Positions 1 through 53,756 of a stretch of DNA of 53,756 nucleotides are shown here, piece by piece; positions within the stretch are counted from its first letter, which is position 1, and each line of letters starts with the position of its first letter. This stretch comes from an uncultured Erysipelotrichaceae bacterium. Lineage in GTDB: Bacteria; Bacillota_I; Bacilli_A; RF39; UBA660. The translations under genes and the position numbers were made by a program. The stretch covers positions 1-53,756 of the forward strand of contig CACZQD010000066.1 of NCBI GenBank assembly GCA_902783215.1. Direction: 5' to 3'. The notes below the pieces were generated by a model. That model saw only the letters and a program-made list of their open reading frames with translations, ran no database searches and was not told the DNA's origin.

Positions 1-1347
1 AAATTAATTACTTTTATTGATACACCAGGACATGCTGCTTTTACGGAAATGCGAGCTAGAGGTGCAAGTATTACGGATATTGTTATTATAATAGTAGCTG
101 CCGATGATGGTGTTATGCCACAAACAAAAGAAGCTATCGATCATGCAAAAGCTGCTAACGTACCAATTTTAGTAGCTATTAATAAAATAGATAAACCTGG
201 AGCTAATCCAGAAAAAGTAATGAGTGAACTTGCAGAATATGGACTTACTCCGGATAGTTGGGGTGGAGATACAGTATTTACAAACATCTCAGCTAAAAAC
301 GGTGATGGTGTTGAACAATTACTAGAAAATATTTTGTTAGTTGCAGAAATGGAAGAATATAAAGCAAATCCTAATCGATATGCAATTGGTAGCGTTGTAG
401 AATCAGAACTTGATAAACATTTAGGACCAGTTGTAACTATCTTAATTCAAAACGGTACCTTAAGATTAGGTGATCCTATCGTTGTTGGAACCACTTTTGG
501 TAAGATTCGTACTTTAAAAAATGATAAGGGTGAAGAAATCACTGAAGCGTTACCAAGTCAACCGGTTACAATTACAGGTCTTAATGAAACACCAGCAGCT
601 GGTGATAAATTTATGGCTTTTGAAACAGAAAAGCAAGCACGTAGTATTGGTTTAGCTCGTAAAGAAGAAGAAAGATTAAAAGCTAATGCTAAGAAAAGTG
701 TATCTTTAGAAGATGTTTTTGCTAAAATTCAAGAAGGTACTAAAGAAATAAATGTTATTATTAAAGCTGATGTTAATGGATCTGCTGAAGCAGTAAAAAA
801 TAGTTTAGAAAAAATAGAAGTAGAAGGTGTTCATGTTAAAGTAGTACGAAGTAGTGTAGGAGCTATTACTGAAAGTGATATAGTTTTAGCTAATGCTTCG
901 AATGCAGTTTTAATTGGATTTAATATTCGACCTACTAATTCTATAAGAGATTATGCAAAAGAACAAGGGATTGAAATTAGATTATATGATATCATTTACA
1001 AAGCAGTTGAAGATATGGAAGCTGCTATGAAAGGTATGCTTGATCCAGAATATGAAGAAAAAGTAATTGGTAGTGCGGAAGTAAGACAATTATTTAAATT
1101 TTCTAAAGTTGGTACTATTGCAGGTTCATATGTCTTGGATGGTATTATTAAATCAAATTCAAAAGTTCGAGTTATTCGTGATAGTAAAGTAATTTATGAT
1201 GGTGAGATTAATTCTATTCAACGAGAAAAAGATACTGTAAAAGAAGTGAAAAAAGGATTAGAATGTGGTATTACAATTGTTAATTATAGTGATTTAAAAG
1301 TTGGAGATGTTATTGAAGCTTACGAAATGGTTGAGGTTAAAAGATGA
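1..1347 (+). CDS. infB: Translation initiation factor IF-2, C-terminal part (5' end outside window)
   Basis: Frame 1 is open from base 1 ([21 protein letters not shown]). GTPase motifs DTPGH and NKID are followed by IF-2 C-terminal domains. rbfA follows directly. Confidence 0.95.
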
Positions 1348-1688
1348 AAAACAATAAAATAAATCGTTTAAATCATACAATGATGCGTGAAATTAGTTAT
1401 ATCTTAGAAACAGAAATTAAAGATAAACATATTAAGTTTGTAACAATTACGGAAGTTAAAATCACAAATGATTTAAGTTATGCCAAAGTATATGTTACTA
1501 TCTTAAATGATGAATATCGTGATATAACTTTAGCGTCTCTAAGTAAAGCAAAAGGATTTATTCGTAAACAGTTAGCTGATCGTATGGAATTACGTCATAT
1601 TCCAGAATTAGAATTTATCTATGATGAATCAATTGAGTATGGTAAAAAAATAGAAGAAGATTTAAAGAGAATTCACGAAGAGAAGTGA
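1344..1688 (+). CDS. rbfA: Ribosome-binding factor A
   Basis: 114 aa. The start overlaps the infB stop (ATGA), the conserved infB-rbfA arrangement. RbfA-like core (REISYIL...[10 protein letters not shown]). Confidence 0.9.
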
Positions 1689-1749
1689 GTTCTTTTTATT
1701 GATTATTTGCATTTATTATGGTATTATTTATAACGGAAGAAGTGATAGT

Positions 1750-3165
1750 ATGAAAACACCTGATTTAAAGGAAGCGAGAAAAAGAACAAATAAAATAGTA
1801 GAAACACGAGAATATGTAAAAAATGAGAATCTATCTAATGTTGGTAAAGATAAAAAATACTATATTAAAACATATGGATGTCAAATGAATGTTCATGATA
1901 GTGAAAATATAAAAGCCTTATTAGAAGATATGAGTTTTGAAGAAACTGATGATTTTGAAAAAGCAGATTTAATCCTTTTAAATACTTGTGCGATAAGAGA
2001 AAATGCTCATAATAAAGTATTTGGCTTTTTAGGCCGTGTTAAACATTTGAAAGAGACAAAACCAAATATTATTACAGGAATATGTGGATGTATGGCTCAA
2101 GAGAAGTCAGTTGTTGATGAAATTAAAAATAAATATAAATGGGTTGACATTGTTTTTGGGACACACAATATTGATCGATTGCCAGATATTTTAAATACTA
2201 GTTTAAAAAATAGCTGTCAAAATATTGATGTTGAAAGTATTGAAGGAGATATTGTTGAGAATATTCCTGTAAAACGTGATTCTAAATATAAGGCATGGGT
2301 TAATATAATGTATGGATGTGATAAGTTTTGTACTTATTGTATTGTTCCTTATACCCGTGGTAAACAACGTAGTCGTAAACTTATCGACATTGTTAATGAA
2401 GTAAAAGATTTAGTAGATAAAGGATATTTAGAAGTAACTTTATTAGGGCAAAATGTTAATGCATATGGTAAAGATTTAAATGCTAATTATAAAATGGGTG
2501 ATTTACTTGAACAAGTTGCTTTAACAGGTATAAAAAGAGTTCGTTTTGTTACTAGTCATCCTTGGGATTTTGATGATGAAATGATTGATGTAATTGCTAA
2601 ATATGATAATATTATGCCATATATTCATCTTCCTTTACAAAGCGGTTCTGATCGCATTTTAAAATTAATGGGAAGAAGATATACAAAAGAAAAATATCTA
2701 GATTTATTTAATAAACTAAAGAAAAAAATTCCCAATGTATCAATTACAACTGATATCATTGTAGGATTTCCAGGTGAAACAGAATCTGATTTTCAAGATA
2801 CATTAGATGTTGTAAAGAAGTGCCAATTTGATTCTGCATTTACCTTTATATTCTCACCTCGTATTGGAACGCCTGCGGCTAAAATGAAAGATAATATTTC
2901 TTTAAAAGAAAAAGAACAGAGATTATATAAGTTAAATGAATTGGTGAATAAATATGCCAATATAAATAATCAAAAGTATTTAAATAAAATAGTTCCAGTT
3001 TTAATTGAAGGAGAAAGTGATAAAGAAGGAATGCTTATGGGTTATACTGATACAATGAAATTGGTAAATGTAAAAGCTGATAAAAAATATATTGGTAAGA
3101 TAGTAAATGTTTTAATAACTGATATCAAAACATGGAGTTTAAATGGTGAAATTACAACTATTTAA
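1750..3165 (+). CDS. miaB: tRNA-2-methylthio-N6-dimethylallyladenosine synthase (radical SAM methylthiotransferase)
   Basis: N-terminal YGCQMN motif, radical-SAM CDKFCTYC cluster, C-terminal TRAM-like domain. I chose the ATG at 1750 (MKTPDLKE); the upstream extension from 1699 is hydrophobic junk. Confidence 0.9.
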   Translation: MKTPDLKEARKRTNKIVETREYVKNENLSNVGKDKKYYIKTYGCQMNVHDSENIKALLEDMSFEETDDFEKADLILLNTCAIRENAHNKVFGFLGRVKHLKETKPNIITGICGCMAQEKSVVDEIKNKYKWVDIVFGTHNIDRLPDILNTSLKNSCQNIDVESIEGDIVENIPVKRDSKYKAWVNIMYGCDKFCTYCIVPYTRGKQRSRKLIDIVNEVKDLVDKGYLEVTLLGQNVNAYGKDLNANYKMGDLLEQVALTGIKRVRFVTSHPWDFDDEMIDVIAKYDNIMPYIHLPLQSGSDRILKLMGRRYTKEKYLDLFNKLKKKIPNVSITTDIIVGFPGETESDFQDTLDVVKKCQFDSAFTFIFSPRIGTPAAKMKDNISLKEKEQRLYKLNELVNKYANINNQKYLNKIVPVLIEGESDKEGMLMGYTDTMKLVNVKADKKYIGKIVNVLITDIKTWSLNGEITTI

Positions 3166-3231
3166 ACTTTTTTATTAAGAATTGTTTCAAAAAAAGCAAA
3201 AATATGGTAATATTTATAATAGGTGAGACAT

Positions 3232-4746
3232 ATGAAATGTGAAAAATGTGGTAATGATATTGCTGAAGGACAAGTTGTGTGTTTGATATGTGGTGCAGAA
3301 GTGCCTAAAAAAAAGAAAAAACCAGAAGAAAAAACAGATGAAAATGGTAAGAATGAAACAACTAGTGATCAAAAACCTAAACGTGTACATGTGAAAAAAG
3401 ATCATACTAGTTTAATTATTGTACTATGCTTTTTTTTGACAATAATTCTTGTCGCAATTTTAAGTTGTTTATTTTATTATAAAGTATTTGTTACTCCTAA
3501 GACAATTTTTATGAATTCGATAGATACTTTATATGATGAAGCAACATTGCCTATTTCAGAACTTCGTAAAAATGGAAAATATAATATTAAATATTCAACT
3601 AATAAATCTGTAAATAGTAATGATGAAATTATGAATTTGTTAAGCAAAGTAGCTTTTTTTACTGATATGACAATGGATTATACAAACAGTGAATTTGCTG
3701 GTGATGTATCTTTCCAATATGATAACAACAGTGTATTTAGTAGTAATATTTATGGCAAAAAGAAAAATGTATATGTTTTAGATAATAAAATAAGTAATTA
3801 TGTTAAAATGAAGAATAAATATAGTGATTATTTTAGTTCAGATAGTAAAAATATTAGTGCGTACATAACAGTTATTAAAGAATTAAAGAATGCTTTACGA
3901 GTAGCGCTTAAAGAGAGCTATTTTAAATCTTATCAGGAACTAACAACCGTTAATGGTATAGATATGGAAGTTACGAAAAATGAGATAATTATTAATAATG
4001 ATAACATAAAAACCATTGAACATGATTTAGTTAAATATTTATCTAAATCAAAGAAATATATATCTTCTATGGCTAAATTGCAATCAAAAAAGGAACAAAA
4101 AGTAAAGAAAAAATTGGATAAAACACTGGAAGGATTAAAACAGAAAAAAACAACAGTTAAAATAGATACAATGACTTTTGATATATATACTAAAGGATTT
4201 AAAAATGGTTTTGTTAAGTTTTCTTTAAAACAAGGATCAGATTTAAAAGAAGTTCTTGTGTTTACTAAAAATGAACAATCTGAATATATTATCAAATTAA
4301 ACATTAACAACAAATATTTAGATGTCAATGTTAAAAAGACACAACTTCCAGAAAAAACAAGTTATCTTATTAATTTAACAAATGGTTTAGATAGTACGCA
4401 AATAAGTATAGAATACTCTTTTAGACATGATAAAAAAGAGATTGATTCAAATATTGATAATACAATTGATTATGAGACAGTTGATAAATCTTTTAAAGAT
4501 AAGTTAGTACAAGATTTAATTAATCAAAATGGAAAAGATAGTTTTAATAGTGATAAACAAAAAGTTATTAATTGGTTTAAGGAAACTATTGAATTATTTA
4601 ATCCTACTGTTAATGTTGTTTATGATGAAGAGGAAAGTAATGTTGAACAGACAAATAATAATGATTCTGATTCAGAAAACAATTATACTAATCCTTCTAA
4701 TCAAGGATCAATTAATGGATTAGGTGATGAAACTATTAATCAATAA
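3232..4746 (+). CDS. Zinc-ribbon membrane protein of unknown function
   Basis: N-terminal CxxC...CxxC (MKCEKCG...CLICG), a Lys-rich linker, one TM helix (IIVLCFFLTIILVAILSCLFYY), then a large extracytoplasmic domain. RBS AGGTGA sits before the ATG at 3232. Confidence 0.6.
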   Translation: MKCEKCGNDIAEGQVVCLICGAEVPKKKKKPEEKTDENGKNETTSDQKPKRVHVKKDHTSLIIVLCFFLTIILVAILSCLFYYKVFVTPKTIFMNSIDTLYDEATLPISELRKNGKYNIKYSTNKSVNSNDEIMNLLSKVAFFTDMTMDYTNSEFAGDVSFQYDNNSVFSSNIYGKKKNVYVLDNKISNYVKMKNKYSDYFSSDSKNISAYITVIKELKNALRVALKESYFKSYQELTTVNGIDMEVTKNEIIINNDNIKTIEHDLVKYLSKSKKYISSMAKLQSKKEQKVKKKLDKTLEGLKQKKTTVKIDTMTFDIYTKGFKNGFVKFSLKQGSDLKEVLVFTKNEQSEYIIKLNINNKYLDVNVKKTQLPEKTSYLINLTNGLDSTQISIEYSFRHDKKEIDSNIDNTIDYETVDKSFKDKLVQDLINQNGKDSFNSDKQKVINWFKETIELFNPTVNVVYDEEESNVEQTNNNDSDSENNYTNPSNQGSINGLGDETINQ

Positions 4747-4748
4747 AG

Positions 4749-4777
4749 AACTTCAAAGAAAACTTGAAGTTTTTTAT
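4749..4777 (+). terminator. Rho-independent terminator after the zinc-ribbon gene
   Basis: 8-bp stem aacttcaa/ttgaagtt, 7-nt loop, then a T-run. Confidence 0.7.
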
Positions 4778-4828
4778 TGTGCATTAGCATTTGATCAGAC
4801 CGTTATTTGTGAAAAATAGCAAATTTTG

Positions 4829-4857
4829 TTGTGTAATAACGAATATTTTGTTATAAT
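4829..4857 (+). promoter_or_regulatory. Putative sigma-A promoter of the phosphonate cluster
   Basis: TTGTGT, 17 nt, TATAAT, with an extended -10 TG (tgtTATAAT). It lies about 55 nt upstream of the GTG start at 4910. Confidence 0.45.
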
Positions 4858-4909
4858 GTATATAGGTGATATATAATTACACAATAGTTGTGTCTTAAGG
4901 GGGCCATTT

Positions 4910-6049
4910 GTGAAGTATTTGTTATTAAGGTTTTTTAAATTTATATTAAAAATAGTTTATTTCTTTTTTAAATTGTTACCAACTAATACAAAAAAAGTTG
5001 TTTTTATTAGCAGACAACAAAATGTTCCAAGTTTAGATTTTAAACTATTAAGTAGAGATATTAAATCAATTGATAGTAGTTATCAAGTGGTCTTTTTGTG
5101 TAAGAAAATGAAAACAAATAAACAATATTTAATAAAATATTGTTTCCATTTAATAAGACAAATGTATCATTTAGCAACATCTAAAGTTTGCGTAGTTGAT
5201 TCATATTGTATTTGTGTTAGTGTTTTAAAACATAAAAAAAGCTTAACTATTATTCAAATATGGCATGCTATAGCTACAGTAAAGAAATTTGGTTATCAAA
5301 CTTTAAGCAAAAAATATGGTCGAAATCAAAAGACAGCTAAGATATTAAATATGCACAACAATTATGACTTTGTGATTTCAGGATCAACTAGTATGATACC
5401 GGTGTTTGCTGAAACATTTAATGTATCTTCAGAATGCGTAAAACCTATTGGTACACCAAGAATTGATTATCTAATAAATAATAATCGTCAAATAATGAAA
5501 AAGGTTAAAACAAAATATCCTGAGTTAAATAAAAAGAAGGTTATTTTATATGCGCCAACTTTTCGTAAAAAAGAAAATTTAAGCTTTGATAAAATAATTG
5601 ATACTGTTGATTTTGATAAATATAATTTAATTATCAAGTCACATCCAGTAAAGAAAGAAAAAGTATATGATTCCAGGGTATATAAATGTCATGAATTTTC
5701 TACTATGGAATTACTAACCATAGCAGATTATGTTATAACTGATTATTCAGCAATTAGTATTGAGGCAGCTATTTTGAATAAGCCTGTATTTTTCTATATT
5801 TATGATTATGAAAAATATATAAAAAGCAATGGATTAAACATTGATTTAAAAAGAGAAATGAAAGGTTGCTGCTATAAAAAGTTTAACTCATTGTACCAAA
5901 AGATTAATGTTGGAAAATATGATTATGAACAATTAAAAAAATTTAAAGACAAATATGTATCTCACCAACAAGGTAATAGTGGCTTAATATTAGCTAATTA
6001 TATTGTTAATGGTAAATGGACAGTTGGAAAGGAAGATGAAAATGAGTAA
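4910..6049 (+). CDS. TagB/TagF-family CDP-glycerol glycerophosphotransferase-like enzyme
   Basis: Family-typical motifs IQIWHAIATVKKFGYQ and YAPTFR. GTG start preceded by RBS AAGGGGG. The 3' end overlaps the next gene. Confidence 0.8.
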   Translation: MKYLLLRFFKFILKIVYFFFKLLPTNTKKVVFISRQQNVPSLDFKLLSRDIKSIDSSYQVVFLCKKMKTNKQYLIKYCFHLIRQMYHLATSKVCVVDSYCICVSVLKHKKSLTIIQIWHAIATVKKFGYQTLSKKYGRNQKTAKILNMHNNYDFVISGSTSMIPVFAETFNVSSECVKPIGTPRIDYLINNNRQIMKKVKTKYPELNKKKVILYAPTFRKKENLSFDKIIDTVDFDKYNLIIKSHPVKKEKVYDSRVYKCHEFSTMELLTIADYVITDYSAISIEAAILNKPVFFYIYDYEKYIKSNGLNIDLKREMKGCCYKKFNSLYQKINVGKYDYEQLKKFKDKYVSHQQGNSGLILANYIVNGKWTVGKEDENE

Positions 6050-7349
6050 AAAAGTATATATTGCAATGTCTGCAGATGTTATTCATCAAGGACATATTAA
6101 TGTTATTGAAGAAGGAGCAAAATATGGAGATGTAATTATTGGATTGTTAACTGATGAGGCAATTGCTACATATAAAAGAGTTCCTTTATTAGACTATGAA
6201 AGTCGTAAACAAGTTTTTAAAAATATAAAGAATGTAGTAGATGTAGTTAAACAAAGCACATTAGAATATACAGAAAATTTAGAAGCAATCAAACCAGATT
6301 ATGTAGTACATGGAGATGATTGGCAAAAAGGCATTCAAAGTGTTGTAAGACAAAAAGTAATTGATAAATTAAAAGAGTGGGGAGGACAATTAATAGAAGT
6401 TCCATATACTAAAGATGTATCAAGTACAGATTTAGAAAAACAATATCGTATGTTAACGAATACACCTGATCATCGCCGTAGTAAATTAAAAAGACTTTTG
6501 CACTTAAAACCATATATAAGTGTAATGGAAGCATCCAATGGTCTCACAGGTTTAATTGTTGAAAATGCCAGTGTCGAAGACGATAAAAAAGGTATAAAAA
6601 AAGAATTTGATGCTATGTGGGTAAGTAGCTTATGTGATTCCACGTTCAAAGGTAAACCAGATATTGAATTAGTTGATTTAACTAGTAGAATTAACACTAT
6701 TAATGAGATTATGGAAGTTACAACAAAACCAATTATTTTAGATGGTGATACCGGAGGAAAAATTGAACATTTTATATATAATGTTAAAACATTAGAACGT
6801 TTAGGGGTATCAGCTATTATTATCGAAGATAAAACGGGATTAAAGAAGAATTCTTTATTTGGTACTGATGTTAAACAAACACTTGATGATCCAGATAATT
6901 TTGCTGCAAAAATTAGAGCAGGTAAACAAGCACTAGCTACAAGAGATTTTTTAATTTTTGCTCGTTTAGAAAGTTTAATTGCTGGTATGGGAATTGATGA
7001 TGCTCTTGCAAGAGCAAAAAAATATATTGAAGCTGGCGCAGATGGAATTATGATTCATAGTAAAGAAAAAAGTGGTAAAGAAATTAAAGATTTTTTAAAA
7101 AAATTCCGCAAAAAATATACTGATATTCCAGTAATAGTTGTTCCAACTGCATATAATGAATTTACAGAAGAAGAATTAAATAAATGGGGTGCAAATATAA
7201 TCATTCATGCAAATCATTTGCTTAGAAGCGCATATCCTGCTATGATGAAAACAGCTAAATCCATTTTAAAAAATGGACGTAGTAAAGAAGCAGATAAATA
7301 CTGTATGTCAATAAAAGAAATATTAACGCTTATTCCTGGAGGAAAATAA
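6042..7349 (+). CDS. ppm: Bifunctional TagD-like (HxGH) cytidylyltransferase / phosphoenolpyruvate mutase
   Basis: The N-terminal ~130 aa carry HQGH, GDDW and VSST motifs, as in glycerol-3-phosphate cytidylyltransferase. The C-terminal ICL/PEP-mutase fold carries the PEP-mutase-diagnostic EDK-x5-NS motif (EDKTGLKKNS). The ATG at 6042 overlaps the upstream stop. Confidence 0.9.
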   Translation: MSKKVYIAMSADVIHQGHINVIEEGAKYGDVIIGLLTDEAIATYKRVPLLDYESRKQVFKNIKNVVDVVKQSTLEYTENLEAIKPDYVVHGDDWQKGIQSVVRQKVIDKLKEWGGQLIEVPYTKDVSSTDLEKQYRMLTNTPDHRRSKLKRLLHLKPYISVMEASNGLTGLIVENASVEDDKKGIKKEFDAMWVSSLCDSTFKGKPDIELVDLTSRINTINEIMEVTTKPIILDGDTGGKIEHFIYNVKTLERLGVSAIIIEDKTGLKKNSLFGTDVKQTLDDPDNFAAKIRAGKQALATRDFLIFARLESLIAGMGIDDALARAKKYIEAGADGIMIHSKEKSGKEIKDFLKKFRKKYTDIPVIVVPTAYNEFTEEELNKWGANIIIHANHLLRSAYPAMMKTAKSILKNGRSKEADKYCMSIKEILTLIPGGK

Positions 7350-7350
7350 T

Positions 7351-8460
7351 ATGATAAATACAAAAAAATTTTATGATTATTTAATCAAAAAAGAGTTGGA
7401 TTTTTTTACAGGAGTACCAGATTCGTTGCTTAAAAATTTATGCTCTTGTATTAAAGAAAATACTGATTCAAAACATAATATTATTGCAGCTAATGAGGGA
7501 AATGCAATTGGTTTAGCTTCAGGATATCATATTTCATCTGGTAAATTTGGTGTTGTTTATATGCAAAATTCTGGAATTGGTAATACAGTTAATCCATTAC
7601 TTTCTTTAGCAGATGAAGAAGTATATAGTATTCCTATGTTACTTATTGTTGGATGGCGAGGAGAACCTGGTATTAAAGATGAACCTCAGCACGTAAAGCA
7701 AGGCAAAGTAACTATTGATTTATTTAAGACAATGGGGATTGAATGTTTAGTTTTAGATGATAATTACGAAAAACAACTAGATTATTGCTATAGCTATATG
7801 AAAGAGAATAATAAACCAATTGTTTTAGTAGTTCATAAAGGAACATTTAGTGAATATGATAGTTCTAAAACTAGTAATTCTTATGATTTAACACGTGAAG
7901 AATCATTAGAAGTAATTATGAACAGTATAAATAAAGATGATTTTATTGTGTCAACTACTGGAAAAACTTCAAGAGAAATATTTGAACTTCGTGAAAAAAG
8001 AAAAGAAGGACATTCTAATGACTTTTTAACAGTAGGTTCGATGGGACATACTTCTTCAATTGCATGTGGCATGAGTATAGGAAGTAAGAAGAATATCTAT
8101 TGTATAGATGGTGATGGATCATTCATAATGCATATGGGTTCATTTGCTATAATTCCACAAGTTGCAGATAAAAACTTTAAATATATATTAATTAATAATG
8201 GAGCTCATGAATCGGTTGGAGGACAACCTACAGTTGGATTCAACATTGATGTTGAGAAGATATTAAAAGGTTGTGGTTTTAAAAATGTTTATAAAGCTAC
8301 TACTAAAGAAGAAATAAAAAGAGGTGTTGAAAAGATAAAAGAAGATTCATTACAAGCTTTAGTTATCTATACCAAATTAGGATCACGCAAGGATTTAGGT
8401 CGTCCAACAGTGTCTCCTATTGATAATAAAAAAGCTATGATGAAAAAATTTGGAAATTAG
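7351..8460 (+). CDS. ppd: Phosphonopyruvate decarboxylase (ThDP-dependent)
   Basis: Motifs GVPDSLLK, VYMQNSGIGN, GWRGEPGIKDEPQH and IDGDGSFIMH. The start is 1 nt after the ppm stop. Confidence 0.9.
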   Translation: MINTKKFYDYLIKKELDFFTGVPDSLLKNLCSCIKENTDSKHNIIAANEGNAIGLASGYHISSGKFGVVYMQNSGIGNTVNPLLSLADEEVYSIPMLLIVGWRGEPGIKDEPQHVKQGKVTIDLFKTMGIECLVLDDNYEKQLDYCYSYMKENNKPIVLVVHKGTFSEYDSSKTSNSYDLTREESLEVIMNSINKDDFIVSTTGKTSREIFELREKRKEGHSNDFLTVGSMGHTSSIACGMSIGSKKNIYCIDGDGSFIMHMGSFAIIPQVADKNFKYILINNGAHESVGGQPTVGFNIDVEKILKGCGFKNVYKATTKEEIKRGVEKIKEDSLQALVIYTKLGSRKDLGRPTVSPIDNKKAMMKKFGN

Positions 8461-8469
8461 GTGATTAAA

Positions 8470-9234
8470 ATGAAAGCAATAATATTTAATTCAGGTCTTG
8501 GCAAGAGAATGGGTGAATTTACTAAAACTAATCATAAAAGCATGGTTAAACTATATAATGGAGAAACTATTTTAGAACGTCAAATTAGGATATTAGGCTC
8601 AAATGGAATTAAAGATTTTATTATTACAACAGGACCTTTTAAAAAAAAAAAAAAAAAAACTTGTTCTAAATTTACTGATTGTAATTTTGAATTTGTAAAC
8701 AATTCAATTTATGATAAAACTAATTATATATATTCTATGTTTTTGGCTCAGCACTTATTTAATGATGATAGTTTACTTCTTCATGGAGACTTAGTATTTG
8801 ATGAAGGATTAATTAAAGAAATAATAAATGATGATAACAAATCATTATGTTTAATAAATGAAGAAAAACAATTACCTCAAAAAGACTTTAAGGGAAGAGT
8901 ACAGAATGGTAGATTAAAAGAAGTATCTATCAATATCTTTGATGAGGATTGCTATTGTTTTCAACCACTTTATAAATTATCAAGACAAGATTTAGATAAA
9001 TGGGTTGATAAAGTAAATGAATTTGTAAAAGAAGGTAACACAGGAGTATATGCTGAAAATGCTTTAAATACTATTTTAGATGATATGAATATACGCGCTA
9101 AATCATATGTTAATCATTATATTGATGAAATAGATAATTTAGAAGATTATGAAAGAGTATCACAAGATATTGAAAAATTTGATCAGGGAGTAAGGAGTAA
9201 GGAAGATGCAAAAGTTTATCGAAAAAATATCTGA
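8470..9234 (+). CDS. LicC/PntC-like nucleotidyltransferase (phospho- or phosphono-headgroup cytidylyltransferase)
   Basis: N-terminal MKAIIFNSGLGKRMG NTP-transferase loop. The overall layout resembles S. pneumoniae LicC. The gene contains the A19 tract, which encodes KKKKKK. Confidence 0.75.
   Translation: MKAIIFNSGLGKRMGEFTKTNHKSMVKLYNGETILERQIRILGSNGIKDFIITTGPFKKKKKKTCSKFTDCNFEFVNNSIYDKTNYIYSMFLAQHLFNDDSLLLHGDLVFDEGLIKEIINDDNKSLCLINEEKQLPQKDFKGRVQNGRLKEVSINIFDEDCYCFQPLYKLSRQDLDKWVDKVNEFVKEGNTGVYAENALNTILDDMNIRAKSYVNHYIDEIDNLEDYERVSQDIEKFDQGVRSKEDAKVYRKNI
8641..8659 (+). repeat. Homopolymeric A19 tract inside the LicC-like CDS
   Basis: I counted 19 consecutive A by eye. The next-longest A/T runs I noticed in coding sequence are about 8-9 nt. 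Confidence 0.95.
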
Positions 9235-10294
9235 TTTAAATAAAACTATTAATTTATCACAATACAACAATATTTTAGTTGTATGTGATAAATTTTTATT
9301 AGAATCACCAGTTATAAAATTGTTACAAAGCAGTAATATAAATATTCATTTTTTTACAGATTTTCAAGCCAATCCTAAGTATGAAGAAGTAGTTAAGGGA
9401 ATTAATTTATTCAACAGTAAACAATGTGAATTAATAATAGCTATTGGTGGAGGAAGTTCTATTGATGTAGCTAAATGTATTAAAGCATTTGCTAAATTAG
9501 ATAGTAAAAAAAATTATTTAGAACAAGAAATAATTGATGATAAAACTAATTTAATAGCTATACCAACAACAGCAGGAACTGGTAGTGAATCTACACATTT
9601 TGCCGTTGTTTATTACAACAATAAAAAGTACTCAGTAGCAAGTAATTACATTCTACCTAACTATGTAGTTTTAGATTCACAATTTTTAGTAAGTTTACCA
9701 CTATATCAAAAAAAATCAACCATGCTAGATGCCTTATGTCAAGGTATAGAATCATATTGGAGTGTTAATTCAACTGATGAAAGCAAAAAATATGCAAAAG
9801 AAGCAATTAAACTAGTATTAAAAAACTATGAACAATATATTAAGCAGAATGAATCGGTATATAATGATATCTTAAAAGCAGCAAATTATAGTGGTAGAGC
9901 TATAAATATAAGTAAAACAACCGCACCACATGCTATGAGTTATAAAATAACATCATTGTATGGTATCAGTCATGGACATTCAGTTGCACTTTGTTTGCCA
10001 TTTGTCTGGGAATATATGATACATAATATGAATTTAACTATAGATAAGAGAGGAAAAGAATATCTTAATCAAATATTTAACGATTTAGATAAATTATTTG
10101 AATGCCAAACACATGAACAATCAGTCAATAAATTTAAACAAATATTAAATAAAATTGATATCAATTGTAGTAATATAGTAAAAGAAGATGATTTAAATAT
10201 ATTAACATCTTCTGTAAATGTAGAACGTTTGAGTAATAATCCAGTAAGTTTAAATAAAGAAGAAACCAAGAAAATATATATGAAACTAATGTAA
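9206..10294 (+). CDS. Group III iron-containing alcohol dehydrogenase (candidate phosphonoacetaldehyde reductase)
   Basis: GGGSSIDVAKC motif and His-rich metal-site region (APHAMSY, SHGHSVA). Strong RBS GGAGTAAGGAAG. It overlaps the upstream gene by 29 nt. Confidence 0.75.
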   Translation: MQKFIEKISDLNKTINLSQYNNILVVCDKFLLESPVIKLLQSSNINIHFFTDFQANPKYEEVVKGINLFNSKQCELIIAIGGGSSIDVAKCIKAFAKLDSKKNYLEQEIIDDKTNLIAIPTTAGTGSESTHFAVVYYNNKKYSVASNYILPNYVVLDSQFLVSLPLYQKKSTMLDALCQGIESYWSVNSTDESKKYAKEAIKLVLKNYEQYIKQNESVYNDILKAANYSGRAINISKTTAPHAMSYKITSLYGISHGHSVALCLPFVWEYMIHNMNLTIDKRGKEYLNQIFNDLDKLFECQTHEQSVNKFKQILNKIDINCSNIVKEDDLNILTSSVNVERLSNNPVSLNKEETKKIYMKLM

Positions 10295-10303
10295 TTTTAT
10301 AGG

Positions 10304-13009
10304 GTGGTGTATGTTGTGAAAAAGAAAGTAAAAGTATCTATAATTGTACCAGTATACAATGTAGAAAAATATATAGAACGTTGTTTAATCTCTTTGATTA
10401 ATCAAACATTGGATAGCTATGAAATCATAGTTGTTAATGATGAAAGCCCTGATAATAGTCAACAAATTATAGATACATATGTTAAAAAGTATCCAAATAA
10501 AATAAAATCATATATAAAAAATAATGGTGGGCCCGGGGACGCTAGGAATTATGGTGTTAAGAAAGCTACTGGTGAATATATTGGTTTTGTTGATAGTGAT
10601 GATTGTATTAATGAAAATATGTTTGAATTAATGTACGAAAAAGGCAAAAAAGAAAACTCTGATGTTGTAGTATGTGACTATGCAACCTTTGATGAGGGAT
10701 CAATTCAAAACAAGAATATTTTTAATAATTTAGACAAGTTTCCAAATAACGTTGAAAATGAACCAACTATACTTTTTGATTGTAAACCATATATATGGAA
10801 TAAAATCTATAAAAGAAAGTGGTATGTCAAAAATAACTTTTCTTTTCCAATAAATCAATGGTTTGAAGATGATGCTGTAATCTATAATATTTTATATAGT
10901 GCAAATAAAATATCATCATTAGATGAAGTTTTATATTATTACTATAATACAAATAATTCTTCGATTACAAATACTATAAGCATGAAAATTTTTGATATTT
11001 TTAAAGCTACACAGAGTATTTTTGATTTTTATCAATCACACACAACTAAAAAAGAAGTTTTAGATGTAGCAGAGAGATTATGTCAAATACATATTTTTGT
11101 TCGTCTTAATTTTCTGATAAAAAAATCGACAGATAAGAAGTTAATGATAAAGTTTTATAAAAAAGCAAATAAGTTTTTTAATCAACATTTTCCAAAGTGG
11201 TCCAAGAATCCTTATTATAAACAAGTTTCCAAGAAAAATATATATTTAAGAATTAGACATATTCCTTGGTTAATGTATATCTATTTCTTAACACCAAAAA
11301 AGTTTAAATCATTTGTAAAATTGATTACTAAAAAGAAATCAAGACAAAGAAAAAGAAGTAAGAATTATATAAGTAAGGATAGACTTAGACAACTTCAGTT
11401 AATAGAATTAGATATATTAAAGGAAATAGATAAAGTTTGTAAAGATAATAATATTACATATTATTTGGGTGAAGGAACATTATTAGGCGCAATCAGACAT
11501 AAAGGATTTATACCATGGGATGATGATTTAGATATAGTTATGCCCAGAAAAGATTATATAAAGTTTTTAGAAATAGCAGATAAAAAATTATCATCAAAAT
11601 ATGAATTACTGAATGAACATAAAGATGATAATTATTATTTACCTTTTTCTAAAGTTATATCTTTAGATAAACACGGATTTATTAATAATTTAGATAAATT
11701 TTCAAATAATTACTCTGGACCATATGTTGATATTTTTCCACTGGATTATGTGGATACTATAAATAAAAAGAAAGTGGAAAGAAAATATCGAAAAATTAGA
11801 AAAATTAGGGATATGTTATTATTTAAAGTTGACTATTTTAAACCAAATACTAAAAAGAGAATTTTATATAAAATAGAATCTAACTATTATTCCAACAAAA
11901 AATTATATGATAAATTAAATAAAATAATTATTAATACAGATAGTTCAAATAAATATATGTGTAATTTTGCAAGTTCTTATCATCCAAAGAAACAACTCGT
12001 TCCAAAAGAAGTTTATGGTAAACCAAAATATATTCAATTTGAAGATACTTTGTTTCCTGTTCCTAATGATTCAGACAAATTGTTAACTATAATATATGGA
12101 GATTATATGAAACTTCCTCCAATCCAGCAACGCAAATCAAAGCATGGATTTTATGATGAAGTATCTGCATATAATATTGTGGAAACTAAGAAACAAGAAG
12201 ACGAAGAAATGGATATGTTATTAGAACAAGAAATGAGTCAATTGCACAATATAGAATTAAGTATTTTAAAAGAAATAGATAAGATATGTAAAAAACATAA
12301 AATAAATTATTATTTAGGAGAAGGTTCAATGTTAGGAGCAATAAGACATCATGGATTTATACCTTGGGATGATGATATTGATCTTTTAATGAAACGCAAT
12401 GATTATGAAAAATTTTTGAAGATTGCTCCTAAGGAAATCTCTAAAAATTATGAGATACAACATTCTTCTTTAATTGATAATTATTGGTCACCATTTATAA
12501 AAGTTCGCTATTTAAAAAAATGTAATTTTAAGCAAAAACATATTGAACATTTAACAGATCATAATGGTCCATTAATAGATATTTTTCCGTTGGATAATGT
12601 ACCAAAAAAGAATAGTTTGAAACAATTCATGCAAGCATTTACTATTAAACTTAATAGAGGTATGTTATCATATAAATTGAGACTTCGACAACCAAAAAAA
12701 ATAAAAGGATATATTGTTAAATTCTTATCTAATTTTGTTTCTGTGAATAGAATACATAAAACTTTGAATAAAACATTTATCAAGTATAATAATAAAAATA
12801 ACAAATACATTGTTAATTTAGGAAGTTATTATAGTTATAAGAAGCAAACACATCCTAAAAATTGGTATGGAAAGCCTAGAATAGTTTCGTTTGAAAAAAA
12901 TAAATATCCTATACCAAAAGAAGCAGAAAAAATATTATCAAGTGTTTATGGTAATTATATGGAGTTACCTCCAAAAAATAAAAGAATTATTAAACATCAT
13001 TTTGAATAA
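10304..13009 (+). CDS. Tri-domain family-2 glycosyltransferase + two LicD-type phosphotransferase domains
   Basis: GT2 motif VSIIVPVYN...VVNDESPDNS. Two LicD modules (YYLGEGTLLGAIRHKGFIPWDDDLDI and YYLGEGSMLGAIRHHGFIPWDDDIDL). The start is ambiguous among in-frame GTGs at 10304, 10307 and 10316. Confidence 0.8.
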   Translation: MVYVVKKKVKVSIIVPVYNVEKYIERCLISLINQTLDSYEIIVVNDESPDNSQQIIDTYVKKYPNKIKSYIKNNGGPGDARNYGVKKATGEYIGFVDSDDCINENMFELMYEKGKKENSDVVVCDYATFDEGSIQNKNIFNNLDKFPNNVENEPTILFDCKPYIWNKIYKRKWYVKNNFSFPINQWFEDDAVIYNILYSANKISSLDEVLYYYYNTNNSSITNTISMKIFDIFKATQSIFDFYQSHTTKKEVLDVAERLCQIHIFVRLNFLIKKSTDKKLMIKFYKKANKFFNQHFPKWSKNPYYKQVSKKNIYLRIRHIPWLMYIYFLTPKKFKSFVKLITKKKSRQRKRSKNYISKDRLRQLQLIELDILKEIDKVCKDNNITYYLGEGTLLGAIRHKGFIPWDDDLDIVMPRKDYIKFLEIADKKLSSKYELLNEHKDDNYYLPFSKVISLDKHGFINNLDKFSNNYSGPYVDIFPLDYVDTINKKKVERKYRKIRKIRDMLLFKVDYFKPNTKKRILYKIESNYYSNKKLYDKLNKIIINTDSSNKYMCNFASSYHPKKQLVPKEVYGKPKYIQFEDTLFPVPNDSDKLLTIIYGDYMKLPPIQQRKSKHGFYDEVSAYNIVETKKQEDEEMDMLLEQEMSQLHNIELSILKEIDKICKKHKINYYLGEGSMLGAIRHHGFIPWDDDIDLLMKRNDYEKFLKIAPKEISKNYEIQHSSLIDNYWSPFIKVRYLKKCNFKQKHIEHLTDHNGPLIDIFPLDNVPKKNSLKQFMQAFTIKLNRGMLSYKLRLRQPKKIKGYIVKFLSNFVSVNRIHKTLNKTFIKYNNKNNKYIVNLGSYYSYKKQTHPKNWYGKPRIVSFEKNKYPIPKEAEKILSSVYGNYMELPPKNKRIIKHHFE

Positions 13010-13032
13010 GATTTATTCTTATTCTTTTTTTG
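13004..13032 (+). terminator. Rho-independent terminator closing the phosphonate cluster
   Basis: Stem gaataag/cttattc spans the stop codon and is followed by T8. Confidence 0.65.
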
Positions 13033-13078
13033 AAATCAACTTTTTGGGATATTTGCATACATTAAAATGAGGAGTGAT

Positions 13079-13615
13079 ATGATGGCATCATATAAGGAAA
13101 TTGTTACAAAAGCTATTATCGGTAAAGGTAAAAAATATTTTAAAGATAACTATTCTTTAGAAGTTAATAATAAACCATCTACTATATTAGGGTGTTGGGT
13201 AATAAATCATAATTTTAAAGGATATAAAACAGGTGATAAAATAGGTGTGAATGGTAGTTATGATGTTAATATTTGGTATTCATATGATAATGATTCTAAA
13301 ACTATGGTAGCTAATAAAAAAATAGATTATAGTAATGAATTTTCAGTAAGAATAAGAGAAAACGCAGATTTAAATAGTGATACCGATATTATTGTTCGCC
13401 CTTTAAAACAACCAAGTTGTTCAGGAGTAAATATTGATGGAAATAAAATATCTTTTGATATAGAAAAAGAATTAGGAGTTGAAATAGTAGGGGAAACTAA
13501 AATGAAAATAGCTATTGAAGATGATGAAGATCCTTGGGATGAAATTGAAGATGAAGTTGATAAAAAAATAGAAGAAGATATCGATAATAGTGTTAATGAA
13601 GAGTATATTGATTAA
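13079..13615 (+). CDS. cotE: Spore coat morphogenetic protein CotE homolog
   Basis: Colinear with B. subtilis CotE as I recall it (YKEIVTKAIIGKGKKYF..PSTILGCWVINH..YDVNIWYSY..EIVGETK, plus an acidic C-terminal tail). RBS GAGGAG. Confidence 0.75.
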   Translation: MMASYKEIVTKAIIGKGKKYFKDNYSLEVNNKPSTILGCWVINHNFKGYKTGDKIGVNGSYDVNIWYSYDNDSKTMVANKKIDYSNEFSVRIRENADLNSDTDIIVRPLKQPSCSGVNIDGNKISFDIEKELGVEIVGETKMKIAIEDDEDPWDEIEDEVDKKIEEDIDNSVNEEYID

Positions 13616-13644
13616 TATACTTTTTAATTGTTAACAAAAAAAGG

Positions 13645-13673
13645 TTGACACGTCAAAAAAAATATGATAGAAT
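13645..13673 (+). promoter_or_regulatory. Sigma-A promoter of rpsP
   Basis: TTGACA, 17 nt, TAGAAT, with an extended -10 TG. Confidence 0.6.
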
Positions 13674-13698
13674 TGATTAAAGAAATGGAGGGAAATAC

Positions 13699-13980
13699 AT
13701 GGCTGTAAAATTAAGATTAAAAAGAATGGGAGCAAAAGGTAGACCATTTTATCGTATTGTAGCTGCAGATTCAAGAAGTCCAAGAGATGGTAAATTTATT
13801 GAGAAAATTGGTTATTATAACCCAACTGAAGATCCAGCAGTAACTAAAATTGATGAAGAATTAGCAATGAAATGGTTACGTAATGGTGCTATTCCAACAG
13901 ATACAGTTAGAAATTTATTTAGTAAAGAAGGAATTATGAAAAAATTCCATGAAGAAAAAATGAAGAAAGCTGGTGAGTAA
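13699..13980 (+). CDS. rpsP: 30S ribosomal protein S16
   Basis: [42 protein letters not shown] is canonical S16. Confidence 0.95.
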
Positions 13981-14224
13981 GTTGGATTTAGTAGAATTAA
14001 CAAAAACATTAGTATCCAATTTAGTTAATGATAAAGATAGTGTACAAATTAACTTAATAGAAGAAGATAAAGTTAAAATTATTCAAGTATTAGTAAAAGA
14101 AGAAGATGTTGCCTCAGTTATAGGCAAAAGAGGTAGTATTGCAAATGCAATAAGAACTTTAGTACAAGCATCAGCTTACATCAACAAATTAGGCTCAGTA
14201 AGAGTTAATATTGATAGTTTATAA
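13973..14224 (+). CDS. KH-domain RNA-binding protein (YlqC family)
   Basis: It immediately follows rpsP, as in other Bacillota. KH GxxG-type motif [13 protein letters not shown]. Non-ATG start (GTG 13973 or TTG 13982). Confidence 0.8.
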
Positions 14225-14254
14225 TGACATTTTTATGTCATTTTTATTTTTTTT
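14224..14254 (+). terminator. Rho-independent terminator after the rpsP-KH operon
   Basis: atgacat/atgtcat stem followed by a long T-run. Confidence 0.65.
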
Positions 14255-14334
14255 ATAAAATGAGAAAAAAGTATTTACTTGTCAAAATATATGTGATAAC
14301 ATATTAATGTAATGTAAGATAGGAGGTATAGAAA

Positions 14335-16572
14335 GTGAAAAAATTACATTATTTATTAATAGTATTCGCATTATTTTTAGTATGTGGTATTAATGTAAAA
14401 GCAGCAAGTAAAACAATAAGCAATGGTACATATACAATTTCAAGCGCAATACATAATGGTTATGTACTAGATGTAACAGGCGGAACTATGAAAAATCGTA
14501 CTAATATTCAGCTTTATAATGGGTTAAATAGTAAATCTCAACAATGGAAAGTAACTTATTTGGGAAGTGGATATTATAGTATCGTTAGTGCCAAAAATAC
14601 TTCTTACGCACTCGATTTTGCTGGAACAAAGAAGAAAAATGGTACAAATATTCAACTATGGAAATACAAAAAAACAAACAAATCACAGCATTGGATAATC
14701 AAAGATGCAGGGGATGGATATTATTATATAATAGCTAGAAACACAGGATTATATGCATCAGTAAAAGGAAGACAAGCTGTTAATAAATCTAATATTCATG
14801 CTTGGACTGGTTATAGTGGAAAAGCTCAAAAATTTGTTTTCTCACCGGTTGTGAAGGGAACAAAAACAATTTCAGATGGTACATATGTTATATCATCAAA
14901 ACTATCAAATAGTAAAGTAGTTGAGTTTGAAGGAAATAAGCCTAAAAACTGTGCTAATGTTCAATTGAACCAATTTACAAATGGAATTAACCAACATTGG
15001 TATGTAAGTTATTTAGGAAATGGATATTATAGTATTAAAAATTTATATATTGATGATTATTCGTTAGATGTAGCTGGAATAGGAAAAACAAAAAAGACTA
15101 ATGTTCAGCTATATAAATCAAACGGTTATGATGGTCAACAATTTGTAATTCAAAGTGCAGGAAATGGTTATTATAAAATAATTGCAAAGAATAGTGGACT
15201 AGCTATTGATATTGCTGGAGCAAAATCAGCTAATGGTACAAATATTCAAACTTGGACAAACTTTAATACAAATGGACAATTATTTAAATTTACTAAAGCA
15301 ACATATATTTCAGCACCGGAGGTTGCAATTGATTATGATGATGATAATGGAGATGAACCAACACGATATGTTATTTCTTATAGCTATTTTGGCGAAGAAG
15401 AAGATTATGATGGTGTAGAAATATATGGCTCTTCTGATGGTAATAATTTCTCAAAGATTAATAATAATGGGGAAAAAAGAATATATGCTGATGTAAATGA
15501 TAAAGCTATGTTTTTCAAAGTAAGATTATATAAAAATACTTATAATGGAAAAGCATATAGTGATTTTTCTAATGTGGAAGGAATAAACTTATTAGAGGCA
15601 AAATTATTGACTCATAAAATTGATGAAAATGACGAAAATGTTACCTATAATATTGTAATAGATGTTCCTAGTATTGCTTTTTTTCATGACTTTGTTGAAG
15701 ATAAGGATCCTTTATTAGAAATAGAGAAATTATCTACTGATACTGGGACTTGGGAACACTATGCTACAGAAAATGGTTATCAAAAGACAATGACTATTCC
15801 AAAAAACATGAGTTGGATTGATTCTTTTGATTCATATTATAGAATGAGAATTGTTTATGAGGAAAATGGTGTTCAAAAATATAGTGATTATGTAGAATTT
15901 AGTTTATATAGTATTTTGATTACTGAACCATCATTTGATATGAATGTTGATACACAGAATAATGAAGATGGAACTGCTGATTATACATTTTCAGCACCTA
16001 AAGATTTTGAAAATGTCAATTACATGATATTGTATGAATTGGATGAAAATAATGACATTATAAATACAGTTTATGAAGGCAAAGAATTAAGTTACACATT
16101 GCATGTTGAAGATGATATGAATAAACGTTATCAAATGTATCTATATAATAGAGAAGATGGAGAAGATGGAGAAGATAGCTATTCTATAGAACTATTAAAA
16201 GTTTCAAGTATTTATGAAGTAGATTACCGTTATCCTACAGTAAAAATGTTTAATTTTATAGTTGATAATGACGAAGAAATGGGACAATATTATTCTTTTA
16301 ATATAAAAGGATTAAGCAATATGCCTTTGGAAGTAACTCATGCTGAACTATTTGCATTAAATGTAAATGATGAATCTGAGTATTCATTGGATACTTTTAT
16401 GAATCTAAATGATCTTAATGATTTTGTAGATATTGATTCACCAATACATCGTTATGTAAATGAATATACATTTGAAAATACTAAAATATATAAGCTAGCT
16501 TTAAAACTTTATGATAATAATAATGAAGTTATTGATACTATATATAGTAATGAATTAGATTATAATGAATAA
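14335..16572 (+). CDS. Secreted protein with two ricin-B (beta-trefoil) lectin domains and about four C-terminal beta-sandwich-like modules
   Basis: Signal peptide (LIVFALFLVCGINVKA). Two sets of (QxW)3-type repeats (SQQWKV, SQHWII, AQKFVF; NQHWYV, GQQFVI, GQLFKF). The repeated C-terminal modules end in YSD-like motifs. No LPXTG. Confidence 0.75.
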   Translation: MKKLHYLLIVFALFLVCGINVKAASKTISNGTYTISSAIHNGYVLDVTGGTMKNRTNIQLYNGLNSKSQQWKVTYLGSGYYSIVSAKNTSYALDFAGTKKKNGTNIQLWKYKKTNKSQHWIIKDAGDGYYYIIARNTGLYASVKGRQAVNKSNIHAWTGYSGKAQKFVFSPVVKGTKTISDGTYVISSKLSNSKVVEFEGNKPKNCANVQLNQFTNGINQHWYVSYLGNGYYSIKNLYIDDYSLDVAGIGKTKKTNVQLYKSNGYDGQQFVIQSAGNGYYKIIAKNSGLAIDIAGAKSANGTNIQTWTNFNTNGQLFKFTKATYISAPEVAIDYDDDNGDEPTRYVISYSYFGEEEDYDGVEIYGSSDGNNFSKINNNGEKRIYADVNDKAMFFKVRLYKNTYNGKAYSDFSNVEGINLLEAKLLTHKIDENDENVTYNIVIDVPSIAFFHDFVEDKDPLLEIEKLSTDTGTWEHYATENGYQKTMTIPKNMSWIDSFDSYYRMRIVYEENGVQKYSDYVEFSLYSILITEPSFDMNVDTQNNEDGTADYTFSAPKDFENVNYMILYELDENNDIINTVYEGKELSYTLHVEDDMNKRYQMYLYNREDGEDGEDSYSIELLKVSSIYEVDYRYPTVKMFNFIVDNDEEMGQYYSFNIKGLSNMPLEVTHAELFALNVNDESEYSLDTFMNLNDLNDFVDIDSPIHRYVNEYTFENTKIYKLALKLYDNNNEVIDTIYSNELDYNE

Positions 16573-16581
16573 TTAATTAAA

Positions 16582-16616
16582 AATTGAACTTTTATAATAT
16601 GAGTTCAATTTTTTTC
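16582..16616 (+). terminator. Rho-independent terminator after the lectin gene
   Basis: 9-bp stem aattgaact/agttcaatt plus T6. Confidence 0.7.
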
Positions 16617-16672
16617 TTGTATTAATTTCTTATCTGTATTATAATATTTATAGAGAATTATGGAGGGAATAA

Positions 16673-17473
16673 ATGAAAACAAGATTAATTAGTGCGATAG
16701 TAGTTATATTACTTGCTATACCAGTTTTTTTATATGGAGGTATTATCTTTAAAATAGCATTTTATGTAATTGCTATGTTAGGTTTAAGAGAATATTTAAA
16801 TGTTAGAGCTAAAAGAAAGGATTTTCCTATATTTATTAAATTAATTGCATATCTTTGTTTAACACTCATATATTTTACATTTAATATAAAACAAAATATG
16901 GCTATTGATGCGGATATAAGGTATATTACGGGTTTACTTTTAATTATGTTTGTACCAATGTTATTATACAAAGAAAAAAATGAATATAATATTAATGATG
17001 CCTGTTATGTAATTAGTGGTGTATTACTTGTTTCAATATCGATGTTATTAGCTACTGTTTATCGTAATATTGGATTAAGTTTAATAATTTATTTATTTTT
17101 AGTAACTGTTTTAACTGATACTTTTGCTTATTTGACTGGAATGTTAATTGGAAAACATAAATTACTTGAAAGTATTTCACCAAATAAAACTTGGGAAGGA
17201 TTTATTGGTGGTAGTGTGATGGGGACATTTGTAAGTGCAATGTTTTATATTACAGTAATTAATCCTCAAATATCTTTATCGCTTATTATTTTTACTACTT
17301 TACTTTTAAGTATTATTGGCCAATTAGGAGATTTATTCTTTTCGGCTATTAAAAGATATTATAAAGTTAAAGATTTTTCTAATATTATGCCTGGTCATGG
17401 TGGAATATTAGATAGATTAGATAGTATTATATTTGTAATACTTGCATATAGTCTAATTATCACAATATTATAG
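16673..17473 (+). CDS. cdsA: Phosphatidate cytidylyltransferase
   Basis: Polytopic membrane protein with the CdsA signature SAIKRYYKVKDFSNIMPGHGGILDRLDS. Confidence 0.9.
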   Translation: MKTRLISAIVVILLAIPVFLYGGIIFKIAFYVIAMLGLREYLNVRAKRKDFPIFIKLIAYLCLTLIYFTFNIKQNMAIDADIRYITGLLLIMFVPMLLYKEKNEYNINDACYVISGVLLVSISMLLATVYRNIGLSLIIYLFLVTVLTDTFAYLTGMLIGKHKLLESISPNKTWEGFIGGSVMGTFVSAMFYITVINPQISLSLIIFTTLLLSIIGQLGDLFFSAIKRYYKVKDFSNIMPGHGGILDRLDSIIFVILAYSLIITIL

Positions 17474-17481
17474 GAGGTCAT

Positions 17482-18516
17482 ATGTCATTTTTAATCACAC
17501 TTATTTGTTTTATATTTATACTAGGAATTACTGTAACAATACATGAATTTGGACACTTTTTGTTTGCTAAAAAGGCTGGAATATATGTTTATGAGTTTTC
17601 AATTGGAATGGGTCCACGACTAAAGAAATTTAATCGCAAAAATGATGAAACAGAGTATTCAATTCGCTTATTACCAATTGGTGGATATGTTCAAATGGCT
17701 GGTGAAGAGGTTGAAGCTGATGAAAATATTCCAAAGAATAAAAGGCTTCAATCTAAAACTTGGTTACAACGTTTTATGACTATGGTTGCTGGAGTAATGT
17801 TTAATTTTTTACTTGCTATAGTTGTATTATTTATTATTGCTTTAATAAAAGGTGTTACTTTAAATGCTACATACATTAGTGAAAGTAATGTTCCAGGTGT
17901 TGAAGTTGGTGATAAGATAGTTAATGTTAATGGCCATTTTGTTAATAATTATGATAAACTTGCTTTAGAGTTAACTGTAGCAGGCAAGAAAGATTTTAAT
18001 ATTAAAGTAAAGCACAAAGATGGATCTTATGATACTGTTAAAATTCATCCTAAAGCTGTTTATGAAAAAAAGGAATTAAAAGGATATGAATATGGCTTTA
18101 ATATAACTGGAACACATAAACATAGTTTATTATCATCTATTCAATATGCTTTTGTAAAATTCTTCAATACAGTAGAGCAAATGTTCTTTACAATATGGTA
18201 TTTAATAACTGGTAAGATCAGTTTAAAAATGTTATCTGGACCAGTTGGAATATTTAGTATTGTTGGTCAAGCAGCATCCACTGGTATAATGACATTACTT
18301 TCATTACTTGCCTTAATAAGTATTAATGTTGGATTTATCAATTTACTTCCAATACCAGCGTTTGATGGAGGACATATCTTATTTTTAATAATTGAAAAAA
18401 TAAAGGGTAGTCCAGTTAACCCGAAAATTGAAAATACTGTTCATACCATTTTCTTTGTATTATTAATGATATTGATGCTCTATATAACATTTAATGATGT
18501 TTTAAAATTATTTTAA
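17482..18516 (+). CDS. rseP: RIP zinc metalloprotease (site-2 protease)
   Basis: HEFGH motif in TM1, a central PDZ-like region and C-terminal NLLPIPAFDGG. Conserved cdsA-rseP order. Confidence 0.9.
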   Translation: MSFLITLICFIFILGITVTIHEFGHFLFAKKAGIYVYEFSIGMGPRLKKFNRKNDETEYSIRLLPIGGYVQMAGEEVEADENIPKNKRLQSKTWLQRFMTMVAGVMFNFLLAIVVLFIIALIKGVTLNATYISESNVPGVEVGDKIVNVNGHFVNNYDKLALELTVAGKKDFNIKVKHKDGSYDTVKIHPKAVYEKKELKGYEYGFNITGTHKHSLLSSIQYAFVKFFNTVEQMFFTIWYLITGKISLKMLSGPVGIFSIVGQAASTGIMTLLSLLALISINVGFINLLPIPAFDGGHILFLIIEKIKGSPVNPKIENTVHTIFFVLLMILMLYITFNDVLKLF

Positions 18517-18539
18517 CAAGTAGTTTACTACTTGTTTTA
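18516..18539 (+). terminator. Hairpin/terminator after rseP
   Basis: acaagtag/ctacttgt stem followed by TTTT. Confidence 0.5.
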
Positions 18540-18540
18540 T

Positions 18541-18625
18541 GTAGGAGTGGCGGAATTGGTAGACGCGCAGGCTTGAGGGGCTTGTGAGTTATCTCGTGTG
18601 GGTTCAAGTCCCATCTCCTGCACCA
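18541..18625 (+). tRNA. tRNA-Leu (anticodon GAG), CCA encoded
   Basis: I folded the cloverleaf by hand: acceptor gtaggag/ctcctgc, anticodon loop ttGAGgg, long variable arm, T-loop ttcaagt. Confidence 0.9.
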
Positions 18626-18641
18626 TTAAATAATAAGTATA

Positions 18642-18668
18642 AATAGTGATTAAATTCACTATTTTTTG
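18642..18668 (+). terminator. Rho-independent terminator after tRNA-Leu
   Basis: aatagtga/tcactatt stem plus a T-run. Confidence 0.65.
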
Positions 18669-18698
18669 TTGAAATGAGTTTTTAAAATATGCTATAAT
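18669..18698 (+). promoter_or_regulatory. Putative sigma-A promoter of thyX-tmk
   Basis: TTGAAA, 18 nt, TATAAT, with an extended -10 TG. Confidence 0.5.
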
Positions 18699-18750
18699 GA
18701 GATTGTAAGAGAATAGATAGGGAGAATATCATATATGAGGGAGGATTTTT

Positions 18751-19950
18751 ATGGATAATAATATTAAAATTGATATTTTACCTAATCATTTTAAAAAGTT
18801 AGATGGTACATTTGATAAAGATGAAGCTATCAAGTTTTGTGGAAGAATTGCTGGGGTTTGTTATAATCGAGAAGGTTATTATAAATTAGAAAATGAACCA
18901 ATTGAAAGAACAATGCGTCGAGTTGATTTAACACTTAATAATGGTCATCATAGTGTATATGATCATGTTCTATTAAACTTTAATTTACAAAATATTCCTA
19001 AATTACTTGCTATGGTAATTAATAATGAAAAGCAATATACAACTTCTGAAAAATCTGCTCGTTATACACCAGTAGAAAGAAAGGATAATTCACCTATATC
19101 TGAACAAGAAGAGCAATTATATAATAAATGGTTAAAATTATTTGAAGTTAAGATAAAAGATAGATATGGTTATATATATAATGATGCTAAAATACATAAA
19201 TTAGCTCAAGAAAATGCTCGTTACTTAGTAACAGTTTTTATGCCAACACAAATGATTTATACAACTACTTTTAGACAAATAAATTATATTGCTTCGTGGA
19301 TGGATGAATATATTAAAACAGCTAATATGAATGATTATTTAGAAAAAACATTAGCTACCTCTATGGCTGAATTTATTGATTGCTTATTTGAATTAAATGT
19401 TTTAGATGAAGGTTTATTAAAAAATGAAAAACATCGTACTATTTCATTATTTGGTAAAGATTTAAAAGAAAAAGAAAATTATTTTGGGGATGTTTATACA
19501 ACAACGTATCAAACATCTTGGGCTTGTTTAGCGCAAGCACATCGTCACCGTTCATTAGATTATCAAATGGAAATGAATACTGAATTTAGTTGTTTTATAC
19601 CACCAATTATTGAGGATGATAATTCTCTAGTAATGGAATGGTTAGCTGATATGGAAAAAGTTAAAAATGTTCATCCACAAGGAGAATTAGTAACAGTTAA
19701 TGAAAGAGGATCTTATGATAAATTCATTTTAAAATGCAAAGAAAGATTATGCTCTGCAGCTCAATTAGAAATTCAACAACAAACTAAAGAAACATTAATG
19801 AAATATAAGAACGCTTTAGAAAATAATAACCATCCATTAGCTTCAGATATTAAAAAATATTCATATGGTGCGAGATGTACTTTCCCTGACTTTGAATGTA
19901 GTCAAGATTGTCATTTCGTTGAAGGAAAAAAATTAATAAGGAAAATATAA
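18751..19950 (+). CDS. thyX: Flavin-dependent thymidylate synthase-like protein, double-length (tandem ThyX folds)
   Basis: Half 1 has GHHSVYDH and SARY but lacks RHR. Half 2 has AHRHRS and AAQLEIQQQ (compare T. maritima ThyX RHR...SGRY and HAQWEIQQ). Confidence 0.7.
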   Translation: MDNNIKIDILPNHFKKLDGTFDKDEAIKFCGRIAGVCYNREGYYKLENEPIERTMRRVDLTLNNGHHSVYDHVLLNFNLQNIPKLLAMVINNEKQYTTSEKSARYTPVERKDNSPISEQEEQLYNKWLKLFEVKIKDRYGYIYNDAKIHKLAQENARYLVTVFMPTQMIYTTTFRQINYIASWMDEYIKTANMNDYLEKTLATSMAEFIDCLFELNVLDEGLLKNEKHRTISLFGKDLKEKENYFGDVYTTTYQTSWACLAQAHRHRSLDYQMEMNTEFSCFIPPIIEDDNSLVMEWLADMEKVKNVHPQGELVTVNERGSYDKFILKCKERLCSAAQLEIQQQTKETLMKYKNALENNNHPLASDIKKYSYGARCTFPDFECSQDCHFVEGKKLIRKI

Positions 19951-20615
19951 TGAATGGTAAACTAATAGTTATGGAAGGATCTGGTGATGGAGTTGGTAAA
20001 TCTACTCAGTGTAACCTATTAAAAGAACAACTTCAAAAAGAAAATAAACAGATTTATTTTCATCATTTTCCTTCATATAATACATATCAAGGTAGTTTAG
20101 TAGAACACTATCTTCGAGGTGATTTGGGTTTGCCTCAAGATTTATCACCATACTTTATTAATTCTTTGTATGCTGTAGACAGGGCAATTACTTGGAAAAC
20201 ATTACTAAAAAAAGAATATGAGAGTGGTAAATATGTTTTATTAGATCGTTATACCACATCTAGTTTAATATATCAATCATCATTATTAAAAAGTATTCAA
20301 GATAAAAAAGAATTTATTGATTATGTTTTAGATTTTGAATACAATAAATTAAAAATAAAAGAGCCTGATAAAGTTATATTTTTACATGTTCCATTTGAAT
20401 TAACCAATGAGCTTCGAAATGAAAGAAAAAACAATGATGGAATAGAAAATGATATTCATGAAAGTAATTTAGATTATTTAAAACAAATATACGAAACATC
20501 ATTATTTATAGCTGAATATTTAAATTGGGATAAGGTTGAATGTTCTAAAGATAATAAGATGAAAGCAATTGATGATATTCATCAAAAAGTATATAGTTTA
20601 GTTAAATCCGAATAA
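19950..20615 (+). CDS. tmk: Thymidylate kinase-like (dTMP kinase family)
   Basis: P-loop EGSGDGVGKST and DRY motif (LLDRYTTSS). The start overlaps the thyX stop (TAATG). Confidence 0.7.
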   Translation: MNGKLIVMEGSGDGVGKSTQCNLLKEQLQKENKQIYFHHFPSYNTYQGSLVEHYLRGDLGLPQDLSPYFINSLYAVDRAITWKTLLKKEYESGKYVLLDRYTTSSLIYQSSLLKSIQDKKEFIDYVLDFEYNKLKIKEPDKVIFLHVPFELTNELRNERKNNDGIENDIHESNLDYLKQIYETSLFIAEYLNWDKVECSKDNKMKAIDDIHQKVYSLVKSE

Positions 20616-20630
20616 TTCGGATTTTTGTTT
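20604..20630 (+). terminator. Rho-independent terminator after tmk
   Basis: aaatccgaa/ttcggattt stem spans the stop codon and is followed by a T-run. Confidence 0.7.
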
Positions 20631-20673
20631 TCTTTTATTAAATATTATGATATAATTTATATGAGAATATGAG

Positions 20674-22818
20674 GTGGTTAAATTGAAGAAACAATCTAAA
20701 GAAATGCTTTTTTTACTAGTAGGATTATTATTATTATTATTTTTATTTATATTTTATCATGTGTTGGATACTAGATCACTACACTTAGGAATATTATCTA
20801 ATGAATTTGTGGGATTTATTTTTTGTGTATGTATTTTAATTATTATATATTATTTAATTAATGGCGTGAATACAGTCGCACAAAAATTTGGTTATAATTA
20901 TAAAGAAAAAATGTTTAATTCTTTAGTAAAATCAAGTGATACTATATATATTATGTATGATTATGAACAAAATAAATTATTGTATTTAACTAATAATGTT
21001 AATCGAGTATTAGAAGATTCTGATAAAGATGATGAACAATTAGAAATAGAAAAATTAAAAAAATTATTTGATTTATCATCAGTTTTAAATCAAATAAATG
21101 ATTGGGATAAAAAATCTAATTTTGTAAGTCAAATGATATCATATCGTTCAAGTTCTTATCAACAAAATAGGTGGCTTAAAATTCAAATATATCCTATTAA
21201 GGATAAGAAAAAATTATATTATATAGTTTTAATTTCAGATGTAACAAAAGATCATCTTCATCAGCACTTCCTAATATCACAAGCAAGTGATATTAAATCT
21301 AGAGAAAAGAAATTAAATCAAATAACAGCTAATGTATATGATACAGAATTAGATGTTAATTTAGAAACAGGTTTATCTAACTTTATTGATTTAAAACATC
21401 AAAAAGAATATGATGAAAACTTAACTCATCAATATGAAGAAGATTTAGCAAATAATATTTTAAAAAACATATCAAGTGAGGATAAAGTAAAAGTAGGCAA
21501 TCTATTATCTTTAGAAAATTTAAAAAGTATTACTTCTGATGAGCCAATTACTATTCGTTATACATTAAAAAATAAAGAAGAAAAGATATGGTTAGAGAGT
21601 ACAGTTTTCTTTACTTCTAATAAAAATGAAAAATATGCCTCTATATTAACAAAAAATGTAACCGAAGATGCTGAAAACGTACGTAAACAAAATATAATGT
21701 TAACTAATGCTTTAGAAAGCGCAAAAAAAGCAAGTGAAGCTAAAACTGAATTTGTAAAAACAGTATCGCATTCCATAAGAACACCTATGACAGCTATTAT
21801 GGGATTAAGTGAAACAATATTAGAAGAAAAATTAAGCAAAGAAATAAAAGAAGATGTTCAAGATATTCATAATGCAAGTGAAAATATATTAAGTGTTATT
21901 GATGAATTATTAGATATTGAGAAAGTAGAAAGTGGTAAAATAACAGTCGAAAATAAAGAATATAATATTGATGAAGTTATTAAAAATGTTTTAAATATAA
22001 CTAAACAAAATATTCATGAAAAAGATATTAAAATTAAATTAAAAGTTAATAAAAATATACCTAATACCTTAAAAGGGGATAGTAATAAAATTACTCAAAT
22101 ACTTTTAAATCTTTTAGATAATGCTGTTAAATTTACTGATCAAGGATCAATTATTATTGGAGCAGACTGTGAAAGAATAAATTCTAAAGCTAAAATTACT
22201 ATGTATATTCAAGATACAGGAATAGGCATGACTAGTGAAGAAATAGATAATTTGATTAAAGATACAAATAATAATAGAGGATTAACTATTACAAGTAAAA
22301 TAGTTAAAGCTTTAAAAGGTCAAATGGATATCTATAGTAAAGAAGGAATGGGTACACGTGTTACTGTTACGTTAGATCAAGAAATAGTAGATGATAAACC
22401 AATAGGTAACATAAATGAAATACAAGATAAAGTAACAGAAGAAACAGTAAACTTTAAAGATAAAAAAGTATTGCTAGTAGATGATGATAAAATATCATTA
22501 AAAGTAACAACTAAATTCTTATCTAAATATGGTATAACAACTAAATCAGTAGTATCTGGTAAAGATGCTATTAAAGAAATAGAAAAGAATAATTATGATT
22601 TAATTCTTCTAGATCAAAAAATGCCAGATATGGATGGAATAACTACTTTAAAAGAAATGAAAAAAAGTAATGACTTTAATACTCCAGTTGTCGTATTAAC
22701 AGCTGATGCTATTAAGGGAGTTAAAGAAAAATATATTAATGAAGGATTTAATGATTATTTATCAAAACCAATTAATATGAAATACTTAACTCAAATATTA
22801 AAAAAATATTTAAAATAA
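20674..22818 (+). CDS. Hybrid sensor histidine kinase / response regulator
   Basis: N-terminal TM helices, H-box SHSIRTPMTAI, N/G boxes (LDNAVKFT, DTGIGM), C-terminal REC domain (LVDDDKISL...LDQKMPDMDG). The start is uncertain (GTG 20674, TTG 20683 or ATG 20704). Confidence 0.85.
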   Translation: MVKLKKQSKEMLFLLVGLLLLLFLFIFYHVLDTRSLHLGILSNEFVGFIFCVCILIIIYYLINGVNTVAQKFGYNYKEKMFNSLVKSSDTIYIMYDYEQNKLLYLTNNVNRVLEDSDKDDEQLEIEKLKKLFDLSSVLNQINDWDKKSNFVSQMISYRSSSYQQNRWLKIQIYPIKDKKKLYYIVLISDVTKDHLHQHFLISQASDIKSREKKLNQITANVYDTELDVNLETGLSNFIDLKHQKEYDENLTHQYEEDLANNILKNISSEDKVKVGNLLSLENLKSITSDEPITIRYTLKNKEEKIWLESTVFFTSNKNEKYASILTKNVTEDAENVRKQNIMLTNALESAKKASEAKTEFVKTVSHSIRTPMTAIMGLSETILEEKLSKEIKEDVQDIHNASENILSVIDELLDIEKVESGKITVENKEYNIDEVIKNVLNITKQNIHEKDIKIKLKVNKNIPNTLKGDSNKITQILLNLLDNAVKFTDQGSIIIGADCERINSKAKITMYIQDTGIGMTSEEIDNLIKDTNNNRGLTITSKIVKALKGQMDIYSKEGMGTRVTVTLDQEIVDDKPIGNINEIQDKVTEETVNFKDKKVLLVDDDKISLKVTTKFLSKYGITTKSVVSGKDAIKEIEKNNYDLILLDQKMPDMDGITTLKEMKKSNDFNTPVVVLTADAIKGVKEKYINEGFNDYLSKPINMKYLTQILKKYLK

Positions 22819-22912
22819 TTATTAAAAGTGTTAGTGAACTCATTAATACTTTTTCATTACAATATTAATTGAAAAATACTTAAGAATATAGTAAAATGAA
22901 GATGGTGATTTT

Positions 22913-23968
22913 ATGGAATATATTATTATAGGGTTATTAGTTATTGTTATTATTTTATTAGTTATAGTTATATTTAAAAAAGGTAATAATGATGTAGTTG
23001 AGAAGGTTAGTTCTTTAGAGATTGATATGATTAAAGAATTAAATAATTTTAATAATAATTTAAATAAAGATTTTAATGATATGAATGATAAAATTGATCA
23101 TAAATTAAATCATATTAATGATAAGGTAAATGAAAGATTAGATGAGAATTTTGAAAGAACTAATAAAACATTTACGAATGTCTTAGAAAGATTATCTAAA
23201 ATAGATGAGGCTCAGAAAAAGATTGATCATTTATCTAGTGATATTGTTTCATTACAGGGTATTTTAACTGATAAAAAAACTAGAGGTATCTTTGGTGAGG
23301 TTAATTTAAATCATATTTTAACTAATATTTTTGGACCTAATAATGATAAAGTATATAAGATGCAATATCCATTTTCTAATGGGACTATTGTTGATTGTGC
23401 CTTATTTGCTCCAGAACCTTTAGGTTTAATTGGTATTGATTCTAAATTTCCTTTAGAAAATTATCAAATAATGGTTGATAAAAACAATAATGTGGCTACT
23501 AGAAAACAAGCTGAAAAATTATTTAAAGGTGATATGAAAAAACATATTGATGCGATTAGTAGTAAATATATTATTCCAGGTGAGACTAGTGAACAGGCTA
23601 TTATGTTTTTACCAGCTGAAGCTATTTTTGCTGAGATTAATGCTTATCATAATGATATTGTTGATTATGCTTATAAAAAGAAAGTATGGATTACTTCCCC
23701 AACAACTTTAATTAGTACTTTAACAACTATTCAAGTTATTATTAAGAATTTAGAGAGAGATAAATATGCTAAAGTTATTCATAATGAATTAAGACTTTTA
23801 GATGTTGAATTTAAACGTTATAAAGATCGTTGGGATAAATTATATCGTAGTATTGAAACAGTTAGTAAAGATGTTAAGGATATTCATACTACTACTGATA
23901 AGATTACCAAAAGATTTGATAGTATTAATCAGGTAGAGATTGAGGAAATTGATTATGAAACACAGTGA
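22913..23968 (+). CDS. rmuC: DNA recombination protein RmuC
   Basis: N-terminal TM helix, a coiled coil, and an RmuC nuclease-like C-terminal region (FGEVNLNHIL, SKFPLENY, MFLPAEAIF). Confidence 0.85.
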   Translation: MEYIIIGLLVIVIILLVIVIFKKGNNDVVEKVSSLEIDMIKELNNFNNNLNKDFNDMNDKIDHKLNHINDKVNERLDENFERTNKTFTNVLERLSKIDEAQKKIDHLSSDIVSLQGILTDKKTRGIFGEVNLNHILTNIFGPNNDKVYKMQYPFSNGTIVDCALFAPEPLGLIGIDSKFPLENYQIMVDKNNNVATRKQAEKLFKGDMKKHIDAISSKYIIPGETSEQAIMFLPAEAIFAEINAYHNDIVDYAYKKKVWITSPTTLISTLTTIQVIIKNLERDKYAKVIHNELRLLDVEFKRYKDRWDKLYRSIETVSKDVKDIHTTTDKITKRFDSINQVEIEEIDYETQ

Positions 23969-24710
23969 TCGATTATATAGTTATAATGAAATAAACAATG
24001 ATAAATTAAGAGAGTTTTCGGAAGGTAGTGAATCACTTTACCAATTATTAAAGTATTGTTATGATCATAAAATATATACGCATGCATGTTGTAAAGGACA
24101 CGAAAATGAAATATCTAAACCATATATTTCTTTCTATGTTACTGATAAAGAACAAATGAGTTCATTAATAGATGATGTGATGAATAATTATGAATCGGAA
24201 AGTTTTGCTTGTGAAATAACTAATTTTGATCGTCTTAGATTAGGTATTTATTGTCTTGGTTTAGAGAATAGAGATTACTTTTTTGATTTAATTACTAATT
24301 CGCTTAAAAATATTAAAAGTAATAGTAATTATAACAAATTATTTGAATTAAATGACTTTTTAAAAAATTATGGCAATAAATTATTTACAATTGATATTCA
24401 AAATGAGTTTATTGAATTATCTAATCCTATATATAAAAAAATAATTATTGAAAATGGAAAAGAAATATATACTAATGACAAACCATCATCAGGCGATATG
24501 GTATATCAAGTTGATAATCGGAAGTTTTATTTACCTGATGATATTGGAGATGGTGGTATAAAGGAAGGACAGATCGTTAGAGATAAAGATATTTTTAAAA
24601 ATGATATTGAACTTCCTTGTTCTATTATTATTTCTAATGAATTTGTTGATGAATTTTATAATAAAGTTAATCAATATATGAATAGTCATAAAAAAGAAGA
24701 TATACTTTAA
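23955..24710 (+). CDS. Hypothetical protein, translationally coupled to rmuC
   Basis: The ATG at 23955 overlaps the rmuC 3' end by 14 nt. The only motif I noticed is a Cys/His cluster (THACCKGHENE). No family recognised. Confidence 0.5.
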   Translation: MKHSDRLYSYNEINNDKLREFSEGSESLYQLLKYCYDHKIYTHACCKGHENEISKPYISFYVTDKEQMSSLIDDVMNNYESESFACEITNFDRLRLGIYCLGLENRDYFFDLITNSLKNIKSNSNYNKLFELNDFLKNYGNKLFTIDIQNEFIELSNPIYKKIIIENGKEIYTNDKPSSGDMVYQVDNRKFYLPDDIGDGGIKEGQIVRDKDIFKNDIELPCSIIISNEFVDEFYNKVNQYMNSHKKEDIL

Positions 24711-24806
24711 AAAATATATAAATTATGTGGATACATGATTTATATTTTTTTTATAAAAAGGAAAATGAAAACTTTTATCGAATAATATAGATGAAAGGAG
24801 AATTTC

Positions 24807-25625
24807 ATGAATGTTATTAATGAATATACAGATAAAATATTTGAAGAAATAAAACATATAGATGAAGAGGGCAATGAATATTGGTTATCAAGAGAATTAC
24901 AACAAGTTTTGGAATATACACAGTGGAGAAGATTTGCAAGTGTAATTGAAAAGGCAAAAAAAGCTTGTGATAATTCAAAAATAAATATTAATGATCATTT
25001 TGCCTATGTTGGCAAAACGATAAAAATGCCAAAGGGTGCAACAAAAAAAGTTGCAGATTTTAAATTGTCAAGATATGCATGTTATCTGATTGTTCAAAAT
25101 GCAGATCCGAGAAAAAAGTTTATTGCTTTGGGTCAAACTTATTTTGCTATTCAAACAAGAAAACAAGAATTGATTGACACGGAATATAGTAAAATGACAG
25201 AAGAAGAAAAAAGATTTTATCAACGAGATTTAACTAAAAAAGGAAATTATTCTTTAAATATTACTGCTAAGAATGCAGGAGTTAAGAATTTTGATAAATT
25301 TCATAATGCGGGATATAAGGGATTATATAATGGAGAAACTGCCAATGATATTGCACAAAGAAAGAATTTAAGATATAGAGAAGATATATTGGATAATATG
25401 TGTAGTGAAGAATTAATTGCAAATTTGTTTAGAATCTCTTTAACTGAACAAAAATTGAAAAATGAGAAAGTTAAACTAGGTAAAGAAGCTAATCAAGCAC
25501 ATTATGAAGTGGGGCAAGATATTAGAAAAACTATAAAAAAACAAGGTGGGACATTACCAGAAGAATTTCCCACACCAACTAAAAGTTTAAAGGAGTTGGA
25601 ACACAATATAAATAAATTTGATTAA
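24807..25625 (+). CDS. dinD: DNA-damage-inducible protein D
   Basis: Colinear with E. coli DinD as I recall it (LSRYACYLIVQNADPRK, GQTYFAIQTRKQEL, ELIANLFR, GGTLPEEFPTP). Confidence 0.85.
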   Translation: MNVINEYTDKIFEEIKHIDEEGNEYWLSRELQQVLEYTQWRRFASVIEKAKKACDNSKININDHFAYVGKTIKMPKGATKKVADFKLSRYACYLIVQNADPRKKFIALGQTYFAIQTRKQELIDTEYSKMTEEEKRFYQRDLTKKGNYSLNITAKNAGVKNFDKFHNAGYKGLYNGETANDIAQRKNLRYREDILDNMCSEELIANLFRISLTEQKLKNEKVKLGKEANQAHYEVGQDIRKTIKKQGGTLPEEFPTPTKSLKELEHNINKFD

Positions 25626-25668
25626 ATAGATTAAACGTGATAAAATGATTGAGACATTGGAGGAGTTT

Positions 25669-26397
25669 ATGGATTTAAAAGGGAAAGTAGCTTTAGTTAC
25701 TGGTTCTAGTCGTGGAATAGGAAAATCTATTATATTAGAATTAGCTAAAAGAGGATGTAACGTTATAATTAATTATATTCAAAACAAAGAATTAGCTTTA
25801 AATGTGAAGAAAGAAGTTAATAAATATAATGTTGAATCATTAGTTATTAAAGCTGATATTTCAAATGAAGAAGAAGTTAAAGATATGGTATCTCAAATTA
25901 TGATTGAATTTGGGCATATTGATATTTTAGTTAATAATGCTAGTATTGCTTTAGATAATTATTTAGAAGATAAAAGTGTGGAAGAATTTAAGAAAGTGAT
26001 TGATGTAAATTTAGTTGGGTCTTTTATTGTTAGTAAATTAGTGTCAGAGAAAATGACTGAAGGAACTATTATTAATATAGCATCTAATAATGGAATAGAC
26101 CAACAAACTACTTATAGCATTGATTATGATGCATCAAAAGCAGGTATTATTTCTTTAACTCATTCATTTGCTAGATCTTGTCCACATTTAAGAGTTAATG
26201 CTATCGCACCTGGTTGGATTAATACCGAACCAGTGTTAAGTATGAATCCTGATACTATAAATGAAGAAAAGAATAAGATTATTATGAATAGGTTTGGTCA
26301 GCCAGAGGAAGTAGCTAAATTAGTATGTTTTTTAGCAAGTGATGATGCTAGTTATATTAATGATAGTATTATTCGTATTGATGGAGGAATTAAGTAA
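25669..26397 (+). CDS. Short-chain dehydrogenase/reductase (FabG-like)
   Basis: TGSSRGIGKS cofactor loop, NNAS motif and catalytic YDASK. I chose the ATG at 25669 after RBS GGAGGA. Confidence 0.8.
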   Translation: MDLKGKVALVTGSSRGIGKSIILELAKRGCNVIINYIQNKELALNVKKEVNKYNVESLVIKADISNEEEVKDMVSQIMIEFGHIDILVNNASIALDNYLEDKSVEEFKKVIDVNLVGSFIVSKLVSEKMTEGTIINIASNNGIDQQTTYSIDYDASKAGIISLTHSFARSCPHLRVNAIAPGWINTEPVLSMNPDTINEEKNKIIMNRFGQPEEVAKLVCFLASDDASYINDSIIRIDGGIK

Positions 26398-27617
26398 TGG
26401 ATATAGAAAAATTAGTTGAAGAAAGTGAAAAAGAATTACAAAGTGAATTTAACTATTTAGATAAATTATGTTTTGATAATAGTTTAAAAGTTTTAGATGC
26501 TTTTAGAAAGTATAAAGTATCAACTACTCATTTTGAAGGCACTACGGGATATGGGTATAATGATTTAGGAAGAGATACAATTGAAAAAGTCTTTGCTTAT
26601 ATTTTAGATGGAGAAGATAGTTTAGTAAGAACACAATTAATATCGGGTACACACGCTATATCTACAGCTTTATTTGGTTGTTTAAGACCTAATGATTTAT
26701 TATTATCAGTTAGTGGAACTCCATATGATACTTTGCATGAAGTTATTGGTATTAAAGATAATGCTAGCTCATTAATTTCTTTTGGAATTAAGTATGATGA
26801 AATAGAATTAGTGGACAATGATTTTGATTATGATAAAATAAAAACATATATTGAAAATAATCAAGTAAAAGTATTATATGTTCAAAGATCTAAAGGTTAT
26901 TCAAATCGTAAGAGTATTAGTATTGATAAAATAAGTAATTTAGTTAAATTAGTTAAAAATATTGATAAAGATATTATTATTATGATTGATAATTGTTATT
27001 GCGAATTTGTAAGTTTAAAAACACCTTTAACAGTTGGTGCGGATATTATTATAGGTTCATTAATTAAAAACTTAGGTGGTGGTATTGCACCTAATGGAGG
27101 ATATATTGCTGGAAGAAAAGATTTAATTCATTTATGTAGTGAAAGACTTAATGTTGCTGGTGAAGCTAAGGAGGTTGGACCTAGTTTAGGTTTAAATAAA
27201 CAACTATTACAAGGATTATATAATGCTCCTAGTGTGGTTAATGCATCTTTAAAAACAGCTGTATTAACTAGTTTAGTTTTAGAAAAATTAGGATATGATG
27301 TTGAACCTAAATATAATGAAGATAGAGTAGACATTGTTCAAAGTATCATATTCAATAATAGTGAGAAACTAATTAAGTATTGTCAAGGAATACAAGCAGC
27401 ATCTGCAATTGATTCTTTTGCCTTGCCAATGCCTGATCCAATGCCTGGTTATGATGATAAAATTATTATGGCTAGTGGTTCATTTATTCAAGGGTCATCA
27501 ATTGAAATATCTTGTGATGGTCCAATTAGAAAACCATACATTGCTTATCAACAAGGATCTTTAACTTATGAATATGGTAAAATAGCATTGATAAGTGCTT
27601 TAAAAAATATTAAATAA
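26397..27617 (+). CDS. PLP-dependent Cys/Met-metabolism family protein (YnbB / 'aluminium resistance' family)
   Basis: GTTGYGYNDLGRDT...ISGTHAISTALFG matches the YnbB family. The start overlaps the SDR stop (TAATG). Confidence 0.8.
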   Translation: MDIEKLVEESEKELQSEFNYLDKLCFDNSLKVLDAFRKYKVSTTHFEGTTGYGYNDLGRDTIEKVFAYILDGEDSLVRTQLISGTHAISTALFGCLRPNDLLLSVSGTPYDTLHEVIGIKDNASSLISFGIKYDEIELVDNDFDYDKIKTYIENNQVKVLYVQRSKGYSNRKSISIDKISNLVKLVKNIDKDIIIMIDNCYCEFVSLKTPLTVGADIIIGSLIKNLGGGIAPNGGYIAGRKDLIHLCSERLNVAGEAKEVGPSLGLNKQLLQGLYNAPSVVNASLKTAVLTSLVLEKLGYDVEPKYNEDRVDIVQSIIFNNSEKLIKYCQGIQAASAIDSFALPMPDPMPGYDDKIIMASGSFIQGSSIEISCDGPIRKPYIAYQQGSLTYEYGKIALISALKNIK

Positions 27618-27620
27618 AAC

Positions 27621-27649
27621 TTGCATATATTTAAAATATATGGTATTAT
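27621..27649 (+). promoter_or_regulatory. Sigma-A promoter of rplS
   Basis: TTGCAT, 17 nt, TATTAT, with an extended -10 TG. The ~60-nt leader contains a gtgatc/gatcat hairpin. Confidence 0.55.
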
Positions 27650-27713
27650 TATTAACGTGATCCGCTGGGTTTATTATTTATGATCATAAATTATAGAAAG
27701 GAATGTGACAACA

Positions 27714-28082
27714 ATGAATTTAGTAGAAAAGATTACTAAAAAACAAATTAGAACTGATATTCCTGAGTTTCGTGTTGGTGATACTGTAAAAGTTAATCTT
27801 AAGATTGACGAAAAAGATTCTCGTGGAAATATCAAAACAAGAATTAAAGTTTATGAAGGACTTGTAATGGCTATTCAAGGTTCTGGAGTGAGTAAAACAT
27901 TTATCGTTAGAAAAGTTTCAGGTAATGTAGGAACTGAAAAAACTTTACCAGTTAATTCACCTCGTATTGATTCAATCGAAGTTGTAAGAAAAGGTAAAGT
28001 AAGACGTGCTAAATTAAATTATATTAGAAATGCAAAGAAAGCTCCTAAGATCAAAGAAAGAGCCGATAAGAAGGGAAAATAA
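27714..28082 (+). CDS. rplS: 50S ribosomal protein L19
   Basis: MNLVEKITKKQIRTDIPEFRVGDTVKV...VRKGKVRRAKLNYIR is canonical L19. Confidence 0.95.
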   Translation: MNLVEKITKKQIRTDIPEFRVGDTVKVNLKIDEKDSRGNIKTRIKVYEGLVMAIQGSGVSKTFIVRKVSGNVGTEKTLPVNSPRIDSIEVVRKGKVRRAKLNYIRNAKKAPKIKERADKKGK

Positions 28083-28083
28083 A

Positions 28084-28109
28084 AATAAGGCTATTTGTAG
28101 CCTTATTTT
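28084..28109 (+). terminator. Rho-independent terminator after rplS
   Basis: 10-bp stem aataaggcta/tagccttatt plus Ts. Confidence 0.7.
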
Positions 28110-28123
28110 GTTAGGTGATAAAT

Positions 28124-28648
28124 ATGGATGTTAAAAAATTTATTAAAGGAATAGTTCCTTATGCTTTTATTGTAGTATTTGTTATACTGTTTAGAACTTT
28201 TATTGCAACTCCTGTAGTTGTTGATGGACCATCAATGGATCCAACTTTAAAAAATGGTCAATTATTAATATTAAATAAAATACCAATTAAACATAAGCGT
28301 TTTGAAATAGTTGTTGTAAAAAAGAATATAAATGGTAAAAAGGAAAGATTAGTTAAAAGAATAATAGGTATGCCAGGAGAAAGTGTTGAATATAAACATA
28401 GAAAACTATATATAAATGGTGTTAAAGTAAAAGATAAATTTGCTAAAAATACAGAGAGGTTTATCATGTCAGATGTTTATGATAAGAAAAAAATACCCAA
28501 TGATTATTATTTTGTAATGGGTGATAATAGAGATGTATCTTTAGATAGTCGCGATCCATTAGTTGGTTTCATAAGTGAAGATGAAATAGTTGGTAATGCA
28601 GTCTTTAGAATATGGCCATTTAATAAGCTTGGTACTTTAGGGAAGTAG
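28124..28648 (+). CDS. lepB: Signal peptidase I
   Basis: S26 motifs DGPSMDPTL, VKRIIGMPGE and GDNRDVSLDSR. Confidence 0.9.
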   Translation: MDVKKFIKGIVPYAFIVVFVILFRTFIATPVVVDGPSMDPTLKNGQLLILNKIPIKHKRFEIVVVKKNINGKKERLVKRIIGMPGESVEYKHRKLYINGVKVKDKFAKNTERFIMSDVYDKKKIPNDYYFVMGDNRDVSLDSRDPLVGFISEDEIVGNAVFRIWPFNKLGTLGK

Positions 28649-28654
28649 TTTTAT

Positions 28655-30379
28655 ATGAATGATAAAGAATATGTAGATGCTATAAGATTTATTGATAAAG
28701 TATATAAAACACTGTACAAAAGTAAATCAGTTAGTTTTGGTAAAAACGTTTATTTAAAATTTGATAATATTCGTAGTTATTTAGATAAAATGGATTTAAT
28801 TCATCGGAAAGCATTATTAAATTCAAAATATGTCGATATGATAAAAAAATTATATTATGATAAATATATAATTAAAAGGAATGATATTCCAAGACAATAT
28901 TATTATAACTATATAGAAAGATTAAAAGAATCTGGTTATGGCAATATTGTTTTGACTAATGACTTAAAAAAACAAATTCAAGACGATGTAATTAATAATC
29001 AGAAAGAAAGTTTAGATGTATGGTTAGATTTTTTGTTTAGTGATAAATCTATTGAATATACTATATGGTCTAAGTTTTGGGCATTTCAAGGAATGCTTAA
29101 ATTAGGTAAATATAATTCAGAAACTAAAAGCTTTAATAAACGTCGAAAAAATAGCATTCTTAGATTTGCTGATTTAAATGAAGATGCATTAAAATTATCT
29201 TTAGAATATATAGAAAGATTTATAAAAAAGAAATCGTTAGATGATGATAAGTTAGAAAAATTAGTTAAATCTGGATCTTTTGAATGTGTATATGGATATA
29301 TTATTGAGCAAATAAATGCCTATACTGATGAAGGTGTATGGGTAAAATATCCTAAAGGAAGCGATCCACTACCTTTAGTAAAATCATTACAAGGGTATAA
29401 TCTTGATTGGTGTACTATTGGTATGAAATCTGCATCTGATCATTTACAACTAGGAGATTTCTATATCTTTTATACAAAAGATCATAATGGTAAGTTTAAA
29501 GTTCCAAGAGCTGCAATAAGAATGGTAGATAATAATATAGCTGAAATTCGTGGAATTGGAGAAGGTCAAAGTATCGAACCACAACTTGAAAAGATTGTAG
29601 AATCAAAATTAAACGAATTTCCAAATAAAGACATTTATTATAAAAAAGTTAAAGATATGGAGTATTTAACACACATTTATAATTTACATAAAGCAGGTAA
29701 GCAGCTTTCCGCATACAATTTACGTTTTTTATATGAAATAGATAATACTATTGATGGATTTGGATATGATAAAGATCCAAGAATTAAGGAAATAATTGAT
29801 AGTCGTAACATTAAAGAAGATTTAGCTACTATATTTAATTGTTCTATAGAATTAATTGCAACGACAGAAGAAGAATTATATAGTAATCCAGAAAACATAG
29901 TGTGCTACTGCGGGGATTTAAAATATAAAGATAATGTTGTTTTTTCTAAACTAAAGTGTGTGATGGGTAAAGCTGATTTTTCAAAATTAGATACAATTAT
30001 GGGTATTGTTCCAGAACTTGAAAGTGTTACTGATACTTTTTATGGAGAAAAACTTAAGACAGCTAAAGGTTTAGAAAATTTAAAATATATTGGTGGAAGT
30101 GCATTGTTTGATGAATTAGAATCTGCTGCTGGATTAAATAATCTAAAATTAATTGGTTGGTCAGCATATTTTAATAGTTTAACTGATTTAAATGGATTAG
30201 ATAGTTTAATAAGTATTAGATGGAGTGCAGAATTTAATTCACTATTATCTTTAGATCATTTAGAAGTTTTAAAATATATTGGTGGTAATTTACACGTTGA
30301 ATCATTAGAAGATACAAGTAAGTTAAATCAAATTAATGTTGGTGGAACCACATATATTAAAGATCAAAAAAAGCTATGA
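28655..30379 (+). CDS. Hypothetical protein with C-terminal leucine-rich repeats
   Basis: The C-terminal ~130 aa are ~22-aa LRR-like units (LENLKYIGGSALF, LNNLKLIGWSAYF, LDSLISIRWSAEF, LEVLKYIGGNLHV). I did not recognise the N-terminal 430 aa. No signal peptide. Confidence 0.55.
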   Translation: MNDKEYVDAIRFIDKVYKTLYKSKSVSFGKNVYLKFDNIRSYLDKMDLIHRKALLNSKYVDMIKKLYYDKYIIKRNDIPRQYYYNYIERLKESGYGNIVLTNDLKKQIQDDVINNQKESLDVWLDFLFSDKSIEYTIWSKFWAFQGMLKLGKYNSETKSFNKRRKNSILRFADLNEDALKLSLEYIERFIKKKSLDDDKLEKLVKSGSFECVYGYIIEQINAYTDEGVWVKYPKGSDPLPLVKSLQGYNLDWCTIGMKSASDHLQLGDFYIFYTKDHNGKFKVPRAAIRMVDNNIAEIRGIGEGQSIEPQLEKIVESKLNEFPNKDIYYKKVKDMEYLTHIYNLHKAGKQLSAYNLRFLYEIDNTIDGFGYDKDPRIKEIIDSRNIKEDLATIFNCSIELIATTEEELYSNPENIVCYCGDLKYKDNVVFSKLKCVMGKADFSKLDTIMGIVPELESVTDTFYGEKLKTAKGLENLKYIGGSALFDELESAAGLNNLKLIGWSAYFNSLTDLNGLDSLISIRWSAEFNSLLSLDHLEVLKYIGGNLHVESLEDTSKLNQINVGGTTYIKDQKKL

Positions 30380-30399
30380 TATTAATCATAGTTTTATTT
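30374..30399 (+). terminator. Hairpin/terminator after the LRR gene
   Basis: ctatgat/atcatag stem spans the stop codon and is followed by TTTTATTT. Confidence 0.5.
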
Positions 30400-30446
30400 G
30401 ACATATAAAAAAAATTAATGTATTATATTAGCTCGTGGTGATGGTA

Positions 30447-31301
30447 ATGGATTTAATTAAAGAAGTTATGAAAAGAAAAACTAATGAGATTATTTTAAAT
30501 AACAAGTTAGGAAATAATAGTAATGATAATGTTATTCTATATGATATTATTTATAATAATGGATCAAAGTTAAATTACATTGAAAAGTTTAATGATCAGT
30601 TTAGTGGAACATCATTTATTAAAAGATTGTTACATGATGTTAAATTTTCTGAAGATATTCAACTTATTAAAATTGTTATTACTAATGAAAAATATAAATC
30701 ACTATCAGATTGCAATCTTTTTTATATAAATGAAAATCTAAAAATGAATGATCAATTATTTAATAATATTGAACAAGTAAAAAATAAAATTAATTTGTAT
30801 CATATGTTTAGTTCATCTGAATTTAATAAATATGATCAATTCACTGATAAAGATTATGCATTACTTAATTCTATTGTTGATATTATTGATAGTAATGAAA
30901 CAATTAGATACGGATGTGTAGTTAATAAGGTAAAATTGTCTAGTTTGAAATCTAATCATAGAACTTTTTATAATATTCAAATTTGTTCAATGTATTCAAT
31001 TGAAAAAGATTATAAAAATAAATTAATAAGTGGCAAAGTTTATAAAGGAATGAATTTTGAAAATAAGTATAGTAAAAATTACATAGTAAAATCATTTACT
31101 ACACAAGAATACTTAAATAATTTGAGTTTATTAACTAGAAAAACGCTTATTAAAGAGTTTCCATATTTAGTAGATTATTTTTTAGAACTTATTAGTTGGA
31201 AAAATGTTAATAAAACAGATATTATACCAGAAGAAGTATATGATGTAATTAAACAAAAATATATGAATAGTGATAAAAAAGTTAAAGAATATATAAAGTA
31301 A
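30447..31301 (+). CDS. Hypothetical protein
   Basis: Long ORF with codon usage like its neighbours. No recognisable motifs. The start is uncertain (30435-30447). Confidence 0.45.
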   Translation: MDLIKEVMKRKTNEIILNNKLGNNSNDNVILYDIIYNNGSKLNYIEKFNDQFSGTSFIKRLLHDVKFSEDIQLIKIVITNEKYKSLSDCNLFYINENLKMNDQLFNNIEQVKNKINLYHMFSSSEFNKYDQFTDKDYALLNSIVDIIDSNETIRYGCVVNKVKLSSLKSNHRTFYNIQICSMYSIEKDYKNKLISGKVYKGMNFENKYSKNYIVKSFTTQEYLNNLSLLTRKTLIKEFPYLVDYFLELISWKNVNKTDIIPEEVYDVIKQKYMNSDKKVKEYIK

Positions 31302-31381
31302 GTCTTTAACTTTTTTTGACATAGATATACTATTAGTGTACAATCAATAATGTAAATAATTAAATAAAGGAGGTGTGCGTT

Positions 31382-31771
31382 ATGAAAGAAAAATCTTGTG
31401 GTGCAGTAGTAATTAATAATGGTCAAGTATTATTAATTCAATCAAATGAAGGTATCTATGGATTTCCTAAAGGACATATGGAAGAAGGAGAAAGTGAAAA
31501 GCAAACAGCCATTAGAGAAGTAAAAGAGGAAACTAATGTTGATATTATCATTGATTCTAATCAAAAATATACAATGTCTTATTTAGTAAAAGATATTATA
31601 CCTAAAGATGTAGTATATTTTATTGGCCATCCTGTAGGAGAAATAAACTTAAGACCTCAAGAATGTGAAATAAAAAAAGTTTTATGGGTTGATATTGATG
31701 AAGTAGAAAATATATTGGAATTTGATAATATTAAAAAGTTATGGAAACAAATAATGAAAAACATGATATAA
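31382..31771 (+). CDS. NUDIX hydrolase
   Basis: Perfect Nudix box GFPKGHMEEGESEKQTAIREVKEETNV. RBS GGAGG before the ATG at 31382. Confidence 0.85.
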   Translation: MKEKSCGAVVINNGQVLLIQSNEGIYGFPKGHMEEGESEKQTAIREVKEETNVDIIIDSNQKYTMSYLVKDIIPKDVVYFIGHPVGEINLRPQECEIKKVLWVDIDEVENILEFDNIKKLWKQIMKNMI

Positions 31772-31796
31772 TTAATAAAGAAAGAGAGGGTATTAT

Positions 31797-32105
31797 ATGG
31801 GAGCAATTAAAATAGAAGAAAAAGAATTTGAACAAAAAACAAAAGAAGGAAAAGTATTAGTTGATTGTTTTGCCACTTGGTGTGGTCCTTGTAAAATGTT
31901 AAGTCCAATTATTGATGAAGTTGCTGAGGAAATAAATGATTGCTCATTTTATAAATTAGACGTTGATGAAGCAGAAAAAATTTCAAAACAATATGGAATT
32001 ATGTCTATACCAACTTTGTTATTATTTAAAGATGGGAAGTTAGTTAATCAAACTGTAGGTTTTAAGTCAAAAGAAGAAATAATAAGTTTTATAAATGAAA
32101 AATAA
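31797..32105 (+). CDS. trxA: Thioredoxin
   Basis: WCGPC active site, 102 aa. Confidence 0.95.
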   Translation: MGAIKIEEKEFEQKTKEGKVLVDCFATWCGPCKMLSPIIDEVAEEINDCSFYKLDVDEAEKISKQYGIMSIPTLLLFKDGKLVNQTVGFKSKEEIISFINEK

Positions 32106-32130
32106 CTATAGTATAACTATAGTTTTCTTT
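32104..32130 (+). terminator. Rho-independent terminator after trxA
   Basis: aactatag/ctatagtt stem plus a T-rich tail. Confidence 0.55.
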
Positions 32131-32143
32131 AGGAGGAATTTAA

Positions 32144-32635
32144 ATGGAAGTAAGAGATTTATATGATGAAAACAAAAAAGTAACAGGAAAAACATTTATT
32201 AAAGGAGAGCAAGTTCCAAAAGGATATTTTTACTTAATTGTAATTATTGTTATTGAAAATGATCAAGGAGAGTTTTTAATTCAAAAAAGAGTTGCAAGAA
32301 AAGGTGGTAAATGGGCATTAACTGGTGGTCATCCAAAAGCAGGAGAAACTAGCTTAGAAGGAATAATTGAAGAAGTAAAAGAAGAATTAGGAATTGATGT
32401 ATCAAAAGATAAATTGACTTTATTTAAAGAAATTACCAATAATGATCAATACTTTGATTTATATTATTTAAAGAAGAATATTGACATAAATGATATTGTT
32501 ATCCAAGAGGAAGAAGTTGATGGAGTAATGTGGGCTTCTAATGATAAAGTAAATAATATGTTTCAGGTAGGAGAATTCCATGAAGGGCATTATAAAATAT
32601 TGCAAGAATATTTAAAATATAGGAATCAAAAATGA
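32144..32635 (+). CDS. NUDIX hydrolase (variant box)
   Basis: GGHPKAGETSLEGIIEEVKEELGI, a Nudix box with EE in place of the RE dyad. Confidence 0.75.
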   Translation: MEVRDLYDENKKVTGKTFIKGEQVPKGYFYLIVIIVIENDQGEFLIQKRVARKGGKWALTGGHPKAGETSLEGIIEEVKEELGIDVSKDKLTLFKEITNNDQYFDLYYLKKNIDINDIVIQEEEVDGVMWASNDKVNNMFQVGEFHEGHYKILQEYLKYRNQK

Positions 32636-33126
32636 AAATATATTTAGATTTTGATGATGTTTTAGTAGACACTTATAATAAAGTTAATGAATTAAAAAGA
32701 AAAGATCAAACACATCGTGAATTTATAACTTCTTGTGATTGGAATAATATTTTAGAAGATATTCAAGTAATAAATGATTCTATTCATTATTTAAAAAATA
32801 CTAAATTAGATGTTAATATCTTATCTAAAGTAAGTACTTTAAATGAAGCTGAGGCTAAAGTAAAATTTTTAAGAAGAAATGGAGTAAAAGTAAATATTCA
32901 TATAGTGCCTAATTTGTTAAAAAAAGATGATATAGTAAGTGCTAAAGGGAATATATTAATTGATGATAAAATATATAATTTAGATAATTGGACATCAGCC
33001 GGTGGCATAGGAATATTTTTTAATAAAGATAATAATAATATAGATGTTTATGGGAAAAAGAATACTAAATATCAACTAATTAATAATTTAGATTTATTAA
33101 TAAGTGGTATTCAAAAATATTTATAA
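32632..33126 (+). CDS. HAD-superfamily 5'(3')-deoxyribonucleotidase-like protein
   Basis: N-terminal DxDxV motif (YLDFDDVLVD), small size, and LIDD near the C-terminus. It overlaps the upstream NUDIX stop (ATGA). Confidence 0.55.
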   Translation: MKIYLDFDDVLVDTYNKVNELKRKDQTHREFITSCDWNNILEDIQVINDSIHYLKNTKLDVNILSKVSTLNEAEAKVKFLRRNGVKVNIHIVPNLLKKDDIVSAKGNILIDDKIYNLDNWTSAGGIGIFFNKDNNNIDVYGKKNTKYQLINNLDLLISGIQKYL

Positions 33127-33167
33127 ATGGTATAATATAAACTATTATACTTTTTTGAGGTGATAAA

Positions 33168-33767
33168 ATGTCTAAAATATCCAATGTTATAACTATGTTA
33201 CAATTGCTGTCAACAGGTAGAAAATATAGTGTACAAGAATTATCTGATCTTTTAGAAGTCACACCACGAATGATTAGAATATACAAAGAAGAGTTAGAAA
33301 AATCAGGCATTTATATTGATACAATAATGGGTCCATATGGAGGTTATGTATTAAATCAATCTATTAGATTACCAGTTAGAAAGTTTAAAAAAGCAGATTA
33401 TCAATTAATAGATAATTATATTAAAAAAGAAAAAAATACTCAAAAACAAGAAAAATTAGAAATATTAAAAGATAAAATTAGAGGAGTATATATTGGAAGT
33501 AAACAAGAAAGTAAAGAGCTTAATTTAGAAGACGAAACTTTAAATAAATATAATATTCTAACAAAAGCTATTAAAGAAAGACGTAAAGTCAAAATACTAT
33601 ATTATTCTTATAATAGTGGCGAAAATGAAAGAGTTATTAATCCTGCAGAAATGTTTTTGTTTAAAGATGGTTGGTATTGTGCTGCATACTGCGAATTAAG
33701 AAAAGATATTCGTCATTTTGAATTAAAAAGAATAAGAAAATATGAATTACTTGATATTATTTTTTAA
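33168..33767 (+). CDS. HTH + WYL-domain transcriptional regulator
   Basis: N-terminal wHTH (YSVQELSDLLEVTPRMIRIYKEELEKSG). C-terminal WYL core (ERVINPAEMFLFKDGWYCAAYCELRKDIRHFELKRI). Confidence 0.75.
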   Translation: MSKISNVITMLQLLSTGRKYSVQELSDLLEVTPRMIRIYKEELEKSGIYIDTIMGPYGGYVLNQSIRLPVRKFKKADYQLIDNYIKKEKNTQKQEKLEILKDKIRGVYIGSKQESKELNLEDETLNKYNILTKAIKERRKVKILYYSYNSGENERVINPAEMFLFKDGWYCAAYCELRKDIRHFELKRIRKYELLDIIF

Positions 33768-33818
33768 GTAGACGATATATTACCTATATATTTAGTAAAC
33801 TATTGTTGAGGTGGTAAT

Positions 33819-34724
33819 ATGTTAGAAAATTTCGAATTACTTAATGATCGGATCATAGATGCTTTAGAAAAGTCTGATTTGGAAGAAATAAGAAATAAAT
33901 TAAGTAATATTAAAACTCCTACAATTGTTAGTGGAGTAGGAGGATCAAAAGTAGTTAGTAATTATGTAAGTAAAGTATTAACTGCTAAAAATAATATAAT
34001 ATCAACTAGTATTGAACCTAGAGATATATTATATATGAATTTAGAAAACTACTATAATATTATATCCTGTAGTTATGGTGGTAATAATTATGGAGTAAGA
34101 TTATCATTTAATAATCACTTAAAACATTATTTATTGTCAAAAAATAAACAAGACGGAATTATTGATTTACAATATCAAACAACCATTAAAGATGAAAATA
34201 GTTTTATTTCTTTAGCTGCTACAATGATACCAATGAGTATAATGTTATCATATTATTTGGATAATGATTTAAGTTTAATATATGATATTTTAAATACTAA
34301 ACTAGATTTTACTTTCGATATAAAAGATATTTATGAAATATTATGTGGATATGAGTCAATTACAGCTTCACATTATTTAGATTCCACACTAACTGAAGCG
34401 GGAATAGGTATTCCTATTATTCATAGTAAATATGATTATTGTCATGGAAGAACTACAATTACGAAGAATTATAATTCTAATATGATTTTATTAAATGATG
34501 ATCGTAAGTTAGATAAAAGATTGATAGCAACTTTAATTGATAATGGTAAAGATATAATTGTTTTTAAAAGGAAGTATCAAGATGACATAATAAATGATTA
34601 TTATTTAACTTATTTAAGTATGCTTTTTACAAAAGAAATAGCCTTAAAAAAAGGTGTTGATCTATCAAATGTAAATTATTCACCAATGGTAAAAAAATTA
34701 TATTATTATAAGGAGGAAATGTAG
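33819..34724 (+). CDS. SIS-domain-like (sugar-phosphate binding/isomerase fold) protein
   Basis: Tentative. GVGGSKVV nucleotide/phosphosugar-loop-like motif, a second half with a CHG motif resembling the SIS xKHG, and a two-lobed ~300 aa layout. Confidence 0.4.
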   Translation: MLENFELLNDRIIDALEKSDLEEIRNKLSNIKTPTIVSGVGGSKVVSNYVSKVLTAKNNIISTSIEPRDILYMNLENYYNIISCSYGGNNYGVRLSFNNHLKHYLLSKNKQDGIIDLQYQTTIKDENSFISLAATMIPMSIMLSYYLDNDLSLIYDILNTKLDFTFDIKDIYEILCGYESITASHYLDSTLTEAGIGIPIIHSKYDYCHGRTTITKNYNSNMILLNDDRKLDKRLIATLIDNGKDIIVFKRKYQDDIINDYYLTYLSMLFTKEIALKKGVDLSNVNYSPMVKKLYYYKEEM

Positions 34725-34727
34725 TAT

Positions 34728-35330
34728 ATGAAAATCACTTATGTTACGGGTAACTATGGTAAATACATATCCGTTAAAGAAAAATTTGATAATGCGCGGA
34801 TAAATATTAAATATGCTAATATTGATATTAATGAGCCAAACATTAATGATATAGAGTATATTTCCAAATATAAAGCAATGAAAGCATATGAACTAATCAA
34901 AGAACCAGTTTTTGTTGCTGATTCAGGATTCTATATTAATAATTATCCAAATAATCCAGGATATCCTGGCGCCTTTGTTAAAAGAAGTGGTGTTAGTTCT
35001 AATCCTGATAAACTATTATTGGAAATGAAGGATATTCAAGATAGAACTTGCTATTTTTTAGATTGTTTAACGTTTTATGATGGACAACATTTTTATCAAT
35101 TCTTTGGTAAATGTGAGGGAACACTAAGCAAAGAAAAAAGAGGAAACAGTTTAAAACGCGCAAAATCAAATTTATGGTTTGTATTTATTCCTAAAAATTG
35201 TTCTAAAACTTTAGCGCAAATGACTGATGAGGAAAGAAATACTCGTAACGATGGAAGAACAAATGCTACTGATAACTTTATCAATTGGTATACTAATGAA
35301 TATAATTTTTCAAAACAGAAGGTAAAATAG
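34728..35330 (+). CDS. Divergent Ham1/ITPase-family non-canonical NTP pyrophosphatase-like protein
   Basis: VTGNYGKY, VADSGFYI...PGYPGAFVKR and FIPKNCSKTLAQMTDEERN align with RdgB/ITPA motifs (TGNxxK, DDSGL...PGxxSAR, FxPxGxxKTFAEMxxEEKN). FGYDP and SHR are not conserved. Confidence 0.65.
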   Translation: MKITYVTGNYGKYISVKEKFDNARINIKYANIDINEPNINDIEYISKYKAMKAYELIKEPVFVADSGFYINNYPNNPGYPGAFVKRSGVSSNPDKLLLEMKDIQDRTCYFLDCLTFYDGQHFYQFFGKCEGTLSKEKRGNSLKRAKSNLWFVFIPKNCSKTLAQMTDEERNTRNDGRTNATDNFINWYTNEYNFSKQKVK

Positions 35331-35345
35331 TCTTCTGTTTTATTG
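35312..35345 (+). terminator. Rho-independent terminator ending the WYL-SIS-Ham1 unit
   Basis: 10-bp stem aaaacagaag/cttctgtttt spans the stop codon and is followed by Ts. Confidence 0.7.
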
Positions 35346-35372
35346 ACATTTGTATAATATATGTGTTAGAAT
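35343..35372 (+). promoter_or_regulatory. Sigma-A promoter of the metallophosphoesterase/ankyrin-ATPase pair
   Basis: TTGACA, 18 nt, TAGAAT, with an extended -10 TG. Confidence 0.55.
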
Positions 35373-35398
35373 AAATGACAAATTTTGGGGGATTAAAT

Positions 35399-36418
35399 AT
35401 GACAGAAACTAATAAATTGATTATTAAGATGATTGAAGAAGGTGCAAGTGTAAATAAGATTGCTCAAGTAACTGGATTAAGCAACAAACAATTATTTTAC
35501 AGATTAAATTTATTAAAAGCCAAAGGTTTTACTTTTACAAGAAAATATTATGAAAATGGCGATATTACTTATAATATAATTAAAAGCATTAATCCGATAA
35601 AAAACATCAGTACAACAATATTAACTGATAGAAATAGTAACAGTTTTAAAGCTCTTTTTATATCTGACATACATTTAGGAAGTTTATATGACTGTGTCAA
35701 ATATTTAGATATGGTATATGATTATTGTATTAATAATAATATTTATACTATTATTAATGCTGGAGATTTTATTGATGGAACTATTGGTAATATAAAAAAA
35801 ATAGAAGATATTGATACACAAATAAATTATGCTATAAAAAATTATCCATTTGATAAAAATATACTTAATTTTTTATGCCTAGGAAATCATGATTATAGTG
35901 CATTAGAAAAATATGGACAAGATTTTGGAAAAACATTAAATGCTAGAAGACATGATATTGTTCCAATTGGATATGGAACTGGTGTTATTAACTTAAAAAA
36001 TGACTATATTGTTATAAGACATCCTGAAACGCCAAATAGTGTTACTACTGATTTAAATAAGCGATTTATTTTTTATGGACACTCTCATAAAATGAAAGTT
36101 TTAACAAGTCATTTTAACAATGTATTAAATATCCCATCATTATGTAATTTACCTATGTCAAAACATACAATACCAGGAGCTCTTCTAGCTGAATTGAAAT
36201 TCAATAATGGTGAAATAACTAATGGTTTATTCACACAGTTAATAATTATGAATAATGAATTATGTCCAATTAATGAAATGAATTTATATTTAAAAGGTGG
36301 AAATGGAGATGCTAATGCAATTATTAATAATATAGATGATCGAAAGTACACTAACACATTATCGAATAAGAAAGTATTGAGCCAAATAGATAAATTCAAT
36401 AAAAGATATCATAGATAA
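35399..36418 (+). CDS. HTH-domain-fused calcineurin-like metallophosphoesterase
   Basis: N-terminal HTH (ASVNKIAQVTGLSNKQLFYRL). MPE motifs FISDIHLGS, GDFIDG, GNHD and GHSH. The ATG at 35399 follows RBS GGGGGA. Confidence 0.7.
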   Translation: MTETNKLIIKMIEEGASVNKIAQVTGLSNKQLFYRLNLLKAKGFTFTRKYYENGDITYNIIKSINPIKNISTTILTDRNSNSFKALFISDIHLGSLYDCVKYLDMVYDYCINNNIYTIINAGDFIDGTIGNIKKIEDIDTQINYAIKNYPFDKNILNFLCLGNHDYSALEKYGQDFGKTLNARRHDIVPIGYGTGVINLKNDYIVIRHPETPNSVTTDLNKRFIFYGHSHKMKVLTSHFNNVLNIPSLCNLPMSKHTIPGALLAELKFNNGEITNGLFTQLIIMNNELCPINEMNLYLKGGNGDANAIINNIDDRKYTNTLSNKKVLSQIDKFNKRYHR

Positions 36419-36441
36419 TAATTATTAGGAGGGAAGATTTT

Positions 36442-37971
36442 ATGTTTGATAGTGATGATATATCAGAAATGTTACCATTTATAACAAATAATTATAAAAA
36501 GAATTTAGAAGAAATGCGATTAATATTAGTAAATGATCTACACAATGTTGATAACTATGGTAACACATTACTTCATGCTTTTGCCTATGATTCTTGTTAT
36601 GATGAAGAACCAAAAAGATTATTGGCTATTCAAACATTACTAGATTATGGACTTAATCCAAATGACGAAGATATTACAGGACAAAACTTTATTCAAGCAG
36701 CAATGTATGATGGTACTACAGATCAGTATATCTTACAATTAATAGATGAAGCTATTAAGTATAAATTAGATGTCAACCACAAAGATAGTAGTGGTAATAC
36801 TATGATGCATTCAGCAATTTTTTCGAATAATTATGATGTAGACACGTTGATTTCGATTCATAACCTATTAGAAAAACACGGTTTCAATAAAGATTTGTTA
36901 AATAAGCAAGGAATGGACACTGTAAAAGCAATGTATTGTTGTGAAGCATATGGTAATGATGAAATAAAATATTTTAAAGAAGCTATTGGTTATGATAAAG
37001 AATCTCATATTAATAAAAAAGATAGTATTACTCGAACAGAAATAGAAGAAGACTTTAAAAATTTTGGACAAGTATTGAATAATAAACAATACAAATTTAA
37101 ACCAACTATTGGCCGTGATAAAGAAATAATGGAAATTATGATATCACTAGCCAAAGAAAAAGAAAGCACTATTATCGTAGGAGAATCGGGTGTGGGGAAA
37201 AGCGCATTATTAGATGAATTAGCATATCAAATTCAAAATAATAATGTTCCTAAATTTTTAAAACATCGAACCATTGTTGAAGTTATGCCGAGTTCCTTAG
37301 TATCTGGTTGTGAATATGTTGGACAATTTGAAAAGAAAATGCATGAATTTTTAAAACTATGTGAAAAACATAATGCTATAGTTGTTATAAATGAAATTCA
37401 TAGTATTTATGGTACTGGAGTATCTAAAGGTAATGATAATGATATGGCTAGTATACTTAAAACTTATTTAGACAAACCGAATTTTAAAATTATTGGTACA
37501 ACTACAAATGATGAATATGAAAAATACTTTACGCATAATGCTTTAAAGAGAAGATTTGGTAAAATATTAGTTAAAGAACCAGATAAAGAAACATTAAAAG
37601 TAATTATTTGTAAAGTTATAAATGATTATTTAGAAAATAACAATATATCTTTTCAAAATGAAAAAATAAAAAAAGATATAATTGATAATATCATTTGGGC
37701 AACAGAAGATAGACATAGAGTATATAATGATAAAGAAAATAATCCATCTTTAGCTATCTCAATTATTGATACAGCATTTGCTATATCAAAAGTATACGAT
37801 AGTGAAACAATTGATCTTAATCATTTTATTCAAGCTATAGAAAGTAATTATAGAATATATGATATAGCCAAAAAAGAGGCAATTGATCGATTAAAATACA
37901 TTAAAATGAGTAATGAAATACCAAAAAAATTAAGTAAAATAATTAGTTTAAAAAAAGACACAAAACTTTAA
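36442..37971 (+). CDS. Ankyrin-repeat protein fused to a single Clp/Hsp100 D1-type AAA+ ATPase domain
   Basis: About 3 ANK repeats (GNTLLHAFAY..LLDYGLNPN; GNTMMHSAIF). ClpA/B-like GRDKEIMEIM..., Walker A GESGVGKS, Walker B region VVINEIH (N in place of the usual D), and TTNDEYEKYF..ALKRRF. Confidence 0.75.
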   Translation: MFDSDDISEMLPFITNNYKKNLEEMRLILVNDLHNVDNYGNTLLHAFAYDSCYDEEPKRLLAIQTLLDYGLNPNDEDITGQNFIQAAMYDGTTDQYILQLIDEAIKYKLDVNHKDSSGNTMMHSAIFSNNYDVDTLISIHNLLEKHGFNKDLLNKQGMDTVKAMYCCEAYGNDEIKYFKEAIGYDKESHINKKDSITRTEIEEDFKNFGQVLNNKQYKFKPTIGRDKEIMEIMISLAKEKESTIIVGESGVGKSALLDELAYQIQNNNVPKFLKHRTIVEVMPSSLVSGCEYVGQFEKKMHEFLKLCEKHNAIVVINEIHSIYGTGVSKGNDNDMASILKTYLDKPNFKIIGTTTNDEYEKYFTHNALKRRFGKILVKEPDKETLKVIICKVINDYLENNNISFQNEKIKKDIIDNIIWATEDRHRVYNDKENNPSLAISIIDTAFAISKVYDSETIDLNHFIQAIESNYRIYDIAKKEAIDRLKYIKMSNEIPKKLSKIISLKKDTKL

Positions 37972-38864
37972 ATAGATTTGTGTTTTATTATGTCTATTAA
38001 TTTCCTAGTGCTAAAATTAGGTAAATGATTTTTAGAAATAGCAATTCCTATATATCTACTTGGAATTTTTTCTTTAATCTTTAATTTATATAAAGTATGG
38101 TTATTTAACTCATCTTTAATATATTCTTTAGTTACATATCCAATACCGAGACCAATTTTCGAAAATTCAACAACTAATGAATAACTTGCTAACTCAATAT
38201 TAGGTTTAAGTATCATACCGTTTTCTCTCGCAATATTATCTAAAAATTCTCTAGTATTTGAACCTTTGGCTTGCAAAATTAAAGGATAATTATTTAAATC
38301 TTTGAAAGAAAGTTCTTTATCAATTAAATCTTGATATTTACTATTTACTACAAAGCAATCATTTATTTTATTACATTTAATAATATCAATATCATTACCA
38401 TAGTTTTTATCATTTAAATTTAATATTACTATATCTATTAATCCATTTCTTAATTTTGGCATTAAATCAGAAGTTAAATTAGTTACAATTTGTATATCTA
38501 TTTTAGGATATAAAGAATGAAATTCTTCTAAATATGGAAGTAAAAATTCTTTTGTTAATGTTGTACTGATACCAATTTTAATACATCCTGTTTCTAAATT
38601 AATCAAATCTGTAAATTTGTTTTCCGCACTATTAATATATTCGATAGCTTGTTTAATATAATGATAGAATTCCACACCTTCATTAGTTAAATGTACCCCT
38701 TTTTTTGTTCTAATGAATAGTTGACCACCTAATTGTTCTTCTAAATTTTTAATTGATTTAGAAATAGCTGGTTGTGAAATGTTTAATTCTTGAGCAGCTT
38801 TAGTAATATTTTTATTATTAGCAACTGCATAAAAAACTCGATATAATTCAAAATCTATATTCAT
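37968..38864 (-). CDS. LysR-family transcriptional regulator
   Basis: N-terminal HTH ITKAAQELNISQPAISKSIKNLEEQLG, ~300 aa LysR architecture. It converges on and overlaps the ankyrin-ATPase 3' end by 4 nt. Confidence 0.9.
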   Translation of the reverse strand: MNIDFELYRVFYAVANNKNITKAAQELNISQPAISKSIKNLEEQLGGQLFIRTKKGVHLTNEGVEFYHYIKQAIEYINSAENKFTDLINLETGCIKIGISTTLTKEFLLPYLEEFHSLYPKIDIQIVTNLTSDLMPKLRNGLIDIVILNLNDKNYGNDIDIIKCNKINDCFVVNSKYQDLIDKELSFKDLNNYPLILQAKGSNTREFLDNIARENGMILKPNIELASYSLVVEFSKIGLGIGYVTKEYIKDELNNHTLYKLKIKEKIPSRYIGIAISKNHLPNFSTRKLIDIIKHKSI

Positions 38865-38952
38865 AATAACCTCCAGTTATAATTAACATAACAAATATGT
38901 ATTTTAATTATAACGCAAAATAGATTATAATACAAGTAGAGGAGGAGATAAT

Positions 38953-39510
38953 ATGATTATTGGAATATGTGGAAAAAGTGGAAGTGGTAAAAGTACATTA
39001 TCTAAAGCTATAATAGATAAATATCCTAATCAAGCTATACACGTCGAAATTGATAAAGTAGGACATTATGTTTTAGGACTCCCACAAGTGCAAGAACAAC
39101 TAGTAAATACTTTTGGTAAAAATATTATTGATAATGATAAAATTAATCGTAAAAGATTGGGAGATATTGTCTTTAATTCTTATCAAAAGATGGATAAGTT
39201 AACAGATATAACTTGGAAGTATATGCAAATTGAGATAGATAATATAGTTGATAATAATAAAGAAAAGATAATAATTCTAGATTGGTTATTGCTTCCTAAA
39301 TCTAAATATCTTCACATGTGTGATTATAAAATATTAATAGATATTCCTTATGAAGTAAGGTTAAAAAGAGCGATGGAAAGAGATAATATAACAGAAGAAG
39401 ATTTTATATTAAGAGAAAAAGCTACAATTGAGTATCAAAGCGATGATTTTGATTACATAATTAAAAGTGAAAATATTGAAAAAGTAAGAAAGATGGTGAA
39501 TATATTATGA
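38953..39510 (+). CDS. coaE: Dephospho-CoA kinase-like P-loop kinase
   Basis: IGICGKSGSGKST P-loop. CoaE-like FGKNIIDNDKINRKRLGDIVF. It overlaps coaD (ATGA). Confidence 0.65.
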   Translation: MIIGICGKSGSGKSTLSKAIIDKYPNQAIHVEIDKVGHYVLGLPQVQEQLVNTFGKNIIDNDKINRKRLGDIVFNSYQKMDKLTDITWKYMQIEIDNIVDNNKEKIIILDWLLLPKSKYLHMCDYKILIDIPYEVRLKRAMERDNITEEDFILREKATIEYQSDDFDYIIKSENIEKVRKMVNIL

Positions 39511-39995
39511 TAAAAGTTTTATATGCCGGGAGTTTTGATCCTATCACAAAGGGTCATATGAATATTATAAAGCAAGCAAGTAATCTATTCGATGAAGTAA
39601 TAGTAGCAGTAATGCAAAACCCAGCTAAGCAAACAAGCTTTTTCACACTAAAAGAAAGACTAGATATTATACAAGAATTATATAAAAATCATAATAATAT
39701 CAAAGTTGTAATAGGAACAGGTGCAGCTGTAGATGTTGCGATAATGAATAAATGTATAAGTATTGTAAGAGGTCTTAGAGGTTTAAGTGATTATGATTAT
39801 GAAGTTCAATTAAGACAGATTAATAAAGAAATATCTAACAATCAAATTAATACCGTTTGTTTGTTTGCTGATAAAGAGTATCAATTTATATCATCAAGTA
39901 TGGTAAAAGAAGTTTTTAGCATTAATAAAGATATCTCCAATTATGTAGAACCCATAGTACAAGAAAGAATGAAAGTAAAGAAGATGATAAAATGA
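39507..39995 (+). CDS. coaD: Phosphopantetheine adenylyltransferase
   Basis: YAGSFDPITKGHMNII (T/HxGH) and ISSSMVKE motifs. Confidence 0.9.
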   Translation: MIKVLYAGSFDPITKGHMNIIKQASNLFDEVIVAVMQNPAKQTSFFTLKERLDIIQELYKNHNNIKVVIGTGAAVDVAIMNKCISIVRGLRGLSDYDYEVQLRQINKEISNNQINTVCLFADKEYQFISSSMVKEVFSINKDISNYVEPIVQERMKVKKMIK

Positions 39996-40768
39996 TAATA
40001 AAAGTTTTAGGCACAGTATCTCCTTATCCAAAACATAATTCAAATTGTCCTGGATTTTTAGTTACAACTAAGAAAAATAAAATAATGCTTGATTGTGGTA
40101 ATGGATCTTTAAAACTAATGAATTTACCAAATGATTTAAATGATTTGATAGTTATTATATCTCATTTACACAGTGATCATTATGGTGATTTATTAAGTCT
40201 TGCTTATGCATCATATTGTTACCATAATTTAGGATTTATTAATCATAAAATAAAAGTATATTTGCCCAGGCCAAATTCTAATGAAGAAAAAATGATCTGT
40301 AAATTTTTAACAAGTTGCAAAGAGAACTATATTAATTATCAATTTTATGATTATGATACGAAATTATACGTTAATGATACAATAATTTCATTTAATAAAA
40401 ATAAACATAATATTACTACTTATTCAACCAAAATTAAAGAAAATGAAGAAGTTATTGTGTATACATCAGATACAGGATATAATAATGAAATAATTAGATT
40501 TAGTGAAGGAGCGGATGTATTAATTTGTGAATCAACATTTTTAAAACATCAACACAATAATGCAAATCATTTATGTGCCTATCAATCAGGATTAATTGCT
40601 AAAAAGGCTAATGTAGATACCTTATTTTTAACACATTTTTGGCCAGAGATTGATAAACAAATATATGTTGATGAAGCTAAAGAAGCATTTGATAATGTTA
40701 TTGGCGCAGAAGAAAATAAAGTATTAAAGTTAGGAGGTAAAAATGAAAAAAGTTATAAATATAGATAA
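39992..40768 (+). CDS. Metallo-beta-lactamase-fold hydrolase (RNase Z-like)
   Basis: HLHSDHYGD motif, later SDTGY and TH motifs. It overlaps coaD (ATGA). Confidence 0.8.
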
Positions 40769-42110
40769 TATTTCAGTAGTTGATGAGGAAAAAGAAAAAG
40801 TTAGATTACTACTGGAAAATAATCAAGGTCAGATATTATTATGCAATTATAATGGTATATATATGTTACCAGGTGGAAAAGTAGATTCTAATGAATTATT
40901 AGAAGATGCCTTAAAAAGGGAAATAAAAGAAGAATTAGGAATTGATTTAAAAAAATATGATAATTTAGTAACGATAGATCATTATCAAAAAGATTATCCT
41001 AAACTAGATGGTAGTTTATTAAATAGAAAAGTTAAAACACATTATTATGCTGTTAAAGCTGAAGTTAGTCTAGATAGAAAAAATCAAAATTTAACTGATC
41101 GAGAGAAAAATAATAAATTTCAATTAGAATGGATTAATAAAAAAGATATTCTAAGATTCATTAAATATTATAAAACAAATAATCCACGTGATAGATTTTT
41201 TAAAGATGAACTATTATATGTTTTAGAACTATATCAAAACAACAAATTAATTGATATGCACACCCATACTGTTTATTCAGATGGAGAATTAACCCCACAA
41301 GAATTAATCACTTACGCATTTAAAAGAAATATTAATGTATTAGCTATTACAGATCATGATACTTTAAACGGAATAAAAACAATTGACAAAAATGACCCAT
41401 TAATCATAAATAGTGGTATTAAAATAATTAATGGTATTGAACTGTCAGCTAAAGCAAACAAAGGACGAATGCATATTTTAGGTTATGATATAGATATCGA
41501 CAACAAACAACTAAATGAAAAGATGAAAGAGTTAAGAACGAATAGTTATTATTCGGTATTATCTTTAATAAACCAAATAAAAAAAGATTATAATATTATG
41601 TTTGATGCAGAAGATATTAAGGATATATTTTCATCTATTGGTAATATTGGTAGACCTCATATTGCTAGATTACTGATGAAGTATAAATATGCTAAAGATG
41701 TTGATGAAGCATTTGATAAATATTTAATAAAAGCTTATGAAAAGACAAGATTTTCTAATAAAGGAATTTCTTATCAAGAATGTATTAAATTAATAAAAGA
41801 TGCAGGTGGATTTGCTATTCTTGCTCACCCTAATCAATTAAAAATGAATGATAAAGAATTAGAAGATACATTACAAAATATGATTAACTGTGGATTAGAT
41901 GGTATTGAAATATATCATAGTGGTCATTCTAAGGAAGAAATAAAAAAATATCTATTATTAGCTGAAAGATATAATTTATTAATATCTGGAGGTAGTGATT
42001 ATCATGGAATAAATATTAAACCAAATATTGAATTAGGTACAGGATTTAATAATAACCTAAAAATAAAAAAACTAAGTCTTGTTGATTGTATCGATAAAAG
42101 AATTCATTAA
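40743..42110 (+). CDS. NUDIX hydrolase fused to a PHP-family phosphoesterase (TrpH/YciV-like)
   Basis: Perfect Nudix box [27 protein letters not shown] motifs [20 protein letters not shown] and GGSDYHG. It overlaps the MBL gene by 26 nt. Confidence 0.8.
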
Positions 42111-42221
42111 ATATGAATTTTTTTATATTCATTATAAAAAAATTTTTAATATGTTATAATATTGTTGGATATTTAATGTTTATTTAATATAAGTAGAGTA
42201 TAAAATAAGAGGTGATTCAAA

Positions 42222-42908
42222 ATGCGTATATTAATAGTTGAAGATGAGTATACACTTGCAGATGCTTTAAAAGCAAAATTAGAAAAAGAAAAATATGTTG
42301 TAGATATAGCAATTGATGGGGAAGAAGGTTTATATAATGCTCTATCTAATATTTATGATTTAATTATTTTAGATGTTATGTTGCCTTATAAAGATGGATT
42401 TGAAATATTGAAAGAAATAAGAGAAAAAGATATTGAAAGTAAAGTAATAATGCTTACAGCCAGAGGAGAATTAGAAGATAAACTTAATGGTCTTGAAAAC
42501 GGCGCAAATGATTATATAACCAAACCATTCCATACTGAAGAAGTTTTAGCGCGTGTTAATATTCAGTTAAAAAATCCTATCAAATCTAATAATAAAAATA
42601 TTATTAAGTTTGGAGATTTAAAATTAGATGTTTCTAAATCAAAACTAATATGCATTACAAATTGTACGGAAGTTGAATTGGTAAAAAAAGAATTTTTAGT
42701 TTTAGAATATTTTATGAATAATCCTAATCAAATATTATCAAAAGAACAATTATATGACAAAGTATGGGGACTAGATAATGAAATTGAATCAAACAATTTA
42801 GAAGTATACTTATCGTTTGTAAGAAGAAAACTAAAAGCAATTGGTTCAAATGTTATTATTAAATCATCTCGAGGATTAGGATATAAAATGGAGGATCAAA
42901 ATGAATAA
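42222..42908 (+). CDS. OmpR-family response regulator
   Basis: REC domain (ILIVEDE, LDVMLP, TAR) plus a winged-helix trans_reg_C domain. Confidence 0.9.
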   Translation: MRILIVEDEYTLADALKAKLEKEKYVVDIAIDGEEGLYNALSNIYDLIILDVMLPYKDGFEILKEIREKDIESKVIMLTARGELEDKLNGLENGANDYITKPFHTEEVLARVNIQLKNPIKSNNKNIIKFGDLKLDVSKSKLICITNCTEVELVKKEFLVLEYFMNNPNQILSKEQLYDKVWGLDNEIESNNLEVYLSFVRRKLKAIGSNVIIKSSRGLGYKMEDQNE

Positions 42909-44106
42909 ATTAAAGCACAAAGTATTCATAGTTATACTACTTATATTTACACTCTCTATAATTAGTTTTATAATAGTATTTAATATTCAAAACTATAATC
43001 TTGAAAAACACCAAGTAATGGATAGTTTAGAAAAAATGCATGATGATAAATTTTCTAATAATGGCATGAATAGGAATTATGAAGAACCTAAAAATATGAT
43101 TTTTATGGATCGAGATTTATATACAGTTTTATTAGATGATAGTAACAATATTAATGCGGTCATTAATCATTCTAATGATGGTTTAAGTGATAACAAAATT
43201 AAAAAGTTAGCTAATAAAATACTAAATAAAAATAATCAATCTACTAAATATTTAGGCAATTTGTATCTTGATAATTATTCTTATTCATATAGTAGTGGTA
43301 ATTATTTAATAATTGTCGATAATACAAAAACTCAAAAAAAACTAATATCATATTTAATAACATCATTAATTATTTTTACATTATTAGAAATAATAGTATT
43401 AATTGTAACTAAAAAAATAACTGATTGGATTATTAAACCAGTTAAAAATAGTTTTGAAAAACAAAAGCAATTTATAGCAGATGCATCCCATGAATTAAAA
43501 ACTCCTTTATCAGTAATTGTAGCAAGTAGTGAAGCGCTAGAAGATAATCCAAAAGATATTAAATGGTTAAAAAATATTCAAGCAGAAGCTGATAGAATGA
43601 ATTTATTAATAACTGATTTATTAGAATTAGCATCATCTGAAAATAAATTAAATAAAGTCTATGAAGAAAAAGATTTATCTAAAATAACTGAATTATCTGT
43701 TTTAACTTTTGAAGGAAGAATATTCGAAAAAAATTTAAAACTTAAATATGAAATAAAACCTGATATTAAATTTAGGATGGATGAAAATAGTATTAAACAA
43801 TTAATTGAAATATTATTAGATAACGCTATCAAACATTCTAAAGATAAAGGAAAAATAGAAGTTATTTTAAAAAAAGAAAAAGATATTTCTTTAGAAATAA
43901 TTAATGAAGGTAATCCTATACCTAAAGAAGATGAAGAAAAAATATTTGAAAGATTTTATCGTATCGATAAATCAAGAAATAGAAAAGAAAATAGATATGG
44001 TTTAGGACTAGCTATTGCAAAAAATATTGTAGAAAACCATAGTGGTAGGATAAGTGCAAAATCAAAAGATGGAAAAACAATATTTAAAGTAATATTAAAA
44101 AAATAA
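42901..44106 (+). CDS. Sensor histidine kinase
   Basis: Two TM helices, H-box SHELKTPLS, DNAIKHS, GLGLAIAKNIVENHSG. It overlaps the RR gene. Confidence 0.9.
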   Translation: MNKLKHKVFIVILLIFTLSIISFIIVFNIQNYNLEKHQVMDSLEKMHDDKFSNNGMNRNYEEPKNMIFMDRDLYTVLLDDSNNINAVINHSNDGLSDNKIKKLANKILNKNNQSTKYLGNLYLDNYSYSYSSGNYLIIVDNTKTQKKLISYLITSLIIFTLLEIIVLIVTKKITDWIIKPVKNSFEKQKQFIADASHELKTPLSVIVASSEALEDNPKDIKWLKNIQAEADRMNLLITDLLELASSENKLNKVYEEKDLSKITELSVLTFEGRIFEKNLKLKYEIKPDIKFRMDENSIKQLIEILLDNAIKHSKDKGKIEVILKKEKDISLEIINEGNPIPKEDEEKIFERFYRIDKSRNRKENRYGLGLAIAKNIVENHSGRISAKSKDGKTIFKVILKK

Positions 44107-44303
44107 TAAATTTTAATTTTCATTTAATATTTAAGTAATACAATGTTATCAGTGAAAGGAAGTGATAATAACTATTATTAAATATAAAATGAAAATTTAA
44201 TGTTTATTTAATAAATGTATTATATTATGTAAATGAAGAAAGGAAGCGATATATGAATAAAAGATAAAAATTTATAATAATAAATAAAGAAAGGGATGAT
44301 AAA

Positions 44304-46355
44304 TTGAAAAGAAGTATAAAAAACATTATTATGATTTTAATAATAGCCATAATTATTGGTTCTATGGTATTTACCATGAACTATGCCAAAAATAATATTA
44401 AAGTACAAAGTAATGAACAACAAAGTATGAGTAATAATGGCCCACCTGATATGAACAATAATCAATCGTCAACTGATAATAGTTCGTCTAATGGTGAAAC
44501 TGATAGTAATAATTCAAAAAATAATCAGAAAAAAACAAATGAAGGCTCTAGCGATACATCCAGCTCATCAGATAATAATCAAATGAACAGTAATACTAAT
44601 GGACAACCACCGGCAAAGCCTGATGAAAATTCAAGCAATACATCCAGCTCATCAGATAATAATCAAATGAACAGTAATACTAATGAACAACCACCGGCAA
44701 AGCCTGATGAAAATTCAAGCAATACATCCAGCTCATCAGATAATAATCAAATGAATAGTAATACTAATGGACAACCACCGGCAAAACCTGATGGAAATTC
44801 AAGTGATACATCAAACTCGTCAGATAATTCAAGTGATAATCAACCACAAATACCTAGTAATGATGGCAATATGATAAGTGATAGTCAAAATAATAGTGTT
44901 TCTAGTGGTAATTTAACATATGGTTATTATATAGTATTTGGTGTAGAATCATTTATTCTAGCTATATTGTTAATGTATTTAATATTATCTAAATTTAATA
45001 AAAAAACATTTAAAGAAACATTCAAAAGCAAAGATAAAATGATTATTAACTGTTTAGCTATTATAATTCTTACATCCGGATTTACTTGCTTAGACAGTAA
45101 AATTACAAAAGAATGTTTTATACAAAATAATGGTAAACAAGTAGAAATGAATAAAACAAGTGATAATACTGTATCAGTAAATGCTAGTGGAACTAAAGAA
45201 ATAAATGGTAAAAGTGAAACAGTAAATGAAGATATTGATGCATCTGATTCAGATAAAAGTGCTATTGTAGTAAAAAATAAAGGTAATGCTACAATAAAAT
45301 ATGCAGCTATAACTAAATCTAGTGGAGATTCTTCAAATACCGAAAACTCTGAGTTTTATGGAGTTAATTCTGGAATACTTGTTACTAAAAATTCTAAAGC
45401 CACAATAAAAAATACTACAATAAAAACTAGTGCTAAAGGTAGTAATGCCGTATTTGCAACAGGTGAAAATTCTAAAATATATGTAAGTGATACAACAATT
45501 GAAACAACTGGGGAATCTTCATCAAGAGGATTAGATGCTACATATGGTGGTTATATTGAAGCTGATAATGTAAAAATAACTACTAAAGGAGGATCTTGTG
45601 CAACACTAGCTACAGATCGTGGTGAAGGAACGGTTATTGCCAAAAATTCTACATTAGAAACCAATGGCAGTGGTTCACCGGTTATATATTCAACAGGAGA
45701 TATTCAAATAAGTAATACTAAAGGAATAGCAAATGGTTCACAAATGGTAGTTGTTGAAGGAAAAAATAGTGCAACAATTACCAATTCTCAATTAGAAGCA
45801 TCAGGTAAAGGTAATAGAGGAGATACAGATCAATCTGGTATTATGATATATCAATCTATGAGTGGTGATGCTAGTGAAGGAACAGGAACATTTACAGCAA
45901 AGAATTCTACTTTACAAATATCTGAAGATTCTGACTACTATAAATCTGCTCCAATGTTTTTTATAACAAATACCAAAGCATTAATTAATTTAGAAAAAAC
46001 AAAATTAAAATATGGAAGTAATATTTTACTAAGTATCAAAGGAACAAGTGAGTGGGGTAATGCTAATAATAATGGAGGCGATACTACACTCAATGCCACT
46101 AATCAAGATTTAAAAGGAAATATTGAAATAGATAAAATATCCACACTTACAATGAATCTTAAAAAGTCAATATATAAAGGAACCATAAATGGTGATAATA
46201 GCGCAAAAGAAGTAATTTTTAAATTAGATAAGAATAGTAAAATAACACTTACAGGTGATTCTTATATAACTAATCTAGAAGATGCTGATACATCATATAG
46301 TAATATTGATTTTAATGGATATAAATTATATGTTAATGGTAAAGCTATTAATTAA
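44304..46355 (+). CDS. Membrane protein with a low-complexity tandem-repeat region and a C-terminal beta-helix-like Ser/Thr/Gly/Asn-rich domain
   Basis: TTG start after RBS AAAGGGA. N-terminal TM helix, 3 x 28-aa repeats, two further TM segments, then ~400 aa of repetitive xxTIxNSxxxTxG-type strands. Confidence 0.6.
   Translation: MKRSIKNIIMILIIAIIIGSMVFTMNYAKNNIKVQSNEQQSMSNNGPPDMNNNQSSTDNSSSNGETDSNNSKNNQKKTNEGSSDTSSSSDNNQMNSNTNGQPPAKPDENSSNTSSSSDNNQMNSNTNEQPPAKPDENSSNTSSSSDNNQMNSNTNGQPPAKPDGNSSDTSNSSDNSSDNQPQIPSNDGNMISDSQNNSVSSGNLTYGYYIVFGVESFILAILLMYLILSKFNKKTFKETFKSKDKMIINCLAIIILTSGFTCLDSKITKECFIQNNGKQVEMNKTSDNTVSVNASGTKEINGKSETVNEDIDASDSDKSAIVVKNKGNATIKYAAITKSSGDSSNTENSEFYGVNSGILVTKNSKATIKNTTIKTSAKGSNAVFATGENSKIYVSDTTIETTGESSSRGLDATYGGYIEADNVKITTKGGSCATLATDRGEGTVIAKNSTLETNGSGSPVIYSTGDIQISNTKGIANGSQMVVVEGKNSATITNSQLEASGKGNRGDTDQSGIMIYQSMSGDASEGTGTFTAKNSTLQISEDSDYYKSAPMFFITNTKALINLEKTKLKYGSNILLSIKGTSEWGNANNNGGDTTLNATNQDLKGNIEIDKISTLTMNLKKSIYKGTINGDNSAKEVIFKLDKNSKITLTGDSYITNLEDADTSYSNIDFNGYKLYVNGKAIN
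44554..44805 (+). repeat. Three near-identical 84-bp tandem repeats (plus a degenerate fourth unit) within the CDS
   Basis: The unit atacatccagctcatcagataataatcaaatgaacagtaatactaatgg/aacaaccaccggcaaagcctgatgaaaattcaagca starts at 44554, 44638 and 44722. It encodes TSSSSDNNQMNSNTNGQPPAKPDENSSN. Confidence 0.9.
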
Positions 46356-46362
46356 AAAACGA

Positions 46363-46905
46363 TTATTTATTTAATCGTTTTTGATTTTCTTTAAGTTTTT
46401 TAATTTCTTTACTATATTTAAATAACTGATCATAAAAAGTGCTAAAGTCATTATAATAATTTCCATATTGTGAATCTATTTGTGATATTTTTAAATGGTT
46501 TTTAATTATAGTAGAATCCAAATGCTTTTCTTTAATAATACTAATTGAAATAGTGCCATCTTCTAATTTCATTTTTAAAAAACTTACTGGTTCACAATCA
46601 GAATGACATATTATTTCCTTATCATCTAAATTGATAAAATCGATTGGTAATCCATTATATTCAGAATTATTATCTTGTAAAACATATTTACCCATAATAT
46701 CTTGAATTAAACTATAAAATATATGATATGTTTTAAATTCATTATAATCAAAAGAACCAACATTTAAATCTATAGTAGTTTCTTTATTATTATTTCCTAT
46801 AAACCATATATTATTATATAAATCTTTTTTTATCGTAATTTCGTTATCATCTTTTATAATATTGATTTTATTATTAATATTAGTAGTAATGAAATTTGTA
46901 TCCAT
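46363..46905 (-). CDS. Hypothetical protein
   Basis: I chose the ATG at 46905 (MDTNF), preceded by GGAGG. No recognisable family. Confidence 0.45.
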   Translation of the reverse strand: MDTNFITTNINNKINIIKDDNEITIKKDLYNNIWFIGNNNKETTIDLNVGSFDYNEFKTYHIFYSLIQDIMGKYVLQDNNSEYNGLPIDFINLDDKEIICHSDCEPVSFLKMKLEDGTISISIIKEKHLDSTIIKNHLKISQIDSQYGNYYNDFSTFYDQLFKYSKEIKKLKENQKRLNK

Positions 46906-46994
46906 ATTATTCCTCCAGAATAAGATGTATTCTATCAAAAAGAATAATATATGTCAATAAAATTATAGTTTATTATTACCTTTTTAATTATCTT

Positions 46995-47789
46995 TTATGA
47001 CTTTTTTGCTAATATTTTTTGAATTGGTTTGAAACTTTCATTATCAGTTAAAACAACATCGTAATTATTTATAAATAATTTATGATTTTCTTTAACATTA
47101 GATTCTAAAAAAGCAAAAGATATAGTTTCTTTTTTAGGTAGATAGTTAGCCATGTTTATATCGTGTAACTGATCACCAATAACAATGGCGTAGTCTCTAT
47201 TTATTAATTTGTTTGTGAATGTATCAGGTAGTTTTATTTCATTTTTAACCATGCTATGAATTGGATAAGGATTGTCATCATAAATTATATTGTTCTTAAA
47301 TTTCAATATATTACTATGAATATAAATGTTGCTAGTATAACAATTATGTTTTTCTAATATTTTTATGATAAAATTACTTATTCCTGCAGAGCATATAATT
47401 AATGGTATATTATTATTGTGTAAAAATCTAATAAAATCGATTGATCCTTCTCTAAGTATTATTGCTTCATTGTTATCAATAATATAGTCTATATCACTTT
47501 CTTTTAATTTATATTTAAGCATTAGCTTATAACTTGCCATATGCCATTTTAAAGACAAATTCTTTTTATCTTCATATGATAAGTTTGGATTTAATTCTAA
47601 TGGCCGGTAATAATTATATAATTTTGTTACATCATTTAAGTATTCACTAGGATATAAGCCACTTTTAGCAAATAATGAAAATGTAGTATTACTGTTATGA
47701 GTAGATATAGTTTGATCAAAATCAGATACAACATAAAAATTATTATTTTTTAATTTATTAATATTTGTTATATTATTTATATGAATCAT
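46995..47789 (-). CDS. HAD-superfamily pyrimidine 5'-nucleotidase (UMPH-1/NT5C3-like) family protein
   Basis: SDFDQTIS catalytic motif. LREGSIDFIRFLHNNNIPLIICSAGISNFI and IHSNILKF resemble the UMPH-1 family. Confidence 0.65.
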   Translation of the reverse strand: MIHINNITNINKLKNNNFYVVSDFDQTISTHNSNTTFSLFAKSGLYPSEYLNDVTKLYNYYRPLELNPNLSYEDKKNLSLKWHMASYKLMLKYKLKESDIDYIIDNNEAIILREGSIDFIRFLHNNNIPLIICSAGISNFIIKILEKHNCYTSNIYIHSNILKFKNNIIYDDNPYPIHSMVKNEIKLPDTFTNKLINRDYAIVIGDQLHDINMANYLPKKETISFAFLESNVKENHKLFINNYDVVLTDNESFKPIQKILAKKS

Positions 47790-47856
47790 ATTATTCTCCT
47801 TTGCTATATATTAGCACATTTTTATAAAAATTCAAAAAACTTATCTTAAAGATAAG

Positions 47857-48960
47857 TTATTTTATACGACTGTCAACTGGAAGATAATCTCCATAATTAA
47901 GAGGGGATTTTCTTTTTATTTTTTTTAATTCTTTTTTTATTCTATTTTTATCATAATCTTCATCTGATACTATACCTGGAATATAACAATCAGATTGGTG
48001 ATAATCTAATTGATTATTAGTTTCTTTTCCATATAAAAAATATTGATCAGAAAACTTACTTGCTTTTAAACTATTAGGTAGTTGATTAGGGTTTTTAGTT
48101 ATATTCCATGTATTATCAATATAGTATAATTCATCATCAATTTCTACTATATTCCATACATGAATTGATCCATATATACTTCTTATATTTATATTCATCC
48201 AAGGATTATTTAATAGTAGAGTAGTAGTATTGGCAATTGACATACAAGTTCCATAATGATTAAATATGACTTGATCAATATAATCACATTCTTGATTAAT
48301 TAACTGTTTATCTACAACATATATTTTTCCATTAGCATTAGTTTCTGTACCATCAATATATTGTACTTTGGATTGTATATAATTAGAAATTAAAAGACAT
48401 TTTTGAATATCATTTTTAGGTATTTTCATACTTTGAATTATTTCTTTTACTTTTAACAATGTATCTTTTGATAATGAATTGTCTCCATTTAAATTATACA
48501 TATTTCTATTATTTTTATTACAAAATTTAGCTATATTTACACTTTCTTTTATATCAACATTCCACATTACATAACTTAGTGGTATAGATATATGATGTGT
48601 TTTGAAAAAATCTAAATTAATATATGATCGATTTTTGTTTTTATAATCATCTACTAAAAATATAGGAATACAGTTATTTTTTATTTCTTTTTCAATTATA
48701 ATTGCACATCTATAATCTGTACAGTTTATTTGACTAACGTTTTTAATTTCTAATATATGCTTTAATAAATCTATATTATTAATTAAAGATTCATAATTTA
48801 CTAAAATATTATCATTATTTGAATTGCAAATATAATTGTCATCTTTACCTATAAAATCTATTAATCTATATGCATTATTATTTTTATTTATTCTATTAAT
48901 AGGTTTTCGCAATTTTATCACCTCACTTAGAGTGTAATTATACTTCTTATTATATAACAT
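47857..48960 (-). CDS. Transglutaminase-like (papain-fold) domain protein
   Basis: Cys-His-Asp core: YGTCMSIANT, IHVWNIVEI, YYIDNTW. The start is uncertain; a TTG at 48912 has a better RBS (GAGGTG). Confidence 0.6.
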   Translation of the reverse strand: MLYNKKYNYTLSEVIKLRKPINRINKNNNAYRLIDFIGKDDNYICNSNNDNILVNYESLINNIDLLKHILEIKNVSQINCTDYRCAIIIEKEIKNNCIPIFLVDDYKNKNRSYINLDFFKTHHISIPLSYVMWNVDIKESVNIAKFCNKNNRNMYNLNGDNSLSKDTLLKVKEIIQSMKIPKNDIQKCLLISNYIQSKVQYIDGTETNANGKIYVVDKQLINQECDYIDQVIFNHYGTCMSIANTTTLLLNNPWMNINIRSIYGSIHVWNIVEIDDELYYIDNTWNITKNPNQLPNSLKASKFSDQYFLYGKETNNQLDYHQSDCYIPGIVSDEDYDKNRIKKELKKIKRKSPLNYGDYLPVDSRIK

Positions 48961-49006
48961 GTCAAATTAAAAAGATAATTTAAAAATTATCCTTTTAAAT
49001 AAAATA

Positions 49007-49834
49007 TTATTTTAAATCATTTTTAATTATTAACTTATGAAGAATTATTAGAATAACTATCATAATTAATACTATAATCATATTTAACCATATGATATTC
49101 ATAACTATTAAATATATTATTAAAATCGTTGATGTATTAGCTATACAGTGCAACAAAATAGGTGCCCATAACGTTTTATACTTTTCATATAAATAGATAA
49201 ACATAAAAGACATCATAAACGCATATAAAACGTTTAATGGATTACTAAAGTGAAATAAAGAAAAAATGATACTTGATATAATAATAGATTTCATCGGCTT
49301 ATAATCTTCTTTTATCTTGTTATAAACAATACCTCTAAAAAGTAATTCTTCTATAATAGGACCCATTATTCCAGATGATAATATCTGAATATAAATAGGT
49401 AATTGTGATAATTGATAATTATTTGTAAAATGTAAAAAATAATTAATACTGCTTAGTGTTATATTAAAGATTAAACTAATGCTTATACCGAGTAAAATTA
49501 TGAATAAAACATCATTTTTTTTAATTTTTGTGATATTATGATTTTTATATTTTTTATAAATATTATAAAATAGAGGAATAAATATTATACTAGTTATCAA
49601 AATAATAATTAATGCTTTAGAATTCATATAGTTACTTAGATTTAATTTATATTGTGATGTTTTTATTAATTGGTTTAATTTACTAATTAGTTGCTTGTGT
49701 GACAAAAAAGGATAATTATTAGATAATAATCTTAATTGGTGCTGATTAAATAAAAAAACAAAAAAGTAGTTTATCAAGAATTGACCTATAAAAAAAGTAA
49801 TAGGATATATTAAATATTTAATTATTCTCTTCAT
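49007..49834 (-). CDS. CPBP-family intramembrane glutamic endopeptidase (CAAX protease/Abi-like)
   Basis: Polytopic protein with EELLFRG, FSLFH and HCIAN motifs. The ATG at 49834 follows AGAGGTG. Confidence 0.8.
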   Translation of the reverse strand: MKRIIKYLIYPITFFIGQFLINYFFVFLFNQHQLRLLSNNYPFLSHKQLISKLNQLIKTSQYKLNLSNYMNSKALIIILITSIIFIPLFYNIYKKYKNHNITKIKKNDVLFIILLGISISLIFNITLSSINYFLHFTNNYQLSQLPIYIQILSSGIMGPIIEELLFRGIVYNKIKEDYKPMKSIIISSIIFSLFHFSNPLNVLYAFMMSFMFIYLYEKYKTLWAPILLHCIANTSTILIIYLIVMNIIWLNMIIVLIMIVILIILHKLIIKNDLK

Positions 49835-49960
49835 TTTTACACCTCTATTTTTATTGTTTATTGATAGTTTTGTAGATATCACTTAAATCTTATAATTTAA
49901 TTATATCCTAAATTTTAGTAAAATAAAAGAATTATTTACATTCGAAATACAACTTCTGAT

Positions 49961-50272
49961 ATGACAAAAAATAATGATAAGTCATATAATGAAGAAATAG
50001 TATATATTAATCCAATAATAAAAAAGATATATGGACATACACGCTTTTTAGAGGGATGTGGAAGTTGTAGAGATTCAGATGGAAACTATGTTACAGGAGT
50101 AATTGATAGACCTTATAAAATAGAAATAGAATATTATGATGTTTCTGGTAAGAATCATAATAAGGTAATTGAAGATTTTGAATCTACTATTTTTTGTCAT
50201 GAATATGATCATTTAAATGGAATATTACATATGGATAGAATTAAAGATTCTTTTTTAATGACTTTAGAATAA
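49961..50272 (+). pseudogene. def: 5'-truncated peptide deformylase remnant
   Basis: It retains EGCGS (motif 2) and HEYDHLNG (motif 3) but lacks the N-terminal ~55 aa with the GxGxAAxQ motif. There is no RBS, and an in-frame stop lies upstream at 49919. Confidence 0.6.
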
Positions 50273-50381
50273 AAAATCCGTATAAAATAATTTCACAAGA
50301 TGAAGATTTTTTCTATGAGAAAATTGAACTTGATGGATAATAGTTAAATGATTATATGAAGAATTAGGAGGTTTTAAATAT

Positions 50382-50816
50382 ATGAAAAAAAATGTTTTAA
50401 TAACTGGTACTGTTATGAATTCTGATACTGAATCAATTAGTGTTTACAATGATTTAATATCACTTATTGATAAAGAAAAATATAATATATGTTCTCCATT
50501 AGATACAATGATATTTAGCGGTACTGACGTGGAAAAATATCAAAGAGCGATGTTGTTGTTAGAAAATGCAGACGTTGTGATTGCTGAAGTAAGTAGTGCA
50601 TCCACTGGACAAGGAATGGAATTACAACAGGCAGCCGTTTTAGAAATTCCAGTACTAGCTATCGCAAAGACAAATAGTAAAGTTTCAGGTTTAATAAAAG
50701 GATGCCAAAATATAAGAAACATTATCTACTATGATAATGTTCTTGAAATAGGTGATAGTGTAAATAGTTTTATTACTGAAGCAGCAAAAGGAAAAAATAG
50801 TATTAATAGGAAGTAG
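50382..50816 (+). CDS. Nucleoside 2-deoxyribosyltransferase-like (Rossmann-like) small protein
   Basis: ENADVVIAEVSSASTGQGMELQQAAVLEIPVLAI resembles the xDxVxAxLdg...GTxxExGxA core of that family. Strong RBS AGGAGG. Confidence 0.5.
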   Translation: MKKNVLITGTVMNSDTESISVYNDLISLIDKEKYNICSPLDTMIFSGTDVEKYQRAMLLLENADVVIAEVSSASTGQGMELQQAAVLEIPVLAIAKTNSKVSGLIKGCQNIRNIIYYDNVLEIGDSVNSFITEAAKGKNSINRK

Positions 50817-51393
50817 TGTAATTTAGTTTTTTACACTTTTCTTTTTCTTTTTGAAGAGAATTTATTATTGTTCCATCATATTGATTAATGATATCAAAGT
50901 CATAGTTATATTTTTTTATTAATTTAGTTATCACTTGGTAAGAGTATTCATTTAATTCTATAGGATTAATGTATATACCAATGCCATATTTTCTAATTGA
51001 AATATTATCTGAAATTAGGATTTCTTTATCACAAAAAGCTTCTTCAGCAATAGTTAATTCCTTCAATAATTTTGGATTTAAAAGAAAACCAAATTTAGAA
51101 TACTTAGTAGCGACAGTATAACCATTGTCATCTTTTATATTTTTTGTGAATTTCTTTGCATAAATACTATCTGGATGGCAACCAACAAATGTAAAATAAT
51201 AAGTATACATATTGGCAAAATCAGTATGAGAAATATTGTTATTTTTGAAATCACAAGGTCTATAAATAAAACCATGCTTTAAGATACTATCAAATTTTTC
51301 TAAGCAAAAAGAGTCTCTTGATTTATGGCTATTGCAGTATAACCAATCAACAATTCCATGATATAAATAGTTCTTCATGTCTAAATTATGCAT
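50803..51393 (-). CDS. Hypothetical protein
   Basis: I chose the ATG at 51393 (MHNLDMKNYLYHG) to avoid a 94-nt overlap with the upstream gene. No family recognised. Confidence 0.4.
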   Translation of the reverse strand: MHNLDMKNYLYHGIVDWLYCNSHKSRDSFCLEKFDSILKHGFIYRPCDFKNNNISHTDFANMYTYYFTFVGCHPDSIYAKKFTKNIKDDNGYTVATKYSKFGFLLNPKLLKELTIAEEAFCDKEILISDNISIRKYGIGIYINPIELNEYSYQVITKLIKKYNYDFDIINQYDGTIINSLQKEKEKCKKLNYTTSY

Positions 51394-51416
51394 AATAACA
51401 CTTCCAAATATCTTTT

Positions 51417-52232
51417 CTATTTTTTCTTTACTAGTAATTTTGAATTTTCTTTTATTTGAGTTATTATATTTTCTCCCATTTTTCTTTGCCCTGAAAAATT
51501 TGGATGCCAATCAACGTGAGCCATATTTGCTTTTTCTAAATTTATATTATCTATGAATATAGTATTACTATATTTTTCACATAACTTTCTTAATTTTTCA
51601 TTATATAAACTAATAGGCTTTTTTACAGTATTTCTGATATATCTTACTCTTGTTGGAATATATAACCCCATGATATAAATTTCAATATTTTCATTAATTT
51701 TAATTAATTGGTTAAGATTATTATCAATTTTATTCATTATAGTTGATATTGTTTGATCTATATTATTAAATGCCTTTTCCATATTTTTAGGGTTTAAAAG
51801 CTTTGCTAAATCGGTATTCATAATTTTTAAAAAATCATTTATGCCACAAGAATATATAAAAATAGTATTGTTATTTTTTATTAGTTCAGTTAATGTTCTG
51901 TTCCTATCTTCATCATTTAATTTATATAAATTCTTTGTTTTTTTAGGTAGTTGAATAAATTGAAATATACCACATTTTCTACATAAATCAATACTTTTAA
52001 TTTGATTTTCTTTAATTTCATATAAACTTATTTCTGAGTTTAACAAATAATTCATATAGTCAGTATCGTTGTATTTATGCATTGAATACATATCAATAGT
52101 ACTGACGTCAATTTTTTTGGACACTAAAAAATTGTAAACCTCACTTAAGTGATTGATATGCTTTTTATTATCTCTTGTATATGGTACACCAAATGAATCA
52201 ACACCACCAATTAATATGAAATTTTTAGACAT
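51417..52232 (-). CDS. SGNH/GDSL-like hydrolase
   Basis: Block I-like GGVDSFG, block III-like SCGINDF, block V-like VDWHPN. RBS GAAGGAG. Confidence 0.5.
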   Translation of the reverse strand: MSKNFILIGGVDSFGVPYTRDNKKHINHLSEVYNFLVSKKIDVSTIDMYSMHKYNDTDYMNYLLNSEISLYEIKENQIKSIDLCRKCGIFQFIQLPKKTKNLYKLNDEDRNRTLTELIKNNNTIFIYSCGINDFLKIMNTDLAKLLNPKNMEKAFNNIDQTISTIMNKIDNNLNQLIKINENIEIYIMGLYIPTRVRYIRNTVKKPISLYNEKLRKLCEKYSNTIFIDNINLEKANMAHVDWHPNFSGQRKMGENIITQIKENSKLLVKKK

Positions 52233-52342
52233 ATCGCTTCTCCTTCATTGGTATTATACATTGCTTAGAATATTAAGTCAAATTGGATATACAGTTCTAA
52301 AAATAAAAGAGGTTGATTTTATCAGCACTCTGAAATGTTATT

Positions 52343-52963
52343 TTAATTTTTTTTCTTTTTCATTTTTGCTTTTTCTATATTAATAGTATCAAGAGATTTA
52401 TCAGCGTTACAAGTTACACTGTATAAGTGATCTCCTTGCATTCCTTGGTAGAAGACATTAGTTATTTTTATATTGTTGAATCCTGCACGTGTTAAACTAT
52501 CTGTAACACTTTCCATAGCTTGCTTTTCACCCATAGCATGAATGTCAAAATGATTATGATAATTTTTACTGGTACTATCAATAGTTAGATGTTTTCTGAT
52601 AACACCAATTAAATGTAATGCATCCTTTGTTAATGTTTTATTAATAATTTCTTCTGGCAATTTTTGATAATGTTCCATTATGTACTCTATGTTAAGTGCT
52701 TTATATTCAACATATTCTTTACCTATACTTTGTTCTAACATTGTATTAGGAGTTTCTTCATATTCAACAAATTCGAATGAATCTTGCTGACTATAGTATC
52801 CACATTGCTCGATATAATTATAAAAATTATATACTTCATTTATTGAAACTGTTGCTTTATCATTTGCTAAAAAATTATATAAAAGTGCAACAGCAGTTAA
52901 GTCATTTCTAGAAATTGTAATTATACTTTTATCTTTAGAATTATTATCTTGTTTTATTTCCAT
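52343..52963 (-). CDS. Hypothetical protein
   Basis: 206-aa ORF with RBS AAGGAGA. No recognisable family. Confidence 0.45.
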   Translation of the reverse strand: MEIKQDNNSKDKSIITISRNDLTAVALLYNFLANDKATVSINEVYNFYNYIEQCGYYSQQDSFEFVEYEETPNTMLEQSIGKEYVEYKALNIEYIMEHYQKLPEEIINKTLTKDALHLIGVIRKHLTIDSTSKNYHNHFDIHAMGEKQAMESVTDSLTRAGFNNIKITNVFYQGMQGDHLYSVTCNADKSLDTINIEKAKMKKKKN

Positions 52964-53030
52964 GTTCTCATCTCCTTGGTATATATACTAGCATATTTGT
53001 ATGGTGATTGCAATACACTTTTTAGTTAAT

Positions 53031-53321
53031 TTAATTCTTTATCATTTTTAATACTAAATCAGATAATCTACTAAGTGAGATAATTTCTAAACTATCTTTT
53101 AAATATAGGTTATTATCTTCATCATAAGAAAGTAGGATTAGACAAGAGGATTCATTACTAATCATTATCTTATGTGGTTCTTTAATAGAGAGATTAGTTT
53201 TATCAAAATGTATGTTTTTTCCATTAATAAAAATAGTATTTAATTTTGATATTTTAGGTATCTTTGTAATTTTATCTTTAACATCTAAAGGAAATTCTAA
53301 AGATTCTATGGTTATTTTCAT
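53031..53321 (-). CDS. Hypothetical small protein
   Basis: 96-aa ORF with RBS AAAGGAGGA. No recognisable family. Confidence 0.45.
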   Translation of the reverse strand: MKITIESLEFPLDVKDKITKIPKISKLNTIFINGKNIHFDKTNLSIKEPHKIMISNESSCLILLSYDEDNNLYLKDSLEIISLSRLSDLVLKMIKN

Positions 53322-53344
53322 TTGTAAATCCTCCTTTCAAATAT

Positions 53345-53383
53345 GAAAAAATCCCATAACAACGAGTGTTATAGGATATTTTT
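53345..53383 (-). terminator. Bidirectional hairpin terminator downstream of tRNA-Gly
   Basis: 9-bp stem cccataaca/tgttatagg, flanked by A6 on one side and T6 on the other. Confidence 0.65.
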
Positions 53384-53424
53384 TATAAAATAAAACTAAC
53401 ACGAGGTGTGAGTAATTCTCTCAA

Positions 53425-53498
53425 TGGAGCGGGTGACCGGAATCGGACCGGCGTTATCAGCTTGGAAGGCTGGAGTTCTACCATTGAACTACACCCGC
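53425..53498 (-). tRNA. tRNA-Gly (anticodon UCC), CCA encoded
   Basis: The reverse complement folds as GCGGGTG..CTTCCAA..CACCCGC-T-CCA. The discriminator is U73. The T-loop reads TCCGATT. Confidence 0.9.
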
Positions 53499-53515
53499 AT
53501 CAATTGACATTTAAC

Positions 53516-53544
53516 ATTATATATTAAAAAAAAATGTGTGTCAA
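53516..53544 (-). promoter_or_regulatory. Sigma-A promoter of tRNA-Gly
   Basis: On the minus strand: TTGACA, 17 nt, TATAAT, about 17 nt upstream of the mature 5' end. Confidence 0.6.
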
Positions 53545-53699
53545 TACTTTATTTAAAATTTATTTTAAAAAATATCATTTTTTTGATTTAAATGTTAGGT
53601 GATTAATAAAAAATCAATATTGGTAATAAATAGAAAACAAAAAAACAATAATTTCTTTTCTTTTTTATAAATGTGTGCTAAAATGTTAATGGTGATAAC

Positions 53700-53756
53700 A
53701 TGAATAAACATATCAAGAATGTTGATATTAATTATATTGAATATGGTAAAGGTAAG
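53700..53756 (+). CDS. 5' end of an unidentified CDS (continues beyond the window)
   Basis: ATG after a GGTGA-like RBS. Only 19 codons are visible (MNKHIKNVDINYIEYGKGK). Confidence 0.3.
   Translation, partial: MNKHIKNVDINYIEYGKGK

Follow-up and report, generated by a model that had tools for sequence, protein, structure and literature searches.

A strain-variable gene cassette most likely devoted to hydroxyethylphosphonate decoration of a surface glycan in an uncultured gut Bacilli lineage

The window (the whole 53,756-nucleotide stretch of DNA analyzed, from an uncultured Erysipelotrichaceae bacterium) carries a genuine six-gene cassette that, judged from its sequence, most likely serves to make 2-hydroxyethylphosphonate (HEP), convert it to a CTP-activated form, and link it to a sugar polymer of the cell surface. 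All six genes lie densely packed on the + strand at positions 4910–13009 in the ORF listing, just where the first-pass annotation had seen six co-directional genes. We consider it probable that the island containing them forms a self-contained unit for “phosphonyl tailoring” within the HEP branch, operating by the pathway proposed below. The family memberships, motifs, gene order, conserved neighborhoods, domain fusions, and empty site reported here are computed, with domains assigned by Pfam and NCBIfam profile searches.

4759 to 13025, + strand: strain-variable island with the whole cassette (8267 bp)
4910 to 6049, + strand: g1, TagF/TarB-like CDP-alditol phosphotransferase of 379 aa with a single domain
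6042 to 7349, + strand: g2, Fom1-type cytidylyltransferase domain fused to PEP mutase
6825 to 6854, + strand: EDKTGLKKNS in g2, the Ppm-specific EDK-x5-NS motif
7351 to 8460, + strand: g3, phosphonopyruvate decarboxylase
8470 to 9234, + strand: g4, nucleotidyltransferase (NT3) resembling PntC/LicC, “HGD” subfamily; maximal ORF from GTG 8461
8641 to 8659, + strand: 19-nt poly(A) tract within g4, the sole homopolymer of at least 10 nt in the window
9206 to 10294, + strand: g5, candidate PhpC-type phosphonoacetaldehyde reductase, Fe/Zn-ADH family
10304 to 13009, + strand: g6, GT2-LicD-LicD transferase

The overlapping or nearly abutting junctions described in the first-pass annotation were recovered. 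If g2 starts at ATG 6042, g1 overlaps it by 8 nt (47 nt if the maximal ORF is taken); g2 and g3 are 1 nt apart, g3 and g4 are separated by 0 (or 9) nt, g4 and g5 overlap by 29 nt, and 9 nt lie between g5 and g6. Apart from these genes, the island contains a single ORF reaching 80 aa or more, an antisense one of 83 aa.

Variability of the island between strains was evident from a conspecific contig (L089), both flanks of which are 98.6–98.9% identical to the window. There, 55 bp replaces positions 4759–13025, forming an empty site, and homology picks up again at 13026. Neither the ORF listing nor Pfam revealed an integrase or transposase in the island. The following signals were located at its ends:

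4747 to 4779, + strand: left island border, AT-rich hairpin followed by a T-run, putative terminator of the 507-aa gene upstream
4848 to 4877, + strand: promoter-like TTGTTA-18-TATAAT in AT-rich DNA, statistically like chance
13003 to 13031, + strand: right island border, AT-rich hairpin (RNA fold) with T7 past the g6 stop

The genes had been described as bracketed by a promoter-like site and two terminators, a description that held in part. The promoter-like site is present, but such sites are not commoner here than expected by chance (74 observed vs. 70.4 in shuffles); a GGGGG ribosome-binding site precedes GTG 4910, the start of g1. Hairpins with T-runs do fold at both ends (−11.1 kcal/mol, z −3.64, on the left; −8.2 kcal/mol, z −2.71, on the right), and the empty site retains a hairpin related to the left one, but a consensus terminator scan called none, 4747–4779 included. 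The island nature of the locus, the cytidylyltransferase-mutase fusion, and the 19-A tract had gone unmentioned in that annotation.

Two domains were assigned to g2: CTP_transf_like (PF01467; ~6075–6434) and PEP mutase (PF13714; ~6486–7340). The maximal ORF spans 6003–7349 (TTG 6003); the likely start is ATG 6042, giving 435 aa, a homolog-like length. The protein scored 390.9 bits against TIGR02320 (cut-off 319.55) and carries, as annotated earlier, the diagnostic EDK-x5-NS motif, which is defined as Ppm specific in PMC6697681. The phosphonopyruvate decarboxylase recognized in the first pass also stands: g3 exceeded the TIGR03297 cut-off (444.5 vs. 312.5 bits) and has TPP_enzyme_N and TPP_enzyme_C domains, with a GDG thiamine-diphosphate motif at residue 254. 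The N-terminal domain of g2 matched the CyTase domain of Fom1 (PDB 5x3d) at E 1.9e-48 (168.7 bits), and TagD only at ~1e-7 (32.5 bits). The Fom1 CyTase produces CMP-HEP (PMC6697681, citing Cho 2017); however, because PF01467-Ppm fusions (23.6% of Ppm proteins; PMC6697681) outnumber the HEP branch (8.5%), Fom1 likeness alone is no proof of HEP specificity.

The headgroup enzyme, g5, carries PF00465 (Fe-ADH) and PF25137 (ADH_Fe_C), in agreement with its original designation as an Fe-ADH. Its metal site is complete (D/Q/H/H), D175, Q179, H242, and H256 aligning with the Zn ligands of 6jko, and Tyr246 falls where sulfoacetaldehyde reductase has Phe and PhpC has a Tyr described as strictly conserved (PMC13576164). 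Some homologs, with 47–56% identity, bear the NCBI name phosphonoacetaldehyde reductase. Because g5 scored below the cut-off of TIGR03405 (146 vs. 423.7 bits) and matches other Fe-ADH models no worse than this one (proteobacterial PhpC/PsrA), the assignment stands on context and two active-site positions. That context was compiled from 80 genome loci with ADH homologs of 42–67% identity, in which we found Ppd (67 loci), Ppm (63), a Fom1-like CyT (60), NT3 (48), and LicD (34). Among the 38 full-flank loci, i.e., those with at least 8 kb on either side of the ADH homolog, 34 had a CyTase-Ppm, 35 a Ppd, and none an aminotransferase. The module is set among Wzx, O-antigen-ligase-like, and glycosyltransferase genes in related loci; in a different Bacilli MAG (L018), the same six functions, including a 598-aa NT3-ADH fusion, are followed by a TagG-like ABC-2 permease.

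The claim that the cluster lacks an aminotransferase extends to the contig: a six-frame tblastn search of the whole window with a class-V query from a related locus found none (best E 4.5), and neither did Pfam scans of the other ORFs across the 53.7-kb contig. As the view of the genome is limited to 54 kb, an AEP transaminase (like tagD or tarIJ) could lie elsewhere, and the product might then be AEP, with the ADH in a side or salvage role. The PhpC-type ADH reaction is reversible (PMC13576164), and in one related locus (L001/L007) the ADH occurs together with a class-V aminotransferase (Aminotran_5) gene, which we counted against the HEP reading. We nevertheless regard an AEP product as very unlikely, given the 0 of 38 full-flank loci, the fusion of ADH to a nucleotidyltransferase in many lineages, and an NT3 that lacks the AEP amine-contacting Glu (PMC6697681).

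This last point concerns g4 (PF12804, NTP_transf_3), whose best solved relatives are Tde1415 PntC (6pd1) and LicC (1jyk). His108 (numbered from GTG 8461), which all 54 ADH-linked homologs compared share, lies at the position of Glu104 in the Tde-type, AEP-specific PntC. When the 150 top-ranking NT3 relatives were surveyed, 60 proved to be NT3-ADH fusions, and five of the 60 also contain LicD; the fusion forms include NT3-ADH-LicD and NT3-ADH-LicD-LicD proteins, as well as, among these 150, one NT3-ADH-Glyphos_transf (TagF-like) protein, P0464. Profile searches and neighborhood comparisons, which the first-pass annotation had proposed, assigned the families and placed the ADH with Ppm and Ppd; together with the Fom1 domain match and the NT3-ADH(-LicD) fusions, they argue for its reading of HEP passed as CMP-HEP to LicD/TagF-type transferases.

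The poly(A) tract within g4 has a chance expectation of 0.0012, and its product, KKKKKKT, replaces a KEQLIEV of equal length in homologs. It is in frame in this assembly, and a one-base slip either way would end the protein at 65–76 aa; the tract is a candidate slipped-strand ON/OFF phase-variation switch. The lic genes are phase-variable in other species, as with licA of Haemophilus influenzae.

The remaining genes encode transferases. In g6, a GT2 domain (PF00535; ~10337–10777, 124 bits) precedes two stretches that together scored 292 bits against LicD (PF04991), LicD-a (~11438–12100) and LicD-b (~12257–12985), and the motifs WDDDLD and WDDDID occur at residues 405 and 688. The g1 protein scored 212 bits against PF04464 (Glyphos_transf) and fell under every NCBIfam equivalog cut-off; its best match among solved proteins is TarL (8va1; E 8e-29), and its H119 and H245 align with H444 and H584 of TagF.

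From these assignments, we infer the following activities. The Ppm domain of g2 would convert PEP to phosphonopyruvate, and g3 would convert this to phosphonoacetaldehyde, the decarboxylation pulling the Ppm equilibrium; g5 would then yield HEP. Either the HGD-type g4, the Ppm-fused Fom1-like domain, or both would form CMP-HEP, from which the two LicD domains of g6 would transfer the HEP-phosphonyl group onto sugar hydroxyls of a surface glycopolymer or glycolipid, releasing CMP. The GT2 domain probably supplies the sugar to be decorated, and g1 may contribute a unit of alditol-phosphate (or phosphonate) to this same polymer. Searches of the island turned up no flippase, no exporter, and no priming transferase, which suggests that the cassette modifies a lipid-linked polymer that core genes synthesize and export. 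Strains would differ in the decoration according to whether they have the island, and the decoration would probably vary as well through slippage of the 19-A tract. The presence of two cytidylyltransferases for one substrate was counted against the HEP reading.

Two variations on the final steps were considered, both of them unlikely. In one, the cassette would yield a phosphono-glycolipid instead of a wall polymer, the GT2 domain glycosylating a membrane lipid to which the LicD domains add HEP. Mf1 of Mycoplasma fermentans adds phosphocholine to a glycolipid, and the best NCBIfam match of LicD-b is this diacylglycerol cholinephosphotransferase, albeit at 151 bits against a 225-bit cut-off. 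The missing flippase, exporter, and priming transferase would also fit a glycolipid, but the module of relatives lies in Wzx/Wzy-type or TagG-type polysaccharide clusters, and the TagF-like enzyme suggests a teichoic-type polymer. In the other, a speculative extension raised in the first-pass annotation, g1 itself would take CMP-HEP, which sterically resembles a CDP-alcohol, as donor, producing a chain cap or a phosphonate-ester-linked, teichoic-acid-like poly-HEP. Consistent with this, tagD, tarI, and tarJ are absent from the island and the 54-kb contig, where the sole other PF01467 protein is CoaD, although CDP-glycerol genes may sit beyond the contig. A TagF-like gene stands beside the module in 14 of the 80 loci, among them the same-architecture L018, but the TagF-like matches in most phosphonate loci have 22–28% identity, so that a phosphonate-specific clade is absent; the closest metagenome relative of g1 (L087, 45% identity) is found in a conventional tagD-type neighborhood that lacks phosphonate genes. 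The natural fusion P0464 was encountered once, on a 5-kb contig, with the NT3 motif YSD and a partly matched ADH C-terminal domain, and the LicD domains already account for the use of CMP-HEP.

The preferred reading, HEP decoration of a surface polymer by LicD, can be set beside several known systems. The cassette shares a PF01467-Ppm fusion, a Ppd, and a PhpC-class reductase with the opening steps of fosfomycin biosynthesis in Streptomyces (Fom1 CyTase-Ppm, Fom2, FomC). That the initial three or four steps coincide (PMC6697681, PMC8158854) might point to a cluster making a fosfomycin- or phosphinothricin-type phosphonate antibiotic as a small-molecule product. We find this extremely improbable: Fom3 (the radical SAM methyltransferase), FomD, Fom4, an epoxidase, HEPD, a peptide-forming enzyme, and a resistance gene are absent, and glycan and alditol-phosphate transferases make up half of the coding capacity. 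Further, no HEP-consuming enzyme of the HEPD, MpnS, or Fom3 type was found in the island or contig. CMP-HEP, a demonstrated intermediate in the fosfomycin pathway, serves there as a transient methylation handle, whereas in the cassette it would be the transferase donor.

The same overall logic is seen in the Pnt clusters of oral anaerobes (Treponema denticola, with Tde1415 PntC-AEPT, Atopobium rimae, and Olsenella uli; PMC6697681): Ppm (often nucleotidyltransferase-fused), Ppd, a headgroup enzyme, a PntC cytidylyltransferase, a LicD-like transferase, and a surface glycan. They likewise hold a second nucleotidyltransferase beyond the Ppm-fused one (PMC6697681). Their headgroup enzyme is an aminotransferase (AEP), whereas that of the cassette is an Fe/Zn-ADH (HEP), and the NT3-ADH fusion of its relatives parallels PntC-AEPT, with an invariant His in place of the AEP-contacting Glu104.

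The first-pass annotation knew of no characterized HEP-based wall polymer, yet in the actinomycetes Stackebrandtia nassauensis and Glycomyces, phosphonoglycans contain HEP and dihydroxyethylphosphonate (Yu 2014, cited in PMC8942020 and PMC13576164). These carry HEP on an extracellular polysaccharide, and their clusters have a PhpC homolog, as does the cassette; the transferases differ, and the available text of PMC8942020 and PMC13576164 reports no LicD, TagF, or teichoic-type link. The novelty claim of the first-pass annotation was also overstated, as Li and Horsman (PMC8942020) had inventoried HEP-branch neighborhoods, which form 8.5% of 434 ppm neighborhoods (complete genomes only), with products known for only two of ten families. 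The cassette falls within their definition (Ppm, Ppd, and a PhpC-like Fe-ADH, without AEPT, RhiG, or PhnY); its uncultured gut Bacilli lineage and TagF/GT2-LicD-LicD combination are not described in the portions of that inventory available.

The lic system of Streptococcus pneumoniae (LicC, LicD1, LicD2), which decorates teichoic acids with phosphocholine, resembles the cassette in CTP activation of the headgroup by a PF12804 enzyme, two LicD transfers, and teichoic-type polymer sugars. Unlike in S. pneumoniae, the headgroup would be made de novo with a C-P bond, and the LicD pair is fused to a GT2 domain. To our knowledge, cassettes of this kind have been catalogued from genomes and never biochemically characterized in such bacteria; to that catalogue we add the strain-variable island, the 19-A tract of g4, and the substitution of His for Glu104 in ADH-linked NT3s.

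The window is an entire contig of 53,756 bp with a G+C content of about 25%, and six plus-strand open reading frames occupy the gap in it between a 507-amino-acid gene of unknown function and cotE. The contig derives from an uncultured, spore-forming Firmicute; the closest named homologs of its MiaB, at 75-76% identity, belong to MAGs labelled 'Bacilli bacterium' and 'Firmicutes bacterium'.

Genes of the cassette and the gene that follows, with the models that identify them
4910-6049, + strand: g1, Glyphos_transf (TagF family); Pfam
6003/6042-7349, + strand: g2, CTP_transf_like domain fused to PEP mutase (Ppm); Pfam and TIGR02320
7351-8460, + strand: g3, phosphonopyruvate decarboxylase (Ppd); TIGR03297
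8461/8470-9234, + strand: g4, NTP_transf_3 nucleotidyltransferase (NT3); Pfam
9206-10294, + strand: g5, Fe-ADH; Pfam
10304-13009, + strand: g6, GT2 plus two LicD domains; Pfam
13067-13615: cotE

The first-pass annotation had described a six-gene C-P cluster lacking a transaminase, and this description is borne out: all six frames have assigned families, and neither the island nor the rest of the contig encodes an aminotransferase. The junctions from g1 to g6 measure -8 nt (with g2 starting at the ATG at 6042), +1, 0 or +9, -29, and +9 nt, spacings that fit one operon; from that ATG, g2 encodes 435 amino acids, the length seen in its homologs. The proposal that a promoter and terminators bracket the cluster fared less well. 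AT-rich hairpins with T-runs do fold at both ends of the cassette (z-scores of -3.6 and -2.7), but a generic terminator scan made no calls, as none satisfies its G+C criterion, and promoter-like sites occur at chance frequency. Rfam and tRNA scans of the island returned no regulatory RNA. The gene just upstream (3223-4746), whose 507-residue product carries a zinc ribbon at its N terminus and a single predicted membrane segment and otherwise matches no family, lies outside the cassette, because it is kept in a strain without the island.

[quoted passage not shown] The protein scored 390.9 bits against TIGR02320, above the cut-off of 319.55, while the next-best model, that of phosphonopyruvate hydrolase, gave 141 bits against a cut-off of 374. 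Similarly, g3 scored 444.5 bits against TIGR03297 (cut-off 312.5) and contains both TPP-binding domains, TPP_enzyme_N and TPP_enzyme_C, and, at residue 254, a GDG motif, as befits the textbook Ppd it had been taken for.

The alcohol dehydrogenase (ADH) g5 matches PF00465 (128 bits) and PF25137, and its residues D175, Q179, H242 and H256 align with the zinc ligands D192, Q196, H261 and H275 of 6jko, giving a complete metal site; Q179, H242 and H256 are invariant among 25 members of the g5 family. We infer that 6jko and 6jkp, deposited as 'methanol dehydrogenase', represent sulfoacetaldehyde reductase; the ligands listed for that enzyme are those seen in 6jko (PMC13576164). Where the phosphonoacetaldehyde reductase (PhpC) of P. 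fungorum uses a histidine (PMC13576164), g5 has a glutamine. All family members keep the tyrosine Y246 (H242+4), which pairs with F265 in the alignment to 6jko and corresponds to Tyr264 of PhpC (H260+4) by position, not by direct alignment; a tyrosine four residues past the third metal ligand is strictly conserved in PhpC, and phenylalanine stands there in sulfoacetaldehyde reductases (PMC13576164). Against TIGR03405, the phosphonate-associated Fe-ADH model, which represents the proteobacterial PsrA/PhpC branch, g5 reached 146.3 bits (cut-off 423.7), and it scored about equally on unrelated Fe-ADH models. PhpC enzymes are themselves very divergent, at 27-39% identity (PMC13576164). Sequence alone does not decide the identity of g5; three other lines support a phosphonate role, the active site just described being one of them.

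Homologs of g5 with 47-56% identity carry the NCBI name phosphonoacetaldehyde reductase. We also took a census of the genes near ADH homologs (42-67% identity) at 80 genome loci, searched with the window's proteins and drawn from gut Bacilli, Clostridia, Bacteroidales, spirochaetes and others; 38 of the 80 have at least 8 kb on either side of the ADH and are termed full-flank.

Genes near the ADH at all 80 loci and at the 38 full-flank loci
Ppd: 67/80; full-flank 35/38
Ppm: 63/80; full-flank 34/38
Fom1-like cytidylyltransferase (CyTase) domain: 60/80; full-flank 34/38
NT3: 48/80; full-flank 22/38
LicD: 34/80; full-flank 20/38
TagF-like: 14/80; full-flank 7/38
Class-V aminotransferase: one strong match (L007) and two weak (22-25% identity) among the 80; full-flank 0/38

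Gene neighborhoods had been put forward in the first-pass annotation as a check, and those of the full-flank loci agree with its reading, with Ppm and Ppd at nearly all of them and an aminotransferase at none. The clustering of g5 homologs is with ppm and ppd (the biosynthetic type), not with phnX or phnY-phnA (the catabolic type), and the window is likewise. We regard g5 as a candidate NAD(P)H-dependent reductase (EC 1.1.1.309) converting phosphonoacetaldehyde to 2-hydroxyethylphosphonate (HEP); the HEP route proposed earlier is thus supported, and the HEP assignment appears well supported by inference. At the genome locus most closely related to the module (L001/L007, 3492-7080), genes for Aminotran_5, a CTP_transf_like-GFO_IDH_MocA fusion and LicD lie upstream of the module, and the CyTase and Ppm are called as separate frames of 82 and 299 amino acids; this locus may make both 2-aminoethylphosphonate (AEP) and HEP, or may carry a frameshift.

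Two putative cytidylyltransferases are encoded in the cassette. The first, fused N-terminally to Ppm in g2, matches PF01467 (50.9 bits), its HxGH motif being HQGH at residue 15, and aligns over 131 residues with the CyTase domain of Fom1 (5x3d; 168.7 bits, E = 1.9e-48), compared with only about 1e-7 for glycerol-3-phosphate cytidylyltransferase. In fosfomycin biosynthesis, cytidylyl-activated HEP (CMP-HEP) is made by the Fom1 CyTase, according to the account of Cho 2017 in PMC6697681. PF01467-Ppm fusions, however, constitute 23.6% of all Ppm proteins (PMC6697681), against 8.5% of ppm neighborhoods for the HEP branch (PMC8942020), so that such a fusion is not in itself HEP-specific, and similarity to Fom1 alone would not fix HEP as the substrate of the g2 domain.

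The second, g4, matches PF12804 at 32 bits (cut-off 27), and its closest solved relatives are the PntC of Treponema denticola, Tde1415 (6pd1; E = 1.5e-9), and LicC (1jyk). Aligned with Tde-like proteins (sequence fragments) by hhalign, residues 5-153 were matched with a probability of 99.8. His108 of g4 (numbered on the maximal frame, from the GTG at 8461) takes the place of Tde-PntC Glu104, a residue that contacts the amine of AEP through a hydrogen bond (PMC6697681); because of this replacement we do not class g4 as an AEP-type PntC. Of the two AEP-contact residues of Tde-PntC, Glu104 and Glu196, the comparison covers the first. HGD, within the motif HGDLVF, occurs in 54 of 54 ADH-linked NT3 homologs, and ESD (LLLESDL), with Glu at the same position, in 40 of 40 Tde-like sequences. 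From these alignments g4 reads as a HEP-type counterpart of PntC that would act as PntC does, on a different headgroup, and the exchange of His for Glu may decide whether a PntC-like enzyme is specific for HEP or for AEP.

With g4 as query, phmmer retrieved 3842 relatives from 1.84 billion representative proteins, and the best 150 of these were domain-typed.

Domain architectures among the best 150 of 3842 NT3 relatives
Stand-alone NT3: 87
NT3-ADH: 54
NT3-ADH-LicD: 5, one with two LicD domains (P0368, 1228 aa)
NT3-ADH-Glyphos_transf-MptE: 1 (P0464)
NT3-CyTase: 2
NT3-CyTase-Ppm: 1
Fusions of any kind that include an aminotransferase: 0

The NT3-ADH fusions mirror the fusion of PntC to AEP transaminase in T. 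denticola, and the NT3 fusions as a whole link the reductase with the nucleotidyltransferase and LicD in a single pathway. The multi-domain natural proteins P0337, P0342, P0354, P0411, P0368 and P0464 are of the types NT3-ADH-LicD, NT3-ADH-LicD-LicD and NT3-ADH-Glyphos_transf-MptE-like; the NT3-ADH-LicD fusions would be ideal for one-protein assays, and the gene of the last type (L090, 167-4312) is followed by a CTP_transf_3 gene. Bacteroidales loci carry the Ppm-fused domain only, without a second cytidylyltransferase. One locus labelled Muribaculaceae (L009, 1-8740) has NT3 and LicD 66% identical to those of the window, far closer than other Bacteroidales loci, which suggests that genes moved horizontally between gut bacteria or that the contig was wrongly binned. 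Beyond PMC6697681 and PMC8942020, our literature search turned up nothing on CMP-HEP, on CMP-AEP transferases or on later work with PntC.

Within g4 lies a run of 19 A (8641-8659), in frame in this assembly. It is the only homopolymer of at least 10 nt in the window (chance expectation about 0.001), and across 1.4 Mb of related loci no A or T run reaches 11 nt. The tract spans six or seven codons, reading KKKKKKT where homologs have KEQLIEV, at equal length. A one-base slip in it ends the g4 product at 65-76 residues and probably also uncouples the overlapping g5. The tract looks like a candidate contingency locus, that is, a slipped-strand phase-variation switch for phosphonate decoration.

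The remaining two genes encode predicted transferases. The g6 protein matches PF04991 over two stretches (292 bits in total), with the acidic DxD-type motifs WDDDLD and WDDDID, one per LicD domain. The g1 protein matches PF04464 (212 bits), and two of its histidines, H119 and H245, fall at the positions of the catalytic H444 and H584 in TagF (3l7i). Its best solved relative is TarL, and it falls below the equivalog cut-offs for TarB (139 against 500), TarL (128 against 1000) and TarF (70 against 550); in size and full-length alignment it is like the single-domain TarB/TarF type.

A locus in a different Bacilli MAG (L018) encodes the same six functions, with an NT3-ADH fusion and three LicD domains, and the gene for a TagG-like ABC-2 permease comes next; in other relatives the module is set among Wzx, O-antigen-ligase-like and glycosyltransferase genes. 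The acceptor is most likely a surface glycopolymer. A glycolipid is a minor alternative, suggested by the best NCBIfam match of one g6 domain (LicD-b), which is Mf1, at 151 bits against a cut-off of 225.

A further proposal of the first-pass annotation was that the TagF-like enzyme could in principle extend a phosphonate-linked chain. In the most novel form of this idea, g1 would take CMP-HEP, not CDP-alditol, and build or cap a 'phosphono-teichoic' chain of HEP joined by phosphonate esters, and the 19-A tract would act as its switch. Consistent with this, no tagD lies on the contig (the PF01467 frame apart from g2, at 39507-39995, proved to be coaD), L018 also has a TagF-like gene (40% identity), and one NT3-ADH-Glyphos_transf fusion exists. 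In a metagenome scan, however, g1 had a single relative (45% identity), which lies beside a tagD-like gene and without phosphonate genes, indicating that the g1 subfamily is not phosphonate-specific. The proposal is thus unsupported, and we consider such a chain improbable; if real, it would be a wall polymer with C-P bonds in its backbone, and for that reason resistant to phosphodiesterases. Decoration of a surface glycopolymer with HEP remains our preferred reading.

The cassette is a strain-variable island: on a conspecific contig (L089), both flanks are 98.6-98.9% identical to the window, and 55 bp take the place of 4759-13025. No mobility genes were found in the island, nor foreign composition, its G+C (0.23-0.29) matching that of the flanks. 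Another contig (L088), which begins downstream of the 19-A tract, is 98.5% identical across NT3-ADH and has an Acyl_transf_3 gene (1512-2510) between the ADH gene and a GT2 gene only 71% identical; the extra acyltransferase and divergent GT2 indicate that the cassette is mosaic. Across loci L007-L086, the commonest order of the core module is NT3-CyT-Ppm-ADH-Ppd (23 loci, CyT being the CyTase domain), and CyT-Ppm-Ppd-ADH without NT3, typical of Bacteroidales, occurs at 14. The order of the window, CyT-Ppm-Ppd-NT3-ADH, is shared by only five, four 'uncultured Bacilli' MAGs and one 'Clostridia bacterium' MAG (L086).

A second strain-variable insertion (14254-16607; gene 14335-16572), missing from the otherwise 97-99% identical L089, encodes a 745-residue protein containing several ricin-B lectin domains and includes a hairpin terminator of its own. 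Farther along, 24807-37971 encodes a Bro-N domain protein, a WYL/HTH regulator, two NUDIX proteins, a metallophosphoesterase, an ankyrin-AAA/nSTAND-like NTPase and several frames without a Pfam match, and may be a prophage remnant or defence island.

Together, the presence or absence of the phosphonate island in conspecific gut strains and the 19-A tract suggest that the decoration serves as a variable surface antigen, which would bear on how gut Firmicutes evade phages or host immunity. Surface phosphonate decorations are frequent in genomes and almost untouched biochemically; to our knowledge, only the activation of AEP by PntC has been shown, and we know of no transferase step that has been. 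As a compact set of six genes without further functions, the cassette would offer a handy minimal system for the HEP branch, from PEP to decorated glycan.

The cassette overturns nothing known, and the novelty first claimed for it is not supported. The cluster qualifies for the HEP branch as a published inventory defines it (PMC8942020), and HEP-bearing phosphonoglycans are known from actinomycetes, as cited in PMC8942020 and PMC13576164, which makes this a cluster of an already known, mostly predicted type. Its early steps are those of fosfomycin biosynthesis, and it follows the same logic as the Pnt/lic systems, with HEP replacing AEP or phosphocholine.

Follow-up and report, generated by a model that had tools for sequence, protein, structure and literature searches.

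An uninterrupted A19 tract in a PntC/LicC-type cytidylyltransferase gene of a probable phosphonate-decoration operon: a candidate slipped-strand switch

The genes considered here lie close together on the forward strand of the window, i.e. the whole 53,756-bp stretch of DNA that was analysed (Table 1). A hairpin (positions 4750-4756 pairing with 4764-4770) and a T run close the preceding gene, upstream of a promoter-like site. The first gene of the operon encodes a TagF-like protein, and its stop is overlapped by the ATG (6042) of a gene in which a cytidylyltransferase-like domain is fused to PEP mutase (Ppm), a fusion type known from the literature (PMC6697681). The genes for Ppm, phosphonopyruvate decarboxylase (Ppd), a PntC-type cytidylyltransferase, an Fe-dependent alcohol dehydrogenase (Fe-ADH) and a GT2/LicD protein adjoin one another in a tight operon, and a like arrangement is found in orthologous loci (e.g. 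L005). Judged from this gene content, the operon probably serves cell-wall phosphonate decoration of the 2-hydroxyethylphosphonate (HEP) type; the TagF-like, Ppm, Ppd, ADH and GT2-LicD2 genes around the locus match the phosphonate-decoration context that had been proposed in a preliminary description of this DNA. By analogy with PhpC, whose role we take from PMC8942020, the Fe-ADH would reduce phosphonoacetaldehyde to HEP. The same description had regarded the ADH and GT2-LicD genes as translationally coupled. This applies in part to the ADH gene, which overlaps the cytidylyltransferase gene by 29 nt (ATG 9206), though it carries a strong Shine-Dalgarno sequence of its own (GGAGTAAGGAGTAAGGA, 9187-9203); it does not apply to the GT2-LicD gene, which has no overlap. 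The GT2-LicD open reading frame opens with GTG 10304, and a ribosome binding site (AGGGTGGTG) precedes GTG 10316, most likely the actual start, 22 nt past the ADH stop.

Table 1. Positions in the window of the operon genes, the A tract and associated signals
Feature	Position	Strand	Basis or remark
Promoter-like site TTGTTA-18-TATAAT, 5' of operon	4848..4877	+	consensus match and sequence reading only
TagF-like CDP-glycerol glycerophosphotransferase, first operon gene	4910..6049	+	PF04464, E=1.7e-62
Cytidylyltransferase-like domain (PF01467, Fom1 type) fused to PEP mutase	6042..7349	+	Pfam
Phosphonopyruvate decarboxylase (TPP enzyme)	7351..8460	+	Pfam
Shine-Dalgarno sequence AGGTGA	8459..8464	+	5 nt 5' of ATG 8470; direct sequence reading
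PntC/LicC-type (PF12804) cytidylyltransferase gene, 254 aa	8470..9234	+	Pfam, profile search vs PDB, Foldseek
A19 tract	8641..8659	+	six AAA Lys codons (K58-K63) and first base of ACT (T64)
Base separating A19 from A6-C-A12	8647..8647	+	A here, C in L081; AAA Lys60 vs CAA Gln60
TAA stop after one-A insertion (A20)	8667..8669	+	simulated tract length; 66 aa
TAA stop after one-A deletion (A18)	8696..8698	+	simulated tract length; 75 aa
Fe-dependent alcohol dehydrogenase, PhpC-like	9206..10294	+	Pfam, sequence
GT2 glycosyltransferase fused to two LicD phosphotransferase domains	10316..13009	+	Pfam, sequence

The PntC/LicC-type gene, whose likely start is the ATG behind the Shine-Dalgarno sequence AGGTGA, encodes a protein with matches to both PF12804 and PF00483 above the Pfam cut-offs. 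Profile searches against the PDB returned LicC (1jyk, E=5e-18) and the fusion protein PntC-AEPT (6pd1, E=3.6e-14), and the best Foldseek match was PntC-AEPT (6pd2, TMq 0.80; LicC, TMq 0.75). The N-terminal GxGxR nucleotide-binding loop is kept (G9-L-G11-K-R13), as are the other invariant residues of the catalytic family. Sequence, fold and linkage to genes for Ppm, Ppd and a LicD-type transferase thus all place the protein in the PntC/LicC-type family, and its earlier designation as LicC-like holds. Since an Fe-ADH gene lies next to it and no aminotransferase gene is present, we infer that it activates a phosphonate, either HEP or another one. The gene is under purifying selection, with a dN/dS of 0.038 against its closest relative, L081 (12 synonymous and 2 non-synonymous changes); because of this value and the retained invariant residues we rejected the possibility of a decaying pseudogene.

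At 23% of its length the gene contains 19 consecutive adenines without interruption, as seen in the sequence itself, in the run-length table and with TRF (period 1, 19 copies). The tract is in frame within the open reading frame 8461/8470..9234 and reads TTT, six times AAA, ACT, i.e. F57, K58-K63 and T64, with only the first base of the last codon coming from the tract. No other homopolymer of the window comes near this length, the next being one A9 and then sixteen runs of 8; a first-order Markov model of the window (25.1% GC) predicts 0.0018 A-runs of at least 19. The AlphaFold2 model (pLDDT 91) has a helix at residues 58-65. In these respects (position, KKKKKK coding, rank among the homopolymers and an ordinary helix at this place in related enzymes) the preliminary description was accurate. 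Run counts drop steeply in related DNA as well: in 183 kb from low-GC relatives the counts fall from 102 at length 8 to 6 at length 9. Among the 16 Lys runs of at least three residues in the window, A19 alone is made up entirely of AAA. Each of the 15 others is interrupted by AAG, while at the observed codon usage (84% AAA) about 8.7 of them would be expected to be all-AAA. These 15 interruptions lead us to conclude that long A runs are effectively selected against in this genome, which otherwise avoids them. We read A19 as a real, lineage-specific homopolymer inside the cytidylyltransferase gene. As to other roles of the site, we rejected an internal promoter or UP element (78 promoter-like sites found against 74.5 expected, i.e. 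chance level), a terminator formed by the T19 of the minus strand (no terminator-like sites in 4600-13800) and a known structured RNA (the Rfam matches in the window are two tRNAs elsewhere).

To follow the consequences of a change in length we simulated different tract sizes. Insertion of one A (A20) gave a product of 66 aa with the tail NLF and deletion of one A (A18) a product of 75 aa with the tail LVLNLLIVILNL, instead of the full 254 aa; with A16 and A22 the frame was kept. Both truncations fall within the range of about 65-80 aa that had been predicted earlier. Two properties of contingency loci are therefore present, a repeat in the coding region above the threshold of instability (pure A19, codons 58-64) and a frameshift to an early stop upon a change by one unit. 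We also considered a dual-coding or programmed recoding site and rejected it because translation in the two other frames ends 3 or 12 codons further on; a substantial, conserved second-frame product, as expected of programmed recoding, is lacking, and 119 homologue clusters do not contain the tract.

The relative L081, an independent ENA assembly contig, shares 96.0% nucleotide identity over 2134 bp (83 mismatches) and is collinear across the tract, so that a chimeric join at this place can be rejected. Its tract is A6-C-A12 (KKQKKK) and has the same total length of 19 nt, and within 8542-8690 base 8647 is the sole difference between the two sequences. A19 is thus one base away from a presumably more stable allele. 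At the residue affected, number 60, 120 of 121 homologue clusters have Gln. A19 would then go back either to a single C-to-A change that removed the otherwise invariant Gln60 or to a miscalled base; since one base at a near-invariant Gln makes the difference, it is possible that base 8647 was miscalled or mutated very recently. An interrupted mix of Lys codons (AAG/AAA) in homologues had been named beforehand as an observation that would speak against a switch. The tract of L081 is indeed interrupted, but by CAA, the codon for the conserved Gln, and not by AAG. An invariant tract length had been named as well, and the two samples do agree in total length.

These observations bear on the possibility that A19 is an artefact of base calling, consensus or assembly, the true tract being A6-C-A12 or of another length, with the lone C lost in consensus building or polishing. 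All sequencing platforms are prone to errors in homopolymers, the contig is metagenome-assembled and was seen once, and the difference from L081 is confined to one base, at an otherwise invariant residue, the flanks over 8542-8690 and the total length being the same. However, we consider it improbable: with 4% divergence from L081 genuine single-base differences are expected, the length is exactly preserved and in frame, unlike in typical long-read homopolymer errors, and a C-to-A substitution in the consensus requires that the majority of reads be wrong. Even if it were so, the remaining A12, as found in L081, would still exceed every other run in the 817 kb of related loci.

KEQ(I/L)E is the sequence of this helix in the 119 other homologue clusters, all of which lack the tract, as do 75 orthologous loci. 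When we determined the positions conserved to at least 95% within the class among these 119 clusters (n=127), the window protein departed from the consensus at 4 of them. Three of the four are the consecutive residues 59, 60 and 61, where every change adds A, while 123 of the 124 other conserved positions are kept. This clustering of A-creating departures suggests a directional process at exactly residues 59-61. As K is already common in the homologues at 58, 62 and 63, the tract needed only E59K and I/L61K to reach A6-C-A12, and Q60K to reach A19. We propose that substitutions towards A first turned the conserved helix into KKQKKK, the state of L081, and that one C-to-A change then removed the interruption and merged A6 and A12 into A19.

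The same path, from KEQIE over KKQKKK to KKKKKK, could have been taken without any adaptive switching, by strong AT mutational pressure together with growth at the borders of the run or by selection for a polybasic helix. AAA being the default Lys codon, the tract would then be a mutational liability, tolerated or too young to have been removed, rather than a maintained contingency locus. Indeed, in a genome of 25% GC AT-biased drift could build it, only three unusual substitutions being needed. The lack of AAG in the tract is uninformative since the split from L081, because less than one synonymous hit is expected in its six AAA codons (pS 0.085-0.27). Furthermore, a run of A9-A10 is conserved at one V-KKK-D site in four related species, which means that runs of this sort can be retained with no obvious sign of switching. 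Nor are long homopolymers significantly enriched in the orthologous phosphonate operons of 80 other species (p about 0.67); 3 of 14 runs of at least 9 and 1 of 4 runs of at least 10 lie inside operon-homologous DNA. We nevertheless regard an incidental origin as doubtful, given that all 15 other Lys runs of the window are interrupted and that the three substitutions hit consecutive, strongly conserved residues of a gene which is otherwise under tight purifying selection. With regard to maintenance of the tract by selection, the interrupted Lys runs and the clustered substitutions speak for it, and the missing enrichment in the operons and the interrupted tract of L081 against it. Also against a maintained switch, the A19 allele replaces Gln60 and may therefore be miscalled, or may have arisen recently and be harmful to the enzyme.

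Tract-length polymorphism is the defining evidence for phase variation. In the searched collections the lineage is represented by two assemblies, with A19 and A6-C-A12, both in frame and with the same total of 19 nt; no length variant was present among them, which at n=2 is weak evidence either way. Of the candidate phase-variation switch put forward in the preliminary description, the tract, its outlier status and the truncations thus stand, while length polymorphism was not found in the two assemblies to which the proposed comparison across strains extends. In the JGI metagenomes a flank pattern with a variable gap gave 0 matches and a protein-guided scan 0 relatives. An exact-protein look-up of the window protein returned no record, and a scan of GTDB yielded 80 orthologous loci, none closer than 71%. 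The gut of rabbits and sheep is where relatives were sampled. Among the best 120 matches of a search in 5.8 billion protein clusters there was none between the 100% cluster and 71% identity, and truncated or split products of the same lineage are consequently not visible among them.

A pure A19 is far beyond the length at which slippage becomes frequent, and genes for surface decoration are classic targets of repeat-tract switches. Because of this excess in length the label 'candidate switch' is fair. We put the probability at about 0.5 that A19 is a real, slippage-prone tract which makes the gene stochastically ON or OFF and also lowers its expression. Slippage is a plausible route to switching; switching itself, any polarity on the downstream genes and any adaptive value are inferred. 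By slipped-strand mispairing at replication the tract would frequently become longer or shorter by one A. Such a change would truncate the enzyme ahead of most of its fold, and a second slip would restore the frame; for this reason the population would be expected to contain cells capable of the activation step next to cells lacking it, a heritable and reversible difference that would alter the surface decoration. In addition, slippage of RNA polymerase and sliding of the ribosome on AAA codons would cut the output in the ON state and make OFF alleles leaky, so that the switch would act as a dimmer rather than a clean toggle. The OFF phenotype would not necessarily be a loss of phosphonate, because the operon encodes a second cytidylyltransferase domain, fused to Ppm, which may buffer the defect.

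The latter effects could also be the main ones. In that case the tract would be a non-heritable attenuator, lowering the output of PntC relative to Ppm and Ppd by polymerase slippage and ribosome pausing or sliding, with switching at the DNA level being secondary. In Escherichia coli, repeated AAA codons lower the yield of protein and let the ribosome slide (PMC4363877), poly(A) tracks attenuate translation (PMC4552401) and long A/T runs make bacterial RNA polymerase slip (PMC6260861); the stops close behind the tract in both alternative frames are as this model requires. However, we find it very unlikely. Attenuators of the poly(A)-track type comprise about 11 or more A-rich bases conserved among orthologues, whereas such a run is common here only to L081 and, given its absence from the homologue clusters and the 75 orthologous loci, is not a requirement of the family. 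Moreover, 19 nt are far more than attenuation needs, and instability at the DNA level is unavoidable at this length.

A slippage switch at this locus would have partial counterparts elsewhere. In the lic1 locus of Haemophilus influenzae, CAAT repeats in licA drive phase variation of phosphocholine. Like the present operon, lic1 combines a LicC-type cytidylyltransferase with a LicD transferase for the decoration of a surface glycan, and a simple-sequence repeat in a coding region controls this decoration. In lic1, however, the repeat is a tetranucleotide in the kinase gene licA and the substrate is phosphocholine, and homology of the repeats is not implied. Long poly(A) tracts are also found in insect endosymbionts (Buchnera/Blochmannia), where they are rescued by transcriptional slippage. 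These tracts and the poly(A)-track attenuators (PMC4552401, PMC4363877) resemble A19 in being long intragenic A runs, in very AT-rich genomes, for which slippage of polymerase and ribosome is expected. The endosymbiont tracts often carry fixed frameshifts that are compensated in the transcript, whereas A19 is in frame in the DNA itself and lies in a genome that elsewhere avoids long A runs. For the enzyme, the closest structural counterpart is PntC of Treponema denticola (PDB 6pd1/6pd2; PMC6697681, where the Lic pathway is cited as well), which shares the PF12804 fold and the linkage to Ppm, Ppd and LicD-type genes. The T. denticola protein, which is only about 23% identical, differs in being fused to an AEP transaminase, in preferring 2-aminoethylphosphonate and in having no homopolymer; the partner here is an Fe-ADH, which points to HEP as the substrate.

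Repeat tracts of 7-9 nt suffice for switching in two precedents (PMC3441752, PMC2831843). In Vibrio cholerae O1 an A8 in wbeL and an A9 in manA switch the O antigen (PMC3441752). As here, the poly-A tracts lie in the 5' part of genes for surface-glycan biosynthesis and deletion of one base leads to a short peptide; they are in frame in most sequenced V. cholerae strains, and a role in escape from phages or immunity was proposed (PMC3441752). Unlike here, switching, reversion of manA and the phenotype were demonstrated in V. cholerae, with tracts of only 8-9 nt compared to 19 nt (PMC3441752), whereas the present case concerns a probable phosphonate decoration in an uncultured low-GC spore-former. 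In Listeria monocytogenes, a Firmicute, the poly(A) tract of inlA varies at about 1000-fold above the rate of point mutation (PMC2831843). This tract, too, is located near the 5' end of a gene for a surface factor and its frameshifts truncate the product; it is much shorter than A19, and the gene product is a surface protein and not an enzyme that tailors a glycopolymer (PMC2831843).

Phosphonates at the cell surface are widespread, and their function is obscure. If the activation step of a gut Firmicute is switched stochastically, this would mark the decoration as a target of fluctuating selection (e.g. by phage, antibody or lectin). Homopolymer phase variation, best known from Gram-negative pathogens and mycoplasmas, would thereby be extended to spore-forming commensals that are uncultured. 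A6-C-A12 and A19 together form a natural experiment on the control of tract mutability by one interruption. Caution is also advised in the annotation of metagenome-assembled genomes (MAGs), as an error of one base in tract length would mimic a pseudogene. A wider reading, speculative and in our view unlikely, is that uncultured low-GC gut spore-formers vary the decoration of their cell-wall glycopolymers by simple-sequence contingency loci, the decoration here being a phosphonate head group, probably HEP. If this holds, no earlier C-P surface modification would have been described as phase-variable, and the phosphonate decoration would likely help commensal Firmicutes to evade phages or immunity. 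The merging of A6 and A12 into a far more mutable A19 would then amount to an 'arming' of the locus, and a G10 run in a related MAG (L009) would be a second, independent switch of another design within this clade. This G10 lies between the two elements of a perfect TTGACA/TATAAT promoter (17-nt spacer) that adjoins the same operon.

The 19 uninterrupted adenines (A19) of the preliminary description were found at exactly 8641–8659 on the forward strand, both by reading the sequence and in a run-length table. The tract is in frame and spans the codons TTT (AAA)6 ACT, i.e. F57, K58–K63 and T64. The runner-up homopolymer in the window, an A9, occurs once, and sixteen runs reach 8; the GC content is 25.1%, and 0.0018 A-runs of at least 19 nt are expected under a first-order Markov model of the window. 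Simulated loss of one base (A18) gave a 75-aa product with a stop at 8696–8698 and gain of one base (A20) a 66-aa product with a stop at 8667–8669, in agreement with the truncation at about 65–80 aa calculated before; A16 and A22 keep the reading frame.

The tract lies in a PntC/LicC-type cytidylyltransferase gene with a Shine-Dalgarno (SD) sequence, AGGTGA, 5 nt ahead of its likely start ATG. The 254-aa product carries the Pfam domains NTP_transf_3 and NTP_transferase, and a profile built from 32 homologues matched LicC of S. pneumoniae (1jyk, E=5e-18) and the PntC-AEPT fusion of T. denticola (6pd1, E=3.6e-14). The closest structure to its AlphaFold2 model (pLDDT 91.2) is PntC-AEPT (6pd2, TMq 0.80), and LicC comes next (TMq 0.75). 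A protein search yielded 2435 homologues; the window protein shares its cluster with one other sequence, and beyond that the best match has 71% identity. In site alignments of 32 and 121 sequences, the tract aligns without length change to a helix K/E-E/D-Q-L/I-K/E-x. Gln occupies position 60 in 120/121 clusters, with Lys in the window only; 119/121 have L, I or F at position 61, and 114/121 have E or D at position 59. Lys runs of at least 4 are absent anywhere in the aligned homologues. At the DNA level, 75 orthologous genes taken from GTDB species representatives all lack a tract at this site (e.g. AAAGAGCAAATAGAAAGTGTTTGT in L003, a locus of a related species), and the longest homopolymer in any of these genes is 9.

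At the 90% level the window protein clusters with one other, P0121, the product of a gene on an ENA contig of 2134 bp (ERZ1029115, k87_84948034; L081) that is collinear with 8128–10261 at 96.0% identity. Its site reads TTTT AAAAAA C AAAAAAAAAAAA CTTG, i.e. A6-C-A12 encoding KKQKKK, and the total tract length is 19 nt in both. Collinearity across the site rules out a chimeric join at the tract and, together with the A6-C-A12 allele, identifies a long A-rich tract as a real feature of the lineage. The sole difference between the two sequences within 8542–8690 is position 8647, A in the window and C in L081. Judged from these alignments, the conserved Gln codon is the interruption in the ancestral state, and A19 would be derived from it by a single C-to-A substitution (Q60K) or else reflect a consensus error at 8647. 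What is new is that A19 is one substitution away from the interrupted allele of the nearest relative and that this substitution hits an otherwise invariant Gln. This sharpens the hypothesis (with the interruption lost, the switch would be armed), and it also brings in an artefact or a recent mutation as alternatives. As no homologue tolerates an indel in the helix, in-frame three-base changes are probably selected against, and the equal length in both sequences is thus a weak argument against instability. The divergence between the window and L081 is mosaic (pS 0.27 in the 3' end of the phosphonopyruvate decarboxylase gene, ppd, vs 0.085 in the LicC-like gene), with differences clustering at 8493–8541 and 8691–8706 and a dense patch at 9554–9622 in the Fe-ADH gene (YYNN to YFEG, IAI to VAV), which suggests recombination between strains.

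Between the window and L081 the LicC-like gene differs by 12 synonymous and 2 non-synonymous changes (Q60K, V76I), and the resulting dN/dS of 0.038 rules out a decaying pseudogene. Across the 119 other clusters, 127 positions show at least 95% class conservation; the window protein departs at only 4 of them, namely at 163 and at the consecutive positions 59, 60 and 61, every one of the latter creating A. Changes clustered in this way point to a directional process at the tract: either selection favouring a run, or misalignment-type mutation that lengthens the run at its borders, could be behind it. Possibly, AT-biased drift built the tract: homologues often have K at positions 58, 62 and 63 anyway, so that two unusual substitutions lead to A6-C-A12 and a third to A19. 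In the 52 long ORFs called (93% of the window), AAA makes up 84% of the Lys codons, and none of the 15 other runs of at least 3 Lys is all-AAA (~8.7 expected under independence); AAG is present in each, e.g. AAA AAA AAG AAA AAA at 3307, and K6 at 8641 is the sole uninterrupted Lys run. In 183 kb of low-GC related loci, homopolymer counts collapse from 102 at length 8 to 6, 2, 1 and 1 at lengths 9, 10, 11 and 12. Long A runs are therefore under negative selection in this clade, and A19 is a true exception that base composition does not account for. Within the six AAA codons themselves, <1 synonymous hit is expected since the L081 split, too few to show exclusion of AAG.

Indel rates of mononucleotide runs climb steeply with length. 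Poly-A tracts as short as 7–9 nt are enough for phase variation in V. cholerae wbeL and manA (PMC3441752) and in L. monocytogenes inlA, which varies at ~1000x the point-mutation rate (PMC2831843). A pure A19 should thus be highly unstable in DNA, far more so than A6-C-A12. It should also provoke RNA-polymerase slippage, as described for such tracts (PMC6260861), and ribosomes, known to pause or slide on iterated AAA codons and to end at nearby out-of-frame stops (PMC4363877), should do so on its six AAA codons; nearby stops are present in both alternative frames. Most likely, the tract would behave as a leaky heritable switch between ON (in frame) and OFF (frameshifted, truncated enzyme) on top of lowered expression. 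Polarity on the ADH and GT2-LicD genes is possible, because ~510–540 nt would be left untranslated, but not required, because the ADH gene has a strong SD of its own. A recoding site was ruled out (the alternative frames are too short), as were an internal promoter or terminator (promoter/terminator scan) and a structured RNA (RNA-family search) at the tract.

In functional terms, the site resembles a classic SSR contingency locus of the kind that acts in surface-decoration pathways. Its closest precedent at the pathway level is the H. influenzae lic1 phosphocholine system, where the repeat is a tetranucleotide in licA; for the site itself it is the V. cholerae poly-A loci. Of the slipped-strand phase-variation switch proposed earlier, the tract and its frame consequences hold, and membership in this class is only half established; as for tract-length polymorphism, the hallmark of such loci, the sample is two copies (window and L081), equal in length and both ON. 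Two JGI metagenome scans yielded no further copies of the lineage, a look-up of the window protein in the contig index gave no match, and the top matches of the protein search included no 100%-identical fragments as from an OFF allele or a contig break.

Features of the phosphonate operon (window coordinates) and further in-frame A runs in orthologous operons of related species (locus coordinates)
Feature	Position	Strand	Basis or remark
TagF-like glycerophosphotransferase	4910-6049	+	Pfam
Cytidylyltransferase-like (PF01467) domain fused to PEP mutase (Ppm)	6042-7349	+	Pfam
Phosphonopyruvate decarboxylase (Ppd)	7351-8460	+	Pfam
PntC/LicC-like gene	8470-9234	+	likely start ATG 8470, ORF opens GTG 8461
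Fe-ADH	9206-10294	+	Pfam
GT2-LicD-LicD protein	10316-13009	+	Pfam
In-frame A run, L021	5214
In-frame A run, L051	6771
In-frame A run, L058	3866

The operon is tightly packed: the Ppm start overlaps the stop of the TagF-like gene, Ppd starts 1 nt past the Ppm end, the ADH gene overlaps the LicC-like gene by 29 nt and GT2-LicD starts ~22 nt past the ADH stop. Upstream of it come a hairpin resembling a terminator and a promoter-like site, and a scan of the operon found no terminator-like sites inside. PhpC-type Fe-ADHs convert phosphonoacetaldehyde to 2-hydroxyethylphosphonate (PMC8942020), and the common phosphonate-activating enzymes are PF12804 and PF01467 nucleotidyltransferases (PMC6697681). 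From these roles, the product is most likely a CMP-activated phosphonate moved by the LicD domains onto a wall glycopolymer. Both families occur here, as the PF01467-PEP mutase fusion, of the Fom1 type that cytidylylates HEP (PMC6697681), and as the stand-alone PF12804 PntC/LicC-like enzyme; L005, a related locus, has this pairing too. With two candidate activating enzymes, the effect of a loss of the PntC-like enzyme is hard to predict. The operon, of phosphonate/teichoic type, is flanked by miaB (1699–3165) and cotE (13067–13615; outer spore coat protein E, E=7e-50), the latter indicating a spore-former. Whereas mutS-mutL come after cotE in Bacillus subtilis, rpsP does so here, and the window contains no MutS- or MutL-sized ORF. 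Presence or absence of mismatch repair in the genome bears on tract stability. Shortly past the operon region, 14335–16572 encodes a protein of 745 aa that looks secreted and carries several ricin-type beta-trefoil lectin domains.

Shorter runs recur in orthologous operons, e.g. an in-frame A11 in ppd of L005 (5269–5279, S-E-KKK-P), an A10 in a LicC-ADH fusion ORF of L028 (3181–3190) and an A10 in a 968-aa LicC-like fusion ORF of L029 (7966–7975); enrichment of long homopolymers over flanking DNA is not significant. An A9–A10 at one V-KKK-D site, located 57 nt downstream of the LicC-like domain, is conserved in four species in which the LicC-like and Fe-ADH genes are apparently fused, so runs of ~10 can persist quietly. 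In L009, from a 25%-GC Bacilli MAG of rabbit gut, a G10 (11738–11747) forms part of the 17-nt spacer in a TTGACA-N17-TATAAT promoter that matches perfectly (12/12; 11726–11754). This promoter separates the orthologous operon's GT2-LicD gene from the glycosyltransferase gene that follows (start 11789), and the arrangement resembles a promoter-spacer phase switch. Elsewhere in the window, an 84-bp tandem repeat (44550–44828; 3.3 copies, 94% matches) with a Ser/Asn/Pro-rich unit lies in a 683-aa ORF (44304–46355) without Pfam match, which may encode a length-variable surface protein.
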